Part shown: one piece after another, positions 1 through 64,000 of the stretch | How the letters are laid out: each line of letters begins with the position of its first letter | How positions within the stretch are numbered: position 1 is the stretch's first letter | Sequence record: MH494197.1 | Length of the DNA: 64,000 nucleotides | Reading direction: 5' to 3' (one strand) | From: Escherichia phage CMSTMSU | Notes under the pieces: model-generated | Told to the model about the DNA's origin: nothing | Database searches by the model: none | Seen by the model: the letters and a program-made list of their open reading frames with translations, nothing else | Translations under genes and position numbers: made by a program

Positions 1-478
1 TCAGCACCGAATTCTTCTTCCGCACCAACTTCAACTTCTTCGTCGTCAGAACCTAGGTCAACTTCATCACCACCGATTTCGTCAAACATTTGTTGTAGGC
101 CACGGAAAGCATCTTGAATAGATTCCCATTGGTCTTCGGAAGGAACTTCTGCACCAACTTCTGCTTCAGCGTCAACTTCTTCGCCATCAGCATCAGCAGA
201 GAATTCAACTTCTTCTTCTGCACTTTCATCTTCTTCACCTAGGGTGTATTCGATTTCAGCATTTAGACCAGCGTCTGGTTGAACATCAAAGTCTTCGTCA
301 AGTTTTTCTTCGTCTTTGACTTCAACTTCACATTCTTCTTCGTCCATGCTTTCTTCTAGTTCTTTATTGATTTCTTGAGCTTGCTCAACAAAGTACTTAC
401 GCATTTTTTATCAGCAACATCTTGTTCGCCGTTTGCAAACGCTTCAATTGCTTCTTGTAGTAGTTTTAAATTCGCCAT
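1..478 (-). CDS. Acidic Asp/Glu-rich protein; C-terminus lies beyond window start. Prohead core/scaffold-like by position downstream of portal.
   Basis: Minus-strand translation MANLKLLQEAIEAFANGEQDVADKK...EEEVEFSADADGEEVDAEAE; ATG at 478..476 preceded by GGAGGA; one frame break near 400-410 at a homopolymer run. Confidence 0.45.
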
Positions 479-595
479 TATATCCTCCATAGATATATTA
501 CATTCATATAAAGTATGATATTATTTAGTACTGAAAAATTTCGCCATTTTAAAAGCTTTAAAAGTGCGATTTTTGTTTACATTAATCCTGAACCA

Positions 596-802
596 TCACC
601 GGATGGTTGCTGCATAAACAACAGCGACAACATTTTTGCGTCGTTGTTCTTCATTAGCTTTAAATTCACGGTACTTTCTTAAATTATTAAGTACTTGTAA
701 TGTTAGTTTTGGTTTTCTGGAATCAGTAATTTTATATACGTTCTGATCATCTTCAGGGTCGTATAAAGAATCACTGCTAGATTCAAAGATGTCCTTTAAC
801 AT
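596..802 (-). CDS. Small hypothetical protein (68 aa), between portal and acidic protein
   Basis: Intact ORF in track; AAAGGAGA Shine-Dalgarno 5 nt upstream of ATG; TAAATA late-promoter-like core on minus strand at 867..872. Confidence 0.5.
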   Translation of the reverse strand: MLKDIFESSSDSLYDPEDDQNVYKITDSRKPKLTLQVLNNLRKYREFKANEEQRRKNVVAVVYAATIR

Positions 803-865
803 TTCATCTCCTTTGAATATGCATTATAATGAGGGCAACTAATGTACCCTCATTCTTATACATTG

Positions 866-2600
866 TTATTTATGATTAAAAGAATCGCCTAAATTATTCG
901 GGTTAAAACCTGCACTTCCTTGTTGTTCTTGGTATTCAGCATCGGCACTTTCTAAGTTACCGTCATCATCAATACCCAAATCCATACCGGGATCGTTAGG
1001 AGCATCTATACCAACAGATTGCAACCCAGCAGCATCTTCTTCACCACTTGACGGAGCGGAACCATCTTGTGGATTTTCTTGGAGCCACATTTGCTCATTC
1101 TTAACAATATCAGCTTTAGAAAGCCCATTTTTCAAGAATAGTTTGTTTTGCCATATATGGCAGATCGTTAAGTGGGAGATAGGTGTTAATTAGTTTAGCA
1201 TCTAGTTCCGCTTTACGATAAGCCAAGTTAATAGGTGGATTCATAATTACTTCAAAAGATGAAGTACTAATGTTATATCCATTTTAACCATAAAACGTTT
1301 AAATTCTGCATCAAATAGTTTTGCAACTAAACGTTGATAACGCATACATTGGTTATTAAAACGTAATTCACTTGCCATTGCTTGTGTTGCACCATCACCA
1401 AATAGTGATACACCACCATCATCTGGACCTTGCGGTAGATATGAAGCTGGGATTTGCAAACCACGAATCAATTTATTGTTGAAGTAACGCAAGTCATCAA
1501 TCTGACCTAAGTTATCACCACCGGAAGTGTTTGTACATCTGAACCACGACCTTCAGAAGTTTGTGGGAAGAAGTAATCTTCTAGAATACTTAATGGATTA
1601 TATGCTGCATCCATTAGAGAAGTACTGCCACCTTTATTTGAAGGAATACGTCTTTGGTGAATTTCATTTTTGAATCGTTCTACGTATGCCATTGCTTGGT
1701 GAGTTTGCATATCACCAACGTCAATTTTAAATACACGACGCTCTGGAGCACGTTGAACACGATAGATAATAATACTATCTTCAAGTAATTCTTTTGTTTA
1801 TAGACTTTGAAAACATCTTCAAGTATACTAGTACCAAAAGGCCAAACTCCATCTTGTCCTGTATTTAGGGTTAGATGAATTACATGTTCTGCACCAACTG
1901 GAATAACATCAAGACGACCGTTAGTACTGAATGGGTCAGCAGAGTTTCCTTGGTTAGTAAAGCCAGATGCACCACCTGCTGCCACTGAACCACCACCACC
2001 TAATGTGGTAGGGATTGCACCGGGTATGCAGTTTTATCAAATCCAACTTGTAAGTTACTAAACACTTTATCTTTAAGATTCAAAGATACGTCACGAATAT
2101 AATAAATTACAGGGTTTTTCCGGTTGCTTCGTTAACGAATACTTGTTCAACGTTTTTGGGCTTACCCAGTACCAGTCAAATGTTTCTGGGTCACGAATGA
2201 AGAATTGGTCACCATATTTTAATAGGCCACGTACAATTTCATACATTCTGGTTTTAAAATCATTTTGTTCAGTCCATGCATCCAAACGGTCTTCAATAGT
2301 AGTTACTTCTGTATCACCAATATCATCTTTATATTTGATTTTATATGGAAGACCAAAATCTTCAGTACTTTGTGTACAGAAGTCAGCAATGATATTAAGT
2401 GCTGTTCTAATTTCAGGATCTTGGTCCATCTGTTCATACTGACTATAACGTTCAGTACGGTTAGCTAAACCATTGTATACTACTGGAAGATAGGAAGCGA
2501 AATTTGTTTTCGTTCCTGTTGATTTGTTGCTATTACTGGACTGATTAGGGACGACCGATAACTTCGATCTCCCCATTGTCATATGTCGTTTCCAACTCAT
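866..2600 (-). CDS. Portal vertex protein (T4 gp20-like), interrupted by several frame breaks
   Basis: ORF fragments 2091..2600, 1680..1985, 1507..1710, 1247..1492, 866..1135 form one reading; segment ...LRFNNQCMRYQRLVAKLFDAEFKRF and ...EDYFFPQTSEGRGSDVQTLP resemble conserved T4 gp20 C-terminal region from memory; acidic C-terminus; SD AAGGACG before ATG at 2600. Confidence 0.8.
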
Positions 2601-2612
2601 TATTGTTCGTCC

Positions 2613-4789
2613 TTAACTGTTTCTCTCACCTTGGGTGTTTTCAGAGATAGTTCTTAGATAATTATTTGTCTGTTGTACAGCAGATAGTGATTGTTCATTA
2701 ACATCGGCAAGCTTTTTGAGTATTTCTTTCATTTCATCAGAAATCGGTGCTGGTGGTCCAGTTCTCGATGTCACTGCACTACCATTATTTATCATCTTCT
2801 TAATTGCCTCTGTATCGTCAGGTTTTGGTGGAACTGGTGGTTCACGGTGCCCATGCAGTTTTATCAAAATCTTTACGAGATACAGTTATTTCTGGAGCAA
2901 CGTTATTGGTTTTCAATAACAGGACGAATACGTTCTACTCGGACGGTTGAATAAACTGTCAGCATAATCAGATGGTAGTGGTTTTGGTTCTTTGTAGTTA
3001 CGTGAGGTGTTCCATTTGTTGAACTTATCCCACATCCCTGCAAAATAATCACTAACACTATTTACACCGTTGTCAATGATGTTGTTTACGCTTTCTGCTG
3101 GGGTTTCAGTACTGTTATTGAGTTTTATATCATTATCAGAACCACCACCGAACCAACTTTTAACAGAATTCCATAGGTTACCGGTAAATCCATTAAGTTA
3201 TTCATAAAGGTATCAAATGCTTCTGACACTTTAGAGTAACCTGAACCGAATATATCTGCACCCAATCCATCCAACCAAGCTGTAAATTCAGCACCAATAC
3301 GATCAAGGTAAGCAATTGCATCTTTAGCAATAGGTACTAACCCAAATCCATCAAGAGCCAATTCCCCAATAAACTCCCATGCACCATCAGTTCTGTCTGC
3401 AATGTCTGAAAGATAATCCACAATTGAATTTTGTGTATTAGCATACATTGTATTAAATGGTTCAGTGAATTCTTTACTAATCCACATATTGAAGCGGTTA
3501 GTAAATTGAGTTAATTTATCAGCGGGATTATTTTTAGGTTCATTTACGGTTGCTTCCATATCCAATAGTTGTTGGTAGAAGGTTGCAGCAGTTGTGTTTC
3601 CTAATTGAATCTGGTTAAGCAAATCTTGCTTAATTAATTCTTTATTCTTTTAACGAATTCTAATTGTTGGCGACGAATTTCTTGTGAATCAGTTACACCA
3701 CTACGTACAAGATTTTCACCTAAATCAGCGAACTGGTTCAGTACTGGAGTGAGTAGGTCATCCGGTACACCACCAATAGACAATCTGTGTGATATCAAAC
3801 GGAGGAAATCTGCACCTGCATCACCCATTGCACCCGCAGCTTCGTTGAACGCCTTAGATGTTGCTACAGCAGCTTTACTGGATAGTCCAGAGTAGTTCTG
3901 CAATGCAATTTGCATAGAACGCGTATCGAGTGATTTATCTAGGTTTTGTGTTTTGTTTAGTAATGCATCAACGGATTCACCCATGCTTTTACTGAATTTA
4001 GTCATGCTCATGATGAATTGTTCAGTACTTTTAGCTTGTCCATACTACGAAGAGCTTCACGACCACCATATTGTTTTGGAACTTAATGTTTCTTGCAGTT
4101 AAATCAGTTAATGTTTTTGAGAAATACCATAAAGGCCAAGTTCATTTTGAGCTTGTTGAACAGTTCCTAATAATTTACCAAAGGTAGCAACACCATCACC
4201 ATATGCCCCATCCAACTGAGCTACTACAGAACTATGTGTTTGTAGAGCTTCACTGAATCATCCATACTCAACATAGATGCACCTGCACCTTTCAGTACTG
4301 AACCATAACCTTCAGCCAATGCAACACCAGCACTGTTAATTCTGGTATATACTTCCAATTGTGCATTAAGTGCGTTATATACAGCAAGACCAGCACCAGT
4401 AACGAGTTTAAATGCTGCTGCCGCTGCACCAATTGGACGGCATCATTGCTAATGAACCAGCAAATGATGATGCACTAACGCCTAATGAGTTTACTACAGT
4501 ACTTACGTTCGTACTGGAGTTCATCATTGTTTTGCTTACATTGGAAACTTCAGAAGATAGTGATTTGAACAATTTACCAAATGCTTTCCCATCATCGGCT
4601 TGTGCACTTCCACGATTACTGGAAGAACTGGAACTGGAACCATTCTTTTTACCATTTGAACCTGATTTTTCTTATCATTCTTTATATTTTCAGCTAATAA
4701 CTCACGGATAGCAGTCAAACTATCATTGTTATCTTTAGTTTGATTAACCAACTGCTGTAGTAGGTAATCACTTGTATTGACAGCCATAA
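2613..4789 (-). CDS. Large Ser/Ala/Gly/Asn-rich virion protein (about 725 codons), heavily frame-broken; function unknown (internal or tape-measure/hub-like is speculation)
   Basis: Fragments 4536..4853, 3634..4011, 3125..3622, 2613..2867 plus sub-60-aa pieces read as one protein when frames are switched; AAAAGGGA SD before ATG at 4789; TAAATA core on minus strand at 4820..4825. Confidence 0.45.
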
Positions 4790-4930
4790 CATTCCCTTTT
4801 AATAGATGTATTATAGAAATATTTATGAATCTATAACGAATAAAAAGACCCATCTATAACATTTGTCCAATTTGTCCCATTTTTGGTAATAAATACTACA
4901 GAGACATTTATTACATGGAGATTTAATAAA

Positions 4931-5787
4931 ATGGCAATGAACCCACTAGCTAAGTATACTAAAATTGAAGAACTTGGTACAAAATTGGTCACAAATGGCG
5001 TGATTCCTTATAAAGAAGGAGTTCTTGGCTCTAAAGGTATCAAATGTGGCATTTGTGCTCGTAGTGCACGCGATGAAATGACACTCAATACACCAGATAT
5101 GCTTCTAAATGGTGATGCAATTGCTCGTGTTATTGAAAACTGCGTACCTAACGTACTTGATGCAGATGAACTTTATGTAAATGACGTAGAGCAACTACTT
5201 ATCGCTATTAAAGTAGCTTCTAAAGAAGAATCATATGATATTAATGTGACATGTCCTGAATGTAACAAAGAAGGCCGTTTTGAGCGTAGCTTATCATATC
5301 TACTAGAAACAGCACAAACTTTCAGTGAAGTTCCTACTGTACAATTGGATAATGGACTAAGTTTAGAGTTTAGACCACTTACTTGGAAGGAATATTCTAA
5401 CTTCGCAGAAAGAATGTTTACAGAACAACAAAAACTAAATTCCTTGAAACTGCCGAAATGGAGCAGGAAGAAAAAGTTAAAGTGTTTGGTGAAGTATTTG
5501 AAAGTATGGCACAACTCAACTTTGATATGATCGCAGGAGTTATTGCTAAAGTAATTACTCCTGAAGGTGATGAAGTAACTGAAAACGAATTCATTGCTGA
5601 ATGGCTAGGTCAGCAGTCCAAAGGAACACTTAAAATAATTCGTGAAAAAATGGATGAAGTACTTGAAATTGGTGTTTCCCATACTATGGAAGTTGAATGC
5701 AGTGACTGTAATCATCAATGGGAAATTAATGGACTGAAATATGACCCAAGTCATTTTTCGCATAATGCTTCTCCACTCATCTCCTGA
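4931..5787 (+). CDS. Zinc-ribbon protein with three CxxC pairs (CGIC, CPEC, CSDC); likely virion/baseplate-associated
   Basis: ORFs 4883..5530 and 5458..5787 overlap in different frames (one frame break); GGAG SD upstream of ATG 4931; TAAATA core at 4890..4895. Confidence 0.5.
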
Positions 5788-6028
5788 AGAAATACAAGAA
5801 GTACTGAAGGAATTTGAGTTGAATAAGTCAGATATTAAAACTGCATTAATGGAGTGTTCTGTTTATATGGAAAGTGTTGATTACGGAACACTACTTAATA
5901 TGCCACTAATTGATAGAGACTTATTAGTTAAGTCTTTTAATAAGAAAATTAAAAACAAAACGAGAAGCACTAACTCACAAGGAGCCAGCACATTGTTGCT
6001 GGTTTTTGGTTTTAAACTACAGAATTGA
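5765..6028 (+). CDS. Small hypothetical protein
   Basis: ORF 5741..6028 in track; start choice uncertain, overlaps end of preceding gene. Confidence 0.3.
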   Translation: MLLHSSPEEIQEVLKEFELNKSDIKTALMECSVYMESVDYGTLLNMPLIDRDLLVKSFNKKIKNKTRSTNSQGASTLLLVFGFKLQN

Positions 6029-6217
6029 TTGAATTGAATTATGAAAGGAATTAATTATTTTATAGTGAACTCATCTAACTCATTTCATTCGTTAGCTGAA
6101 GAATATTCGTTACTACGTAACTCATATTCATTTCTTATAATTAATTATAAAGAACTTTAAAAGATTTAATACTTGACGGGATTTGTTGAAGACATTTTCA
6201 TCCCCACAGGGAATGAA

Positions 6218-6245
6218 GACAATAAAAAGAGACAATTAAGTCTCT
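6218..6245 (-). terminator. Rho-independent terminator, minus-strand orientation
   Basis: Minus-strand hairpin AAGAGAC-TTAATT-GTCTCTT followed by TTTATTG. Confidence 0.45.
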
Positions 6246-6682
6246 TAATTCTTGACGCTGATGGTTTCAGCATTTATTGTATTGCGAATTTCTTAAAATT
6301 CATTAAGAACGAAAGCGGGTTGCTCTGTTTCTCTCTATCGCAGTCATGTGCAACGGTCGTCAGTCTTAATCATCCTGACACTCACCTGAAAGTCTATACA
6401 ATCAAACTTCAGGCTGTTTATTAAATCACTTAATAAACTCCCTTAGCAAATCTGGTAAGGTGCGATCCTTATACATCTATCGAGGAACTCTCTGTATGCT
6501 TATCGGAGTTCTTTATTGAGCCGTGTCGCCGTGAGGGGTTCAAACTATGCCCACATCTAACGGGTTTCTTCTGCTCATCGCACTGTTGAACTGCTCATCT
6601 GCCATCTACATTTTCGATAGGATCAGGTTCTAATTTATATGCATTTCTGCATTCAACAGGATTGTCATCACTACAATTAACA

Positions 6683-6716
6683 TTATAGCACCAAATTCAA
6701 AAGTGTCTCACTATTA
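6683..6716 (-). promoter_or_regulatory. Candidate promoter with extended -10 (TGcTATAAT) on minus strand
   Basis: Minus-strand TTTGGTGCTATAAT; same 13-mer recurs at 11363..11376 upstream of the gp55-like gene. Confidence 0.35.
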
Positions 6717-6802
6717 TGATAAAAATTTATAAAAAGTACATAATTCTTGAACATTGAAGTAACGCATAAATATTTTGATAAGAATTAGTTTAGTGGGGAT
6801 TT

Positions 6803-7263
6803 ATGAAGAAAAGATTAAAAGATAGTAAAGAAGCTGCAAACTATCGAAATGAATTACTAAAGAAGCAAAAGGAATTGATCCTATAATTAAGGAACCAATA
6901 ACTAAGCCAGTACTTGATCACTATCACTTCGAGAATCAACACTGTCGTGAAGTTCTCCAGAACGAAGTGAACGCATGGGAAGGTAAAGTACAGAACAGCT
7001 TTAATCGCTATATGAAGCACTTAACCGATAAACCCTTATACGAGGTACTACGAAATCTTGCGGATTATCTGGAGCGTAATAACAGCATTCCTGAAGATGA
7101 GCAAGTTATACATCACACTGCACTAACAATCGATACGAATAAGTTTAAAAGGCTCCCAGCCGGACAACAGAATGCAATACTGGAAGAGTTAGGTGTTATC
7201 CACGTGCAAACAATGCTGCTCGTGTTAAGCAAGCCAGAAAGCTTATCAAGGAAGGTAAATTAA
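6803..7263 (+). CDS. Endonuclease VII-like (HNH-type) protein, atypical: zinc-ligand cysteines not evident
   Basis: VLDHYHFENQHCREVLQNEVNAWEG resembles Endo VII core HLDHDH...RGLLCNLCNAAEG from memory; N-terminus MKKRLKDSKEAANYRNELLKKQK joins ORF 6967..7263 after one frame break. Confidence 0.4.
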
Positions 7264-7277
7264 ATATGGTAGATATA

Positions 7278-7305
7278 AAAAGGGAGCTAAGGCTCCTTTC
7301 CTTTA
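7278..7305. terminator. Bidirectional rho-independent terminator between convergent genes
   Basis: AAAGGGAGC-TAA-GGCTCCTTTCC hairpin with flanking A/T runs. Confidence 0.6.
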
Positions 7306-7306
7306 A

Positions 7307-9423
7307 TTAGAATACATCATCAAGAGTTGTATACTCAACAGTACTGAAACCATCCTCTTTAACTACTTTTAGGATTTTCTCAGTCTTAGAAAGCAATTCT
7401 TCTCTGTGAGAAATGGCATATACATTCTTACCACGCACAGCAGCCATATCTTGGAAGATAGACCACACGCGAAGAACACCACTTGAATCAAGACCTTGGT
7501 CAATCATCTCATCAATGATAAGAATATTGATACTTTGATACAATGACTCATATGTATCACGGAAAGCACAAGATAAAGCAATGTTTACCCTTGTACGCTC
7601 ACCACGACTAAGCTGTTTATAGTCAAAGTACTGACCACTTTTCTCAATTTCTACACTCAAATCATTCAAGAACACAACATTATGTTCAGAACCACACATA
7701 TCAATGTAATATTGAAGACGTGTATTCAGATACGAAATGTTTTGTTCAATAATACGCTTACGGACATAAGAATCCTTGTTTAACAACAATTTAACCAAGA
7801 AATCTTGGTGATTTGCCATCTTATCAAGGTTATTATAGTCACTATAGTCGATTGGTACTAATGAATCGGTCGTAAGTGTATTAATTTGTCCAATAAATGT
7901 GTTAGTAGTTTTCAATTCACGATCTAATTGCTGTGATAATGAAGTTACTGTCATTTCTAACTCTTTTACTTCAGATTTATTCAATGTATCTGGTACTTCT
8001 TGAAGAACATGTGCGTTCAGTTCTTCATATGATGACATAAGTTCATTAGCATAGATGTTAATTTGCTCTTCTTCACTCTTTTAATAAGTTCTTGAAGCTT
8101 ATGCTCATGCATTTGTGCTTCAGTTAGTGTAGAATAGAATGTCACAGGCTTAGGTGGCATATCAAAAATCTCAATACTATCAATTTCCTGAAGTATTGTT
8201 TCAATTTCAGAAGTGGAACTATCAATTTTCGATTGAAGTTCATTAATAGTATTTTGAATTTTATCTTTAATAGACGAAGTATGTTCATTATGTTCTAATT
8301 CGGACATACAAAGTGGACATTTACTACTCTCCACTGTTGCTAATTTGTCCACCTCAGCACGTAACGAACTCTCATGACCATTTAAAGCCACCTTTAATGC
8401 GTTAAGTTTTGTTCTTTGAAACGTTTTTGGTTATTATTCTCTTTTAGAATACCCTCCAACTGTTTCCATATCTCCAACTCATTGTGATTTTCTAATTCAG
8501 TACTGATATCAATAGTTTTTAGCTTATCAATACTTACATTTAATGCTAATTTTGCTGTTGCTAGTTCACGGTCATATGCATCATACTTCAAAGCTAACTC
8601 TTGCACACGTCTTTCTATTTGATCACGAGCAGCATTATGAATAAGAGCTTTCTCTTTCACTTCTGCCAAATCATAGAGATCGTTGAAGTCTAAAGTTTTG
8701 TAGATATTCAATTCTTCAGTCAACTTAGATACTCTATTATTTTTATCAATCTCAAATTGGTTAGCTTGTTCTTGTAATGATTCAATACTTTTTGAATACG
8801 TTCATTACTTGCAGCCACAGTTTCAATTTTGAACTTTTCTTGTTCAGCTAAACGTTTAGAATCTTTATACATATCCTTTAATAGTTCAGCTTTCTCTGTT
8901 AATTGTGTGATGCCCAGAAGTTCCTCAATCATATCACGTTGTTTCTGTGATGATAATGCAAGAAACGGCTCTACGTTAGCATTAAGTACTACAATATGTT
9001 CAAATAGTAGTTGAGAAATCCCAAGAATCTCGTTTAGATCTTCTTGTGTATCTTTCTTCTCCCCTCTTGACTCATCTTCGACCTTATTATCTTTACCTAA
9101 TGTAATAAAGTTGAAATACGTGGACTTCTCCCACGCTCGACGAGATATTGTACACCATCTTTCTCGAACTCAACAGATACTTCACAGTTTTAGCATTAGT
9201 TTTATTAACTAAGTTTGGAATTTTGATATCGTTACCAATACTTTTCCAAACAAACCAAAACTAAACCTTGAATGATGGCACTTTTACCAACACCATTACG
9301 GCGACCGGAACTATCACCACCTTCAATAACTGCATCATTGTTTTGACCAAGAACTAACGATATATCAGCACCAGACAAATCAATTACTTGTGGTGCATTG
9401 CCAAATGAAAAGAAGTTCCTCAT
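7307..9423 (-). CDS. Recombination nuclease ATPase subunit, SbcC/Rad50-like (T4 gp46-like), frame-broken
   Basis: N-terminal Walker A GRRNGVGKS (ORF 9232..9447); coiled-coil middle (8017..8932 fragments); C-terminal ABC signature LSRGERTRV, Walker B LIIDE, H-loop (ORF 7307..8038). Confidence 0.85.
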
Positions 9424-9459
9424 TGATATACGTGTAATGTTTAGCACAATAAATTTCCC

Positions 9460-10485
9460 TTATAGTGATCTGTAAATTTGGATTAGAAGATTTTTATCGA
9501 ACATAGGTGAATCAATTTCCATGATTTGTTGTAACACAATCTCATCAACTGACTCAGTACTTTCAAAGCTTTCACCATCTTCAATAAGTTCTTTGATACT
9601 TTGCTTGCTAGTAACAACGTTAAACTCACGAATGTTATAAAGTTTAGTAAAAGTATCACGAATAAAACTAATCTCATCAGTAGTGATAGCAATATCAACT
9701 TGAACCTTTGAAATAGTATTGTCTTGAAGATAATAACTTGGATCTGTTAATAGTTCTGAAAGTGTAAATGTTCTATATTTTGGTGCTTCTGACCAAGAAT
9801 GGAAAGTTGGTTCTTTACCATGTTCTAAAATCATCACACCTCTTGCATCATCCCATGTATCAGAAAAGTTATGTGGAAACAGTTACCTGTGTAAATTACA
9901 CGAGTTCCTTTGGATGTTGTTTTGCTTGTCTCTTGTGGAAATGCCCACTAAAAACATACTCACAACCACCAAAAGAACCTTCAGTCTCTTTACCATGATC
10001 TGGCATCTCAACCATTTTATTGAGCAAGTAGCGTAACTCTAAGTGACCAAAACATACTTACTTTTAAGTTGAGGTAGAACTTTGTATTCATCTTCAATCA
10101 TAAATGGAATGAAAGTACAATCATCAAATGTTGTGATTTCATTAATGAACTCGATGTTCTCATAAACTTGTGCCATATTAATACTAGTAATGTCACGTTT
10201 ATTTTTATGATACATGTCATGGTTCCCAACTAAGAAGTAAACCTTATCAAAGTTGTCATTTAGTAATTGTAGAATTTGTAAACCATAGTTTAATGTTTGA
10301 ATGTTAATATTACTGCGGTTATGGAAGTAATCTCCCATAAACACGCATACAGTAATACCATTTTTCTTAGCAAGTTCAATCATAAACTTGATGAAGTTCA
10401 AACAATCTTCGTTGTGCTGCTTGCTGTTATTCTTTAATCCTAAATGAATATCAGTAAATGTAATTGCTTTATCAAATAGAGCCAT
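9460..10485 (-). CDS. Recombination nuclease subunit, SbcD/Mre11-like phosphoesterase (T4 gp47-like), frame-broken
   Basis: Calcineurin-like motifs DIHLG, GDYFH, GNHD in ORF 10039..10503; C-terminal part in ORF 9460..9837. Confidence 0.85.
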
Positions 10486-10509
10486 CTTCGTTTTTCCTTT
10501 CAATCATGT

Positions 10510-11283
10510 TCATTTCAATTTCGATTTGACGAGTGTGTGATGGTGTAAAACCATGCATCTCAAGTAAATCGTCTCGATGTTACGAACATTTTTCTCACTA
10601 TTAAGAATCGAACGGAAACTATTGTTAACGAACGAAGTATAGTAAGAGAAAGGATTCAACTGTACTGCTGGTTTATCTTTTTGTAAAGAATACTCTCTTT
10701 AAAGAGAAGTGCGTTTTAACTAATTGTATTCTGGCATCACCCATCATTTCATCCAAATATGTATAGTTTCTATAGTTGGATTTGTGTGAGATTTCCTCTG
10801 CCAGTTTAATGAACATTTTACCTAGTTCATTAGTGATTTTACCATGAACAGTGCTGAATTCTCCGTCTTCAAGATCACCTTTCCAGTGAGAACGAACGAC
10901 TTCGTACAGAATACCTTCTTCATCTACAATGTAATGTTTGAATGGTTCAAAATTAACTCTTGTATCTGCTGGGATATGTTCATCGGTAATTACACGAATA
11001 ACCACCTCATCGATAGGTACATCAGTCAGTACTAAATTGTGCTCATCTGCGTATTCCTTCGCTTTCTTCGCACTCATACCTTCTTTTCACGAATTGCATC
11101 AAGCATTTCATTGTTGAGACGTTTAATACGTGCTGCTTTAGCTTTATCTAAAAGTTCTGCTGTGATTTCGGATTCATCAAAACGATATAATCGTACATAC
11201 TGTAGCACTTATCAAGTAACCAGCAATATGAGATTTTACTTTTTGTATCTCACGAAGTAAATCAGCATTGTTAAGATACTTTT
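10510..11283 (-). CDS. gp55-like sigma factor for late transcription, frame-broken; N-terminal extent uncertain
   Basis: ELGKMFIKLAEEISHKSNYRNYTYLDEMMGDA and PFSYYTSFVNNSFRSILNSEKNV match my recollection of T4 gp55 conserved blocks; GGAGAG SD before ATG 11283. Confidence 0.5.
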
Positions 11284-11391
11284 ACGCTTCGGCCTATTTG
11301 TCATTATTTCAACTCTCCATGTTTTAAATCCAATAGGTACATTCCTTGTACCATCAATGTTATTATAGCACCAAAACGTCTTTGTCCCACG

Positions 11392-11399
11392 TATAAATA
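11392..11399 (+). promoter_or_regulatory. T4-type late promoter TATAAATA
   Basis: Exact TATAAATA about 35 nt upstream of first structural ORF on + strand. Confidence 0.55.
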
Positions 11400-11432
11400 C
11401 ATCAAATGTTCCTTCTTATGGAGAATCAAAAG

Positions 11433-12115
11433 ATGATTGATCGTAGAATCCGATTAAGACCTAAAACCGCAGGTGCTAACTATGTGTATGGTGATTTTGG
11501 CAACAGTTCAGAGCCAACATTGCTGTCGTTTCTGCGTCCAACAAATGGTTTGGTTTGGACTGTAACCCCAACTGTAACTGAACAAAGGTCGGTTCAATAT
11601 GAAACACAGTCCCTATACATACTAACAGTAACTACAACAACTACAAGAATACAACAAACACAATTTTCACTATCCAAGGTGAGTTTTATGCAAACACTGC
11701 TGCTGAAGCAATGTATGCATTGGCTTGTGTTCATTTTATTCGTTCCGTGTCCTTAATGGACTTTGGTCGTCAAGCAGCATCTGCTAATAATCCCGAACTA
11801 GCAATTGCAGGTGCACCACCGCCAATTTTACTATTAAGTGGGTATGGTCGTTATACATATAATGATATTCCTGTTATTTTGAAAGCATATAATTTTACAT
11901 ATCCAAATGATGTTTCTTACATTCAGGTTCCATTGAATAGTAGTGATAGTACTTTTAATTTATCTGATATGGATAGTCGTCAATTCTTCGAACAGCTTAG
12001 AAGTACTGGATATATGAATCCACAAGATGAGGTATGGGTTCCACAGAAAATATCTGTAATGCTTCAACTTGAAGAACAACCAACATCTGATTACATGACT
12101 AAAAGTTCAACCTAA
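11433..12115 (+). CDS. Baseplate structural protein (tail-tube-fold gp48/gp54-like is a guess)
   Basis: ORFs 11406..11756 and 11711..12115 joined by one frame break; GGAG SD before ATG 11433; position next to gp53-like gene. Confidence 0.45.
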
Positions 12116-12161
12116 ATGCATTTAAGCGTGGTGAACTATTACGTAATGGAGGATTTATCTA

Positions 12162-12476
12162 ATGTCCAATTATAGTCAATACTCTCCTTATGCAAAGGTT
12201 AAACAAACGTGGTATCTTGGTTACAATTTACCACGTGATATGGTTCCTGCTGATACTGACGACTTCTATGTAATTCCATTGAAGTATGAGCATCAACCTT
12301 GGCGTTTAGCATACGAAATGTATGGTAATGAACGTCTGTATTATGTATTTGCCCTATTGAATCCTGATATATTAGGAGAAGACCCAATATACAATTTTAA
12401 TAGTGGTATCACAATTCGTGTTCCCTCAAATCAACGAGTGCAAAACTATTTGAACGGTACTCGTAACATAGGTTAA
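12162..12476 (+). CDS. Baseplate wedge protein, gp53-like (LysM-like fold)
   Basis: YVIPLKYEHQPWRLAYEMYGNERLYYVFALLNPDI resembles gp53 pattern Y.I...P..LA...YGN..LY.V.L..N; intact ORF. Confidence 0.5.
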   Translation: MSNYSQYSPYAKVKQTWYLGYNLPRDMVPADTDDFYVIPLKYEHQPWRLAYEMYGNERLYYVFALLNPDILGEDPIYNFNSGITIRVPSNQRVQNYLNGTRNIG

Positions 12477-12487
12477 TGGAGTAAAGT

Positions 12488-13798
12488 ATGGCAGATTTAC
12501 AAAGTTCTGTTGATAATTTTAAAATGATATTTCAAACATCACAAGTTCTGCAAAGGCAGCAAAAGAAACTGCAACAAGTACTATTGAAAGCTTAAAAGCC
12601 ACTGCTAATACTTTGCAAAATGATCTTGAAAAAGTAAAAACAATTTTAAAGCTAAGGTTAGTAACGTACAGTCTTTACCAAAGCAAAGTGCAAGCGTTGA
12701 CCAAGTGTATGAAGACTTGGATCTAAGTGAGTTTGTTATTCCTTATGACAATAAATTGTTAAAGTATGACAATCCAACTTGGCACTTTTCCCGCATTAGA
12801 CAAGGATGATTTCAAAACTTCTGGCTTTACCCAGATGCTGAAGTTCAACGTCATGTCATCTCTGAAAGTGGTGTAACTGGAAAGTATAATATCACAAGTG
12901 TTCAGATGACACAAGCTGGTCCTTCAACTCGGGATGACAACCAACTATTGCTTCAACACAGCAGTACTGAACCTTTCAGAAAACAATAGTATGAGTTTAT
13001 ATGATGAACTAATTTCTTTAAGTAATAAACTAAGGTATCATAAGTTCATGGACTTACCTTTGATATTAGAATTGAAATTTATTGGATTCAATACTAATGG
13101 TGTACCTGAAACTATACCAGAAACAACTCGTAGATGGTCCGTGAAGATTAACAGTGTTACCGCTAGTGCATCACAAAGTGGTAGTACTATGCTGTATTCT
13201 ATGAGTCTTGTTCATAACCGTGCGGCTCTAGTGGATAATGTGGAATGGACTCTTAAAGAACCATTTACCTGCACAGCAGAAAACTTTGGTGATTTTTGTT
13301 TTGATTTGGAAGATAAATTGAATCAAATGGCAGACCAGCAATATGGTTATTTGCGTTATAAATTTGGTGAGTTAGCAGAAGGGAAGTTCTTTGAATTCAA
13401 AGTTGCACCAGATTTACAGGATTTGTTTATAAACTATGATTCTAAACAGATGGCAGAAGCTGGAGCTACAAAAAGTGGTGCACAGGGTTCTAAAACTTTT
13501 CATGGAATCCAAGTACTCCAATTTCTCGAATTATCGATGACGTAATAGATACCTGTACTGTACAGGCTGATGATAGTACTAGTGTTCGTCAATTTGTTAA
13601 TATAATCCCACTTAAACAGTATGTTGGATTTGATAATTACCGAAACACGTCAGTTTATAAAGTTGTTTTCTATATAGTTCGTTTTAAAATTGGTGATATT
13701 GTTCATGAATCCGATTTACAGCCAGAAAACTTTACATTTGAGTATTTCTTTGAAAATGCCGAGAAATATGTAGACCCAAATGACCAAAACCAAAGATT
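12488..13798 (+). CDS. Structural protein (about 436 codons), frame-broken; function unknown
   Basis: ATG 12488 MADLQSSVDNF...; continues through ORF 12934..13545 and to stop near 13798 via frame switches. Confidence 0.4.
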
Positions 13799-13801
13799 AA
13801 C

Positions 13802-14727
13802 ATGAAAACTTACAATTATCAGTTTAGTGGACTCAATAGTGAGATTCTAGACCTTGATTTGAAGTTTGATCAGCAATTCTTTGTAGCTACAACTCGTAAC
13901 CCGGTCCAATACAGGACGTTGCGAACCATGCTGGTACACACATCACAAGAATTGAATATCCAAGGTGTTCAGTACAACAGTATACCAGATGCGTGGGCAA
14001 AACAAGTGATTTACGCGTCACACGTGATCTTGGTGGTATATTAACACAGGCACAAGAGCAACTTTTAAATCGAGTAGAAACTTTAGCAAGAGAACAAATG
14101 CAGGTTGGTAATGCTGAAGAACAGGATCGTTATAATAACTATCAAGTAAACGTTCTACCACAGTATATTGAAGATTATGTAACCACATATGAAGAAAATG
14201 ACGGTGGAACCGATGGAATTGGTCATCGATATGGTGAAGTATTCACAATGCCAACTGAAGCAACCAATAATGAAACAACATTATCTGCATCATTGAACGA
14301 TAACAGTAGTACATATGAAATGGACCGCCGTAAAATTCGTGACAACTATTACAATCGTCCATTCTTGTGTAAATTGGATATGCGTGTAGTTGGTGACCCA
14401 TATTGGTTAGGTTGGAGTGATTATTCATATATCCAATATCTTGAACAGGTAATTAATGGAGAAGATATGGAAATTAATCCAGAAGATTACCATGTAGCAA
14501 ACTACATTACATCTGAAGCATATCTTTTATTGAAATTACAACCTGTAGTTTCTATAAATGATAACACTGGTGTTCTTGATATTAATACCCCAACTACATT
14601 TAACCAAACTGTTTATCGTGTAAACAAAATTGTTCATGATTTTGGTGCAGGTGGATCATTTACACAACAAATTCAGGCTGCAATTGTAATTCGTGCACTC
14701 AAACGTCACGATAGTATAATTGAATAA
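13802..14727 (+). CDS. Structural protein immediately upstream of spike gene (hub gp27-like role by position only)
   Basis: ORFs 13802..14044 and 13993..14727 joined by one frame break; TAACATG stop/start junction. Confidence 0.4.
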
Positions 14728-14740
14728 GGAATAATTTAAG

Positions 14741-16255
14741 ATGGCAGATACAAGTAAGAAATATGCCCAACAACAGTTGGGTCGTTTTGACCCTTCGTAT
14801 CCACAACTAGCAACCGTGATGGATAACCGTGACCCAACTAAATCCGGTAAGCTAAAAGTGTGGATTCAAGGTTCACAAAGTGATAAAAATTCAAAAGAGT
14901 CATGGATTGAAGCATCATACATGTCTCCATTCGCTGGTAAAACTCGGGATACCAAGTGCTGATGCTTATGGTCAATATCCAAAGGGATATGGTTTTGGGC
15001 AGTTCCACCTGATGTCGGATGTACTGTTGTTGTTATATTTGCACAAGCAAGAACATTCCAAGCGTATTGGATTGGTTGTGTTTATGACCAACGTATGAAT
15101 ACGATGGTTCCGGATGGCTACTGAAATAAGCAATTATGCAGGTACTGATATGCCATTACCCGTAACTGATTATGACCGTAATACAATTTCTACCAGTACT
15201 CAAGACAAATATGCAAACGTTCCAATTATTGCAGGTCTGAAAAACAAAACTTACTTTATGATGAGGAAGCGGGTGTTGCTAACCGTAGCAGTACTCGCCA
15301 AACTACCAGTACTGTTTATGGTCTTTCCTCACCTCGTGGTAACAGTTTTATTATTGATGATGGTTACACAGAAGAAGAATTAACAGCACCTACATGGGAT
15401 CAAGATCCAGATGGTTATCAGGATACCCAATTCAATAACCCAGTGAACGATACTCGTGTTGGTTCTCGTAAAAATGAAGGCGTTGTAATTAAAACACGTA
15501 GTGGTGCACAGTTGTTGTTATCTGAAGCCTCTGGTGATGTTCTTTTAATTAACCGTGATGGTACTGCACGTATTAAATTCACTGGTGAAGGTGACATTGA
15601 AATGCACTGTGATAAGAATATTAACATTCGTGCAGGACAAGATATTAACATGGTTGCGGGTCGCTCATATAATATTGAAAGTGGAGCAGACTTCAATGCT
15701 CGTGTTGGTGCAAACACTAAACTAGATTTGGTTGGTGCATTGGATGCTAAAGTTGGTGGTCAGGTTGTTATTAACGCTGGAGCAGATTTACGTTTAGTAA
15801 CAGCAGCTTCATTACGTATGCAAAGTGGTAGCAGTACTGATATAACTGCTGGTTCTAATGCGTCAATCTCTGCTGCTACCAGTGCTAATCTTATTGGTTC
15901 TTCATCAGCTATTATTAGTGGTGGTGGTCAAACCCTTACTGTTAACAGTGGTGGTAATAGTGGTACTGCTGAATTTAATGCACCAAACTTCCGCACCCCA
16001 TCTGCTGGCTTGAATGATCATATACATGATATATCGGCTTGGGTTGATGCAGAGAATCACGGCAGTACTGTTGAACCTCCACGTCAAGGTGGTGGTAGTG
16101 GGAATAGTGAATCCCCAGTTCAACCCGAACCTGCTAATGATGTAGCTCCAACTTTAGCTCCAGTACAGGACACTGAAGCAATTCAATATGTAAATTATAC
16201 AACAGAAACAGAACAAGTTCAAACACAAGATTTAATGACTTCTGATCCGGCATGA
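14741..16255 (+). CDS. Baseplate central spike protein, gp5-like: N-terminal OB-fold plus C-terminal beta-helix; no lysozyme domain inside
   Basis: YGFWAVPPDVGCTVVVIFA OB-fold-like segment (frame-joined 14741..15098); long Gly/Ser/Ala/Thr beta-helix-like repeats in ORF 15443..16255. Confidence 0.6.
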
Positions 16256-16620
16256 CTGGTTATAGCATTACGTATGAAGGTCTTCATATGTTCATGCCGT
16301 GTAGTGGAACCATTCGCCAATACGGTTATTGGGGAAAGGTGTCCCGACTAGTGGTGGTGGTAAAGCTGATAGAAGTGGCTGGGAAATACAGTGCAAGGGT
16401 GATGTTGTAGCTCCAGATGGCGGTGTAGTTGTTATCACTAATGGTGCTTTATTGGTTCAACATAAGTCTGGATATAAATCTGTATTTTATAATATTCAAT
16501 CAGATTTGCTCAATAAAGACGTTGTTCAAAAGGTCAAGTTATCGGGAAAGCAAATGGTGTTATACAATTTGAAATACGAGTAACTTCTGCCAACGTACTA
16601 GGATTTAGTGGTTCTGTTGA
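16252..16620 (+). CDS. Degenerate LytM/M23-peptidase-like domain (possibly N-terminal part of the following lysozyme-domain protein)
   Basis: APDGGVVVITNGALLVQHKSGYKSVFYNIQ...ANGVIQFEIR resembles M23 fold ending HLHFEIR, but His ligands replaced; two frame breaks. Confidence 0.3.
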
Positions 16621-17393
16621 CCGGATTATTTTATGCATCACAGACTGGCACAGGTTCTGAAGCGGGAAATAAAACATTAATTGCAGGACAAGCAACGAAC
16701 CAAGCAGCACCGAAAGCTGTTGTTCAACCTTCTGTTGATAGTGATGAATTAGTTGTCACAACTAAAATTAAAACTATCGGTACTGGGTATTCTCAACGTG
16801 GTTCTCGTCATGTCCCTCGTCGTAGAAGAACACAACGTTCAGGTGGTACTCCAGTACCTACGGCACAAGAATCATACAATGTGGGTAATGTTGATAAGAC
16901 TGCAATTGATTGGAAAGTTGTTCCGGGTGATTCACAATTTATTTCTGAATTGAAAGAATATGAAGGAACAATGGCGTATCAACAAGCTAAAGGATATTAC
17001 CGCAATGGTAAATTTTGGAGATATTTGGATAGTCGTGGATTCCCAACTATTGGTTACGGTCACTTGATTGTTAGTGGTGAAAACTTCTCTGGTGGGATTA
17101 CCGAACAGGAAGCCAATGATATGTTGGTGCGTGATAGTAGTAAGGCTATATATGACGCAAAATCCATTTACGCTTCTTATAAGATGAAAACACCTTACAT
17201 GGCACAACAAGTTCTATGTCAAATGGTATTCCAGATGGGTAAAGGTGGTGTAATGAAATTTAAGTCAATGCTATCTGAAATGGCAAAAGGTAACTACAAG
17301 CAAGCTGCTGCTCAAATTCGAAATTCAGCTTGGTATCGTCAAACTACACGCCGTGCTGAATTAATGGCACGTAGATTAGAGGCATGTCAATAA
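16605..17393 (+). CDS. T4-lysozyme-family (GH24) muramidase domain with about 100-aa N-terminal extension; likely virion-associated lysin
   Basis: EYEGT...YLDSRGFPTIGYGHL...QMVFQMGKGGVMKFKSMLSEMAKGNY...NSAWYRQTTRRAE matches T4 lysozyme catalytic E/D/T and C-terminal helices. Confidence 0.8.
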   Translation, partial: LVVLLTGLFYASQTGTGSEAGNKTLIAGQATNQAAPKAVVQPSVDSDELVVTTKIKTIGTGYSQRGSRHVPRRRRTQRSGGTPVPTAQESYNVGNVDKTAIDWKVVPGDSQFISELKEYEGTMAYQQAKGYYRNGKFWRYLDSRGFPTIGYGHLIVSGENFSGGITEQEANDMLVRDSSKAIYDAKSIYASYKMKTPYMAQQVLCQMVFQMGKGGVMKFKSMLSEMAKGNYKQAAAQIRNSAWYRQTTRRAELMARRLEACQ

Positions 17394-17405
17394 ATATTTC
17401 AGTAC

Positions 17406-17413
17406 TATAAATA
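17406..17413 (+). promoter_or_regulatory. T4-type late promoter TATAAATA
   Basis: Exact TATAAATA 18 nt upstream of ATG 17431 with GAGGAAA SD between. Confidence 0.55.
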
Positions 17414-17430
17414 ATAATGAGGAAATCTTT

Positions 17431-17914
17431 ATGAGTAAATGGGAAATCAAAAATACCGACGAACAATTTTTAAAGAAATTAAAGAATTTGAAGGTACTAT
17501 TGCGTATCAGAAAAACTTGGTTATTTTAAAAATGATAAGTTTTGGGTATATAAAGACAGTCTAGGTCTTGATACCATTGGTTACGTCACCTTGTACTTAA
17601 GGGTGAAAGTTTCAAAATGGACTCACTGAAGCAGAAGCTGATGCTCTCCTTATAAAAGATGCTCAGACCGCTTACAATGACGCAAAATCAATCTATGATC
17701 AATTTGGAATGACTGCTCCAGTACAGGTTCAGCGTGTATTGTGGTTTATGGTGTTCCAAATGGGTAAATCAAAAGTTTTAAATTTCAAAAAGCGATGGCT
17801 GCTCTCGGTCGTGGTGATTATAAAACTGCTGGTAAAGAAATGCGTGATAGTTCGTGGTACAAACAAACCACATCCAGAGCGGAGAAGATGGCTCGCATCG
17901 TCGAATCCGTATAA
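17431..17914 (+). CDS. e: Stand-alone T4-lysozyme-like endolysin (GH24), frame-broken in this sequence
   Basis: Frame-switched reading MSKWEI...FEGTIAYQ...DTIGYGHLVLKGE...VLWFMVFQMGKSKVLNFKK...SSWYKQTTSRAEKMARIVESV; paralogous to 16605..17393. Confidence 0.75.
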
Positions 17915-17929
17915 TAAAGGAAACACATA

Positions 17930-18321
17930 ATGGCAATTGTTTTAAAGGTTTTTCAACTCCAGTGGTTGGAAGAACTGAAACATTGTATGACAGTGAATTG
18001 GTTCGTCAGGATTTAATGAATCATTTCAATACAAAAAAGGTGAACGTGCATTTGATGCTGATTATGGGTTCATTGCGTGGGATTTGCTATTTGAATTGGA
18101 TGGTTATAATACAATCAACCTTTTGGAAGCAGATGCCCGTAGAATTATTAGCTTGGACCCACGTTTAAGCTTAAAGAAACTTCAAATATCAAGAATTGAG
18201 TACGGTTATCAGATGGATATAGTACTTGAATATGTTATTCTCAATACTCTTGAAGAATTAACTATAGTTTTGATGCAAGAAGTAACAACAGAATGGCTAC
18301 CTATTCTGTATCATCTTTTAA
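17930..18321 (+). CDS. Baseplate wedge protein gp25-like (GPW/gp25 family)
   Basis: ETLYDSELVRQDLMNHFNTKKGERAFDADYGFIAWDLLFELDGYNTINLLEADARRIISLDPRLSL; AAAGGAAA SD; one frame break. Confidence 0.55.
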
Positions 18322-18326
18322 ATTAT

Positions 18327-18356
18327 AAAAGCACTCTTCGGGTGCTTTTCTTTTGG
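18327..18356 (+). terminator. Rho-independent terminator
   Basis: AGCAC-TCTTCGG-GTGCT hairpin followed by TTTTCTTTT. Confidence 0.55.
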
Positions 18357-18421
18357 ATAAATATTTCTATATATAATTCCCAGTACTGAACTAGTACTTT
18401 ACTGATTTAAAGGAATAAATT

Positions 18422-21400
18422 ATGTCACAACAAAAAGGCAATCAAATTTATACGCTGGTGAAGATTGGACTCAAGTATATGAAAGCTTTTATAAGATCAA
18501 TCTAACAGCTTATGACTTTGATACAATCCGTCAAAGTATGATTGACTATCTACGTGCTACGTACCCAGATTCTTTCAACGACTGGATCGAAAACGACCAG
18601 TTCATCTTTATTCTAGATACCATTTCTATGCTAGGACAGAACTTAGCATTCCGTATGGATTTAAACACTCGTGAGAACTTCCTAGATACTGCTACTCGTC
18701 GTGCATCAGTACTGAAACTCGCAAAAATGATTTCTTATTCTCCACGCCGTTCATATCCAAACGCAGTTGCTAAATTAACAGAAATAAAACCAACCAAGAC
18801 GTTCGTAATAGTTTTAACGAATCACTTAAGGATAAAATCATTCGTTGGAATGACCCAATGGACACAAACTGGTATGAGAACTTCATTCTAGTTATGAACA
18901 GTTCATTTGTCAGTACTAACCAGTTTGGTAATCCGGTTAAACGTATCGATATCAATGGTGTTTCTCGTCAGCTATATCGTATGAATACAATTCCAATGTC
19001 AGCACCAAGTCTTCCATTCACAGCTACAGTTAATGGTGAATCGATGACATTTGAAGTTGTCAACCCTGATATTACAGCAGTTGGTGTTGAAGAGCGTCAC
19101 CCTGAACCACAAGAGCAAAAATATATCGTTTATCAGAATGATGGTAACGGATTTAGTTCACCAAATACTGGTTTCTTCGTTTATTTTGTTCAAGGGACAT
19201 TGACATACCAAGATTACCAATATAATATTCGTGAAGAAAACCGTATCCAAGACATCAACGTAGATAATATCAACGAAACTGATGTTTGGGTTCAGGAAAT
19301 CAACGAAGATGGTATTGTACGTACTAAATGGACCAAAGTTCCATCTATGGAAAGTATCGCATACAATACGGTTAACCGTCAACTAAAACAATCTTTGCTG
19401 TCACAACTCGTGATAAAGACCAGATTACTATTAAGTATCCTGATTCTCGTAGTGGTGTTGTTCCTCGTGGACGTATCGTGTATGGTATCGTGTTAGTAAT
19501 GGTGAAACATACAACATTAAAACGTCTGAAATCCAGAACAAAAGTGTAAAATACACCTATAGAACCAAAACACAATCAAGCTATGAATCCAGTACTTTGG
19601 ATATTCGTTTCACATTGCAATATGAATCAGATCGTGCACAAAGTGCAGAAACAATTGAACAAATTAAGGCTCGTGCTCCACAAATGTATTACACTCAAAA
19701 CCGTTTTGTTAACGGCGAAGACTATAACATTGCTCCGTTGAGTTTGGGTAACACAGTTCTTAAATCTAAAGCAATTAACCGTTTATATAGTGGACAGTCA
19801 CGATTCATTGATATTAATGATCCAACTGGTAAGTATCAAAACACTGATGTGTTTAGTGATGATGGTTCAATGTATCAAGAAAACACACAATTTAATAAAT
19901 CTTTACAATTACCAACTACCAAAACAAATGCTAGTATTGTAATTGATAATATTCAGCCATTGATTGGTGAGAATGCTGTAATCCAACGTTATCAAGCATA
20001 TCCACCGAATACAATTGGTATTGAAATTCAACAAAATGGACACCTGAATACAATTCTAATTACGCAACTAATACGTATGGTCGTATTATGGGAGCAACAG
20101 GTAACGTATTCGGAAATTATCAAGTTGGTACGTTGATTAAGTTTTCAAATGCCGGAACCACTGTGTGGGCTAGTATTGTTAGTGTTCTTGATAATGGATA
20201 TTACGTTCTAAGTACTTCAGTTTCATCAAATATGCAAGCACAAGAGTACATTTTACAATACAGAACACGTTTTAATAGTGTCGAAGTGCAAGCAATCGCT
20301 GCAATGCTTGATAAAAAGACAGATTTTGTTATTATTCATGATAAAGAAACAACTTCTTGGATTCCATTAGAAATCAGTACTGATGAAGATACTATTTCTT
20401 ATAATGGAAATGAAGTTCTTGTTATGATTAACATCAAATATACTGCTGAAACATGGGAATTTGATGCGAATGGCGTTGAATATGTGTTCGTTGGTGGTGA
20501 TAAAGTTCGTTTTACTTCGTTTCTTCTAAAAAGATAACTGATATTAGTACTGGTAGTGTTCAAAGTGACAAAATTGAAATTTTATCATCAAATACCACAA
20601 GCAATAGTAATGCTGGGTTAACAAGTAACATTGATTTCCAAATTTATGATACAATTCAACAAGAAAACGGTTATCTTGATGGATCTCGTGTGATTATCAC
20701 CTCTGAAAATGTTGATAGTAATGGCATTCCACTAGAACCTAATCAATTCAGAGAAATTGTACCTAATTGGACTGGTGAAGATGCAGTTAAATATGGTGGT
20801 ATATTGGTTTTCCAAGAAAATGATGACTTCACTATATCAGTACTGTCATTACCGAGCGATACTTTCACTATTCTTGATTCTTCATGGGCTTATACAATGG
20901 ATCAGGCACTTGCAGAAACTAATGCGTATAAGAGAAGTGAATTTGTTCGCAACAATGCTATTCGCTCAACAACATTGAGTGGTATCTATAGTAAAGGTTC
21001 AGGCTTTATGGTTGGCTTTAAATACGATGGTAAATATTACTTCATAGAACAAACTGTTGGTAATAATAATGACCGTTTAAACCAATTAATTGAGAACTTG
21101 ACCTATTCTGATGATACAACTGCTGCAACTCCTGAACTTGCGTTTTATCGTGCTATTGTTAATATCGGTACTAATGCTGATGTTAACCAGAAGTTAGATT
21201 ATTATGGTTATAAAGATGTAACTTCACAATATACCGTAAAACGAATGCAAGAACTGGTATTGACTTCCACTGGAAACATTATGCACCAGATGATAATCGC
21301 ATTGACCCAAGTAGAACAAACTTGATTGACATGTATGTATTAACCAATTCATACAAAACTGAAGTTGATGTATGGTTGAAGAATGGAACACAAGGTAATA

Positions 21401-21872
21401 TGCCTAAACCGCCAACATCTGTTGAATTGAAAGACATTTTTAAAGAAGTTGAACAAAAAATAGTCATCAGTGACAGTATTATTTGGCATAGTGCAGAATA
21501 TCTACCATTATTTGGTGCGAGTGCTGCTGAAGATTATAAAGCAGATTTCAAAGTTGTAAAATTGCCTAACAGTACAATGAGTGATGATGAAATTCGTCAA
21601 AATGTCGTAGCACTAACTAACGAGTATTTTAATGTTGATAACTGGGACTTTGGTGAAAGTTTTATTACACAGACTTGTGTACATACATTCATTCCCAATT
21701 AGGACGACATATTAGTACTATTGTTATCGTAGCTCAAAATCCTAACTCTAAATTTGGTTCACTATTTGAAATACCTTCACGTTCTGACCAGATTTTCTTA
21801 AGTACTGCATCAGTTGATAACGTACAGATAGTCAATTCCTTGGCTAAGAGTAACATTAACATTGGTTCATAA
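18422..21872 (+). CDS. Baseplate wedge protein gp6-like (N-terminal about 700 codons) plus contiguous downstream reading that may hold a second baseplate gene; frame-broken
   Basis: YDFDTIRQSMIDYLRATYPDSF...LDTISMLGQNLAFRMDLNTRENFLDTATRRASVLKLAKMISYSP aligns with T4 gp6 N-terminal block from memory; ORFs 18538..21872 chain by frame switches. Confidence 0.55.
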
Positions 21873-21878
21873 CACATT

Positions 21879-21905
21879 AAGGCGTTCTTCGGAACGTCTT
21901 TTTAT
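21879..21905 (+). terminator. Rho-independent terminator
   Basis: AGGCGTTC-TTCG-GAACGTCT hairpin followed by TTTTTAT. Confidence 0.55.
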
Positions 21906-21938
21906 ATCATAAATAAATCAAATGAATGAACGAATTAT

Positions 21939-23563
21939 ATGGAGTCCAAAATGACTAATAATTTTAAGTTTCAACCTACACAGATGGCTGAAGCAGTACA
22001 GAAGAAGCTTTTCATAAAAAGATTGCCTGAGTGGATGCAAGGCTTAGAAGATATTCAGAAAGTCAGTGATGATGTTATCCAACAATGGTTTAATCCGGCT
22101 GAAAACGAATTAGTTGACGGCTACATTGGTGACATGGGTTCTCCGGCAGCAGCAGGGAACATCTTCTTACACGAGTCAACAGTCGCACGTCAACTATATC
22201 AGTTGTCCTCTGCGTATGTCTCAAGAAATGATGACTCCAGCATTCGTTCAATTCAATTTTATGATGATCTAGTTGGTTATATGAATCATTACGGTGCACT
22301 AACCGAAAATGAAAGCCGTTTGTTTAATGGTAAGTTCTATTCATGGACCCACCAATTAACCCAAATAAAATGAACAACTACAGTTCATACCTATGGGATT
22401 CCAAGAATAGCTATAATATCACAACTCCAGATTATATTGTAATGGAACGTGGTGCAGAAAATGGTAACACTTGGTCACTACAAAACTTCTGGTACACATT
22501 AGGTGAAACTTTAGAAGATGGTACAATCCTAACTGAAGAACTAATGCAAGATTCCGTTTTGTTCGTGCTCGTGCTCCAATTATCGAATACAATAAAAATA
22601 TCGAACTAATGAACTACGGTACTAAATTCCGTGGACAGTTGATTTGTTCTCTGATATTATTAAACCTGAAGATATCGTACAAAAAGATATTAACAGCGGT
22701 ATACGTATTGATGGTATTATTCCACAAGATGGTATGCGTATTCTTTTCACCAGTATTGGTAACAATGGTGAAAACAACCGAATTTATAAAGTATATGTTA
22801 AACGTATGCAAGATGGAACACGTGTGTATGGTCTAGCATTAGACCCAGACGAAGAATCTGAAAGCCGTCCGAGTGGTGAACCACAAGATGGTGACGTAGT
22901 TCTTATTATCAAAGGTAATGAATTTGGTAACAGTTCCATGTATTGGGACGGTTCTCATTGATTCAAGCACAGTCTAAAACTTCTGTGAACGTATTTCCAC
23001 AATTCCAATTGTATGACCGTAATGGTGTTAAACTAAACAACACTACTACCTATCCATCAAGTACTTTTACTGGTTCTTCATTATTTGGTTTTAAAATTAA
23101 CTATAATTATGCAACCGATAGCGTTTATGGTTATAACATTGAACTGGGTGATTACAATTATTACACCTATGAGAATTTCCTACAATCAACTCGTTATACT
23201 TACGAGCATTTGGGTGTGGAAGTTGAAATTGATGGACTATATTACTATAACGTAATTGGTGAAGGTAATACAATGAACCTAGAAACTGATTGGGTTCGTA
23301 GTACTGAATACTCCAAACAATATGTTAAACAAACTCCACAGGTTGAACGTACAGTAATGTTCCGCGTGTTCAGTACTGTTTATGACATGGAAAGTTTCAA
23401 AGAACCAGTTGAAGGAATGTATGCTTATGTAATTGAAGTTGACCGAACTTATCAATATTACAAAGCAGAACGTGAAACATATCTTGATTGGCATGTTATC
23501 GTTGGTGATGGAGTACAAAGCGTTAAGTACAATCATACATTTGAATTGGCACAAAAGTACTAG
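21939..23563 (+). CDS. Baseplate/fiber structural protein segment (boundaries uncertain)
   Basis: ORFs 21939..22373, 22343..22609, 22644..22961, 22943..23563 chain into one reading via frame switches. Confidence 0.4.
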
Positions 23564-23571
23564 ATAATTCT

Positions 23572-26150
23572 GATGATATTATCGAACTAGTTGTTGATGG
23601 TGTGGAAATAAAAGAATACACCAAAACTGTAGTTAATAATCAAGTACAAAGTATTACAATTGATAGCTCTGTTGATTTGGATGAAGATTCTGTTGTACAA
23701 ATCAGAACTTATAGTAGCACTATCACTCCTAATAAAGAGTTGGGTGCATATGAAGTTCCAATTAACCTACAAAATAACCCATATAATTCAAACATTGAAT
23801 ACATCAACCAAGGTGATTACACCTGCACTTCCAAGATATTATTCAAAAGAATATTACATCTGGTTCTGCTGATGACTTTAACAATTACGAAGAACGTTTG
23901 GCTGCTGGTTTGGTTAATAATGGTGTAGGTACTAAAATTATTCAAAACGAAGCGTCTATGCTACCACTAATGGCACATACCGCTAATGAAGATATTGATT
24001 TGTTTGAATCAATCATGTTTATGCAAGCAGAATACTTCCGCTTCATCAACAAGTTCAACACTCAAATGCTTCGTTTGTATGAAGAAGACCCAAGTGCATT
24101 TCTTGGTAATAGTGCATCAAACATCGTAGATGCGATTCTAACAGCTATTAATATGGGACGTGATAGTACATTCCCATTCTACTATGACAACGTTGCAAGC
24201 ACTGCTGGGTTTATTCGTGCATTTGTCCCACCAACTCCACAGTTCTTGGGTATTTTGCAAGCTTATACGCCACAAAAAGCAACATTCTTAACTGCTGGTA
24301 GTAAATCTAGCTGGTATAATATCAGTCATACTGGTATTATTTCAAAAGCATACCGTGTTATCAATGGTGTTGATAAAATGGATGACGTTGTTTTCGAATT
24401 GGAGAATCGTATCTTTAATAGTATTGACCTTACTTTCAAGGATATTGATTATAAACCAGTACTAAACAGTGAAGACCTATTCCCAACTCCATATTTCACT
24501 GGTACTGATTATAGTGCAGAAGAAAAGAAAACTCTATTGCTACGTGGTTACATTAACTTCACAGCAACCAATGGTATTAGTAACAGTACTCATGATTATG
24601 ATGCAAATAACTGGAGAACTTGGAACTATACTGGTAGTTATTATGTTGTTGATGGTCAGCGTACTGAAATTCCTGCTCGTGGTTCATGGCGTGCAATCTA
24701 TACTGATCAATACGGAACATATCGTCCAGCAACCCACCCGTGGGAAATGATGGGCTTCTCTCAACGTCCTACTTGGTGGAACCAAGAATACGAACCAACC
24801 GCAGTTCAAGTTGGTGAACGTGAGGGTGATGTTGTTTATGTGTATGAAGCACTAGTAATGAATGAAAGTGGTGATTTGGTCCCAAGTGGATTGTGGGATA
24901 TTGATGGTACTATCGGTGACAGCAGCACTGGCACTATTTTGTCCGGTGAACGCCGTGGTCAATATGACAAATACAAGCGTTTCGGTGTACAGCCATTTAA
25001 AATCACTAAGACTGGCGAGAAAACCAGTACTGGTATTGATATTTGTGAAGTTGAGTATATTGCACCTGAAGTTTTAGGTCTTGTTAGTGGTAATTTGGAT
25101 CATCGTGCAGAACCGTGGGCTTATGGTGACATGGGTGACATGGAATTCACTTACATGAACACTGCGATGTTTGCTTATGACCAAATGCTTCTTCTATACA
25201 AAGCAAAACCAGCACAGTTTGCAAACTATTACTGGGATACCCGTAATGATAACCTTAAACCAGTTTATACTGATGGTTCACAGTTCCTTTATGGTGAAAC
25301 TCGTAAGCGTCTAAACTTTGACAGTACTACATTAGTACATGGTGAGAAAAACACCCGTACTATCGGTTATCAAATGTTTGTTAGTGACTATTTGATGTAT
25401 CAGAACAAGAACATTACCACCAAATACGGTGACGTTGTTCGTTCTTCTTATGTTAATGTTGCTCACAAAATTGGTGGCTTTACTAAAGCAGACCAATTGA
25501 CATTCACTGCTAAATCTTTCGGTTTGATTTCACAAGAAAACCAAACTATCGGTCTAGTTCGTTCCAATAACATTCGCGATGAGCAAATGAGTGCAGTAAA
25601 AATTACTTGGAATGGTAGTGCATATCAAATTGATGGTTATGATTTAGTTGGTGCTAAATTTAAATATAAAATTCCAGTTAAAAATGGAAGAAAAGTAACT
25701 CTTAAATTGGAAGACAGAACTGTTGTTCATTACAATGAATGGAAATCTGAAGGTACATTAGAATATGGTAAAATATTCAATACATACCAAGAAGTTTATA
25801 CTTTCATTTGTGGATATGGTGAATATCTAAAAGAACATGGCTGGATTTTTGAAGATGTAAATGATAGTGGTGCTCAACAAGACTGGACAACTATTGCTAA
25901 AGACTTTGTTATTTGGAGTCAGAATAATTTAAGTACTGGTGAGTTCATCTCCTGTACTCCAAGTGCAGCTAATGCTAAATTTGGTGCAGATTTTGGTTCA
26001 GTTCAATCTGTTACACAGAACAGTGGTGGTGTTTGGTCATTACTTGATGATGAAAACCAAGGTATCCGTCAATATGAAATCGAAACGTCGCGTATCGGTA
26101 ACGTATTCACAGTGAGAACTACATCCGAATCACAAAACGTATGGCGTTGA
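23572..26150 (+). CDS. Baseplate/fiber structural protein segment (boundaries uncertain)
   Basis: ORF 23898..26150 (750 aa) continuous with upstream 23602..23928 by frame switch; reading continues from previous segment. Confidence 0.4.
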
Positions 26151-26159
26151 TTCGTTTGA

Positions 26160-27530
26160 GCCTAAGTTCATATGAACACGCAGTTGTTTTGATGATAAAA
26201 CTATCTTTGGCGATTACATTTACCAACCAACTTATGGTGCTATTCAAGAATTGATTAAAATGTATGGTTACATTACTGGGTCATGGACTGGTCGCCTACA
26301 AGCACCGGTTTCATTATCCTAGAAGCAGGAACTTTACCATCATTTGAAAAATTAGTAACTGATTTTGAATTATATTATAATAGTGAAACTCCTGTGAGTG
26401 ATGTTCAGCTTCAAGAGTTATCAAATCACTTGATTGGCTATCAAACTCGTGATTATCTACAACGTATGATTAGTAGTGATGTTAGTCGTGTTGATTTCTA
26501 TAAAGGATTCATTCATGACAAAGGTACTAACCAAGTAATGGAAAAAGTACTCGCGTTTCTAAATCTTACGACACTGATGAATATAAAGCACTACAGGAAT
26601 GGGCATTTAAGATTGGCACTTATGGTAATATCAATGGTAAGAAAAATCTACAATTTAAACTAATCAATGACCAATTTAAACAACAACCACAGATGGTTTC
26701 GTTTGATGTTAATGCTACATCAAATGGTACTGGTAATGGTATTGTTTATTACGGTGAACAAGGGGTTGACTCACGCTGGATTACTCGTCCAAATGGTAAG
26801 TTTTCATTCCCAATGCGTAGTGGAAGAAGTGAGAATATCCAACTTCCAGACATTGGTCCTGTAACACTAGATGAAATTTCATACGTTACTAAAGATTTCA
26901 GTACTGCATATAATGATCGTATCAATTATATGAATAACAGTGGTGAAATCCCAGATTCTGTATGGATGTTTAAAGATGGTAATGATTTGTGGAATATTTT
27001 CGAACTAGTAGACACTGAAGTTGAGATGCTCTCTATCGTTCCAATTGAAAATACCGATGTATATGCAGAACAATTCTGTAAAGTAACTCTAAGTGATGAT
27101 ATCCCACTAAATGATGGTGATTATTATTACTTTGTTGATGAAACTAACTTTATGCCAGATACATTGACTATAGAAAGTCAATATTATACTGCGGGTAATG
27201 ACCCTAGAGTTATGGTAGTTCCGTTTGACACTTCAATCACTATTGACTTCACTGATCCTGATACTCGCCCACGCTTGTATCGTTATGTTTCACGATTCAG
27301 TACTGAAGAGATGCGTCAGGAATACATTGACAGAAAATATAGTTTTAAAGCTCCACAAAGTACTTTGTTTGACCGCCCAACCACATATGATGAGCGTACT
27401 AACATTACTGCGTTGTACCTAAACGTGTTTGACCCAATCAACGGTGTTATTCCGGTGCAGCGATGCAGAACGTTACCTACACATCTCCAGTTGACCCAGC
27501 ACAATACAACAGCAATGGTGAATTGATTCA
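26160..27530 (+). CDS. Baseplate/fiber structural protein segment (boundaries uncertain)
   Basis: ORFs 26283..26663 and 26693..27526 joined by frame switches. Confidence 0.35.
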
Positions 27531-30035
27531 AGCATGGGGTGCTGATAAAGTTGGTCAGGTTTGGTGGAACACCAGCACTGCTTTCTACTTAGATTACACT
27601 CGTGCAATCTATGATGCTGATGGTAATGTGGATGTTGATGCAACAAATGAATATAAACGTTATAACTGGGGCAGATTGCTACCGCACAGTACTGTTGATG
27701 TTCTTGAATGGGTATGTTCGCCAGTTGAACCATATAACTGGGACAAATACTGCAAAGACGTTGCTAACAAAAATAAAACAACACTATGTACCTACCAAGT
27801 GGAACCGCATTGGAAGATAATTATAGTACGTTCTTAGAATATGATAGCACAACTGATACTTATGTTACAAAATACTATTTCTGGGTACGTGATACAATCT
27901 ATGTACCACCATTGCATTCCAGAACTAAATCTTGTACTGATATTGCTCGTATTATTAAAGAACCAGCACAGCTTAACATTCCTTGGTTTGCACCAATCAA
28001 TGAAAGCTCGTTCATTCTAAGTAATATGCAATTTGAAGTCAACGATGACACAAGTATTTTAACTGTTTCTTATTACATGGATAATACTGAAGTTATTAAA
28101 CATGACCAGTATCAATTATGTAAAGAAGGTGATAGCTATAACTTCAATCCATCAATCTGGACTTCTATGTGGAATTCTATGATCGGTCAAGAAACTACTG
28201 AATCAGGAACTGTTATTGATTTACTATATCCTTTAGTACCAAACGGTTTAGGTTCTAATAAGACTTGGTTCCAAGATGTAATTGAAGCTCGTAGAAACTT
28301 TGTAGAAAGTGCAAATAACTATTATCGCTCACAGAATATAACAACTAACACTGTTCTAATGGACGAAGTGTTTAATGTTAAAACTACTGAAGTTAACCCG
28401 AATGAAGTATCATATCGTGTACTAACTTACAATAGTGAATTAGTCATTGCACCTGAAAGTGACAAGTTCAAAGAAAACGACGCAGTACTAGTAAGTACTA
28501 GTGGTGTATTACCTAACCCACTATCAACTAGCTCTGTATATTTTGTGCATATTGATGCTAATGGTTATATTCATCTAATGAATAGTCCATCAAGTGCTGG
28601 TAGTGTGGTTACCATTACATTGGAAAACCGTGGTGAAGGTCAACAGAAAATGATTAAACAATCAGACTATGTTGAAGCACTAGGAACTTCATTGGACATG
28701 ACCCAGTACTGGTCACTAGCAGATTGGTATGATATTGGCTACGATAAAAATACTGCATATACACAAGAATCCAGCCTAGAAGATGCAAACACTAAGAACT
28801 ATCAAGTTGGCGACATTATCAGAATTACAGATGTTGATGGCATCTGGACATTGTACATTAAAGCACAATCACGTGATTCAGTTTACTGGAAAGCAATTGG
28901 TCGTGAAAATAGTACAGTTGAATTGAATGATATGTTATACGCTGACTATACAGTTCGTGATGCTAATGGTTCGTTGAGTAATCGTGAGATTAACGTTCGT
29001 AAAGCACTAGCTTTATTGAAGAACTCATTCGACTTACATCAGAGTGAAATTGTGTTTGATATGGTTAAGTATGTTCACGTAGAACAAAGCGTTGTTGATT
29101 GGGTATTCAAAACATCTTACATTTATATTGTAGGTTTAGAACAATCATTAGTACAGAACTATTCCAACGACAACTTGATTAATCAAATCGTTGAGTACTT
29201 TGAAGAAGTTAAACCATATAGAACTAAGATTCGTTCCCAGATTGAACAGAAAACTTCAGATGATGATTTAATTAAAGGTTTGTGTAATGATTTAGATCCT
29301 AATGGCTATATATTTGCAGATGGGACTTGGGTTAAAACGGAAAAAGACATTTGGGATTATGAATATGCTCAATTCAATGAGGTAACTCAACGTTGGGAGC
29401 AAGTTGGTGAATTGCCAAGTGATTTCGTAGCACCTAATCGCCGTTTCCAAGAAATTGATGTTATCATGCACTACGACAACACTCAATGTAAACCAAATGA
29501 TAATTTGGCAAGTGTTGATGTATTGGAAGAAGTGAATAAGAAATATCAATCTAATGCACAAGATGTTGTTAGTAATTTTGAATTACAACGTTACAAATAT
29601 ACATTCCCAGAATACAGTGATGAAGATTTCGACCTATTGGTTGCTTATCAGATGCAATTGTATTACCCAGAATTGAACGTAACTCTAGGGATTGCTTACG
29701 GTGTTAACCAATGGTATGCAGACCATGCAGATGATTTGGTAGCAACCGCAGAATTCACAGAAACGTTGAATCGTGTATATAAAGAATCAACACAAAATGA
29801 AATGTTTAATGACGTAAATCATTACGTTCAGTATAACACACTCTCTAACCGTTTGAAATTGTACACAGGTGCAGATGATGAAGTAATTCATGATGAAGTT
29901 GGATGTGGATTTAGTGGGTTAACCTATGATGATAATCCAAGCACCAGACTACCGTTTGGTTATGCATCCAGTACTGATTATAACTTTGGTTACTTTGAAG
30001 TTAGTAGTGAGTTGTATAAAAGTATGTTTCTTTAA
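27531..30035 (+). CDS. Baseplate/fiber structural protein segment (boundaries uncertain)
   Basis: ORFs 27463..27837 and 27786..30035 (749 aa) joined by frame switch. Confidence 0.4.
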
Positions 30036-30039
30036 TTAA

Positions 30040-31907
30040 AGAAAACAATACTACTGCAACTGATGATGAAGTTAGAATTATACTTGAAGTTGAATATGGT
30101 GTTTATTCATATCGCCATGTAGATGAAGATGGAAATCAACGATTCTACAATGACGCAATTCATGTATTGTCCGGTATGCGTGGTTTGTATGACAAAGATG
30201 CTACCGACCATTATGAAAAGGCTGAAGAAATACTAAGTAGAATGCCTATTGATATTCATGCATTTACTATGATGCCACGAAAATATGTTTATGTTAATGT
30301 TAATGGTGTATACGAGAGTATCCCAGATGACCAAAGCATTGATGATTTCATGGAAGACAAATTCATAACTGACGGTCAACTAGTTCAATTGGCAGAAATA
30401 AATCTTGATGACTTACCTCTTGATAGAAATAACCCAATGTACAGTGATTATCAGCACATCCTAGATAGCATCACCGATGCTAAGTACTACGATGATATGA
30501 ATGCATTTGATAACCTAGCACTTGAATCACAAACTTCCGAGTTAAAATGGGAAGTTGAAGGTGACGAAGTAGATCCGTACATAATCGACATTTCTGATAT
30601 TAACCCATCAGGAAGAAAGATTGGTCAGATTCGCTTCACAGTTGATGGTTATGGATTCAATAGTGTTTCACTAGTTCAATTGAGAGACAATAGTAGATAT
30701 AAAACTGAAGGTATGGTTATTATCAACCCTTATAAAACAACAGAAGCAATTGTTAGTATTCCTTCTTACGCTAAGATTGAAAATGATATTAGTAAATCAT
30801 ACAGTAAGTATGATGAAAAATACTTCTATAAAATTAAATCAATTGTTAGTGATACAGAAGCTGAAGTAATTGACAATACCCTATCTGATGGTGATAAGGT
30901 TATGATATTCACAACTGATGGTGAAGATTATGTGAGATACCAAAACAATGCATGGGAAACCATCTTGAGTGTATCAAAAATCAAAACTGACACCACACCA
31001 ACCTTGTACACAGTAAGAAACACTGCGAACGGAACTGTAGAACTACTAGATAGTACTGGAGTTGTACTTCGTTATGATAACATCACTAAACAACAACAGA
31101 ATGAACCAGCAATACCTCTAGCATTGAACATCGTTCGTATTAGAACCTTTGCTGATCCAGAATTCTTGGTTGATGGTGTTAAGTTGTATGAAACAAATAG
31201 AAACTATGCTATCGACGCAATGAACTATGAAGTATTCTACGACACAACACTATACGGTGGTTCTTATAATGATGGAATTACACCAGATGACGTTGATGTT
31301 TGGGTAGTGTCTAACGAGATATTTGAAGTTGATGGTGTTACCATTGATAACGGATATAACTTACCAATTACTGGTGCAGGTGTTCTTAGTGAGTTAGTGA
31401 GAACCAAAATGACTGATAGTGTGGAAATTAACGTGTTCGAGTATGATGTTGGTATTATTCAACCAGTACTGAATACTGAAGGGGTATGGGAATATGCATA
31501 TCCACTAGTTAGTGATACATATATTGGTGTAGTTGGTGGAACAGTAACTAACATTACTGCTATCAGTGAAGAAAATGCTACTTATGTTTCACAACCAGAT
31601 TCAGTTAGTCCATATAGTGTTACTAATAATGTTCTATCTGGTGCTGGTGCAAGTATGAATGATATTATTTCTCTTGGTTTTGAAAAAGTTGAAGTACGTT
31701 TTGCAAATAACTACTCCGTGGGTAATGTATAGTGCAGAACACGACTTTAAAGAGAATGTGACATATTCATTTAATGGCTTGAACTTAGGTAAAGTTAATT
31801 TACTAAAACGTTATAGTGTTAACAGTTATCCAATCGAACTATCTGTTTACTCCGATAGTTTGCAAATAAGTGGTAATGACATTAAAAATCTATTAGAAGT
31901 TAAATAA
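30040..31907 (+). CDS. Baseplate/fiber structural protein segment (boundaries uncertain)
   Basis: ORF 30167..31732 (521 aa) extended upstream and downstream (31659..31907) by frame switches; ends at terminator. Confidence 0.4.
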
Positions 31908-31908
31908 C

Positions 31909-31935
31909 AAAAGGAGAGCATTTGCTCTCCTTTTC
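31909..31935. terminator. Bidirectional rho-independent terminator
   Basis: AAAAGGAGAGCA-TTT-GCTCTCCTTTTC hairpin between convergent genes. Confidence 0.65.
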
Positions 31936-31938
31936 TTT

Positions 31939-34216
31939 TTACGCAATAACTTTTTCTATTGCTTTAGTTCGTTTAGGTTTGATAGCCAATTTACCATCAA
32001 TCACATCAAACGTTACGTTACCACCATTAACCAGAGAACCACACAACATCTCTTTAGCTAGTGGAACACGGATGTTTTGCTCAATAGTGCGTTTCATTGG
32101 ACGTGCACCCATCCCAACTTTAACACCATTTGTTGCCAACCACTCACGTGCCGCTTTAGTCAGGAAACTTTAACTTTGCGGTCTTTGATTTGTTCATTCA
32201 GACTACCCATGAACTTATCAATGATGCTGTCAATCGCTTCGCTGCTTAGGTCTTTGAATGTCACAATACTATCGATACGGTTGATGAATTCAGGTGGCAA
32301 GAATGCTTTAATCGCTTTATCTTGTGCTGTATCACTACCGCTCATCCCAATACTACGCTTGGTTGAATCTGCTGCACCAAGGTTAGTTGTCATAATAACA
32401 GTTACGTTATTGAAGTAAACAGTTTTACCTTGTGAACCAGTCAAACGTCCTTCGTCCAGAACCTGTAGGAAGGTTAGTAGTACTTTACGATCAGCTTTTT
32501 CGATTTCATCAAGCAACAGTACTGCATTCGGGAACTGCTCAATCTTGTCGAGTAGCAGACCGTTACCGGAATCGTGACCAACATAGCCGGAGGTGAACCA
32601 ATCAGTTTAGCAACAGTATGTTCCTGTGAAAACTCGGACATATCGAAACGAATCAGTTCAGAGCCAGTTGCATCAGCCAGTGCTTTGGTAATTTCAGTTT
32701 TACCAGTACCAGATGGCCCAACAAACATGAATGCACCTTGAACACTTGATTTATCACGCAGACCAGCACGAGCTACCATCACGTTATCAACCAGTTTCTG
32801 TACTGCTTCTTCTTGACCGTATACACGAGAACGTAGTGCATCTGGTAGATTACGCATACGTTCACTTTCAGTGCAAGCAACCACGTTAATATCTAGGTTT
32901 GCGATACCTGCAACAACTTCTTGAATCAGTGCAACAGTGATGATGTTATCATCAGTTTCACGAGAACGTACTTTCGCTGCTGCCGCATCCATTAGGTCGA
33001 TTGCTTTGTCAGGGAAGTGTTTGTTCTTCAGGAACTTATCACTTAGTGTAATAACTGCATCCATTGCTTCAGTACTGAACTCTACGTTATGGAAAGTTTC
33101 ATAAGTAGATTTCAAACCATTCACAATCGCACGGGTTTCATCAATTGTTGGCTCAACTACATCAATTTTCATGAAACGGCGAGTTAGTGCACTATCTTTT
33201 CGATGTTTTACGATATTCATCGTAAGTTGTTGCACCGATTACACGAATCTCACCACGAGATAGTGCAGGTTTGAGCATGTTACTCATATCCATAGAACCG
33301 TTGCTTGCTGAACCAGCACCAACCATAATATGGATTTCATCGATGAACACAATAGTGTTTTCACGTTTCTTCAGTTCTTTGAGTAGGTTATCGATACGTT
33401 CTTCGAACTCACCACGGTACTTAGTACCAGCAGTCAGTGCACCTACGTTCAGAGACAGAATTTCAACATCTTTAAGATGCTCTGGTACTTCACCATCAGC
33501 GATTGCCTGTGCTAGACCATCAATGATTTGAGTTTTACCAACACCAGCTTCACCAGTCAGGATGGCATTCTTCTTAGTCTTACGGGCCAGAGTTTCAATC
33601 AGTGCAGAAAGCTCTTTCTGGCGACCAATCATTGGTCAAGTTTACCTTCTTTGCAAGTGCGGTTAGGTTAGTGGTGTAATCTTCTAAACCTTTTGTTTGG
33701 ACGATGGTTGTTGTTGTGCCACTTTTTCTCCCCAGTTGGCTCATCACTAATGCTTTGAAGGTTGATTCCGTTGTCGATTGCTTCTACGTGCTTCTGTAAA
33801 GTTCGTGCTGCTTCAGTACAAGTGATACCCTCTTCACGCAATGCTGCTTCTAGTGCAGTATTTGGGAATGACAAACACTCAAACAGTACAAAATAAGCAT
33901 CAATTGAGAAATCATCACGTTTAAGTTGCTCAATTACTGATTTCTTAGAAAGTTCCTGAACTACACGGTTCACAAGAAGTGATGTGCGGTTCGCTTCATC
34001 ACCATCAGCACTTTTAGGTGCATGTGGAATGTTGTATTTTTCAGATATGCAATCAAACGACCGTGTAGGTTGTCTGCATCGATGTTCATATCTTCAAATA
34101 CTGCTTTGATGCTATCGATTGTCAGTACTGTAGCACTTAGATGGTCAATAGTCAAGAAGGTATGACCCAGAGAAGTTGCCAGTTCGTCGCTTTTTGAATA
34201 ATTGGGTAAGATTCAT
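31939..34216 (-). CDS. ClpA-like two-ring AAA+ unfoldase (Clp N-domain, D1, D2, C-terminal domain), frame-broken
   Basis: N-domain [12 protein letters not shown]; D1 Walker [25 protein letters not shown], Walker B IVFIDEIH; D2 Walker [19 protein letters not shown], Walker B MLDEIEKA; C-terminal [11 protein letters not shown]; about 758 codons as in E. coli ClpA; AGGAGA SD before ATG 34216. Confidence 0.85.
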
Positions 34217-34254
34217 GTATTCTCCTAAATGAGTAGTCACTCTAATTAATAAAC

Positions 34255-34282
34255 ATTATATCACATTCTTTGCGTTTGTCAA
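34255..34282 (-). promoter_or_regulatory. Strong sigma70-type promoter (TTGACA-16 nt-TATAAT with TGn extended -10), minus strand, upstream of ClpA-like gene
   Basis: Minus-strand TTGACAAACGCAAAGAATGTGATATAAT. Confidence 0.6.
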
Positions 34283-34325
34283 CAAGGTAAATAAAGATAT
34301 ACCCGATTTATTTTGGAGACAAACA

Positions 34326-35810
34326 TGGCATATAGAATGTGGAAAAAGGTAGAACCAATGATTACAAGTTCATTGACTCTGCCATAGCAGAACAATACAA
34401 CATCGGTGGTGTTGACATGTGGCTTTATGCCTATGTCGGACCAAAACAAGTCGCTGATAACACTGATTTATCATATGGCGGTGATTATTATGGATCAGAT
34501 AGTACCGTTGTGTCAAGCATTGGTGATTTAATTTTGGTGACACTCCAAGTCGTAACTATAATCTCGAAGCTATCACCTTAAGTTGCGTCTACCAAGTCCA
34601 AGAAGCAACTCCTGACTTGAAAATCCCGATTGTTCTTCAACTTTAACACTATGGACATCACAATTCATTATAACACAATGATTCAGCGTTTGGGAAGAAA
34701 AATTATGCCGTGACGTAATCGAACTTCCTAACTTACGTGATTTTGATGTACTTGGTAAAGATTCTGGTTTAAACCGCTTCTATGTAGTACAAGATGGGTT
34801 TAGAACGTCAGAAGGTTACTCAGTTACATGGCAACATCACATTTACAAACTCCGTGTTAAACCTCTTACTGATTCACCAGAGTACTCTGACCTTCTAGGT
34901 AACAATAACTACCCTGATGACCCAGATGATCCAAACAACGGCAATGGTAATACTGATGATGGCTCTTCAGAGAACAGCAGCTATGGTAATGAAATGGATA
35001 TTATGAACCGTATCATTATGCAAGCTGATGATGAAGTACCATACATTCATTTTACTAACGAACACTTGTTCGATGACAGACCAGATACTGTTGATTTGTC
35101 TAAGTATATGCTAAATGGATACGAATTACCAGAGGAACCAGCAAATAAAATGTATTTCCTCAAGAAAACTTACCCAGTACTGAAAGAACTATCTAATGAT
35201 ACATGGATTTCTGTAGAAGTCAAGCGTGGAACAATCTTTCCTCGCAAACCGATGGATGGTGACTTCTTCTTTAAAGAAAACGAGGCTGATGTCACTGGCT
35301 TCTCATTGTATCAATACGATAAATCTGCCAAAAGTGGCTAAATTGTGATGTTGAGTATACTACAGAAAGCACACCACCACAAGGGGTTGATGATTTTTAT
35401 ATTGAATACAAAGAACCACACATTTATCAGTACTTAAATGGTAAATGGGGAGAACCAGAAGTAACTTACGTTAATGACCCATTCACTTCTAATAGTGTTT
35501 ATGGAAATATCGATTCACAACAAGATTATCGTCCTAAGATTCCTCCAGCACGAGGTACAGTTCCTGAAGGTAACATGTTCCCAAGTGATGCAGTTGATGG
35601 TGATTACTACTATCGTACCGATTATACACCAGTAACCCTATGGGAATACAGTGCGTCCAAGAATTCTTGGGTGATTTTCGATTACGGTGGTAGAAAACCG
35701 TGGAAGGTGCAGATCTTGCTCTAACAGAATTTGTTAATAGCCCGAACCGTGTGCCATTACATGATGCAGTTAAACCTAATACAGTGTATCGTATACATAA
35801 GGATTCAGAA
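34326..35810 (+). CDS. Large hypothetical protein (about 495 codons), frame-broken
   Basis: GGAGA SD before ATG 34326; fragments 34339..34581, 34994..35341 and sub-60-aa pieces chain to stop near 35810; TAAATA core at 34290..34295. Confidence 0.4.
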
Positions 35811-37132
35811 TGAAAATAGATTATTATTATGATGGTCAATTTCGTCGAGTACTGAAACATCTTATCAGAGTGTTTGGTGAATTTCAAGTACAAAATGGTG
35901 TTGATGCTGACGGAAAACCAAAATATAAGAAAGTTCCTTGCCGCTATGCAGATATTTCACGTATGGCAGCAGCAATTATTAATGGTAACAGTGAGAACGT
36001 GCTTCCAACAGCACCAATCATGACCATTAGTGTAAACCAACTTAAACTAGATCGCAAGTCAGTTCGTTCAAACGCAAATGAAACATTGGTTATGGGGACT
36101 AACAAGTCCCGAATTAACGAATATACTAAAGACTTAGATAAACAGTATAAAGTAACTCGTCATAACCCAGTACCTTGGACATTTACTTTTGATGTTAATA
36201 TTTGGGTTACACAAACACAAACCAAAATGGAACTATTTGAGCAAATTTCAACATTGTTTGCTCCTAGTATTCAATTACAACTCTCCGAGAACCCATTGGA
36301 TTGGACATCATTGAGTGATGTGGAGTTAATTGACTGTCAATTTACTACTCGTGGTTTCCCACAAGGAACCGATAGTGATTTGGATATAATGATTTTGACA
36401 TTTGAAACAACAATTTGGTTCTCTTTGCCAGCTATTGTTGAGAAACCAAAACTTATTCAACAAATTACCACCAATATTAAAGGTGCTCGTGATGAACTTG
36501 ATTTTGAAATTGGTAATTACTCGGATATCATTACTGATGTATTCACACCAAAGAACTTATGTATTAAAGTTGATGAAATAACAAACTCTGAACTTAATAT
36601 TCCAGATACTTACCAACTCACTCTTGTTAGTCAATCACTATCAGAAACATCACCAAATGGTGGAATTTATTCATGGGAAAAATACCTTAAGTACTTGGAC
36701 CCAGAATATGAAGACAAGACGGTTGGTATCAAATTCCAACAAGCTATAGAAGAGGACAACCCACTAAAAGGACACATCTCTTCATTTGGTGAAGGTGCTG
36801 AATCTAACAAGATTGTAGTTCAGCTTGATAATAGTAATTATACTGTTGATTATACAATACATGGATTCATTAGTAAAAGCTCTTTGTTATATAACGCACT
36901 GCCTGAACAATATTATGTAAATAATAGCATACATAACATCATTTACAAAGAGACTGAAATCCCAGCGAACTATTTGTTTAAAATTACCAATGATGGAGCA
37001 GAACTTATTGAGCCATCACTAGTACACAACTATGTTTATAATATGGAAGATAGTGGATATTATAGATATAATGACAAATTCAAATGGCATAAGAGTATTA
37101 TGTCAGTATATCGTCAGGGTATTGGAAAATAA
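35810..37132 (+). CDS. Hypothetical protein, 440 aa, intact (structural by context; tail-tube-fold family is speculation)
   Basis: Uninterrupted ORF; AAGGA SD; overlapping stop/start with upstream gene. Confidence 0.55.
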   Translation: MKIDYYYDGQFRRVLKHLIRVFGEFQVQNGVDADGKPKYKKVPCRYADISRMAAAIINGNSENVLPTAPIMTISVNQLKLDRKSVRSNANETLVMGTNKSRINEYTKDLDKQYKVTRHNPVPWTFTFDVNIWVTQTQTKMELFEQISTLFAPSIQLQLSENPLDWTSLSDVELIDCQFTTRGFPQGTDSDLDIMILTFETTIWFSLPAIVEKPKLIQQITTNIKGARDELDFEIGNYSDIITDVFTPKNLCIKVDEITNSELNIPDTYQLTLVSQSLSETSPNGGIYSWEKYLKYLDPEYEDKTVGIKFQQAIEEDNPLKGHISSFGEGAESNKIVVQLDNSNYTVDYTIHGFISKSSLLYNALPEQYYVNNSIHNIIYKETEIPANYLFKITNDGAELIEPSLVHNYVYNMEDSGYYRYNDKFKWHKSIMSVYRQGIGK

Positions 37133-37161
37133 CTTTCACTGACAAATAAGGAGGTGTTGTT

Positions 37162-37623
37162 ATGAATGAAGCAGTAGGTGCTATATTTTTATCTAAAAGT
37201 ACTGGACATATGATGTTAAACTTGAGATCAGAAAGAAGTACGTATTCTAACAACTGGGCATTTGTTGGTGGGAAGCTTGAGTATAATGAAACTCCGTTAC
37301 AGGGTCTTATGCGTGAGATTAAAGAAGAGCTAGGTGATTCTATTCCAACGATAATAGATATTATACCATTTGATGTATTCTGTACGAAGAATGGTAAATT
37401 TAAATATTATTCATTTGTCATTGTAGTTGAAAATGAATTCGTACCTACTTTAAATCATGAGAGTTCGGGTTATGCATGGGTTAAGATTGGCTCATGGCCC
37501 AAACCATTACATCCGTGCAAAAACACATTACTTAACACAAATTTAATGAAGGATTTCTATTCATTGTGGGAAAGTATACGACAAGGTACACAGTTTGTCA
37601 ACAGCTTACCATATCGATATTAA
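37162..37623 (+). CDS. Nudix hydrolase
   Basis: Nudix box GGKLEYNETPLQGLMREIKEELG (GX5EX7REUXEEXGU); AGGAGGT SD; intact ORF. Confidence 0.85.
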   Translation: MNEAVGAIFLSKSTGHMMLNLRSERSTYSNNWAFVGGKLEYNETPLQGLMREIKEELGDSIPTIIDIIPFDVFCTKNGKFKYYSFVIVVENEFVPTLNHESSGYAWVKIGSWPKPLHPCKNTLLNTNLMKDFYSLWESIRQGTQFVNSLPYRY

Positions 37624-37624
37624 T

Positions 37625-37650
37625 AAAAAGGAGCCAATGGCTCCTTTTTC
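37625..37650. terminator. Bidirectional rho-independent terminator
   Basis: AAAAAGGAGCC-AAT-GGCTCCTTTTT between convergent genes. Confidence 0.65.
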
Positions 37651-37651
37651 T

Positions 37652-38325
37652 TTATACCCCAATTAGTGGGATACCTGTTATGTTAAGTAGAACAGATGCT
37701 TGAAGCTTAACTGACTCACCTGCCGAAAGGTTGTTTACTATACCATCGACGCGGAACCCTAAGTTTTTATTAGAGTTGAGAGAGTTAATCACCCAGTTTT
37801 CGTAATCCGCTTTTGTAATACCATTCGGATTTGGGAGAGTTGGATCAACATCATTAATTACCATAGAAACATCCCAATTCGGGCGACTACTTGTAATTAC
37901 ATCCTTGATTGATTCTAGTTGTGTAATGCGACGTGGATCTGGAATCTGACTTGCACCAATTGAACCGAAAAATGTACCTTGGTTATCAACATAGAACTGA
38001 CCTTTAATGAAAAATGTTTTGAATTATACGGAAGAGAAACAATTTCACCTGATGAATCACTAACTTCACGAATCATAATTTTCAATTCATAAAAATAGTT
38101 ACTACCAAATTCAAACACACCAGTACCATTTGTGAATGTTGTCCAGTTATTTGAATCAACCTGTGAAGTACCACCCATATTGAAGTACGCTAATGGCTTA
38201 GTACTGTTACTTTGTGTAAATTCAATATATTTCTTACCTGTATCATAGTTGATATCAAGTAGTGTTGAGTACTCTTTATTTTCTGGACGAGATGTTTGAA
38301 TTTCACGCCATTCTTTATTTTTCAT
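37652..38325 (-). CDS. Hypothetical virion/fiber-associated protein, frame-broken
   Basis: ORFs 37915..38325 and 37652..37864 joined by one frame break; TAATG overlap with upstream gene. Confidence 0.4.
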
Positions 38326-38745
38326 TAGGACACGAAGGAATCACCATTACTGGTAAGAACCATACGACCCATAATACTATTTTCACCATCTGGTACTGTG
38401 TTGAAAATTGAAATCATTGGGATAGATGCCCAGTCAGCTTCAGATGCAGTATCTACTGGCTGACGAGCATTATCAACTAATGCAAGAAGTAGTTCGCCAG
38501 TGTTGCCAGTATTTCTGTACCAAATCTGACCATTAACGTTACCACGAGGTGCAGTAGCTCCACTGAAGTTCTCAACCAAGTGGAGGAAGTTTTCGTTCCA
38601 TGCTTGACCGTAACCAACTTTATTTCGACCTGCAAAGTTTAACGGTACTGGGTTACTACCGTTGGTTTGGTCCTAATATTACGTTATTTGGAATGGTAGC
38701 ATAAACGCTACCATTACTTCTATAAATTGTATAACTTACACTCAT
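38325..38745 (-). CDS. Hypothetical protein (about 140 codons), frame-broken
   Basis: MSVSYTIYRSNGSVYATIPNNVI... joins ORF 38325..38579 (NENFLHLVENFSGATAPRGNVNGQIWYRNTG). Confidence 0.4.
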
Positions 38746-38757
38746 ATCATCACCTTA

Positions 38758-39363
38758 TTATTGTAGTTGGACACGAACTGTGTATTTGATTTGCAAAACA
38801 CGGTTAGCACTTTTCTCAACTGGGTGAAAAATAATATGGGTAAGTGGAATACCGCTATCACCATTTGTATATAAACCCAATTCGTCAAATACATATGTCC
38901 CATCCATGCTAGTACCAGAGCTAACACCTTGGTCAGATGGCTCACCTAAACCTAATGTGCAAATACAGACGATATCAGTGTAAGCTTGGCACGGAATGTG
39001 AACAGTTGTAATGTTGTTATATTGTGAATCAATACCAGCAGAGATACGTGGGTTGATTTTTTCAGATAAGTCTGAGAATATAGACCACCGAAAGAAGTAA
39101 CGCGTGGTTTCTTGTATGTGATACGACCAGTACTCAAAACTACTGTTCCACCATTACCAAAACGCATCTCACTAATAGATCCAATAGGAATACCAGTACT
39201 ATCTTGATTATAAGCCAACGCATTAGCAATAGCAGTACTCATATTTTCAGGGTGAATTGCGTTTGATTTATCCAAAACGATTTTTGGTTAGATGGATCAG
39301 TAACGTCAGTAATTAGTACATGACCCTTAACAAATAGTTTTGGTTGTTCTGTTTCTAATTTCA
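38758..39363 (-). CDS. Hypothetical protein (about 200 codons), frame-broken
   Basis: MKLETEQPKLF... joins ORF 38952..39275 and a C-terminal frame ending QIKYTVRVQLQ. Confidence 0.4.
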
Positions 39364-39408
39364 TTTCTAATCCTTAGTAGTTAATTAAAATTTGTTCTAA
39401 CTTACCAG

Positions 39409-39870
39409 CTAAACTTTTTGTACATCAGATGGATACTTGCTAATGTAATCACGGTCAATACCGACTTTCAGATAGGTAAAGTTTCCGGTTAAGGTTTCAG
39501 CGAATGTACCAGTTGTACCTTGTTCTCTAATAAGGTCACCGCCATTTGGGTTAAGAATGACATTATCAGTAAATTCAAGATAGAAGTTGCAGCTTTCGGT
39601 AAATTTAATTGGGAACCAATCATCGTCAGATGGATTACTTGCCAGTGTAGCGAGTACGTAAATTCTACCAATGAAGTTACGTAGGGTAAAGGATATTGTA
39701 TGTAATCCTGTAGTACTACCATAATAGCCGCCACTAGCTAATGGTAATGTTTGTTCGTTCCAATGATAATCTAAGTTAGCAGGATACCAGCTATCTGATT
39801 CAGGAAATTCTTGCCATGAACCATCTTTAGTTTTTCTTTTGAAGAGGAAGTCTTTTGATCTTAATGCCAT
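39409..39870 (-). CDS. Hypothetical protein, 153 aa, intact
   Basis: ORF 39409..39870; AAAAGGG SD; TAAATA core on minus strand in divergent intergenic region 39871..39979. Confidence 0.5.
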   Translation of the reverse strand: MALRSKDFLFKRKTKDGSWQEFPESDSWYPANLDYHWNEQTLPLASGGYYGSTTGLHTISFTLRNFIGRIYVLATLASNPSDDDWFPIKFTESCNFYLEFTDNVILNPNGGDLIREQGTTGTFAETLTGNFTYLKVGIDRDYISKYPSDVQKV

Positions 39871-39979
39871 TGTTAAGCCCTTTTAGTAGTGAACTTTCAT
39901 TTATTTATTAATGGCAACGAAATGTATTTTGTACTGATAAATATTGGTATATGACATTAACTCATACAAGGGAAATATT

Positions 39980-41105
39980 ATGACAATTTCATTCAACAAT
40001 GGGTCAGGTGGTTCATGTAATAATTCTGGCATCAAAAGTTTAGTTATTAACGCTGCTGGACATTTAATTGTAACCTATTCCGACAATACAATCCAAGACC
40101 TAGGTCTAGTGGTTGGACAAAATGGTGCTAACGGTAGAAACTTTTATCCAAATGAGATAGGTTTTGAAGTTCCTAATGAACTCTTCCGTGTTGGTGAAGA
40201 ACTAGGGTGGTGTTATCTTAGTCTTGCAAACGGCACTAGTACTTTATATTTTAAATCAAACGATGCCCAAGAAACAATTAGTACTTGGAACCGTGTAGAG
40301 TTTGGTAAAGGTGATACTGGTGAAGCTGGTAAACCATTCCACATTGACAGTTCTGGTACGGCGTTTCCAACAACTGGTCTTTTCGATAATTACACATTCT
40401 ATAATACTGAAGATGGTAAATTATATTTCTATCAAAGCGTAACTGCAACATGGAGTGATGGTATTCCTTTCCGTGGTGAACAAGGTCTACGTGGTCGTTT
40501 CCATATTGATAGTACTGGTAGTCAATTCCCAAGCATTGATAATCTACCACAAGATTATTGCTTCTATAACACGACAGATGGTAATTTGTATTATGTCGAT
40601 ATCGTAACTACATCATCAACCCCAACTAAAGAGTGGAGTGCTGGTATCTTATTCCGTGGAAAAGACGGTGAAGAAGGTAAGCAAGGTGAACAAGGTATTC
40701 AGGGTGAACGGTAAAGATACAGTTGTTATCATCAACACTATTGATCATTCATGGACTAACGCATTGTTAGTTATTGGTACATGCCCTGCTGGATACCTAG
40801 TAACTAATATCGAAGTTGATATTAACCAAGCATATGATGAACCAGTAAATGAAATGTTTGTACGTTTCGGTGGTGAAGCACAAGAAGATATTGGTGGTAC
40901 TGTAATTGCACCTGTTGATTATTTCGATATCAACCGCAAAATGCGTTACATTGTTAACGAAACCAACCACGAAGTATCAAGTAAAGATGAAATCATTTCT
41001 TGTGTATTCAATGATTCCGTAAACAACAGTTCATTTGGTGAAATGAAGATCGTTTGTACTTTATCATGGCAAGCACCTATTCAGCCTATTCAAGATAACA
41101 TTTAA
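39980..41105 (+). CDS. Fiber-like protein with internally duplicated module and short collagen-like G-X-Y run
   Basis: Two copies of FHID..G..FP...Y.FYNT.DG.LY...FRGEQG; GKDGEEGKQGEQGIQGE; joined to ORF 40638..41105 by one frame break; AAGGGA SD before ATG 39980. Confidence 0.5.
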
Positions 41106-41116
41106 AGAGGGTTGAT

Positions 41117-43207
41117 AAATGGCAGTTTTTCCAATTTAGAAGGGACCATGATGCCAACATTCAAGTTGGGTAAACGTGGTGCTTCTATTAATTTTGTAAA
41201 CGATTCTGTCGCAATCAAAGACTTTTAGGCGAAACGTTCCTACCTGTTAAGGTGGGAACTCCTAATGACGATGATTCCGCAGTAAACGTTAGGTATCTTG
41301 AAGATAACCCAAATGCTTTATTTGGCGTACTTCCACCAACAAATGACATTGGTAAAAATAACAACACTTATTTTCAAGTTGATTCTGAGGGTATTGTTGA
41401 TATCTTTGCAAAACAAATGATGTTTGGGTAAAATCATTATACATTAATAAAAATGTCCTTTCCAGTGTTAACGGTGCTGATTATATCGGACTTATTACTG
41501 GAGGAACACTTCAACAGGCACAGTTTTACATAACACCAGAAGAGTTTGGTGCAAAGGTGATGGCATCACTGATGACACGGCGGCGTTAACGCATGTGCAG
41601 TTTATGCTAAAGAACACAAAATCCAAATTCAAGCTGGTGGTAATTATCGTATCAGAACTGCTGTTTATTTGAATGATATTCAATGGTTTGGTGGTACAAT
41701 CACTGGTAACGGTGGCACAATGGTATCGGTACTGAATAGTACAATCCAACAAGCAACATTAACAGGATGTTATTTAAAATTCTTTGGTGGTAATGGTAAA
41801 TTTTATTTTAATAAATTTATTAATATTACAAGTACTGCTGCATTTCTAATGCAAGGTATGACTGAATCAGGTACTATCGACTTCTGCTTTAATGAAATGA
41901 CACAATGTAAGTACGGTGTTCTTCAGCAAGGCACTGGTGAAAAATGACAGTTGGGCGTTATTCATACAACCACATCCATGATATATATGGTGATGCAATT
42001 GAATTGAACGTAGTCAACTCACATTACCCAGACGGATTTGTAATAGAAGGCAACTTGATTGAAAACGTAGATGGTACAAATGCACCAATTCCTCTTTCAA
42101 ACTGGGGTATTGGTATCGGTGTTGCAGGTTCTGGTCCTTATGATGTGAATGCTGATGATTCACAATATGTAAAAAATTCGTTATAAAAATAACCGCTTGT
42201 ACAATGTCCGTCAATGTATTCACGTTGAGTTGGGTAAAGACTTTAAAATTCTCAATAATGAAGTTTATCCATCAACGTTGGTATCAATTGGTACTGGTTT
42301 GACAACCGCTGGTGTAATTACTTATGGTTCTGTTGATTTTATTATTGATGGCCTATCTGGGCATCTATTAAATGATCCATCAGTAACTAACCGTATGGTT
42401 TCTATTAACTGGGGCGTAACATCTGGTAAATTTGCTGGTCCTCCACGAAACTTTAAATTATGTAATCTCCACATTCCTGAGTCGTCTATTATTGTGTATA
42501 CTTCAGGCTCTGATAATTGGCTAAATACTACTGAACTTTCTAATATTACATGTAGTAGAATTCAATGGCGTGGATTGCCGTCATCTTCCAAGTTTAATAA
42601 TATCAGTACTAAAGAACTTGATGTTATTGGACAACACCTTGCAACTGAAGGTGAAGGAGGGGCTTATATACTCGCTCTAAATATACATATACCAACTGGA
42701 CTAATTGTGTTGTTCAAGATGATTGTAACATATCAAAATATAGTTTCTCAAGAATGTATGTTGACCGTATTGACCAATCATCTAATAACTTTAAAGTAAC
42801 CACTGCAATTGATGGAACGGGTCATCGTGGACCTGTAGTAATACCTGTAGTTGAACAGTATTACGTGCCTTATGATGTTTTTCCGGTGGGAGATATTTCC
42901 CAACAGGAACAATTATCCATAAACAATCAGGTGGAAAATTTATTGTTACAGTAGGTGGTTCTTTCTTTGGTCGATATGACACAATTAGACAAACAGTTGC
43001 AGGACAAACTTATATCGAAGCATTGGGTGTATCATGGGGTGATAATCAATATGCTAAAGCTGCTGGAACCGAAATCCTAATCACAGGAGCAGGGGAAAAT
43101 GGCGAAGATTTAAAACATATATCACTAGAGCAGTTTATGTTGTTAATAATGCGTATCGTATCGATATTGCCGATCCGATTGTTACTGCTACCGCAGCAGG
43201 GCATTAT
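41117..43207 (+). CDS. Tail fiber/tailspike with pectate-lyase-type beta-helix (depolymerase-like) motif; frame-broken
   Basis: PEEFGAKGDGITDDTAAL motif typical of right-handed beta-helix polysaccharide depolymerases; N-terminus MAVFSNLEGTM restored by one homopolymer correction. Confidence 0.5.
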
Positions 43208-43262
43208 TGAAAGCTGCTCAACCAATAACATATATCACCCTATCTTAAAGGAGATTATAAAA

Positions 43263-44157
43263 ATGGCAGTTTTTCTAATTTAGAAGGAACCATGAAGAAG
43301 ACCTTCATACTTGGTAAAAATGGTGCACAAATTGCCACTAATGGTAATGTTGTTCAAATCCAGAACTACACGGGTACACAACTTCTTCCTGTTTCAGCAG
43401 GTGACCCAACCGCAAATACACACTTGGTTACATTGGGTTATTTGAATACACATAGCGGTGGTGGTGGCGGTTCCGGTATTTTACGTGGAACTATTGCACC
43501 ATCTGAATCAATCGGTGTAGATGGTGACGCTTACTTCTTAGTTGACAGTACTAATATTATTCAGATCTATATTAAAGACCTTGGTGTTTGGAAGCCTCTC
43601 CAAAGCACAACTCCGTACTGATAGTTCTTACGTTACTACTGAAATCGTTCCTGTATCGGCATTTACATTAGTTCACGGAACAACAGATCAATATACTTAT
43701 TCTTTACCTGAATCAGTACATGGTCGTGGTCCAGATATTATGGTTCAGCTACAGGGTGATCCCGGTAACATCCCACTTGACACTGTATTCCAAACTAACG
43801 TCACTGTGAGTGGTATTGGTGACATTACGATTGATGTTATTGGTCAAATTACTGAATACACAAGTGTCAAAGTCAACATCATAGGAGCAACAACAATGAC
43901 AGTACCTTATAGTAAATTAATTAATATAGCAGATTGGGTAGCATCTGGTGATGATTACACCATTACTGTTCCAGCGTCAGAACATAACCAAACACCTGAC
44001 AATTTGTATATTTCTATATATTCAAATAAAACACCGCAGTACAGCAGCATCACCATTTGAACTGGTAATAACCGAAACTCAAATTGATGCAAGTGGTAAT
44101 GTTACATTCACTTCTGATGAAGCGTTTAGTGGTAAAATAGTAATTTCCGGTAAATAA
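43263..44157 (+). CDS. Second fiber protein sharing the MAVFSNLEGTM N-terminus, divergent C-terminal part
   Basis: ORFs 43292..43621, 43542..44060, 43948..44157 chain by frame switches; leader nearly identical to 41103..41152. Confidence 0.5.
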
Positions 44158-44164
44158 AAAATAA

Positions 44165-44196
44165 TCCAGACTGCGTTCCATCGAGTCTGGATTTTT
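44165..44196 (+). terminator. Rho-independent terminator
   Basis: ATCCAGACT-loop-AGTCTGGAT hairpin followed by TTTTTAT. Confidence 0.6.
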
Positions 44197-44271
44197 ATAT
44201 TAATAACTAAATATATGTATATTAACAAGGTCAAATGTATTTTATGCTTTTGCCTATTTGGAGGGAACTAA

Positions 44272-47200
44272 ATGTACTCGATTAAAACAGATCTAGATAT
44301 AACTGGTGGTGCAACGGTTGGTAAAGATCTTCTTGTGAAAGGCGATGCAGTATTCAATAAAAATCTAACAGTTAATGGAACTGTAACTTTTGCTGACGCT
44401 GTATTCACTGCAATTGAAGCAGGAACTGTAGACATTTCATCTACACTAGATGTTGCTGGTAAAGCATCATTGAATGGTGGAATTGAAGTTCATGGTAATT
44501 CCGTAATTGGTAATTTGCCTGTTGGCTCTGATACTGCAACGATTAATTCTAATGCACAATTCCAAAGCCCAGTATCAATGGCAGGTAACCTAACACAAAC
44601 CGCTGGCACTGCTGTACTAAAAGATACCCAAGTGGCATCAATGGATGTTCTTGGAACTTCTTCATTTAAAGGTAATATTACTGCTGAAACTGGCACTACC
44701 GCAGCATTTGACAAAATAACTGCAACTGATGCAACATTCACAAACACTGCAACTACTGATATCACATCAACTGGAACTGCAAACTTTAAAGATGTGAATA
44801 TTTCCGGTACACTAGGTGGAACATTTAGTCTATCTGATGTTAATGCAACAACTCTAACTGTTTCTGGTTTAACCAGTCTACAAGGTGGTGTTACATTAGG
44901 TTCCAACATTACTGGTGTGAATAGTAGTGCAAACTTCCGTGATATTAAAATTGGTTCCAATGCTGCAAACACTAACTACCGTTTGAGCTTTAACTATTCT
45001 GCTCCAAGTCTTCGCCCAACTGTAATTCTACAGAACGAAATCCAATCAGAATTGATGTCTCCAGCTACCCTAAGTGTATTGAAAACTGCATCTTTTGGTG
45101 ATTCGTCATTATCCACTTTTGGTATTACTGGTAATGGTCTAAACAAACTAGATTACCTAACAGTATCTGGTAACTCTGTTCAAGATCCAGCAACTCCACT
45201 ATTACAAGTAACTTCAGGTAAAACTAAAGTTCATGATTTCGAAGTAACAGGAACTGCAACTATTCCTAACATTGAAAGTACTGGTACTGCTAATTTTAAT
45301 AACATCAACGTATCTGGTACACTCGGCGGTACTTTCAGTCTTGATGATATTGAAGCAAACACTCTAACTGTTTCTGGATTAACTAGCCTTGTTGGTGGTG
45401 TAACTTTAGGTGCTGATATTTCCGGTGCTAATAGTACTGCTAATTTTAAAGCAGTAAGTTTAGGACAAAACGCAGCCGATGCTAACGTTAAGTATGGTTT
45501 TGCTTATTCTGCCCGGTGCTCGTCCAACTGTAATTCTACAAAATGAAATTCAGTCTGAACTAGTATCTCCAGCAGTACTAAATGTACAAAAACTGCTACC
45601 TTTGGTGATGCATCTCTTGCAACCTATGGTATCACAGGTAACGGTCTAAACAAACTAGATTATCTATCTATTACTGGTAATGGTACACAAAGTCCAGCTA
45701 CCCCACAACTACAAGTAGCTGGTAAATCAGTACTAAATGATGTTGAATTCACTGGTACTGTAACTGGTCTAACTGTTGATGTGAGTGGACAAGATCTAAC
45801 TCCTAAATCAGTAGTTGCTGCTGAAGCAATCAAAGGTCAAACCCTTGAATCAGTTGGTCAAACCACCGTAGGAACTAACCTACAAGTTGGTGGAACTGCT
45901 AATGTTGTTGGTGCACTAACTGGTACTGCTGCTACCTTCACTGGTGATGTAAGTGCTGCTAAAGGTACTTTCAGTGGTGATGTTAGCGTTACTGGTCAAA
46001 CTGTAACTGTACGTGATTTAGTAGTAACTGGTACAACTACTGGTGTAACTGCCCAAGCTGATGTTGATGGTCTTGATATCGCCCCAAATAAAGTTGATGT
46101 TACAACAACACTATCTGTTGCTGGGGACACTACTTTAGCTGGCCTAACTGCTAGTTCAGTAACCAGTACTGGTGATGTTACTGGTGCGTCTGTATCTGGT
46201 AATACAGTAACTGCGGCTGGTGCACTATCTGGTGGTTCTCTTGCAGTAACTGGTGCTGGTTCTATGGCTTCACTAACTGTTCCAAGTATTACTGGTGACA
46301 CTACTTTTGCTAATAACGTAACTATTACTGGAACACTAACTCCGAGTAGTATAGATTTAAGCACTACTGATGTAAGTGCTGCTTCTTTAACAACTACTGG
46401 TAACGTAACTGTTGGTGGTTCTCTTGCAGTAACTGGTGCTATTGATTTGTCTGCTGCTGATGTAGTAACAAAATCAGTTAGTGCAACTAACCCAAGTACA
46501 TTTGGTGTAATTAATGCATCTTCTGTTGTCGCAACTGGTGACGTTTCAGGTGGCACTCTAACTACTACTGGTGCAGCGAAAGTAGGAACACTAACTAGTA
46601 CTGGTGTAGTATCTGGTTCGCGTTTGTCTTCTGGTACTGCAACAATCTCAACTTCTGTAACAGTTCCAACTTTACAAGCTGAAGCTGCTGGTGCTGGTAC
46701 ACTAAATCTAGCAAGTAATGTTGTCGCGGCAAAGATCTAACTGTCACTGGTGTATTCAAACCTGAAGGTGGTCTTGACCTAACAACTGTTGATATTACTG
46801 CAAACTCACTAACTACTACTGCTGATGTTAATGTTGGTGGAAACTTAGTAGTTGATGGTACTTTTGACCTAAGTGCTGCTGATGTGTCTGTGAAATCTCT
46901 TGCAAGTGCAGAGACAATTACAAGTGCTGGTGTTATTACCGTTACCGATTCAACCAATACTAGTTCGTTACCTAAAATTACTTCAACTGATGCAACACTC
47001 TTTACAGTAAATGCAGGTACTATTAATGCAACTGGCAACAGTGTACTACAAAGTGTATCAGCTACTCAAGTAACTGCAACTAGTGCTGAATTGACTGGTG
47101 TTGGTCTTGGTCTTCAAGTCGATAATGATGCAAACGTTGGTGGTGCATTATCTGTTGGTGGAATCGCAACTGTTGGTTCTTTAACAACAACTGCTGCTTC

Positions 47201-49201
47201 TCTTAATATTGCAAAAATACTGCAATCACTGGTGATTTAGCTGTATCTGGCACACTAACTGCTGGTTCAATCGACCTAAGCAATACTGATGTAACCGTTA
47301 AATCTCTTGATTCACTAGGTAACGCACACATTGCTGGTGACCTAACTGTAGATGGTGCATTCGACTTAAGTGCAACTAACCTTGTAGCTGCAAGTCTAGC
47401 AAGTACTGGTTCTACTACTGTTGGAACTGATCTAGTACTAACAACTGGTGTTGTGACTGGTAGCCCAGCTATCTCTGGTAATACAACAATCGGTGGAACT
47501 CTTGGTGTAACTGGTGCTGTTAACCTAACTGATATTGTTAATATCGGTAAGAAAGTAACAGTGAGTACTGGTGGTATTCAGGTAGTTGATGGTGGTATCA
47601 ATACTAACACAATTAACGTTTCTGGTGCTTCTACTCTAGCAGGAACTTCCATTACTGGAACTTTAGGTGTAACTGGTGCTTCTACTCTAGCAGGTGTATC
47701 TGCGACATCACTAACAGTTTCTGGTGACAGTACTGTTCAGAAACTAACTGTCCAAGGTGAATTGATCCCACAAGGTGGTCTTGACCTAAGCGGTGCAGAC
47801 ATTACTGCTAATAGTCTAACTACTGCAACAACTATCAATGCAACTGGCCTAAGTACTCTAAGTGGTGGTGTTAGTACTTCTACTGTGACTGCATCTGGTC
47901 TAGCAACTGTTGGAAGTTTAACTTCTACTGCAAACGCATCAGTTGGTGGCAATTTGGGTGTAACTGGAACTCTAGATGTTACTGGTGCTACTACTGTATC
48001 TTCACTAACAGCTACTGGTGCAGTGAAAACTGGCACAACCCTAACTGTTGGTACTCCAGTTGGTGAACAACCTGAAACTGTACAGATCATTCCAGATACT
48101 TATATTGCTGGTAAATTGCGTGTAATCGGCGGTATTAACGCTGAAATCGACGTAAGTGGTCAAACACTAGAACCATATGCAATTGAAGCTGCTGCAACAC
48201 TATCTGCTGTTGGTAACATTACTTCTGGTGCAACCATCGTTTCTAAAGCTGCAACAATTGGTGATGTTGGTTCACAAAACAACAACCTAACTGTTAATGG
48301 TAACGTAGTAACTAATGGTGACTTCACCGTTACTGGTGTACTAAATGCACAATTGAACCAAGCAGATTCCGATGTAGCTGTTAAATCTTTAACTGCAACT
48401 AATAACGTTGCGGCTGGTACTTCAATCACTGCTGGAACATCCATCACTGCATCAGGCTTACTAAAAGGTAATTCGTTAGAAGTCACCACTACTGGTTCAT
48501 TTGGTGGTGCAGTAACTATGTCAAGTGGTGCAAACATCACTGGTACTGTTGGTATCACTGCTGGTGACCTAACAGTAGGTGGTAATATCTCTGCAACTGG
48601 GACTGCTGGATTCGGTGCAACAACCGTTTCTACCATTACAACATCAGGTTTAGCTACACTTGCAAGTGCATCTGTAACTGGTGCTCTAACTGTAGGTGGT
48701 ACATTAACTGCAAATGGTAACACTGTGATTGGTGATGCTGCTGCTGATACTTTAACTGTAAATGCAACATCGACATTTAAAGAGAACGCAACATTTGATA
48801 AGAACCTAACAGTGACTGGTTCTATTAACACCACCACTGCAAACTTCACCACAAACAACATGGTAACTAAGAAATATTCTGTTATCCCTGCTAGTGTTAC
48901 TGCTTCTACTGCTGCTGTAGGTGGTACTTGGACACCAGATGGTACTACTAACGTATATCGCTTAACTCTTGACCAAAGTGTTACAATGGATTCCATCGCG
49001 GGTCTAATTGGTAGTGGTCAAGCATGTTCAGTGTATATCTATGTAACTCCATCTGTTGCTGATACTACTTTCACCTTCGGTGGTGCATACTCTGTAGTTT
49101 CTGGTACAGTAAGTGCTGTAGTTGGTCAAACAAGTATTATCCAAGTAATCTATGATGGTTTCAGTACTGTGTTTGATACCTTCGTTGCACAACGTGTATA
49201 A
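44272..49201 (+). CDS. Giant repetitive fiber protein A (about 1640 codons), Thr/Gly/Val/Ala/Ser-rich, frame-broken
   Basis: ORFs 44272..45546, 45781..46740, 46884..47240, 47453..49201 chain; GGAGGGA SD; starts MYSIKTDLD; ends ...VIYDGFSTVFDTFVAQRV. Confidence 0.6.
45781..46140 (+). repeat. Segment of fiber A nearly identical at nucleotide level to 50701..51130 in fiber B
   Basis: GTGAGTGGACAAGATCTAACTCCTAAATCAGTAGTTGCTGCTGAAGCAATCAAAGGTCAAAC... present in both genes. Confidence 0.7.
48040..49201 (+). repeat. C-terminal module of fiber A, paralogous to 53860..55050 of fiber B
   Basis: Long near-identical runs, e.g. CCTGAAACTGTACAGAT...TTCACAAAACAACAACCTAA...CATCACTGGTAC. Confidence 0.65.
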
Positions 49202-49220
49202 CATTTTAAATTAATAATTA

Positions 49221-49250
49221 AAGCCAACTAAAATAGTTGGCTTTTTCTTT
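49221..49250 (+). terminator. Rho-independent terminator
   Basis: AAGCCAACTA-AAAT-AGTTGGCTT followed by TTTTCTTT. Confidence 0.65.
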
Positions 49251-49347
49251 GTATTAGATAATAGTGTTTTGTGAATTAAACTAAATATAAGTATATTAAC
49301 AAAAGATGGGTTATGAATATATAGTTCATCGTTATAGGAGGGACTCT

Positions 49348-52300
49348 ATGTACTCGATTAAAACGGATCTTGATGTATCTGGTAATTCCACGGTAGGTAA
49401 GGATCTTTTGGTCAAAGGTAATGCAGTATTCAGTAATGACCTAACGGTTAATGGGGAAGTGTCTTTTGCTAACGCAGTATTCACTGCAATTACCGCTGGT
49501 TCTGTGAATGTCACAGGTGCATTGGATGTTGCTGGTAAGGCAACCTTATCCGGTGGTGCTGATGTTTCAGGTGCTGCGACATTTGCAGGAAACATTACTG
49601 CTGCTGACGGCACAACTGCAAAATTTGATAACTTAGAAGCTAATTCAGGATCATTTAATTCTGTTGAATCAACTGATATTACTTCAACTGGCACAGCAAC
49701 TTTTAAAGATGTAAACATTTCTGGTACACTTGGTGGTACTTTTAATCTTTCTGATATTAATGCTACAACACTTAATGTGTCTGGTGCTTCAGCACTAACT
49801 GGTTCAGTCACATTGGGTGCAAATATCACTGGTCTTGCAAGTACTGCAAACTTCCGTGATATTCGTATCGGGCCTAATGAAGAAGGTCAAGCATATAGAC
49901 TAAACTTTGGTTACACCGTTCGGACAACGACCAACCGTTCTTCTACAGAACGAAGTTCAATCCGAACTAATGTCTCCTGCTAAGTTGAATGTTCTACAAA
50001 CTGCAACATTTGGTGATTCTTCACTTTCAACTTACGGTATTACAGGTAATGGTTTAAACAAATTAGATTATGTAACTATTTCTGGTAACGCAATTCAATC
50101 ACCAACCACTCCTTTACTTGAAGTAACTAAAGGTAAAACTAAAGTTGTTGATTTAGAAGTGACTGGCGTAGCAACTATTCCTAATATCGAAAGTTCTGGT
50201 ACTGCAAACTTTAACAACATCAACGTATCTGGTACTATTGGTGGTAGTTTTGATTTAGATGATATCCAAGCAACAACATTATCAGTATCCGGTGCTTCAG
50301 CACTAACTGGTGCAGTTACATTGGGTGCAAACATCACTGGTCTAGCAAGTACTGCAACATTCAAAGCAATCAATTTGGGTCAAAATACCGCTGATGCTAA
50401 CGTTAAGCTAGGTTTTGCATATACTGCACCTAGTGCACGTCCAACAGTCTTGTTAGCAAACGAAGTTCAATCTGAACTAATGTCTCCTGCTAAGTTGAAC
50501 GTTCTACAAACTGCAACCTTCGGTTCTGCTGCACTATCTACCTATGGTATTACTGGTAATGGTCTAAACAAATTAGATTATCTAACAATTACTGGTAACG
50601 CAACACAAAACCCTGCTACTCCACAACTTCAAGTTGGTGGTAAAGCAATTCTTAATGATGTTGAATTTACAGGTACTGTAACTGGCCTAACTGTTGATGT
50701 GAGTGGACAAGATCTAACTCCTAAATCAGTAGTTGCTGCTGAAGCAATCAAAGGTCAAACTCTTGAATCAGTTGGTCAAACAACTGTAGGTTCATCTCTA
50801 CAAGTTGGTGGTACTGCAACTGTTACTGGTGCATTATCTGCTGCCGCTGGTACTTTCAGTGGTGATGTTAGTGGTTCTAAAGGTATCTTCAGTGATAGCG
50901 TATCCGGTACAAGTGCAACCTTTACTGGGGATGTTAGCGGTGATAACGCAACCTTTAGTGGCGATTTATCTGCTGTAGCTGGCACTTTCAGTGGTGATGT
51001 AACCGTAACTGGTCAAACAATCACTGTTAAAGACTTGGTAGTAACTGGAACTTCAACTGGTGTAACTGCAATCGCTGACGTTGACGGTCTTGATATTGCT
51101 CCAAACAAAGTTGATGTTACAACAACTCTATCTGTTGCTGGTGAATCAACTCTTGCTGGTGTTACAGCAACTTCAATCAATAGTACTGGTGCAATTGCAG
51201 GTACTGCAATTTCTGGCTCTACTATTACAGCAACTGGTGAAATTTCTGGTGCATCATCTGTAGTAACTGGTCTTTCTAAATCTGGTAGCGTTGAAACTGG
51301 TGCTCTAAAGGCATCTTCTGTTGAAACTGCAATCATTAGCAACACTGCTGGTGTGTCAATAACAAACAACACTTCAATTGCAGGTAATCTATCTGTAACT
51401 GGAACTGTTACCCCGTGCAATTGACCTAAGTACTACTGATATTGATGCTAAGTCTCTAACAACTACTGAAGGTGCTAACATTGGTGGTGACCTAGTTGTT
51501 GCAGGTACAGTTGATCTAAGTGCTGCTGACGTTGCTGTTAAATCTCTAACCAGTACTGGTGCAGTTATTAGTTCTGAAGGTACAGTAAGTAGTGTTCTAC
51601 CTAAACTTTCCAGTACTGAAGCTAATATTACCACAGTAACTGCAACCACTGCAAATGCTACCACACTAAATGTAACTGGTACATCAACTCTAGCTGGTGT
51701 TAACGCTTCTGGTGCTATTACTTCTGCAACTAACATTACCGCTACTGGTGTATTAAAGGTGCATCTGTTGAAACTGCGTCAATCAGCAATGCTGATGGTG
51801 TAGCAATTAACAATAACACTACAATCACTGGTAATTTGGACGTATCTGGGACATTGACCCGTGCAATTGACCTAAGTACTACTGATATTAGTTCTAAGTC
51901 TCTAACCACAACTGAAGGTGCTACAATTGGTGGCGATCTTGTGGTAGCAGGTACTGTTGATCTAAGTGCTGCTGATGTGTCGGTGAAATCTCTTGCAAGT
52001 GCAGAGACAATTACAAGTGCTGGTGTTATTACAGTTTCGGATACAGTGAATTCTAGCACTCTACCAAAACTAATTACTACTGATGCAACTATTGGTGCTG
52101 TCCATGCAGCTACTATTGAAACAACTGGTTCAAGTACACTAAAACAAGTATCTGCTACTGAAGTAACAGCTACAAGTATTGTACTAAATTCAGTTGGTGA
52201 AGGTTTACGTGTTGACAATAATGCAAACATTAATGGTATATTAAGTGTTAATAATATTACTTCTACCAATGATACTATTGCAATTGCGAAAAGTGCTGCT

Positions 52301-55050
52301 ATTACTGGTGATCTGACCGTATCTGGAACTGTTACCCCGGTGCAATTGACCTAAGTACTACCGATATTAGTTCTAAATCCTAAGTACTACTGAAGGTGCT
52401 ACAATTGGTGGTGACCTAGTTGTTAATGGTTCAATTGATTTAAGTTCTTCCAATGTTTCAGCAATTACCCTTGCTAGTTCTGGTAATACTACCGTTGGTG
52501 GTAACCTAGTACTAACAACTGGTGTTGTGACTGGCAGCCCATCTGTATCTGGTAACCTTTCAGTTGCAGGTACTGCGGCAGTAACTGGTGCAACTACCTA
52601 ACTGATATCGTAAATATCGGTAAGAAAGTAACTGTAAGCACTGGTGGTATTCAAGTAGTTGCAGGTGGTATTAATACCGACGCTATATTAGTATCCGGTG
52701 ATACAACTTTAAACAACACTACTGTAAACACTACCTTAAATGTAACTGGTCAAAGTACAGTTGCTGCACTAAGTGCTGCATCTTTGAATGTATCTGGTGA
52801 TAGTACTGTTCAAAACTAACAGTTGAAGGTGAATTGGTTCCACAAGGTGGTATCGACCTAACTGGTGCAGATATTTCTGCTAATAGTCTTGCAACTGCTT
52901 CAACAATCACTGCAACTGGACTAAGCACACTAAGTGGTGGTGTAAGTACTACTAATGTTACTGCATCTGGTACAGTGAATGCTGGTAGTTTGGATGTTAC
53001 TAACAACGCAACCGTTGGTGGTAATTTGGGTGTAACTGGTTCATTAACTTCTGGACCATTGAGTGTAACAGGCATTGCGAATATTACTGGTGTAACAACT
53101 GTTGGTTCATTGGTTTCCGGTGCTGTATCTGGTAGTACTGGTACATTTAGTTCAACATTAGGTGTAACTGGTGCAGCTACATTTGACAATGACGTAACTG
53201 TTGAAGGTGTATTCACCCCAGCAGGTGGTTTAGACCTAACAACTTCTGATATTACAGCTAAGAGTTTGTCAGTATCTGAAACTATTCACTCTGATGGTGC
53301 AGCTTCCTTTGGTGGTAACACAACAGTAGGTGGTACATTGGGTGTAACTGGTGCAGTAACTGCTCCATCGGCAACCCTAAGCGGTACTGGTACTGCACTA
53401 GCAGTAACTAATAATGCAACTATTGGTGGTACATTGGGTGTAACTGGTCAAGCAACACTTGGTTCTATAGTAACTTCTGGTGTATCTGCAACAAGTGGCT
53501 CTTTCAGTACTACTCTTGGCGTTACTGGTGCTGCGACATTTGGAAACGATGTAACTGTAGTTGGAACACTAACTCCGGTAGCTTAGATCTAACTGGTGCA
53601 GATATCTCTGCTAAAACACTAACTCTATCTGAAACATTAAATGCGACAGGTAATACTACCCTTGGTGGAACATTAGGTGTAACTGGTTTAGCAACAATTG
53701 GTGGAACACTAACGTCTGGTGCAGTAACTGCTCCATCTGCAACCTTGAATGGTTCAGGAACTGGTCTAGCAGTAACTAACAACGCAACCGTTGGTGGTAC
53801 ATTAGGTGTAGTTGGTCAAACAACACTAGGTTCTGTTAAAACTGGTGCAACTCTAACAGTTGGTACACCATTAGGTGAGCAGCCTGAAACTGTACAGATT
53901 ATGCCAGACACTTATATTGCTGGTAAACTACGTGTTGAGGGTGGTATTAACGCAGATATCGATGTTGGTGGACAAACACTAGAACCGTTTGCAGTAATAG
54001 CATCTGATTCTTTATCTTCTGCTGGTAATATTACTGCTGGTGCGGCAATTATTTCAAGTTCTGCAACAATTGGTGAAGTCGGTTCACAAAACAACAACCT
54101 AATCGTTAATGGTAACGTTGTAAACAACGGTAACTTCACTGTTACTGGTGTACTAAATGCACAATTGAACCAAGCAGATTCCGATGTAGCTGTTAAGTCT
54201 TTGACTGCAACTAACAACGTAGCTGCTGGAACCACATTAAGTGCAGGTACTGCAATTACTGCTGGTACTTCCATCACTGCAACTGGATTACTTAAAGGTA
54301 ATACTTTATTACTACTACTGGTTCATTTGGTGGTGCAGTAACTATGTCAAGTGGTGCAAACATCACTGGTACAGTGGGTATTACTGCTGGTAACCTAACA
54401 GTGGGTGGTGATATCTCTGCAACTGGCACTGCTGGATTCGGTGCAACAACCGTTTCTACAATTACAACATCAGGTTTGGCTACACTTGCAAGTACATCCG
54501 TTACTGGTAACGCAACAGTAGGTGGAACACTAGCAGTAACAGGAGCACTAACTGCGAATGGTAACGTAACATTAGGTGACGCAGCGGCTGACGTTCTAAC
54601 CGTTAATGCAACTTCATCATTTAAAGAAAATGCTGTGTTTGATAAGGCAGTAACAGTAACTGGTGAACTAACCACTACTAATGCTAACTTAACTACTACA
54701 ACAGTAACTACCAAAAGTATGATGTAATCCCAACTCAAGTTACATCATCAGTAATTGCTCCAACCGGAACATGGACTCCAGATGGTACAAGTAACGTGTA
54801 CTTCATCACTCTAGACCAAGATACCACGTTGGCTCCAATTACTGGCCTAATTGGTGGCGGTAAAGCTGCATCAGTATACATCTATGTTAAACAAGATACA
54901 ACTGGTAACAGAAACTTTACAACTGATGGTACTTATGCTGTTGTTGATGGTGAACTAAACAAAACTGCTGGTAGCGTGACCATTTACCAAGTAATTTATG
55001 ATGGTGTAAGTCCAGTTACTGATTTGTTCATTGCACAACGTACTGCTTAA
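49348..55050 (+). CDS. Giant repetitive fiber protein B (about 1900 codons), paralog of fiber A, frame-broken
   Basis: ORFs 49306..49983, 49907..51424, 51836..52354, 52834..53586, 53745..54341, 54344..54727, 54796..55050 chain; AGGAGGGA SD; starts MYSIKTDLD; ends ...VIYDGVSPVTDLFIAQRTA. Confidence 0.6.
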
Positions 55051-55066
55051 TAATTATAATAAAAAA

Positions 55067-55090
55067 CGGTGTCATCAATTATGGTGACAC
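55067..55090. terminator. Stem-loop after fiber B (orientation ambiguous)
   Basis: GGTGTCA-N10-TGACACC perfect 7-bp stem; A-run upstream, no T-run downstream. Confidence 0.35.
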
Positions 55091-55114
55091 CATCTTAACA
55101 AGTGAGGTAGTTAT

Positions 55115-55891
55115 ATGTTTACATATGTAAAAGGTAGTTCTAAAGAAAATTATGAATTGGGTAACATCATCTCCAACCCAGTTGGTGTTAAGGGTTTAAA
55201 AGAACGCCGGGCAACTCCAGATGATGAACAAACATATCGTTATTTGTACAGTGATATTCGTGCACTTTATGGTATTTCAAGTAAAGATGGTTCTGAAATT
55301 GAACCTAATAACGCTGTTCGCAAAGAAGAGGGTTTCTGGTGGTTGGAATATAAGAATGTTGGTAATGTGAACGCAATTAATGAGAATTTGGAATATATTA
55401 AACTACAAGATAGTAATCAACCAGTCATCACATTCTTAGAAGAAGCAGAAGGTGAATATAAAGAGTTAACAGTACTGAAAACTTATAATTATGTTGATAT
55501 GGACATTGCAGCAGTTAAATCTGATCTGAAAGCACGCACAGTATCATCTCGTAGTGATCGTATTAATGCTGGTTATATGTTTAACGGTCATCGTTATAGT
55601 ACTGATCTAGCTGGTCGTCAAATGCTTCTTAATTATTATACACAAGTAACTTCCGGTTCAGATAGCGTTTCGATTTTCCTTGATGACGCAATTGTAAAAC
55701 TATCTGCTGCTGAAATGACTCAACTATACACTGAAGCATTTGCTATGGTTGAATCCCTATTTGCAGAGTGTAATAAGCAATGTGCTGACATTGATGCAGT
55801 TCCTGATGCTGATGAAGATGCAATTTATAAAGCACAACAGGCGGCTGTATGGGTATATGAAGGTATTGATATTCCTGAGCGTACTCGTTAA
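55115..55891 (+). CDS. Hypothetical protein, 258 aa, intact; possible fiber assembly/accessory protein by position
   Basis: Uninterrupted ORF between fiber genes; functional call is positional only. Confidence 0.5.
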   Translation: MFTYVKGSSKENYELGNIISNPVGVKGLKERRATPDDEQTYRYLYSDIRALYGISSKDGSEIEPNNAVRKEEGFWWLEYKNVGNVNAINENLEYIKLQDSNQPVITFLEEAEGEYKELTVLKTYNYVDMDIAAVKSDLKARTVSSRSDRINAGYMFNGHRYSTDLAGRQMLLNYYTQVTSGSDSVSIFLDDAIVKLSAAEMTQLYTEAFAMVESLFAECNKQCADIDAVPDADEDAIYKAQQAAVWVYEGIDIPERTR

Positions 55892-55904
55892 TTTATATTT
55901 TTTT

Positions 55905-55935
55905 AAAGGTCAACTATGGTTGGCCTTTTCTTTTA
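55905..55935 (+). terminator. Rho-independent terminator
   Basis: AAAGGTCAAC-TATG-GTTGGCCTTT then TTCTTTT. Confidence 0.5.
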
Positions 55936-55982
55936 TCTAAAATAAATACTTAATATATAATCTATTCTGAGGAAATATTTAA

Positions 55983-57943
55983 ATGAGTATAAATCGAATT
56001 AGAGGTGATGGTGGTGTAATTATAGATAGTCAGGCATTTCTAGAATTACCTAAAGCACCGACTAAAGAAACCGCTGATGTGGTTAGATCAGGGATGATTA
56101 GATACAATAAAGGATGGAAAGCATTTGAAGGTGTACTAGACTTTGAAGATGGTTCAATGGCATATCGACGTTTTGCAAACCTAGATGCAAACGGTAAACT
56201 TCTTACTTCCCAATTACCAGATTCAGTAACTAGTGGTTTACAATTTGTTGGTACATATAATCCCATCCCAGATGATATCGATCCACCTTTAGCACAAACT
56301 CCACTACCAGCACCATCACCATCGCTTAATGGTGATTATTATGTCGTTCGTGGTATAATGGATGCCGCACAAGCACATTATGAAGCAAATAATCCACAAA
56401 CAAGTCCTGTTACATTTACACCTACAAATCCAACTGGACAAGGTAATTGGATTGAAATTTTATATTATGTTGACTCTAATCCAAATATATCTGGTGCTAA
56501 ACTAGTAACATACGCTTTTGCTAGAATTATTACTGCATCTATTCCCAGTACTGGACATGATGGCCTTGAAAATTTAGCAACAGATACTGACTTGACCAAA
56601 CCATTTGCATCTGGTGTTCCAATGAACCAAACTGCACTTTCAGATGGCGATTGGATTATTATAACTGAAGATAAGAATATACGTCTTCGTCAGTCAAGAA
56701 CAAGCATTTCCGCTGCTTCAGTATTATATGACAATACTGTAATGATTGCAAATCATCGTCAATTTAGAACAAACGCAGGGACCGTTCAAACATCCATAGA
56801 TAACGTTGTGATTGAGTGTTTACGTAGAACTGGCGATTCCATGTATAATGATGGAACAGACGGCTCTGGGCGTTTTGGGGTGGTGTATGGCAGTGCAGCA
56901 GCACCAGCATTGACATTTAATAATAATCCGTTTGACCCAACGAACAACCCGTAATGACCCAACTAAGTGGTCCGATGCTAATACTGGTATATTCCATCCA
57001 GCAGATGATGCAATTGGTTTTACAACAGCCGGAACTGAGCGTGTTCGAATTAATAATGGAACACTAACATTATTCCAAACTACCGCTACACCAGCAGCTA
57101 CGCCAGTAATACGTTTTGATAATGCATCAAACACAAACGTAGGGATAAGTGCAAGTAGTAATATTATTTCTTTAAGTTCAATGAATAAAATTCAAGTTGA
57201 ATTTAAAAATGGTGAATCACATTTTCATGGAAATATTATTGTAGATGGATCAACATCACTAACAGGTGATTTAAACGCAGGTAACATCACTGCCAGCGGA
57301 ATTTAGTTGTTAAAGGTAATACAACACTAGGCGACACTACTGGCGACACTATTACAGTTAATGGTGTTAGTACTTATAATGCAAATACTAATTTCAATGG
57401 AACTAATAACAAATTCAAAACATAAACTTACTAGAGAATGGTGTATTCACATTAGAAAGTACTACAAACCAAAGTGATATAAAACTACTTGGTGCAGACT
57501 TACGTTTCACTATGGGAAGTTATGCTGATGTAAGTATATATGATAACGGTGTTATTCGTACTCGTTTCAACCGATATGGTATTCAATTACCAGTACTGGC
57601 TACAATTGATAACTCAGTTGGTGTTGATGGTATGATTGCATACTCAAATACCGAACGTACATCGATGCAGAAGGTCCAAGGACAATGGGTTCCAATTGGT
57701 TCTGGTTCTGTACGTACTGACCCGTTTACTGCGTCAGCGTGGGTTTTAAACGGCTCATATTACACATTAACAGTAACTGCTAGTAACATAGTAACTGCTG
57801 AAATTCAAGAACTCGTAAGTACTGGTGTTTACACTCGTGTTGAAGTTGATAGTGTCACATTCAATGGAACAAGCGTAGTGTTCAGTATTCCTGCAACTCC
57901 TGATGTGAGATTTGCCGGACGTACACTGGTTACATTAAGATAA
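55983..57943 (+). CDS. Fiber-like protein (about 650 codons), frame-broken
   Basis: ORFs 55983..56954, 56932..57306, 57512..57943 chain; Gly/Thr/Asn-rich; ends at bidirectional terminator. Confidence 0.5.
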
Positions 57944-57944
57944 T

Positions 57945-57971
57945 AAAAAGGAGACTTATGTCTCCTTTTCT
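57945..57971. terminator. Bidirectional rho-independent terminator
   Basis: AAAAAGGAGAC-TTAT-GTCTCCTTTTC between convergent genes. Confidence 0.65.
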
Positions 57972-58899
57972 TTATACAGCCATTGGTGCTTTGATCGTTG
58001 GCATTGGATCGTAATTAACTAATTTGAAAGAATCCATAGTGAAATCTTCAATATCAGTAATAGTAGGATCTAACCATAATTCTGGTAATGTACGTGGTTC
58101 ACGTTGGAGTTGCTCTTTTACTTGTTCAATATGGTTTTGATAGATATGGCAGTCGCCACCATTCCAAATAAATTCACCAACATCTAACCCTGTAATTTGT
58201 GCAATCATATGAGTTAGTAGTGAGTAACTACTAATATTAAATGGCACACCAAGGAATAGATCAGCACTACGTTGATGAAGAATACAACTTAGTTTACCCT
58301 GTACAACACAAAACTGCACAAAGCTATGACAGGGTGGCAAAGTCATAGCATCAAGCTCACCAACGTTCCATGCACTTAGAATGTGACGACGACCATATGG
58401 ATCAGTATTGATACCTTCAATAACTTGTTTTAGCTGGTCAGTTACGACGCATAATAACACCATGTGAACCAGTATAATCAATAACTTTATACCCTTTATC
58501 TTTTAGTTCTTGAATTTCTTCAGTACTGGAACTGAATTTATAATCTTCCCATTCACGCCATTGTTTACCATAAACTGGGCCAAGCTCACCATCAGAATAC
58601 CCAAGGCTTACACCTTGATTAAGGTAGTTGTCTGTCCAAATTGTTTTCTTTTCTACATCACGTGTCCCGTGTAAAATTTCACACAGACGACGCTCATCGT
58701 GAGAACCTTCAATAAACCATAACAATTCTGAAGTCATTGCTTTCCAAGCTAAACGTTTAGTAGTTACTGCTGGGAAACCTTCTTTTAGGTCAAAACGCAT
58801 TTGTTGTCCGATTAGCTTGATAGTGCCAACACCAGTACGATCAACGCTTTCGACACCTTGATCCAGAATTCTTTGATATAGTTCTTGTAGTTGTTTCAT
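57972..58899 (-). CDS. td: Thymidylate synthase (ThyA/td), one frame break, no intron evident
   Basis: N-terminal half in ORF 58438..58962 ([31 protein letters not shown]), C-terminal half in 57972..58481 with active-site LPPCH; halves overlap at 58438..58481. Confidence 0.9.
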
Positions 58900-58900
58900 T

Positions 58901-59390
58901 TTACGTCCTTGAAAAATGTAATAAAGTGTTCCATGTGTTTTGTGTAGCATTACGTGAACCAATCCCAGTCCAGTTACCGTGTGGTGCTGGTATTGAGAAT
59001 GTTTCAGTAAACTCTTTCAGTACTGTATCATAATAAAATACAGAGCGAGTGTTCATATCATAACAATATATTTCTGGATTGTCAACTGAATCCATATACA
59101 TCTGTACGGCCCATGCAGTTCCACCTGAAACTTGCGTAGGTGATGTAATATTTGCAATACAATATACTCTTTTGTATTAAGTATCTGGTAACTATTCCTT
59201 GCAAGTAAGTTATATACATACGAACCGCTTAGGAACTTTACGGCGTAAAGAGTAACATGCAATGTTTAATTGTTTTAATATTGAACTATCACAAAGGATA
59301 TTGGGTGGAATTTCTAATATAGTATTTTCATCTACGCTGCTTTGGTGACCCTTGAATGAAAAATTTATTACTTCAAATCCATTGTCTTTT
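58901..59390 (-). CDS. Disrupted/uncertain coding region upstream of td (hypothetical)
   Basis: Only short ORF fragments (58901..59101, 59053..59262) in different frames; no recognisable motif. Confidence 0.25.
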
Positions 59391-59403
59391 GCATAGATAG
59401 AAA

Positions 59404-59432
59404 AAGGCGGTCAGCACCTGCTGCCCGCCACT
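59404..59432 (-). terminator. GC-rich rho-independent terminator, minus strand
   Basis: Minus-strand GGCGGGCAGC-AGGT-GCTGACCGCC followed by TTTTTCTATC. Confidence 0.5.
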
Positions 59433-59492
59433 GAAACATACATTAGATAAACCATTGATTGCTTCATCTAATTCTATTTTATTCATTTATAT

Positions 59493-60143
59493 TATTTTGC
59501 TTTACGTTCTGCAAATGCCTGTTTAACTTTCTCAATTGCTTTGGTTTGTGAAATTCCTTCTGGGATTTCAATATAGAAAGTTTTGCTATCAGGTGCTACA
59601 GGTGTTGCTTGAACTTGTGGACGTAGAGATGGTTCTAAGTTGTAAGCACGTTCAAAGTGCTCTTTAGCCAACTGCTCATAACGTTGTGCATCTTTAAGTA
59701 GTTGCTCAACAATGGTAGCTTCTTCAACAGAAGTATCAACTTCTTGTGGCTTGAATGGGTTGTATTCTTTAACTTTACCATCTTCATGTTTTTAGCATCA
59801 TTATCATTGATTGCGTTGTTTAGAACATCAAGAGAAATCTTACTGTTTCCACCAACATGCATATCAATATCACAAGTACGTGCACGACGCAAATGTTGTA
59901 GATTATGAAGAACATCTAGCATTTTGCGACCGTCTAGATGACCAATCTTATGCATAACTTCCCACAAATCTACATTCGATTGACCTTGATTCATTACTAA
60001 ATCTGCAACAGATTGAGCATATGCTTCAGGAAGTGAGTCGCGATAAACAATGAGACAATGTTCTGGATCATCAGGAGTGAACGCCATACCACAAATACTC
60101 GTGAACCCGTATTACGTACTACACCAACGTGACGAATAGCCAT
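59493..60143 (-). CDS. Hypothetical protein (about 215 codons), frame-broken
   Basis: MAIRHVGVVRNTGSRVFVV... joins ORF 59635..60087 and C-terminal frame ending KQAFAERKAK; AAGGAGA SD. Confidence 0.5.
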
Positions 60144-60146
60144 TAT

Positions 60147-60389
60147 TATTCTCCTTTATTTTGTTCAGCAGCAGCTTGTGCAGCATCAGCTTCTTCTTGT
60201 GCTTTGATATCTTCGAGTGCAGAGTTAGCAAACTCAACAAACTTAGATACGACTGGAGCAACATCAACAAGTTCTTCGACTTTAAATGAATTACGAGCCA
60301 CAGCAGCTTCCATGATTTTAGCAGCGTTGATTAGGTCGATTAGTGTTAGTTGAATTTTTCTGGTTCTTGTTCCATTTTAATACTCTCCA
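60147..60389 (-). CDS. Small acidic hypothetical protein
   Basis: MESIKMEQEPEKF...LIDLINAAKIMEAAVARNSFKVEEL...AEQNKGE with one homopolymer frame break; stop overlaps SD of downstream gene. Confidence 0.4.
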
Positions 60390-60475
60390 TGTATGTTGTT
60401 ACAAATATAATTATATCACCTTTTTCCAAGCTGTCCCGCTGAAAAAGTAGAAACGGAATTTTCCGTTCTCATTAT

Positions 60476-61889
60476 TTAGTACTTAGCTACGTTGACGCTT
60501 TTGTCAGCTTCATATTCGTAGTGTACAGTTTCGCCAAATGGTGCTTGTTTGTTAGGATTGCTGTGGATAACAAACAGTGTCTTACAGTAATCAGGATCAC
60601 CCCATGACTGCCACGGCTCACCATCGGTAAACATAATAAGCTGTTTAGGCTTATAGTTGTCATGCTTCATATGAACCCATACTGCTTCAAAGTCAGTACC
60701 ACCACCACCTTTCACTGGATATTCGAGAATCTTACTCTCTTCACCAGTTTTGTAATCTTTCACAGTATAAACTTCAGTATCGAACGTCATGATACGGATT
60801 TTAAATTGTTTAAACTGCTTAGTGATACCCAGTACTTCACTGATGAAATCACGGAGCATATCTTCAGAGATAGAACCGGATGCATCTAGTGCAATTGCAA
60901 TATCAATATCATCATCTGGTTTCATACCGGGAAGATTGGATTCCCGTAGAATGAACCAGAACTACCAAAACCAGCACCCCATGAACGACGATTAGGATTT
61001 TGATAAGTTGCATCAGACTTCAACCAGCTACGCAGTGTGCGGTGAAGTTTAGAACGCCAGTCAATCTTAGGTTCTTTGAAGTTGTTAATCATACGTGCGA
61101 TTTCAGCAGGAGTACCACCTGCACGAGCAGCATTCATCATTGCTGTTTTGAAATCATCCATATAATCACGTTTTTGTTTCTCACTTGAACCACCCTCTTG
61201 ACCTTCTTGTGGAACGTCATGCTGGTCGATTGTTGTACCTTTGCCTTTACCATCTTTGATATCACCAAAAGTACCGCGTGATTTACCTTCACCCTCACCA
61301 CTACCAGCCTGTGGATTTCCTTCACCTTCTCCGTCTTGATCCTGCTTATCTTCTTCTTCGAGAATATTATAAATCTCTTCAGCAGTCATACCATCGTACT
61401 TTTTATCGTACAGCCATTGGCTTTGGATTTTACCAATTTTATCACGAACAAGAATCTGGTTAATTGCATAGTCAGCAGCACGGTTATAACGCTGCGGGTC
61501 ACGCATACCACGACGCAAGAAGTGGTCATATGCACAGTGAAGAATTTCATGACAAATAACTGCAATCAGGTTTTCATCAGTCAAACCTTCTGTCATTTCT
61601 TTAAGTTGTTCTTCAGTTACTTCAGGATGTTTCTCACGAATTGCTTCTTCGTATGCTGACTTTTGGATTGGTCCTGAATACCCATGATGAATTCTACGTT
61701 GTAGAATAAATGCTTACCATCTACAGCCAAAGTACGACACCATGTGTTGTTTGCAACTGGACGCAGACGAGAAGCCAGTACACCAAAGAATGGGAATGTT
61801 AGCATTAAAGATGTGCGAGCTAAGATCAGACGATCTTGACATTCTTTCTGGAGAGCCGGAGTAACATCACTGAAACGTTTATCTGACAT
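60476..61889 (-). CDS. Two-domain protein: N-terminal HExxH metallopeptidase-like domain plus C-terminal VWA-like domain with MIDAS DxSGS; frame-broken
   Basis: ICHEILHCAYDH in ORF 60922..61596; ALDASGSI and Gly-rich GGGGTD in ORF 60476..60925; N-terminal piece 61617..61889. Confidence 0.6.
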
Positions 61890-61962
61890 TTGTATTTCCT
61901 CGTTTAGTTAAGATAAAGAAGGATACCATGTGGTATCCTCCTTGTCAACACTCTTTTAATTA

Positions 61963-63288
61963 TTAACCAAGAGAGCGTGCTTTACGTACTAGGTCAGAGT
62001 ACTTCATAACGAAGTCTTTAAACGCTGGTACATCTTTAATCGTAATCGCTACTTTATGAAGCGTGATGGTACGAATCGCCAGTACTGCCAGTTCTGCTTG
62101 AGTTGCAGAGAAGTTATGGTCTAGGAAGGTGATGAAGTTGTTGCACAGCTTACCCCAATCTTCCACTGGTAGACGTTGTTCTTGCTTCTCATTGTAGAGG
62201 TCGATAATTTTGTAAACCAGATTCAGAGTGATGAAGTAGTTCGCGGAAATATCGAGCGAAGCATCAATCTCTTTAATCTCACCCTGTAGGATGGACATGG
62301 TATCTGGTAGTTTAGCTACGTTATCAACATACTCGATGTATTCAGTTGCTACGCCTTCACCAACACGACCTGCAATCATCGCACGGAACACTTCTTTATC
62401 AATGTTCTTAACTTTCTTCAGATCTTCGTAGCGTGCTACTGCTTCCCATGAACGTGGAGAAGTACCACCACAGTGAGAAGGATCTTGTGGGCTAAGGGTG
62501 TTGAAGTGTTTAGCACCAGTGTTGTTGATGAACGCTACAGTTGCTGGGTTCAAACGCTTGCCAATCGCATAATCGTTAATCCAATCTTGATGATAAGGAA
62601 TCATTTCGATGTGGGTCATACGGTCACGCAGTGGTGTAGCTAGAGAGAACGTTACACCGCCATCAGTTTCACGGTTACCTGCTGCGAGAATCAGTGCAGT
62701 CTTAGGTAGCTTCATCTCACCAACACAACGGTCGAGGATTAGCTGATAAGACGCTGCCTGTACAATCGGCATTGCAGAGTTGATTTCGTCAAACAGAATA
62801 ACACCTTTCCAATCTGGAGACAGTTTCAGTACTTTAGGTGCTGCCCACACAACTGCTGTTTCAGCGATGTAATCTTGTGCACTAGCCAGTTCAGATTCAA
62901 TCAGTTGCTTACCATCCATATCAAGGAACACTTTCTCTGGAACTGGGATACCACGAAGGTCACTTGGTTCAATCTGAGACAAACGGAAATCGATAAAGTT
63001 AGTGTCTTGGTCGATTAGTTTGGCTTCAAACGCTGCCAGTTCACGGCGAAGTTGATCAGCATTTTCAGTATCAGCTTCGATTTGTTGTTTCATGAACTCA
63101 ATTTTGCCACGTTATCTTTACGCAGTGGGTAGTTCTCATCAGCGTATTGACGTGCGATAGCAGATTTACCGATACGGGCTACCCCAAATCATCAGGCTAT
63201 CTTGAATCATGTCAGCCAGTGCCATTGCTTCTTTAGCTTTCTTAGGAGTCAGTTTTACGTTCAGGATATCGTTGTTTTGAGTAGACAT
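61963..63288 (-). CDS. AAA+ ATPase of MoxR/CobS type, partner of the VWA protein; frame-broken near N-terminus
   Basis: Walker B ILFDEIN, sensor region LILAAGNRETDGG in ORF 61963..63093; Walker A-like IGKSAIARQYA in upstream frame; AAAGGAAA SD before ATG 63288. Confidence 0.7.
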
Positions 63289-63455
63289 GTATATTTTCCT
63301 TTTGTTGGATAAAATCGTTTAGGTTTCTATTATAGCCAATCCGTGGGCAAAGTAAAGGAACTGTGTTAAAAGAATTTTAACTTATCAGTTCCTTTGTTAC
63401 TTCATGAATCATCCGTGTATTTAAAAGGCATTTCTCTTTGCCGTCTTGATGTGTC

Positions 63456-63483
63456 ATTATATCACATCGTTCAGGCTTGTCAA
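63456..63483 (-). promoter_or_regulatory. Strong sigma70-type promoter (TTGACA-16 nt-TATAAT, TGn extended -10), minus strand
   Basis: Minus-strand TTGACAAGCCTGAACGATGTGATATAAT. Confidence 0.6.
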
Positions 63484-63546
63484 CAACTTTTTTATTTCTT
63501 TTCAATCTCACATCTTGTGATTTTGAAAACTTGCTTCGTGGTGGTC

Positions 63547-63574
63547 ATTATAACACATCATTCGGCGTTGTCAA
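63547..63574 (-). promoter_or_regulatory. Second tandem sigma70-type promoter (TTGACA-16 nt-TATAAT), minus strand
   Basis: Minus-strand TTGACAACGCCGAATGATGTGTTATAAT; about 90 bp direct repeat of 63456..63483 unit. Confidence 0.6.
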
Positions 63575-63597
63575 CATCTTTTTCTTTATTTTCGAAG

Positions 63598-63974
63598 CTA
63601 CATGTGCATCGAAAATAACATTCTAAAATCATCACCACACAATGTTAACTCTGTAACTATCATTTGCGTCGAGAGGTATATGTACTGCCCTTCTACATAG
63701 TAGGGTGAAGTACATATCCTATCAAGCGATGTAAAGATTATAGAACTTTTGAACTCTCTTTGCAAGGGGATTTTTGTAAATTCGTAAAGAATGTTTTCTT
63801 TACAAATTGTATATCCAAACTTGCTAAGTCTTAAACCACCGCCAGTTCTGAAATTTTCAAAATTGACATCAGAAGCATACGGTCTGTTAATTCAGCGTCT
63901 GATCCATGTACTTCTCTAACTTTTAAAAGTACATCGTTTTGAAATTCAGTACTGTTGTGTGGTTCAGGAATCAT
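63598..63974 (-). CDS. Hypothetical small protein at window edge (frame-broken)
   Basis: MIPEPHNSTEFQNDVLLKVREVHGSDAELTDRML...; weak SD; one frame break. Confidence 0.3.
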
Positions 63975-64000
63975 AAATTACATCCCCACGAAACCCTGTC

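What the first reader, a model, noticed from the sequence alone, without database searches (positions are those of the whole stretch)
39980..41105. Fiber-like protein with an internal duplicated module and collagen-like G-X-Y run
Two copies of an about 60-residue module (FHID..G..FP...Y.FYNT.DG.LY...FRGEQG) are followed by GKDGEEGKQGEQGIQGE, suggesting a trimeric fiber with a short collagen-like segment.
Basis: seen in the sequence. Interest (0 to 1): 0.35.

Follow-up and report, generated by a model that had tools for sequence, protein, structure and literature searches.

The report
Collagen-like segmented phage fibre gene
This is one ordinary virion fibre gene of a giant E. coli phage, with repeated small modules, short collagen-like stretches and a globular end; it looks split in two only because of a nanopore sequencing error.

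Summary
Window 39980-41105 (+) is a single gene. It is the ortholog of 121Q gp574, phAPEC6 gp253, CBB_228 and RaK2 gp062, and belongs to PHROG 13565 "tail protein".

In this window the gene is broken by a 2-bp deletion after 40709. The deletion lies inside a CCAGG (Dcm) site. The window carries about 180 such deletions, in homopolymers and at CCWGG sites. The two fragments (244 and 133 aa) are identical to proteins deposited for phage CMSTMSU, a MinION-only draft genome. Repairing the frame gives a 375-aa protein 100% identical to that of phage EC.P1, and lengthens the G-X-Y run from 6 to 7 triplets.

The two modules are truly homologous (hhalign E 2.5e-20). A possible third, diverged copy precedes them. 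Every module is followed by exactly three G-X-Y triplets. The C-terminus is a confident jelly-roll knob.

A syntenic metagenomic ortholog has 62 collagen triplets in place of the two modules, which supports a trimeric shaft. Orthologs were detected in virions by mass spectrometry in phAPEC6 (65.6% coverage) and CBB (44%).

Trimerisation, and which fibre on the virion this is, remain inferred. This is an ordinary but undescribed member of the collagen-like phage fibres. Interest is low.

The parts
39980..41105 (+). Whole gene: a 375-aa virion fibre-like protein once the 2-bp deletion is repaired. Ortholog of 121Q gp574, phAPEC6 gp253, CBB_228 and RaK2 gp062.
   Evidence: Alignment to vB_Ec-M-J EcMJ_309 and 121Q gp574. 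The corrected protein is 100% identical to the EC.P1 protein. PHROG 13565 match, E 3.9e-213.
40709..40710 (+). Site of the 2-bp deletion: 'CA' is missing between these two bases, inside a CCAGG Dcm site. It creates a false stop at 40712-40714 and splits the gene into ORFs of 244 aa and 133 aa.
   Evidence: Fragments identical to CMSTMSU AXC39366.1 and AXC39367.1. CMSTMSU is a MinION/Albacore/Canu draft, with no polishing step mentioned in the announcement.
40019..40114 (+). N-terminal beta-hairpin unit (residues 14-45, IKSLVINAAGHLIVTYSDNTIQDLGLVVG). It is the most conserved part of the protein and the likely virion-attachment end.
   Evidence: Mean identity 0.77 across orthologs. Strands at 18-23, 28-33 and 38-43 in the model. 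The same unit is repeated in many unrelated collagen-like proteins. It is retained in P0056, which has a different C-terminus.
40115..40141 (+). G-X-Y segment 1 (residues 46-54, GQNGANGRN; 3 triplets).
   Evidence: Conserved in nearly all orthologs.
40142..40303 (+). Module R0 (residues 55-108). A possible third, strongly diverged copy of the R module.
   Evidence: Same four-strand pattern and pLDDT of about 86-90. Profile comparison is not significant without the flanks (E 0.026 and 0.32). Weakly bridged by the P0071 module (z 4.7 to R0, z 13 to R1).
40310..40336 (+). G-X-Y segment 2 (residues 111-119, GDTGEAGKP; 3 triplets).
40337..40471 (+). Module R1 (residues 120-164, FHIDSSGTAFP...YTFYNTEDGKLYFY...WSDGIPF).
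   Evidence: pLDDT about 90.
40475..40501 (+). G-X-Y segment 3 (residues 166-174, GEQGLRGRF; 3 triplets).
40499..40657 (+). Module R2 (residues 174-226, FHIDSTGSQFP...YCFYNTTDGNLYYV...WSAGILF).
   Evidence: pLDDT about 89.
40658..40718 (+). Collagen-like run (residues 227-247, GKDGEEGKQGEQGIQGEPGKD; 7 triplets after repair). The sequencing deletion lies inside it.
   Evidence: Orthologs have 6-7 triplets or 3+3 triplets, and 62 triplets in P0057.
40719..41102 (+). C-terminal jelly-roll knob (residues 248-375).

Best explanation
Shown. The region is one gene for a 375-aa virion structural protein of an Asteriusvirus (121Q/PBECO4-like) jumbo coliphage. It appears as two ORFs only because the sequence is an unpolished nanopore-type assembly. 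A 2-bp deletion fell in a Dcm-methylated CCAGG site within the collagen-like run.

Shown or predicted. The protein is a segmented fibre with this order of parts:
- a conserved N-terminal beta-hairpin unit;
- three small four-stranded beta modules, each followed by exactly three G-X-Y triplets. R1 and R2 are clear duplicates; R0 is a probable diverged copy;
- a 7-triplet collagen-like stalk rich in charged residues;
- a C-terminal jelly-roll knob.

Inferred mechanism.
- Three chains associate in parallel.
- The jelly-roll knob trimerises and sets the register.
- The adjacent G-X-Y stalk and the short G-X-Y linkers then zip into short triple-helical segments, which string the beta modules into a rod of roughly 30 nm.
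- The conserved N-terminus anchors the rod to the baseplate or tail-fibre apparatus, and the knob is distal.

Most tentative step. This could be the short knobbed baseplate fibre, about 29 nm long, seen by EM on CBB and phAPEC6.
For: Single gene and artefact.
- Relatives have an intact 1128-nt or 1116-nt CDS, and the window lacks 'CA' in GAACCAGGT.
- Against EC.P1, window 1-49691 has 181 deletion events: 120 in homopolymers of 4 or more bases and 30 at CCWGG.
- 28 of 34 CCWGG sites in EC.P1 carry a deletion in the window, and no intact CCWGG site remains there.
- The two fragments exactly equal CMSTMSU proteins AXC39366.1 and AXC39367.1.
- CMSTMSU was sequenced on MinION only, base-called with Albacore and assembled with Canu (PMC6256653).

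Architecture.
- AF2 model with mean pLDDT 77.9. The modules score about 86-90, the C-terminal domain above 90, and the G-X-Y segments are low.
- The G-X-Y positions are conserved in 55 orthologs of 353-387 aa.
- R1/R2 homology.

Trimer and shaft.
- The syntenic ortholog P0057 has 62 G-X-Y triplets (Pfam Collagen E 3.2e-34) in place of R1-R2.
- The C-terminal domain resembles phage capsid cement proteins (the KHP40 entry is titled trimeric) and, more weakly, a TNF ligand.
- BFVD neighbours are named collagen-repeat, C1q-domain and tail-fiber phage proteins.

N-terminal anchor.
- The N-terminus is the most conserved part.
- The syntenic variant P0056 keeps residues 1-113 with a different C-terminus.

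Virion protein.
- phAPEC6 gp253: 14 unique peptides, 65.6% coverage.
- CBB_228: 13 peptides, 44% coverage.

Short-fibre idea.
- CBB baseplate fibres measure 28.6 +/- 2.7 nm including terminal globules.
- RaK2 gp062 was not detected by MS, and no short fibres were seen on RaK2.
Against: - The Pfam Collagen hit is below threshold (16.8 against 27.2 bits).
- The run has only one proline.
- Three-triplet linkers are too short to be stable triple helices on their own.
- The linked-trimer AF2 model was low confidence, with the collagen segments at pLDDT below 50.
- No homolog has a solved structure.
- The C-terminal domain is well conserved across phages of different host genera (mean identity 0.64). 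That is unusual for a host-specific receptor-binding tip.
- Sequence coverage in phAPEC6 is as high as for the capsid and sheath proteins. This would suit a higher-copy component better than 18 copies per virion.
- The phAPEC6 authors assigned the baseplate fibres to other proteins (gp248, gp256, gp314).
- The 30-nm length is my own rough estimate, made without model coordinates.
Confidence: 0.7

Rival explanations
1. It is a high-copy decoration or 'hair' component. The jelly-roll domain would bind the capsid or tail-sheath surface as phage cement proteins do, and the rest would project outward as part of the whiskers seen on phAPEC6 and CBB.
For: - MS coverage in phAPEC6 (65.6%) equals that of the capsid and sheath proteins.
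- The protein was detected in the two 'hairy' phages but not in RaK2.
- The proteins forming the hairs are unassigned in both papers.
Against: - The gene lies in the tail/baseplate/fibre block, not the head block.
- CBB hairs are 119 nm long, about four times the length I estimate for this protein.
- The protein is also encoded by phages not reported as hairy, such as RaK2 and GAP32. The CBB authors expected hair genes to be absent from GAP32.
- The usual fibre polarity and the P0056 variant point to N-terminal attachment.
- Jelly rolls are very common folds, and sequence identity to the cement proteins is only 6-15%.
Confidence: 0.15
2. The G-X-Y stretches are only flexible glycine-rich linkers between independently folding beta domains. 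The protein would not form a collagen triple helix and need not be a trimer.
For: - The Collagen match is sub-threshold.
- There are only 3 triplets between modules and only one proline.
- Each module is predicted with high confidence in a monomer model.
- Some orthologs interrupt the long run with two extra residues, giving 3+3 triplets.
- The trimer model was inconclusive.
Against: - The Gly periodicity is strictly conserved at all four sites over 55 orthologs while the X and Y residues vary. This argues for a structural constraint on register, not mere flexibility.
- P0057 replaces the modules with 62 perfect triplets.
- Charged, Pro-poor triplets are typical of bacterial collagen-like proteins (established knowledge of Scl1/Scl2; weak NCBIfam SclB match).
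Confidence: 0.15
3. The split is biological: either two genes (244 aa plus 133 aa) or a programmed +1 frameshift that produces both a truncated and a full-length product.
For: As it stands, the window has a stop at 40712-40714 and a downstream frame with a possible GTG start. The two pieces are deposited as separate proteins.
Against: - All 71 related phage records have one uninterrupted reading frame across the site.
- The gap is a 2-bp loss inside CCAGG, and every CCWGG site in the window is damaged in the same way.
- The source record is an unpolished MinION assembly.
- The break falls in the middle of a conserved G-X-Y run.
Confidence: 0.02

Closest known systems
Orthologs in Rak2-like jumbo phages: phAPEC6 gp253, CBB_228, 121Q gp574, RaK2 gp062 (ORF062w), GAP32_222 (PHROG 13565 'tail protein')
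   Same: - Full-length homology, from 43% to 100% identity.
- Same synteny.
- Same four G-X-Y sites and the same modules.
- Virion-associated by MS in phAPEC6 and CBB.
   Different: Nothing biological differs. The window copy only carries a 2-bp sequencing deletion. None of the papers I read describes the collagen-like or modular architecture: 'collagen' does not occur in the phAPEC6, CBB or RaK2 2013 papers, and no paper in the library combines Asteriusvirus with collagen.
Collagen-stalk plus jelly-roll-head trimers: C1q, Bacillus anthracis BclA, phage PRD1 spike P5 (comparison from established knowledge, not tested by sequence)
   Same: The order of parts is the same: a G-X-Y stalk followed directly by a C-terminal jelly-roll globular domain that could act as the trimerisation and registration domain. 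BFVD neighbours include a 'C1q domain containing protein' and 'Collagen triple helix repeat' phage proteins.
   Different: - No sequence match to C1q or TNF families.
- The stalk is very short (7 triplets), and the shaft is interrupted by beta modules.
Phage capsid cement/decoration proteins (Ralstonia phage GP4 8h89_J, H. pylori phage KHP40 gp16 7dou_4, cyanophage Pam1 7eel_H)
   Different: - Identity is 6-15%.
- Those proteins are stand-alone capsid binders with no fibre shaft.
- This gene is in the tail-fibre block.
Bacterial and phage collagen-like proteins with charged, proline-poor triplets (Streptococcus Scl1/Scl2; Pfam PF01391)
   Same: G-X-Y periodicity with K, E, D and Q in the X and Y positions. 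Weak hits to PF01391 and to NCBIfam SclB.
   Different: The run is far shorter, scores below the curated cut-offs, and has no LPXTG anchor.

Membership tests
PHROG 13565 / Rak2-like jumbo-phage 'tail protein' family (121Q gp574, phAPEC6 gp253) | Full-length sequence homology | tested here: met
   E 3.9e-213 over residues 1-375 of 375. 100% identity to the EC.P1 protein and 81% to 121Q and phAPEC6.
PHROG 13565 / Rak2-like jumbo-phage 'tail protein' family (121Q gp574, phAPEC6 gp253) | Conserved genomic position: after the gp15-like gene, NUDIX and three minus-strand structural genes, and before the tailspike and fibre genes | tested here: met
   Same order in vB_Ec-M-J, 121Q, phAPEC6, CBB, RaK2 and two metagenomic contigs.
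PHROG 13565 / Rak2-like jumbo-phage 'tail protein' family (121Q gp574, phAPEC6 gp253) | Presence in the virion | not testable with these tools
   Published MS detects the orthologs in phAPEC6 (65.6% coverage) and CBB (44%) but not in RaK2. No data exist for this phage.
Collagen triple helix repeat (Pfam PF01391) | Uninterrupted G-X-Y repeats beyond chance | tested here: met
   7 triplets at residues 227-247, with 0 of 20000 shuffles reaching a run that long. Four runs of 3 or more triplets occurred in only 5 of 20000 shuffles. The Gly positions are conserved.
Collagen triple helix repeat (Pfam PF01391) | Score at or above the Pfam gathering threshold | tested here: not met
   16.8 bits against 27.2. 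The distant ortholog P0057 does pass, at 116.9 bits.
Collagen triple helix repeat (Pfam PF01391) | Three chains forming a triple helix | tested here: inconclusive
   Linked-trimer AF2 run: mean pLDDT 57.6, with the G-X-Y segments below 50. No coordinates or contacts were available to me.
C1q/TNF-like headed collagenous trimers (C1q, BclA, PRD1 P5) | C-terminal jelly-roll globular head directly after the collagen-like stalk | tested here: met
C1q/TNF-like headed collagenous trimers (C1q, BclA, PRD1 P5) | Sequence membership in the C1q or TNF domain families | tested here: not met
   No Pfam, NCBIfam or PDB sequence hit to C1q or TNF.
Programmed frameshift / two-gene locus | The frame break is conserved in related genomes | tested here: not met
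   All relatives are intact. The break is a 2-bp loss in a CCAGG site, part of a window-wide error pattern.

The most novel reading that the evidence does not exclude
The protein is the hitherto unassigned short, knobbed baseplate fibre (about 29 nm) of hairy Rak2-like jumbo phages. On this reading it is built on an undescribed 'beads on a collagen string' principle: very short (3-triplet) triple-helical connectors, held in register by a C-terminal jelly-roll trimer, alternate with small beta modules. These beta modules would be evolutionarily interchangeable with plain collagen, as in ortholog P0057.
Probability: 0.2. Interest if true: 0.4.

Novelty: new member of a known kind. Interest (0 to 1): 0.2.

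Why it matters
- Biology. It gives a concrete, testable architecture for an abundant but uncharacterised virion protein that is conserved, one copy per genome, in all 71 Rak2-like jumbo phage records found. These include therapy candidates against E. coli and Klebsiella.
- Module family. The two beta units (the hairpin unit and the R module), interleaved with G-X-Y triplets, gave no match in my Pfam scans of this protein and ten distant relatives, yet they recur in hundreds of uncharacterised proteins.
- Data quality. The window, and the public CMSTMSU record it matches, is riddled with nanopore homopolymer and Dcm-site deletions. Any ORF-level oddity in this window should be checked against polished relatives first. 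The two fragments of this gene already sit in public protein and structure databases as separate proteins.

Tried and rejected
- Self-BLAST of the whole protein returned only the identity hit. I replaced it with segment-wise Smith-Waterman alignment with shuffles.
- R0 as a third copy. Pairwise scores were not significant (z 0.1-0.4). hhalign with G-X-Y flanks gave E 1e-4 to R2, but without flanks E 0.026 and 0.32. The R1+R2 HMM does not find R0. Only a transitive link through the P0071 module and the shared strand pattern remain, so I call R0 'possible'.
- PDB sequence search found only noise, E 0.11 or worse.
- NCBIfam gave only a 12.7-bit SclB hit.
- Linked-trimer AlphaFold hack (residues 164-375 three times, joined by 40-residue GS linkers, 13-row alignment): low confidence and uninformative.
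- HMM searches for further copies of the hairpin, R0, R1/R2 or C-terminal-domain modules in all six frames of the window found none outside this gene.
- Programmed frameshift or two genes: rejected.
- I considered that the gene might encode the 119-nm hairs. I rejected this as the main reading on length and phyletic distribution.

Full report
**What is at the coordinates.**
The window region 39980-41105 (+) starts at an ATG and ends at a TAA. These are exactly the limits of a single CDS in related phages. As it stands, the window has two ORFs here:
- 39980-40714, 244 aa, ending ...GKQGEQGIQGER*;
- a +1-frame continuation to 41105.

Megablast places the window in the Asteriusvirus jumbo coliphages, the 121Q/PBECO4 group. 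Identity is 99.2-99.4% to EC.P1, WPEC5, fEgEco12 and vB_Ec-M-J, and about 82% to 121Q and phAPEC6. In those genomes the gene is one CDS of 1128 nt (EcMJ_309 'tail fiber protein') or 1116 nt (121Q gp574 'tail protein / structural protein').

**The frame break is a sequencing artefact.**
- The three-way alignment shows a single difference that matters: relatives read GAACCAGGT and the window reads GAAC--GGT after 40709.
- Against EC.P1, window 1-49691 carries 181 deletion events. Of these, 120 lie in homopolymers of 4 or more bases and 30 at CCWGG.
- 28 of the 34 CCWGG sites of EC.P1 carry a deletion in the window, and not one intact CCWGG remains there.
- The missing 'CA' lies in a CCAGG site. 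Homopolymer loss plus Dcm-site errors is the known signature of early nanopore base-calling (established knowledge).
- The two fragments (244 aa and 133 aa) are letter-for-letter the proteins AXC39366.1 and AXC39367.1 of Escherichia phage CMSTMSU. The same two pieces appear as separate entries in BFVD.
- The CMSTMSU announcement states MinION sequencing, Albacore 2.1.3 and a Canu assembly. It mentions no polishing (PMC6256653).
- Inserting 'CA' gives a 375-aa protein that is 100% identical to the EC.P1 protein.
Its own refutation criterion is not met, because correction lengthens the G-X-Y run from 6 to 7 triplets.

**Checking the observation.**
Duplication:
- R1 (residues 120-164) against R2 (residues 174-226) gives a Smith-Waterman score of 107. 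The shuffle mean is 25, z = 15, and 0 of 2000 shuffles reach that score.
- Profile-profile comparison on the orthologs gives E 2.5e-20 with the Gly-rich flanks removed.
- The repeat is still visible in the DNA at 71-75% identity, with 165-183 nt spacing.
- Both copies are present in every ortholog from Escherichia, Klebsiella, Cronobacter, Erwinia, Yersinia, Serratia, Salmonella, Pectobacterium and Xanthomonas phages. The duplication is therefore old.

G-X-Y run:
- GKDGEEGKQGEQGIQGEPGKD occupies residues 227-247.
- No run of 7 or more triplets occurred in 20000 shuffles. Four runs of 3 or more triplets occurred in only 5 of 20000.

- There are four G-X-Y segments: residues 46-54, 111-119 and 166-174 (three triplets each) and 227-247 (seven triplets). 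Their positions are conserved across 55 orthologs of 353-387 aa, while the X and Y residues vary.
- The AlphaFold2 model (57-row alignment, mean pLDDT 77.9) is a string of compact units joined by low-confidence G-X-Y segments:
  - an N-terminal three-strand hairpin unit (residues 17-43);
  - R0 (55-108), R1 (120-164) and R2 (174-226), each a small four-stranded unit with pLDDT of about 86-90;
  - a C-terminal all-beta domain (248-375, pLDDT above 90).
- R0 has the same strand order and the same 'module then three triplets' context. Its homology to R1 and R2 is not demonstrable directly. It is only weakly bridged by a related module in P0071 (z 4.7 to R0, z 13 to R1). I treat it as a possible third copy.

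**The C-terminal domain.**
- Foldseek agrees and adds the Bacillus exosporium proteins BxpB and ExsFA.
- In BFVD the neighbours beyond the orthologs are named 'Collagen triple helix repeat', 'C1q domain containing protein', 'Tail fiber protein' and 'Collagen-like protein with Phage Tail Collar Domain'.
- At the sequence level there is no Pfam domain except a sub-threshold Collagen hit (16.8 against 27.2 bits). There is also no homolog with a solved structure.

**Evidence from relatives.**
- An exhaustive HMMER search found 269 proteins at E of 0.001 or better. Beyond the orthologs, most match only the N-terminal hairpin unit (residues ~7-56) or the R1 module.
- In those proteins the two units recur, up to 16 times, interleaved with G-X-Y triplets (P0063, P0068, P0071, P0066, P0074). 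Pfam scans of ten of them gave only Collagen or Collar domains and nothing covering these units.
- Two metagenomic variants sit at exactly the syntenic position, after the ClpB-like gene, the gp15-like gene, NUDIX and three minus-strand genes:
  - P0057 keeps the N-terminus, R0 and the C-terminal domain but replaces R1-R2 with 62 uninterrupted G-X-Y triplets (Pfam Collagen E 3.2e-34). A collagen helix of that length is an obligate trimer (established knowledge). This is the best available argument that the family is trimeric and that the beta modules lie in line with a triple-helical shaft.
  - P0056 keeps residues 1-113 (73% identical) and has an unrelated C-terminus with a weak DUF4376 hit. 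Together with the N-terminus being the most conserved segment (mean identity 0.77), this suggests the N-terminus is the virion anchor and the rest is exchangeable, as in other phage fibres.

**Virion evidence from the literature.**
- phAPEC6 gp253 (locus tag) was found by ESI-MS/MS with 14 unique peptides and 65.6% coverage. That is comparable to the major head protein (74.9%) and the sheath (68.0%), and far above the annotated fibre proteins at 13-16% (PMC7247149).
- CBB_228 was found with 13 peptides and 44% coverage (PMC5259590).
- RaK2 gp062 was predicted to be structural but was not detected (PMC3622015).
- None of these papers mentions collagen-like sequence in this protein. No paper in the library combines Asteriusvirus with collagen.

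**Most likely mechanism (inference).**
Three parallel chains are registered by the jelly-roll knob. The neighbouring 7-triplet stalk and the three 3-triplet connectors form short triple-helical segments, and the beta modules pack around the three-fold axis.

I estimate the rod length as follows:
- 48 G-X-Y residues at 0.286 nm per residue give about 14 nm;
- each of the three modules and the hairpin unit adds about 2.5-3 nm;
- the knob adds about 4-5 nm.

The total is roughly 30 nm. This is my estimate and was not measured on coordinates.

CBB has six short baseplate fibres of 28.6 +/- 2.7 nm with terminal globules, and phAPEC6 shows six short fibres. In RaK2 the protein was not detected, and no short fibres were seen. 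The match is suggestive but circumstantial, for three reasons:
- the high MS coverage would suit a higher-copy component;
- the phAPEC6 authors assigned the baseplate fibres to other proteins;
- the knob is well conserved across host genera, which suggests a conserved ligand or a virion partner rather than a strain-specific receptor.

**Rivals.**
- A capsid or sheath decoration ('hair') role is suggested by the cement-like fold and the MS abundance. It is disfavoured by gene position, by the 119-nm hair length, and by the gene's presence in phages not reported as hairy.
- The G-X-Y stretches could be mere flexible linkers in a non-collagenous protein. This is disfavoured by the strict conservation of Gly register and by P0057, but it is not excluded, because my trimer model failed.
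- A genuine two-gene or programmed-frameshift locus is excluded for practical purposes.

**Verdict.**
- The fibre interpretation is reasonable and partly backed by published proteomics.
- The trimeric collagen-like nature is inferred, not shown.
- The gene is an already catalogued, MS-verified structural gene of a well-sampled phage clade. Its modular collagen-like architecture appears undescribed but belongs to a known kind (collagen-like phage fibres with a globular head).
- Interest is low, at 0.2. The main practical lesson is the poor quality of the underlying sequence.

Noticed in passing
window 1-49691 (whole window): Systematic small deletions relative to EC.P1: 181 events, mostly single bases in A/T or G/C homopolymers and 2-bp losses at CCWGG. 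No intact CCWGG site is left. Most long genes are therefore chopped into short ORFs. For example, the 9972-nt gene of EC.P1 (L004 22172-32143) appears as many pieces between roughly 22.1 and 32 kb of the window.
   Followed up: yes
window 41120-43260 (+): The downstream 'colanic acid-degrading protein / colanidase tailspike' gene is one 2142-nt CDS in 121Q and EC.P1. In the window it is split into at least five ORFs by the same kind of deletions (for example at 41125, 41222, 41409, 41552, 41584, 41940, 42170, 42184, 42658 and 42884). In vB_Ec-M-J it is also annotated as two CDSs.
   Followed up: partly
window 49672-54529 versus L004 45056-49009: Secondary BLAST matches of 72-83% identity link the region after about 49.7 kb to the preceding long tail-fibre gene. 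This suggests tandem paralogous fibre genes.
   Followed up: no
L008 6001-6813 (protein P0056) and L007 6001-7251 (protein P0057): Two metagenomic Rak2-like phages carry variants at the syntenic position. One has the same first 113 residues fused to an unrelated C-terminus (weak DUF4376 hit). The other has 62 collagen triplets in place of modules R1-R2. This points to modular exchange within this fibre gene.
   Followed up: partly
proteins P0063, P0066, P0068, P0071, P0074, P0080: A hairpin unit of about 35 residues (consensus roughly GI.s..in..GhLivtysDGt..d.G.v.G) alternates with G-X-Y triplets, up to 16 times per protein. It occurs in many uncharacterised bacterial and phage proteins, and no Pfam family matched it in my scans.
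   Followed up: partly
cluster of the protein: Identical or near-identical 375-aa proteins are filed under Escherichia coli assemblies (WP_433175651.1, WP_210765412.1 and others, on contigs up to 360 kb). One 105-aa partial copy is filed under Actinomadura adrarensis. Jumbo-phage genomes are evidently present in, or contaminate, bacterial assemblies.
   Followed up: no
window 39409-39870 (-) and 37915-39275 (-): The three minus-strand genes upstream are orthologs of 121Q gp575-577, phAPEC6 gp250c-252c and CBB_229-231. They are conserved next to this gene in every relative examined. Two of the three were detected by MS in each of phAPEC6 (gp250c, gp251c) and CBB (CBB_230, CBB_231); the third was not in the MS lists I saw. 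In the window they too are fragmented by deletions.
   Followed up: partly

What the first reader, a model, noticed from the sequence alone, without database searches (positions are those of the whole stretch)
44200..55100. Two tandem giant repetitive fiber genes built from shared and shuffled modules
Two adjacent + strand genes of about 1640 and 1900 codons each start MYSIKTDLD behind a near-identical upstream element (aaCTAAATATA[T/A]GTATATTAACA plus GGAGGGA). Both end with a similar C-terminal domain, and they share several near-identical internal blocks (45781 vs 50701; 46860 vs 51960; 47460 vs 52500; 48040 vs 53860) separated by divergent stretches. The proteins are low-complexity Thr/Gly/Val/Ala/Ser repeats with a roughly 14-15 residue period. 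This looks like a duplicated, recombining receptor-binding or decoration fiber locus; the repeat family is not one I can name.
Basis: seen in the sequence. Interest (0 to 1): 0.7.

Follow-up and report, generated by a model that had tools for sequence, protein, structure and literature searches.

The report
Duplicated giant tail-fibre genes, jumbo coliphage
The region holds two tandem paralogous genes for very long virion fibre proteins of a 121Q/RaK2-like jumbo E. coli phage, already annotated as tail fibres in near-identical genomes. In this window both genes are broken by about 15 frameshifts that look like nanopore sequencing errors.

Summary
The window comes from an Asteriusvirus-type jumbo coliphage, 99% identical to phages WPEC5 and fEgEco12. 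Those genomes carry two intact tandem genes here, of 1644 and 1906 aa, annotated as tail fibre proteins.

In the window neither gene is an intact ORF. Gene A has 4 frameshifting deletions and gene B has 10, plus one in-frame 3-nt deletion. All indels against two relatives are deletions, at A/T homopolymers and at CCWGG (Dcm) sites. The 64-kb window has no CCWGG site at all, which is the signature of unpolished nanopore data.

With the deletions repaired:
- A and B are collinear paralogs, not shuffled ones. Their DNA is 72-90% identical in the best blocks, and the longest exact match is 76 nt.
- Sequence periods are about 6, 11-12 and 30-35 residues, not 14-15.
- Both belong to the phiTE long-tail-fibre family (PHROG 4549). 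They combine a repeated ~170-aa module, a long shaft and a ~110-aa beta-sandwich tip.
- Orthologs were detected in phAPEC6 and CBB virions by mass spectrometry.

The locus does recombine: TH47 carries an A::B hybrid gene, vB_Ec-M-J has a replaced central cassette, and JP4 has gained modules.

Verdict: a real but ordinary phage fibre duplication. The open question is whether these fibres are the unexplained "hairs" seen on these phages.

The parts
44206..44227 (+). Upstream element of gene A (ACTAAATATATGTATATTAACA). It is near-palindromic (TAAATATA..TATATTAA) and a candidate promoter or operator.
   Evidence: An exact match occurs only twice in the window, with 0 expected. It is conserved upstream of the single-copy gene in 121Q and JP4 at a different spacing, while the surrounding intergenic DNA differs. 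Its function was not tested.
44260..44266 (+). Shine-Dalgarno-like GGAGGGA, 5 nt before the ATG of gene A.
   Evidence: Read from the sequence.
44272..49201 (+). Fibre gene A. It encodes 1644 aa once the frameshifts are repaired. In the window it is interrupted by deletions at 45515 (2 nt), 45588, 46731 and 47213 (1 nt each).
   Evidence: The repaired ORF is 99.4% identical in aa to WPEC5 CDS0403. PHROG 4549, E 9e-182.
44746..45852 (+). Gene A: two tandem copies of the ~170-aa family module (aa 159-331 and 329-528), plus the junction motif VDVSGQDLTPKSV.
   Evidence: jackhmmer domain hits; DNA repeat families D2 and D18; coordinate mapping.
48428..48462 (+). Crossover interval on the gene A side of the TH47 A::B hybrid, inside a 35-nt stretch identical between A and B.
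   Evidence: Informative-site scan of TH47 against A and B; exact-match list.
48872..49198 (+). Gene A C-terminal tip domain (aa 1536-1644). It is divergent: 55% identical to the B tip.
   Evidence: It is homologous to the modelled B tip (alignment A2).
49220..49244 (+). Intrinsic-terminator-like hairpin after gene A (11-bp stem followed by a T-rich tail).
49280..49301 (+). Upstream element of gene B (ACTAAATATAAGTATATTAACA).
49337..49343 (+). Shine-Dalgarno-like GGAGGGA of gene B. Relatives read GGAGGGGA; one G is missing in the window at 49340.
49348..55050 (+). Fibre gene B. It encodes 1906 aa once repaired and is the ortholog of the single-copy genes 121Q gp571 and phAPEC6 gp256. It is interrupted by deletions at 49922, 51415, 51755, 51861 (3 nt, in frame), 52339, 52379, 52597, 52812, 53577, 54309 (4 nt) and 54713.
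   Evidence: The repaired ORF is 99.7% identical in aa to WPEC5 CDS0404. PHROG 4549, E 1.5e-203. PDB 9cuy_g, E 1.4e-30.
49663..50770 (+). Gene B: two tandem copies of the ~170-aa module (aa 106-277 and 276-475).
50771..50989 (+). Gene B: run of 11-residue repeats (xxxxGTFSGDV; 33-nt DNA period). It is longer by 33 aa than in A.
   Evidence: DNA family D6.
50727..53191 (+). Central part of gene B that is replaced by a divergent cassette (67-70% nt identity) in vB_Ec-M-J. The flanks are 92-96% identical.
53098..53834 (+). B-specific ~250-aa expansion of ~120-aa repeat units (NNATVGGTLGVTG...DLTxxDIxAKxL) that is absent from A.
   Evidence: DNA families D1 and D13.
54258..54292 (+). Crossover interval on the gene B side of the TH47 A::B hybrid.
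54715..55047 (+). Gene B C-terminal tip domain (aa 1796-1906), a small beta-sandwich.
   Evidence: AlphaFold2 model with pLDDT 94-98 over the domain. It is 94.5% identical to the 121Q tip.
55115..55891 (+). Downstream 258-259-aa virion protein with a DUF4376 domain. It starts 64 nt after gene B with no copy of the upstream element and no terminator between them, so it is probably co-transcribed with B.
   Evidence: Pfam PF14301, E 2.8e-9. Sequence read. A terminator-like hairpin follows at 55905-55928. The ortholog CBB_225 was MS-detected in virions (PMC5259590).

Best explanation
The locus encodes two paralogous structural fibre proteins of a 121Q/RaK2-like jumbo myophage. Fibre A is 1644 aa and fibre B is 1906 aa.

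Architecture and assembly:
- Shown by homology: each protein belongs to the phiTE long-tail-fibre family.
- Inferred: each assembles as an intertwined homotrimer of roughly 100-125 nm.
- Shown: the layout is a conserved N-terminus (MYSIKTDL...), two copies of a ~170-aa family module, a long Thr/Gly/Ala/Val/Ser-rich beta shaft, and a ~110-aa C-terminal beta-sandwich tip. The shaft is punctuated by 8-9 'hDL(S/T)xxD(I/V)xxKSL' junction motifs.
- Inferred: the tip contacts the host surface, probably a glycan.

Roles of the two copies:
- B keeps the genus-wide tip, 94.5% identical to 121Q.
- A keeps the same type of N-terminus but carries a strongly diverged tip, 55% identical to B.
- Inferred: the duplication gives the virion two fibres that use the same kind of attachment but have different binding ends.

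Expression (inferred): A appears to be its own transcription unit, with an upstream element, an RBS and a terminator. B appears to be transcribed with the downstream DUF4376 virion gene.

Evolution (shown by comparison of genomes): the locus changes by homologous or unequal recombination among its own repeats. This produces module gain and loss, cassette replacement and an A::B fusion.

Frameshifts: those in this window are sequencing errors, not biology.
For: Identity and intactness:
- The region is 99% identical to WPEC5 and fEgEco12, which have intact 1644-aa and 1906-aa CDS.
- Filling the window's deletions restores both ORFs at 99.4% and 99.7% aa identity.

Error signature:
- There are 65 gaps over 22.9 kb and 150 gaps over 38.3 kb. 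All are missing bases in the window and none are extra.
- They fall at homopolymers and at CCWGG sites. The window has 0 CCWGG in 64 kb, against 18 in the homologous 22.9 kb of two relatives.

Fibre family:
- PHROG 4549 matches.
- phiTE LTF, PDB 9cuy_g, covers both shaft and tip. It is a trimer, and its C-terminal two-thirds are predicted to be an extended beta-helix (PMC11972413).
- The family module is present in every family member, in 1-3 copies.
- The AF2 monomer of the module has pLDDT 85 with almost no intrachain sheets, as expected for an intertwined chain.

Virion protein:
- phAPEC6 gp256, 180 kDa, gave 15 peptides, and CBB_226 gave 10 peptides. Synteny was confirmed.
- The neighbouring genes are baseplate and tail genes.

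Tip:
- The model is confident.
- BFVD Foldseek gives 179 hits, mostly C-terminal ends of phage fibres.

Paralogy and recombination.

Transcription signals.
Against: - No experiment locates A or B on the virion or shows receptor binding.
- The N-terminus is not homologous to the baseplate-anchoring N-terminus of phiTE LTF, so the attachment site is unknown.
- The B tip is more conserved (94.5%) than the neighbouring structural proteins (81-90%). That is unusual for a host-range determinant and would also fit a protein-docking role.
- Trimer state and length are extrapolated from phiTE (793 aa, predicted 512 A). No multimer model could be run.
- Electron microscopy of relatives shows only short (~29 nm) baseplate fibres plus long 'hairs', so a classical long tail fibre has not been seen.
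Confidence: 0.75

Rival explanations
1. The two proteins, and their single-copy orthologs, are the unexplained ~120-nm 'hairs' or whiskers seen on these phages. The hairs sit in rings on the tail sheath (and perhaps the capsid) of phAPEC6, CBB and fEgEco12. On this reading the proteins are not baseplate tail fibres.
For: - CBB hairs measure 119 +/- 10 nm, but the baseplate fibres only 28.6 nm, and the hair proteins are unidentified.
- phAPEC6 and fEgEco12 are also hairy.
- At the phiTE-derived 0.065 nm per residue, CBB_226 (1553 aa) would be about 100 nm, A about 106 nm and B about 123 nm. That is far too long for the short baseplate fibres.
- The CBB paper states that RaK2, which has branched fibres, lacks a CBB_226 homolog.
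- The N-terminus differs from the baseplate-anchoring N-terminus of phiTE-type fibres.
Against: - The only structurally placed homolog, phiTE LTF, is baseplate-bound.
- The genes lie next to the baseplate module.
- Other large virion proteins of unknown role exist, such as the 3323-aa g328 / phAPEC6 gp245.
- The length estimate is an extrapolation.
- GAP32 carries the homolog but has not been reported as hairy.
Confidence: 0.3
2. They are proximal half-fibres in the T4 gp34 sense, as the GenBank annotation says. On this reading the conserved C-terminal domain docks a distal partner rather than binding the host. The partner could be the downstream DUF4376 protein or the 654-aa protein.
For: - The B tip is more conserved than its neighbours.
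- B is probably co-transcribed with a virion DUF4376 protein.
Against: - No sequence similarity to T4 gp34 or any Pfam fibre family was detected.
- The same tip fold ends many short and long phage fibres in BFVD.
- It also ends phiTE- and rV5-type fibres that are not followed by a DUF4376 gene.
Confidence: 0.2
3. The frameshifts are real: the locus is a decaying pair of pseudogenes, or is expressed through programmed frameshifting or an alternative genetic code.
For: - Table-11 ORFs are fragmented.
- One 4-nt deletion at 54309 fits neither the homopolymer nor the CCWGG pattern.
Against: - The same deletion-only pattern runs through all about 61 kb compared, including the thymidylate synthase, baseplate and portal genes.
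- Every one of the 18 CCWGG sites in the homologous stretch is destroyed, and the whole window has none.
- The interruptions are frame changes, not a single reassigned stop codon.
- Eight relatives have intact genes.
Confidence: 0.03
4. The tandem duplication is an assembly artefact, either a false duplication or a collapse.
For: - The window is a low-accuracy assembly.
- TH47, an 'UNVERIFIED' record, shows one hybrid gene where others have two. That could equally be a collapse in TH47.
Against: - The A/B pair, with the same coordinates and the same 72-90% divergence, is present in WPEC5, fEgEco12, EC.P1, Ecwhy_1, WPEC3, BF17, Turkey3 and vB_Ec-M-J, from different laboratories and countries.
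- A and B are too divergent to be a duplicated read pile-up: four-fold synonymous identity is 0.64 against 0.50 expected by chance.
Confidence: 0.02

Closest known systems
Long tail fibre (LTF) of Pectobacterium phage phiTE (phiTE_241, 793 aa; PDB 9CUY/9MJN chain g; PHROG 4549) and its Certrevirus/Vequintavirus relatives, e.g. CarlMeissner bas48_0040
   Same: - Detectable sequence homology (E 1e-28 to 1e-30).
- The same ~170-200-aa module.
- The same shaft motifs (xVDVxGxDIxPxSV and DLSxxD).
- The same C-terminal tip domain (35% identity).
- phiTE LTF is a trimer, and its shaft is predicted to be an extended beta-helix.
   Different: - The phiTE-type N-terminus (a helical bundle plus globular domain that binds the baseplate wedge and sheath initiator) is absent. 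The jumbo-phage proteins start directly with MYSIKTDL and beta-type repeats.
- A and B are 2-2.4 times longer, with 2 module copies and many more shaft repeats.
- The homologous parts of phiTE LTF (residues 213-792) were not resolved experimentally.
Single-copy orthologs in Asteriusvirus and Mimasvirus jumbo phages: 121Q gp571 (1841 aa), phAPEC6 gp256 (1841 aa, 180 kDa), JP4 CDS0665 (2129 aa), CBB_226 (1553 aa)
   Same: - The same genomic position, between the 299-aa virion protein and the DUF4376 protein and upstream of thymidylate synthase.
- The same N-terminus, modules and tip.
- phAPEC6 gp256 and CBB_226 are MS-verified virion components.
   Different: - The window's clade has two tandem copies.
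- B carries the orthologous tip, while A has a tip only 55% identical to it.
- Module and repeat numbers differ between all of them.
T4 gp34 (long tail fibre proximal subunit), the name used in GenBank for these genes
   Same: A very long, trimeric, beta-rich phage fibre protein encoded near baseplate genes.
   Different: No sequence match to gp34 structures in the PDB or to any Pfam family was found here. The annotation therefore looks like a functional analogy rather than demonstrated homology.
Trimeric autotransporter adhesin (YadA-like) head and stalk repeats, and bactofilin or hexapeptide beta-helices; some relatives are annotated 'YadA domain protein', 'autotransporter' or 'polymer-forming cytoskeletal protein'
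   Same: Gly/Thr/Val-rich short repeats with a beta-strand alternation, and a ~6-residue periodicity like hexapeptide or bactofilin helices.
   Different: There is no Pfam hit to YadA head, Hep_Hag, bactofilin or hexapeptide families at E <= 1. There is no 14-residue period.

Membership tests
phiTE-type long tail fibre family (PHROG 4549) | Significant sequence match to the family profile or a family member | tested here: met
   PHROG 4549 at E 9e-182 (A) and 1.5e-203 (B). PDB 9cuy_g at E 9e-28 and 1.4e-30.
phiTE-type long tail fibre family (PHROG 4549) | Presence of the ~170-200-aa family module | tested here: met
   jackhmmer finds 2 full copies in each of A and B and 1 in phiTE (151-355) and in rV5-type proteins.
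phiTE-type long tail fibre family (PHROG 4549) | C-terminal ~110-aa tip domain | tested here: met
   phmmer against 1.84 billion representatives gives 32 clusters, with the match at or near the C-terminal end in nearly all of them. AF2 beta-sandwich with pLDDT 94-98.
phiTE-type long tail fibre family (PHROG 4549) | N-terminal helical bundle and globular domain that anchor to the baseplate wedge and sheath initiator | tested here: not met
   Alignments to 9cuy_g start at chain residue 213. The jumbo-phage N-termini (MYSIKTDL...) form a separate class from the 'AVDQ(I/V)IxDS' N-termini.
phiTE-type long tail fibre family (PHROG 4549) | Homotrimeric fibre | not testable with these tools
   Only monomer AF2 was available. 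The monomer of the module is extended, with pLDDT 85 and almost no intrachain sheets. That is compatible with an intertwined trimer but does not prove one.
T4 gp34 long tail fibre proximal subunit | Sequence homology to gp34 | tested here: not met
   No gp34 chain appears among PDB sequence hits at E <= 1, and there is no Pfam hit.
T4 gp34 long tail fibre proximal subunit | C-terminus joins a distal half-fibre through a hinge protein | not tested
Triple beta-spiral fibres (adenovirus fibre shaft, reovirus sigma1) | ~15-residue sequence repeat | tested here: not met
   Autocorrelation, Fourier and local-lag scans show periods of about 6, 11-12 and 30-35 residues. Lags 14-15 are not enriched (z -1.6 to 0.2).
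YadA-like trimeric autotransporter adhesins | Pfam YadA head / Hep_Hag repeats (14-residue) and a membrane anchor | tested here: not met
   No Pfam match at E <= 1, no 14-residue period, and a phage genomic context.
Virion structural protein | Detected in purified particles | not testable with these tools
   Not testable for this phage. The orthologs phAPEC6 gp256 and CBB_226 were detected by MS, with orthology supported by synteny and length.

The most novel reading that the evidence does not exclude
The giant MYSIKTDL-type fibres (A, B, phAPEC6 gp256, CBB_226) may be the molecular identity of the enigmatic ~120-nm 'hairs' that ring the tail sheath of hairy RaK2-like jumbo phages. On that reading, the tandem duplication with a diverged tip gives this clade two kinds of hair with different binding specificities.
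Probability: 0.3. Interest if true: 0.55.

Novelty: new member of a known kind. Interest (0 to 1): 0.3.

Why it matters
In practical terms, the window is an uncorrected nanopore assembly of Dcm-methylated phage DNA. Any gene call in it is unreliable until it is polished: there is roughly one deletion per 220-350 bases, and every CCWGG site is corrupted.

Biologically, these fibres are likely host-interaction determinants of therapeutic-candidate jumbo coliphages (fEgEco12, WPEC5, phAPEC6 and others).
- The family has no Pfam model, and no experimental structure exists for its shaft or tip.
- The comparison across genomes gives a concrete map for fibre engineering. It shows where these fibres tolerate module gain and loss, cassette exchange and A::B fusion.
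- The length argument nominates a specific gene for the still-unassigned 'hairs' of this phage group.

Tried and rejected
1. Alternative genetic code or programmed frameshifting as the cause of the broken ORFs. Rejected: the interruptions are frame changes at deletion sites with a homopolymer/CCWGG signature, and they occur window-wide.
2. A general late-promoter role for the upstream element. The 22-mer, its CTAAATATA core and a degenerate 19-mer are not enriched upstream of other genes in the window. The sigma-70 scan was below shuffle expectation.
3. The word-indexed homolog search was nearly useless on these low-complexity queries. It gave 4 weak hits for the 410-aa C-terminal query and 2 fragments for the module. 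The exhaustive phmmer search on the tip alone worked.
4. Pfam gave nothing at E <= 1 except a spurious MmoB hit.
6. No other paralogs were found elsewhere in the window.
7. The window sequence was not found among E. coli complete genomes.
8. A literature search found no paper assigning the whiskers to a gene and none describing this tandem pair.

Full report
**What the sequence is.** Megablast of 44200-55100 against GenBank phages finds seven records covering the whole query at 96.8-99.1% identity. They are Escherichia phages WPEC5, fEgEco12, EC.P1, Ecwhy_1, WPEC3, BF17 and Turkey3. More distant matches (about 75%) are to 121Q, phAPEC6, slurp01 and JP4, the Asteriusvirus jumbo myophages of about 350-380 kb. 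In fEgEco12 and WPEC5 the region holds two intact tandem CDS of 4935 nt (1644 aa) and 5721 nt (1906 aa). They are annotated 'long tail fiber proximal subunit' or hypothetical. The rest of the window is the baseplate/tail/portal module of the same phage.

**The ORFs are broken in the window, and why.**
- Table-11 ORFs in 44.2-55.1 kb are fragments of 118-582 aa in changing frames.
- Gapped alignment of window 38.2-61.1 kb to both WPEC5 and fEgEco12 gives 65-66 gaps. Every one is a deletion in the window.
- The remaining 38.3 kb has 150 more gaps, with 193 bases missing and none extra.
- The deletions sit at A/T runs of four or more bases and at CC(A/T)GG sites. The homologous 22.9 kb of the relatives has 18 CCWGG sites, while the entire 64-kb window has none. 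Homopolymers of six or more bases are depleted.
- This is the known signature of nanopore base-calling on Dcm-methylated DNA without polishing (my knowledge of the platform; the pattern itself is shown by the calls).
- Gene A carries 4 such events and gene B carries 11.
- Replacing only the missing bases restores both full-length ORFs, at 99.4% and 99.7% aa identity to WPEC5.
- Pseudogenes, recoding and an alternative genetic code are therefore rejected.

- Both proteins start MYSIKTDLD.
- The 22-nt element occurs exactly twice in 64 kb, with 0 expected, each time followed by GGAGGGA.
- The element is near-palindromic. It is conserved in front of the single-copy gene of 121Q and JP4 at a different distance from the ATG, although the surrounding intergenic DNA has diverged.
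- It is not a general motif of the window.
- A terminator-like hairpin follows gene A.
- No terminator and no element separates B from the next gene, a DUF4376 virion protein. A terminator follows that gene.
- Composition is T 17.6%, G 12-13%, A 11%, V 10-11%, S 10.5%.
- A global protein alignment shows strict collinearity, with local identity of about 40-95% over most of the length and lower values in the divergent stretches. There are three length differences: a 53-aa segment only in A, 33 aa (three 11-mers) only in B, and a ~250-aa repeat expansion only in B. Nothing is shuffled.
- Autocorrelation and Fourier analysis give periods of about 2 and 5.7-6.1 residues, with lags 11-12. Local scans give 6/12, 11/22/33 and 30/35. 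Lags 14-15 are at or below background.

**What the proteins are.**
- Pfam finds nothing. PHROGs places both in phrog_4549, 'tail fiber protein'.
- The only solved relative is chain g of 9CUY/9MJN, the 793-aa long tail fibre of Pectobacterium phage phiTE. It aligns to the shaft and to the C-terminal ~110 aa.
- The phiTE paper models only residues 14-171: a trimer with a helical bundle bound to the wedge and sheath initiator. It predicts the rest to be a 'highly extended beta-helix', 512 A in total (PMC11972413).
- The region homologous to A and B lies in that unmodelled part, and the N-terminal anchor is not shared.
- An exhaustive phmmer search with the last 148 aa of B against 1.84 billion representatives finds only 32 clusters. 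The match lies at or near the C-terminal end in nearly all of these proteins, which range from 116 to 2120 aa (most over 480 aa). Their N-termini fall into two classes: MYSIKTDL (jumbo phages) and the phiTE/rV5 helical type.
- An AF2 model from this alignment is confident (pLDDT 94-98 for the domain) and is a small beta-sandwich.
- Foldseek against BFVD gives 179 hits at E <= 1e-3, overwhelmingly phage fibre proteins.
- A ~170-200-aa module (B 106-277 and 276-475) is found in every family member: once in phiTE- and rV5-type fibres and one to three times in the jumbo-phage proteins.
- The module's AF2 monomer is extended, with pLDDT 85 and virtually no intrachain sheet, and it has no PDB fold match. 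That is what one expects of a chain that only folds as an intertwined trimer, but it does not prove it.
- A 13-residue motif, hDL(S/T)xxD(I/V)xxKSL, recurs 8-9 times per protein.

**Virion evidence.**
- phAPEC6 gp256 lies at the syntenic position and is 1841 aa. The phAPEC6 proteome lists gp256 as 'tail fiber protein', 180.38 kDa, with 15 unique peptides.
- CBB_226 is the syntenic 1553-aa ortholog and was also detected by MS.
- The flanking genes are virion proteins too, including a colanidase-like tailspike upstream.

**Evolution of the locus.**
- 121Q and phAPEC6 have one gene, as does JP4. JP4's gene is nearly identical to 121Q's over most of its length, apart from two insertions: a third ~170-aa module and a ~118-aa shaft unit.
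- B is the ortholog of the single-copy gene at its 3' end, with a tip 94.5% identical to 121Q. That exceeds the 81-90% of the neighbouring proteins.
- A's tip is an outlier at 55% identity. The B tip is closer to tips from more distant lineages (73% and 67%) than it is to A's tip.
- Four-fold synonymous third-position identity between A and B is 0.64 overall, against 0.50 expected from codon usage alone.
- It rises to 0.82 in the pre-tip block (74/90, Fisher p = 1e-4) and falls to 0.38 in the tip (16/42, p = 4e-4).
- The duplication is therefore old, with later homogenisation of the pre-tip block and an ancient or imported tip in A.
- TH47 has a single 1652-aa hybrid gene, A-type up to A nt ~4161-4197 and B-type thereafter. 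The switch falls in a 35-nt stretch identical between A and B.
- This is either a natural unequal crossover or, since the record is 'UNVERIFIED', an assembly collapse.
- In vB_Ec-M-J the central 2.5 kb of B is replaced by a cassette only 67-70% identical, between flanks of 92-96%.

**How it probably works.**
- Shown: these are two paralogous members of a phage fibre family whose orthologs are in virions. They share an N-terminus and modules, and their tips differ.
- Inferred: they are homotrimeric intertwined fibres of about 100-125 nm. The figure is scaled from phiTE at 0.065 nm per residue. They would be anchored by the N-terminus and bind a host surface structure, plausibly a glycan, through the tip, with A and B providing two specificities.
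- The unusually high conservation of the B tip keeps open a gp34-like docking role.
- Relatives show only ~29-nm baseplate fibres plus ~119-nm sheath 'hairs' of unknown composition. That keeps open the more interesting reading that these proteins are the hairs.

**Verdict.** This is a real feature, correctly recognised as a duplicated fibre locus, but ordinary in kind and already annotated in near-identical genomes.

Noticed in passing
window 1-64000: The whole window lacks CCWGG (0 sites, against 18 in 22.9 kb of relatives). It is missing about 280 bases relative to relatives, with no insertions. This looks like an unpolished nanopore assembly of Dcm-methylated DNA, and nearly every long gene in the window is fragmented by it.
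   Followed up: yes
window ~21900-31900 (+): Fragments (ORFs 21939.., 23898-26150, 27786-30035, 30167-31732) of a single giant gene. It is homologous to fEgEco12 g328 (9972 nt, 3323 aa, hypothetical) and lies next to the baseplate wedge gene. It is probably the counterpart of the 382-kDa MS-detected phAPEC6 gp245. Its function is unknown, and it is another candidate for unusual virion appendages.
   Followed up: partly
window 55115-55891 (+): A 258-259-aa DUF4376 protein sits immediately downstream of fibre B, apparently in the same transcription unit. Its CBB ortholog was abundant in virions (68% coverage). It could be a fibre partner, adaptor or chaperone.
   Followed up: partly
window ~41120-43250 (+): A colanic-acid-degrading, tailspike-like 713-aa protein (PHROG 6117, with weak pectate-lyase and endosialidase N-terminal hits) lies two genes upstream of the fibres. 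It is split in vB_Ec-M-J and truncated in JP4.
   Followed up: partly
window ~32100-34400 (-): The locally highest G+C in the window (0.42 against about 0.36) coincides with a ClpA/B-like 'ATP-dependent Clp protease ATP-binding subunit' gene embedded in the tail module.
   Followed up: no
window 54309: A 4-nt deletion (GAAG) in gene B relative to both relatives fits neither the homopolymer nor the CCWGG error pattern. It could be a genuine difference or another base-calling context.
   Followed up: no
L006 (TH47, MT446416) 9000-14100: This 'UNVERIFIED' GenBank record carries one in-frame A::B hybrid fibre gene (1652 aa) instead of two genes. It is either a natural recombinant or an assembly collapse.
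   Followed up: partly
L003 (vB_Ec-M-J) 5072-9992: Gene A is annotated as two CDS (1049 + 582 aa) in this record. The two pieces are 99% identical to the window's A, so this is probably a frameshift error in that record too.
   Followed up: partly

What the first reader, a model, noticed from the sequence alone, without database searches (positions are those of the whole stretch)
60476..63574. MoxR/CobS-like AAA+ ATPase plus HExxH-VWA protein module driven by tandem consensus promoters
Adjacent minus-strand genes encode an AAA+ ATPase (ILFDEIN Walker B) and a protein combining an HExxH metallopeptidase-like N-domain with a VWA/MIDAS C-domain. This is the ATPase-plus-VWA architecture of MoxR/CobS-CobT-type modules, whose role in phages is unresolved. 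Two directly repeated TTGACA-16-TATAAT promoters lie just upstream.
Basis: partly seen in the sequence, partly recalled or inferred. Interest (0 to 1): 0.7.

Follow-up and report, generated by a model that had tools for sequence, protein, structure and literature searches.

The report
Phage MoxR ATPase plus VWA-metallopeptidase operon
This is an ordinary copy, broken only by sequencing errors, of a widespread and already described two-gene phage operon (a MoxR-type AAA+ ATPase and a zinc-peptidase/VWA fusion protein) whose job is still unproven but now looks more like attacking host proteins than building virions.

Summary
The window is an Asteriusvirus jumbo coliphage, 99.1% identical to phage WPEC3. 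On the minus strand it carries a 442-aa AAA+ ATPase (Walker A GSPGIGKS, Walker B ILFDEIN). Next comes a 469-aa protein with an HExxH domain (Pfam DUF2201_N, E 3e-36) and a VWA domain with a complete MIDAS motif (DUF2201, E 1e-21). Both genes look fragmented only because of three single- or two-base deletions each. These are homopolymer shortenings and CCAGG errors typical of uncorrected nanopore reads. After correction the ATPase is identical to WPEC3's and the VWA protein differs by one residue.

Two perfect TTGACA-16-TATAAT promoters with a TG extension lie in a 56-nt direct repeat upstream. A conserved terminator-like hairpin sits between them and the ATPase start codon.

The ATPase is MoxR-like by fold. 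CobS/CobT membership is not supported. The module is the N4 gp24/gp25 family, and Iyer et al. described it in jumbo phages in 2021. In 79 of 79 assessable viral loci the ATPase lies directly upstream of the peptidase gene.

A 2025 preprint shows both homologues are dispensable in phage Bas54 on E. coli K-12 but needed on one clinical isolate. That favours a counter-defence role over virion assembly. Verdict: already known, modest interest.

The parts
63547..63574 (-). Promoter P2 (distal): TTGACA-16-TATAAT with TG extension and an A/T-rich upstream tract
   Evidence: 12/12 consensus. Exact-pattern search. Conserved as TTGACA-16-TACAAT in phage 121Q.
63456..63483 (-). Promoter P1 (proximal): TTGACA-16-TATAAT with TG extension
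   Evidence: Conserved in WPEC3, 121Q and Klebsiella phage RCIP0023. An extended -10 is kept at the same place in Salmonella phage Munch and Serratia phage BF.
63453..63599 (.). Two copies of a 56-nt direct repeat (63453-63508 and 63544-63599), each holding one promoter
   Evidence: the repeat finder family D1: 77% identity, 91-nt spacing.
63346..63395 (-). Leader hairpin followed by a U-rich tract (terminator- or attenuator-like), lying between P1 and the ATPase start codon
   Evidence: Folds at -15.8 kcal/mol, z -3.9, 0 of 200 shuffles as good. Present at the same position, with changed stem sequences, in 121Q, RCIP0023, Munch and BF. Function not tested.
63329..63356 (-). Weak third promoter-like site, TTTACT-16-TATAAT, overlapping the 3' arm and tail of the hairpin
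   Evidence: 10/12 match. The -10 hexamer is conserved only within Asteriusvirus.
61963..63288 (-). MoxR-type AAA+ ATPase gene (442 aa when corrected). Artefactual frame breaks at window 63175 (2-nt deletion inside the Walker A codons, at a CCAGG site) and 63101 (T5->T4)
61910..61943 (-). Stable hairpin with a U-rich tail between the ATPase stop codon and the peptidase-VWA start codon
   Evidence: -18.8 kcal/mol, z -4.9. A hairpin is present at this position in all six Rak2-like phages compared, with different sequences. Annotated as 'terminator' in phage Munch.
60483..61889 (-). Zincin-like metallopeptidase (DUF2201_N) fused to a VWA/MIDAS domain (DUF2201), 469 aa when corrected. Artefactual frame breaks at window 61660, 60928 (CCAGG site) and 60498
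60441..60470 (-). Intrinsic-terminator-like hairpin plus T-run, closing the two-gene unit
   Evidence: Listed by the terminator scan. Intact 9-bp stem in WPEC3 and 121Q; equivalent terminators in RCIP0023, Munch and BF. The window copy is weakened by a sequencing deletion.

Best explanation
What it is (shown). The region is an intact two-gene operon of an Asteriusvirus jumbo coliphage, made to look fragmented by nanopore-type indels. Gene 1 encodes a MoxR-class AAA+ ATPase. Gene 2 encodes a zincin-type HExxH metallopeptidase domain joined by an acidic, glycine-rich linker to a VWA domain with a complete MIDAS metal site. It belongs to the N4 gp24/gp25 family (PHROG 1297 and 1314; Pfam DUF2201_N + DUF2201). 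This family is found in many virulent phage lineages and on conjugative plasmids.

How it most likely works (inferred from characterised MoxR-VWA pairs such as RavA-ViaA, CbbQ-CbbO, NorQ-NorD and Rea1/Midasin):
1. The ATPase forms a hexameric ring that docks the VWA protein.
2. The MIDAS site captures an acidic residue of a specific target protein.
3. ATP hydrolysis remodels the bound target, and perhaps also an auto-inhibited peptidase.
4. The fused peptidase then cleaves the target.

Likely target and timing (inferred). The genes are probably transcribed early or in the middle of infection by host sigma-70 RNA polymerase from the tandem promoters, with read-through of a leader hairpin. The most likely target is a host protein, such as a defence or other host-specific factor, rather than a virion component. 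On this reading the module is an accessory counter-defence or host-takeover device.

The confidence given (0.5) is for the whole statement including the host-directed role. The identity of the two genes on its own is near certain.
For: Identity
- Domain, motif and fold results.
- Indels are artefacts: every indel is a homopolymer or CCAGG deletion, 9 of 10 substitutions within the two genes are synonymous, and the corrected proteins match WPEC3.

The two genes work together
- In 79 of 80 IMG/VR loci the ATPase lies directly upstream on the same strand. The one exception has only 68 nt of contig upstream.
- Counts by genus are nearly identical in 808 versus 724 phage records.
- The pair is kept at 32% identity in a 481-kb and a 125-kb phage contig.

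Early or middle expression
- Consensus sigma-70 promoters with an UP-like tract.
- The same promoter class is read as early in the relative phage CBB (PMC5259590).
- N4 gp24/gp25 are middle genes (PMC4193335).

Host-directed, accessory role
- HIDEN-SEQ preprint 10.1101/2025.11.20.689424. In Vequintavirus Bas54 the homologous ATPase (24% identity, E 8e-33 to ours) and the DUF2201 metallopeptidase are both non-essential on K-12 (60/64 and 81/86 TA sites hit).
- Both are depleted on clinical isolate CFE311: log2FC -7.23, q = 0, and log2FC -2.20, q = 0.009.
- The ATPase knockout is sensitive to the cloned two-gene system DS-28.

Presence on other incoming mobile elements
- 82 plasmid records, 30 of them conjugative. 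The pair sits next to type IV secretion genes, or next to an orphan cytosine methyltransferase and an addiction toxin.
Against: - No biochemical data exist for any member. Peptidase activity, hexamer formation and the ATPase-VWA contact are all inferred.
- The functional data come from a homologue only 24-29% identical, in a different phage family. There the two genes are 3.6 kb apart on opposite strands.
- The peptidase gene shows a much weaker phenotype than the ATPase gene.
- The authors name the ATPase and an unrelated gene (bas54_0140), not the peptidase, as the anti-DS-28 factors.
- In the Rak2-like phages the operon directly follows a structural-gene cluster.
- The ATPase was detected in phAPEC6 virion mass spectrometry with 6 peptides and 19% coverage. 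This fits a morphogenetic role or packaging into the virion.
- gp24/gp25 are core genes of all N4-like phages, which is unusual for accessory anti-defence genes.
- No PADLOC match. That library covers defence systems, not anti-defence genes, so this is uninformative.
Confidence: 0.5

Rival explanations
1. Virion-assembly chaperone with a processing peptidase, as proposed by Iyer et al. 2021. The MoxR-VWA pair would fold or assemble tail or head components, as proteins p618 and p892 do for the tails of the archaeal virus ATV. The fused peptidase would trim structural proteins during maturation.
For: - Explicit published proposal for this module in 'group 2.2' jumbo phages (PMC7824862).
- In all Rak2-like phages the operon immediately follows a block of virion structural genes on the same strand.
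- The ATPase gp265c is listed among phAPEC6 virion-associated proteins.
- Core-gene status in N4-like phages.
Against: - Both homologues tolerate transposon disruption in Bas54 with normal propagation on K-12.
- The operon has its own host-type consensus promoters and is separated from the structural genes by them.
- In other phages the pair lies among replication or nucleotide-metabolism genes: next to helicase and DNA polymerase in LUZ7, and next to 5'-3' exonuclease, Macro and Metallophos genes in L003 and L004.
- The pair also occurs on conjugative plasmids, which build no virions.
- The phAPEC6 mass-spectrometry list also contains thymidylate synthase, so it includes non-structural carry-over. 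The VWA-peptidase is absent from it.
Confidence: 0.2
2. A factor for replication or genome establishment of incoming DNA. This could be removal of proteins bound or cross-linked to DNA, or remodelling of a replication or transcription complex. The analogy is a zinc protease working with an AAA+ unfoldase, as Wss1/SPRTN works with Cdc48/p97.
For: - In N4-like phages the pair is embedded in the middle (replication) gene block, next to helicase and DNA polymerase.
- In this window, DprA-like and thymidylate synthase genes lie just downstream.
- It is present on conjugative plasmids as well as phages, that is, on elements that must establish newly entered DNA.
Against: - No DNA-binding domain was detected.
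- The nearest sequence relatives of the peptidase domain are M48/minigluzincin proteins (MJ1213, Ste24, HtpX, BepA), not SprT/Wss1.
- Non-essential on K-12 in Bas54.
Confidence: 0.1
3. A CobS/CobT- or BchI/BchD-type metal chelatase or cofactor-insertion module, the alternative the first reader named.
For: - General AAA+ plus VWA architecture.
- A weak Mg_chelatase Pfam hit over the P-loop only (E 0.007, below threshold).
Against: - No CobS, CobT, CbbQ_C or chelatase-specific family hit for either protein.
- The VWA partner carries a conserved HExxH peptidase domain, which is not a feature of CobT or BchD.
- No cobalamin or tetrapyrrole genes nearby.
- A host-specific phenotype in Bas54 is not expected of a chelatase.
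Confidence: 0.03
4. The frameshifts are real, and the module is a decaying pseudogene pair in this particular isolate.
For: Both genes are interrupted three times in the window as given.
Against: - Every interruption is a 1-2-nt deletion in a homopolymer run or at a CCAGG Dcm site. The same error types occur equally in the flanking non-coding DNA (14 further indels) and in thyA.
- Nine of the ten substitutions in the two genes are synonymous.
- Nine deposited genomes that are 98-99% identical have both genes intact.
Confidence: 0.02

Closest known systems
Coliphage N4 gp24 / gp25 (and the 'N4 gp24-like' / 'N4 gp25-like' proteins of Schitoviridae)
   Same: Same two protein families, an ATPase followed by a DUF2201_N+DUF2201 protein, close together on the same strand. 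tblastn links our proteins to LUZ7 'N4 gp24-like' (E 7e-16) and 'N4 gp25-like' (E 2e-24). phAPEC6 annotates its orthologue as 'N4 gp25-like'. Function is unknown in both.
   Different: Identity is only about 25-28%. The N4-like ATPase is about 100 aa shorter: it lacks the helical insertion after Walker A and has a smaller beta-hairpin. In LUZ7 one small ORF separates the two genes and the neighbours are replication genes. N4 transcribes them with its own middle RNA polymerase rather than from sigma-70 consensus promoters.
MoxR AAA+ / vWA-metallopeptidase pair of 'group 2.2' jumbo phages (Iyer, Anantharaman, Krishnan, Burroughs & Aravind, Viruses 2021)
   Same: This is the same module. The paper describes a MoxR ATPase plus a vWA co-chaperone fused to an N-terminal metallopeptidase in T4-related jumbo phages.
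   Different: Nothing structural. The paper's functional proposal (virion assembly and processing of structural proteins) fits poorly with the later transposon data and with the plasmid-borne copies.
Vequintavirus Bas54 genes bas54_0063 (MoxR ATPase) and bas54_0055 (putative metallopeptidase)
   Same: Homologous proteins (ATPase 24% identity, E 8e-33; peptidase about 28%, E about 1e-35). These are the only members with genetic data: both are dispensable on K-12 and both are needed on isolate CFE311. The ATPase is needed against DS-28.
   Different: The genes are not adjacent (3.6 kb apart, on opposite strands). The peptidase phenotype is much weaker than the ATPase phenotype. The ATPase has no coiled-coil insertion.
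Cellular MoxR-VWA chaperone pairs (RavA-ViaA, CbbQ-CbbO, NorQ-NorD, CoxD-CoxE)
   Different: In those systems the VWA partner has no peptidase domain and the outcome is remodelling or cofactor insertion, not cleavage. Sequence similarity is too low for direct Pfam assignment of our ATPase: AAA_3 scores 17.9 bits against a threshold of 27.
Acidianus two-tailed virus p618 (MoxR) / p892 (VWA)
   Same: A virus-encoded MoxR plus VWA pair. It is the published precedent for a viral role in tail development (cited).
   Different: It is an archaeal virus and p892 has no peptidase domain (per PMC7824862). It was not compared by sequence here.

Membership tests
MoxR-class AAA+ ATPases | Walker A (GxxGxGK[ST]) and Walker B (hhhhDE) motifs | tested here: met
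   GSPGIGKS and ILFDEIN. G36, G39, K42, S43, D168 and E169 are invariant in 24 homologues.
MoxR-class AAA+ ATPases | Sensor 1 Asn, arginine finger and sensor 2 Arg in the MoxR-typical contexts (AAGN, ...DR[FM], SPR) | tested here: met
   AAGN206-R207, PLRDR224M and SPR280SW are invariant in alignment A2. The functional assignment of each residue is by analogy.
MoxR-class AAA+ ATPases | Helix-2 insert and pre-sensor-1 beta-hairpin (AAA+ clade 7) | tested here: inconclusive
   The AF2 model (pLDDT 81.5) shows a long beta-hairpin at 115-150 between beta2 and Walker B. It also shows a short EE--EE hairpin at about 189-194 before beta4. Model coordinates could not be inspected.
MoxR-class AAA+ ATPases | Match to the Pfam MoxR-type models (AAA_3 / AAA_5) above the gathering threshold | tested here: not met
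   AAA_3 scores 17.9 bits (threshold 27) and AAA_5 scores 15.5 (threshold 22). Relatives at 32-34% identity (E about 1e-53) do carry precomputed AAA_3, AAA_5 and bpMoxR hits. Membership is therefore transitive, not direct.
MoxR-class AAA+ ATPases | Closest solved folds are MoxR proteins | tested here: met
MoxR-class AAA+ ATPases | Genomic coupling to a VWA-domain protein | tested here: met
   Adjacent in the window. 79 of 79 assessable viral loci have the ATPase directly upstream.
DUF2201_N + DUF2201 ('predicted metal-dependent peptidase' / VWA-like) family | Both Pfam domains above threshold, in N-to-C order | tested here: met
   PF13203 at 125.8 bits (threshold 23.2) and PF09967 at 77.8 bits (threshold 26.4).
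DUF2201_N + DUF2201 ('predicted metal-dependent peptidase' / VWA-like) family | Intact HExxH zinc-binding and catalytic motif | tested here: met
   H114-E-I-L-H118-C-A-Y-D-H123 in the corrected window protein. H, E, H, C and H are invariant in 27 sequences. Catalysis itself was not tested.
DUF2201_N + DUF2201 ('predicted metal-dependent peptidase' / VWA-like) family | VWA fold with a complete MIDAS motif (DxSxS...T...D) | tested here: met
CobS/CobT cobaltochelatase | Match to CobS / CobT family models, and a VWA partner of CobT type | tested here: not met
   No CobS, CobT or CbbQ_C hit even at E <= 1. The partner carries a peptidase domain instead. There is no cobalamin gene context.
HNH endonuclease (the name most database records give the VWA-peptidase gene) | HNH / His-Me finger domain | tested here: not met
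   No HNH family hit in Pfam. The label comes from the PHROG 1314 annotation and is a mis-annotation.
Phage counter-defence factor (anti-DS-28) | Loss of the gene sensitises the phage to a defined defence system | not testable with these tools
   Shown only for the Bas54 ATPase homologue in a preprint. Nothing is known for Asteriusvirus.

The most novel reading that the evidence does not exclude
The MoxR-ATPase / VWA-zincin pair could be a new mechanistic class of anti-defence device carried by incoming mobile DNA, both phages and conjugative plasmids. It would be an ATP-powered, MIDAS-targeted 'degrader' that recognises a host immune protein (DS-28 or others), pulls it apart and cleaves it. 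In Asteriusvirus its dose would be set by tandem early promoters feeding into a conserved leader attenuator.
Probability: 0.3. Interest if true: 0.75.

Novelty: already known. Interest (0 to 1): 0.3.

Why it matters
The family is very large. A profile search finds 24,572 cluster representatives at 50% identity. It is a core gene pair of N4-like phages and is present in more than 700 sequenced phages and on conjugative plasmids. No member has a demonstrated biochemical function.

If the pair is a targeted, ATP-dependent protease directed at host immunity, it would add a new mechanism to the anti-defence repertoire. It would also explain a long-unassigned core gene pair. This window adds no new information to that question. 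It is a sequencing-error-laden copy of genes already deposited intact.

The practical lessons are threefold:
- The apparent pseudogenes are artefacts.
- The widespread 'HNH endonuclease' label is wrong.
- The published virion-assembly hypothesis now faces contrary genetic evidence.

Tried and rejected
- NCBIfam and PADLOC scans of both corrected proteins found nothing meaningful.
- Sequence search of both proteins against PDB chains gave only chance-level hits.
- Two fold searches with the full-length VWA-peptidase model were swamped by VWA hits, so they gave no fold assignment for the N-terminal domain. A profile of the N-domain alone gave only weak links to M48/minigluzincin proteins, best E 0.009.
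- An Rfam scan of 60300-64000 found no known RNA family for the leader or intergenic hairpins.
- I looked for a third conserved component. The 109-aa gene downstream in WPEC3 is unrelated to the 109-aa gene downstream in L004. The 'anti-sigma factor' upstream of the Vequintavirus peptidase is unrelated to our ATPase and to the conserved ~300-aa plasmid gene. Flanking genes have no informative Pfam domains.
- A literature search for 'DUF2201' returned nothing relevant. The PA5oct omics paper, the phiKZ Tn-seq paper and a second phage transposon preprint do not mention the module. 'DS-28' is not characterised anywhere in the library.
- The small ORFs called between the promoters and the ATPase (for example WPEC3 CDS412) were rejected as genes. 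CDS412 starts inside the -10 hexamer of P2, and its reading frame is not conserved in 121Q.
Full report
**Provenance and sequence quality.** Window 60300-63700 is 99.1% identical over its whole length to Escherichia phages WPEC3, WPEC5, EC.P1, fEgEco12 and Ecwhy_1. It is 86.6% identical to 121Q, PBECO4 and phAPEC6. These are jumbo myoviruses of the genus Asteriusvirus, and the fEgEco12/Ecwhy_1 cluster was recently proposed as a new species (PMC13070987).

A base-by-base alignment with WPEC3 shows 10 substitutions and 20 indels. Nineteen of the indels are deletions in the window. Almost all shorten a homopolymer (T5->T4, A6->A5, T7->T5). Two hit CCAGG sites (CCAGG->CCGG and CCAGG->CGG). This is the signature of uncorrected nanopore consensus, with errors at Dcm-methylated motifs. 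Deletions are as common in the non-coding flanks as in the genes, and the neighbouring thymidylate synthase gene is also split.

When the deletions are filled in, both genes are open. The ATPase is identical to WPEC3's. The second protein differs at one residue (D237E), and 9 of 10 substitutions are synonymous. The 'pseudogene' appearance is therefore an artefact. The true genes are about 61963-63288 and about 60483-61889, both on the minus strand.

**The ATPase.** The corrected 442-aa protein has Walker A GSPGIGKS and Walker B ILFDEIN. In an alignment of 24 homologues reaching down to 35% identity, several motifs are invariant: the P-loop, the DE of Walker B, AAGN-R (sensor 1 plus an adjacent arginine), PL.DR, and SPR.W (sensor 2).

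Direct Pfam matches are weak and sub-threshold: AAA 21.5 bits, AAA_3 17.9, AAA_5 15.5. However, relatives at 32-34% identity (E about 1e-53) carry precomputed AAA_3, AAA_5 and bpMoxR hits, and source databases name close relatives 'MoxR-like ATPase'. PHROG 1297 ('ATPase') matches at 3e-105.

**The peptidase-VWA protein.** The corrected 469-aa protein matches DUF2201_N ('putative metallopeptidase', 3e-36) and DUF2201 ('VWA-like', 1e-21). Across 27 homologues the HExxHCxxxH motif is invariant. So are the complete MIDAS set (DxSGS, the GGGT threonine, the FTDG aspartate) and a short D-x-H element just after the acidic, glycine-rich linker.

Most database records call this gene 'HNH endonuclease', a name inherited from PHROG 1314. 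No HNH domain is present. The family is enormous: 24,572 cluster representatives at 50% identity with E <= 1e-3, and 6,326 at E <= 1e-30.

**The two genes are a unit.** In 80 IMG/VR loci chosen only for encoding a relative of the peptidase-VWA protein (37-98% identity), 79 have the ATPase directly upstream on the same strand. The gap is 18-221 nt in 77 of them. The single exception has just 68 nt of contig upstream. The pair is also adjacent in a 481-kb and a 125-kb metagenomic phage contig whose ATPase is only 32% identical.

Across GenBank phages, the ATPase is found in 808 records and the VWA protein in 724, with nearly identical counts per host genus. The lineages include Rak2-like jumbo phages, PA5oct, Atu_ph07, phage G, Vequintavirinae and N4-like podoviruses. 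In LUZ7 the two homologues are annotated 'N4 gp24-like' and 'N4 gp25-like'. gp24 and gp25 are two of the 14 core genes of N4-like phages and are middle genes in N4 (PMC4193335).

The same pair occurs on 82 plasmids, 30 of them conjugative and mostly from Burkholderiaceae. There a conserved ~300-aa gene sits between the two, and the neighbours are type IV secretion genes, or an orphan cytosine methyltransferase and an addiction toxin.

**Transcription signals.** Both promoters are perfect 12/12 sigma-70 matches with a 16-nt spacer and a TGn extension. Each lies in one copy of a 56-nt direct repeat that also includes an A/T-rich upstream tract. The window has four perfect matches against 0.18 expected.

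Three of those four share a longer motif, TTGACAA-N9-(G/A)ATGTG(A/T)TATAAT. The third, at 34282-34255, drives a 762-aa ClpA/ClpB-type double AAA+ protein. The tandem arrangement is kept in 121Q. Klebsiella phage RCIP0023 has a single copy, and phages Munch and BF keep an extended -10 at the same place. In the relative phage CBB, RpoD-like promoters with UP-like elements are interpreted as early promoters (PMC5259590).

Between P1 and the ATPase start codon lies a stable hairpin followed by a U-rich tract (63395-63346; z -3.9). It is conserved in position, with altered stem sequences, in all five relatives examined. It could terminate or attenuate transcription from P1 and P2, and also read-through from the upstream late operon. 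A weaker promoter-like site overlaps its 3' side.

A second conserved hairpin separates the two genes (z -4.9) and is annotated as a terminator in phage Munch. A terminator follows the second gene. None of this has been tested experimentally, and Rfam knows none of these elements.

[quoted passage not shown] A role in virion assembly and peptidolytic processing was proposed by analogy with ATV p618/p892 (PMC7824862).

Three observations support that view:
- the position next to structural genes;
- detection of the ATPase, but not the peptidase, in phAPEC6 virion mass spectrometry, on a list that also contains thymidylate synthase;
- core-gene status in N4-like phages.

Four observations weigh against it:
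- the operon's own host-type early promoters;
- its location among replication genes in other phages;
- its presence on plasmids;
- above all, the genetics from a 2025 preprint (10.1101/2025.11.20.689424).

In Vequintavirus Bas54, the homologous ATPase (bas54_0063) and the DUF2201 metallopeptidase (bas54_0055) are both classed non-essential on K-12, with 60/64 and 81/86 TA sites disrupted. Both are significantly depleted on clinical isolate CFE311 (log2FC -7.23, q = 0, and -2.20, q = 0.009). A neighbouring gene is unaffected. The ATPase knockout is sensitive to the cloned two-gene candidate system DS-28.

I therefore rank a host-directed, conditionally required role first: MIDAS-mediated capture, ATP-driven remodelling and zincin cleavage of a host protein. 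I rank the assembly model second. All mechanistic steps are inferred from characterised MoxR-VWA systems. The functional evidence comes from a homologue 24-29% identical, with a different gene arrangement. The peptidase gene shows a weaker effect than the ATPase gene, so the two may not be strictly co-dependent.

**Verdict.** The exceptions are the CobS/CobT label and the unqualified 'driven by'. The feature is already known and this copy adds nothing new, so interest is modest. The open question is the biochemical role of a very large, mobile-element-associated family, and it is now experimentally approachable.

Noticed in passing
window 60300-63700 (e.g. 60928, 63175, 63101, 61660, 60498); also thyA at 57972-58962: Systematic 1-2-nt deletions relative to WPEC3. 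They shorten homopolymer runs or hit CCAGG (Dcm) sites, which is typical of uncorrected nanopore consensus. They fragment several genes in the window, not just these two.
   Followed up: yes
window 63346-63395 (minus strand): Conserved terminator-like hairpin with a U-rich tract, in the leader between the tandem promoters and the ATPase start codon. It is present with changed stem sequences in 121Q, RCIP0023, Munch and BF. It could make the promoters produce mainly a short leader RNA, or attenuate the operon. No Rfam match.
   Followed up: partly
window 61910-61943 (minus strand): Very stable 12-bp hairpin (z -4.9) between the ATPase and peptidase-VWA genes. A hairpin is present at this position in all six Rak2-like phages compared, and it is annotated 'terminator' in phage Munch. 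It may set the ratio of the two proteins.
   Followed up: partly
window 34255-34282 (minus strand), with the downstream gene starting at about 34216: A third promoter of the same extended type (TTGACAA-N9-GAATGTGATATAAT) drives a 762-aa ClpA/ClpB-type double-ring AAA+ protein, annotated 'ATP-dependent protease' in WPEC3. That gene is wedged between virion structural genes. All three same-type consensus promoters in the window therefore serve AAA+ protein-remodelling genes.
   Followed up: partly
L013 4930-8200 and L014 416-7152 (conjugative plasmids of Burkholderia cenocepacia and Simplicispira suum): The same ATPase / DUF2201 pair occurs on 82 plasmids, many of them MOBH conjugative. A conserved ~300-aa gene of unknown function sits immediately upstream of the VWA-peptidase gene (39% identity between the two plasmids). 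The neighbours are type IV secretion genes, or an orphan cytosine methyltransferase and an addiction toxin.
   Followed up: partly
database annotations of the gene at window 60483-61889: Most GenBank records and PHROG 1314 call this protein 'HNH endonuclease'. Others call it 'Zn-dependent hydrolase (T4-gp25-like)', 'gp25-like protein' or 'transcriptional regulator HdfR'. No HNH domain is present. The 'gp25' refers to phage N4, not T4.
   Followed up: yes
alignments A1 (columns about 140-180) and A2 (columns about 90-200): The jumbo-phage clade has a ~40-residue insertion before the HExxH helix of the peptidase, and a ~40-residue helical insertion plus an enlarged hairpin in the ATPase. In the 80 viral loci the long ATPase (about 1.32 kb) is found only in the ten jumbo-type loci. 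The two insertions might contact each other. Vequintavirus has the peptidase insertion without the ATPase one.
   Followed up: no
residues about 223-225 of the corrected VWA-peptidase protein (D227/H229 in P0001 numbering): An invariant D-x-H element directly after the disordered acidic, glycine-rich linker. The AF2 model shows isolated beta-bridges there. It could be an auto-inhibitory or self-cleavage segment lying in the active-site cleft. The model coordinates could not be inspected.
   Followed up: no
phAPEC6 gp265c, the orthologue of the window ATPase (PMC7247149): The ATPase was detected in purified phAPEC6 virions (6 peptides, 19% coverage), while the VWA-peptidase gp264c was not. Thymidylate synthase is on the same list, so this may be carry-over rather than true packaging.
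   Followed up: partly
supplementary Extended Data Table 8 of preprint 10.1101/2025.11.20.689424: The sheets labelled 'K-12 vs CFE303' (S6) and 'K-12 vs CFE311' (S7) carry the same table, and both console lines name the 311 library. The values I quote therefore refer to CFE311, and the CFE303 comparison is not actually available.
   Followed up: yes
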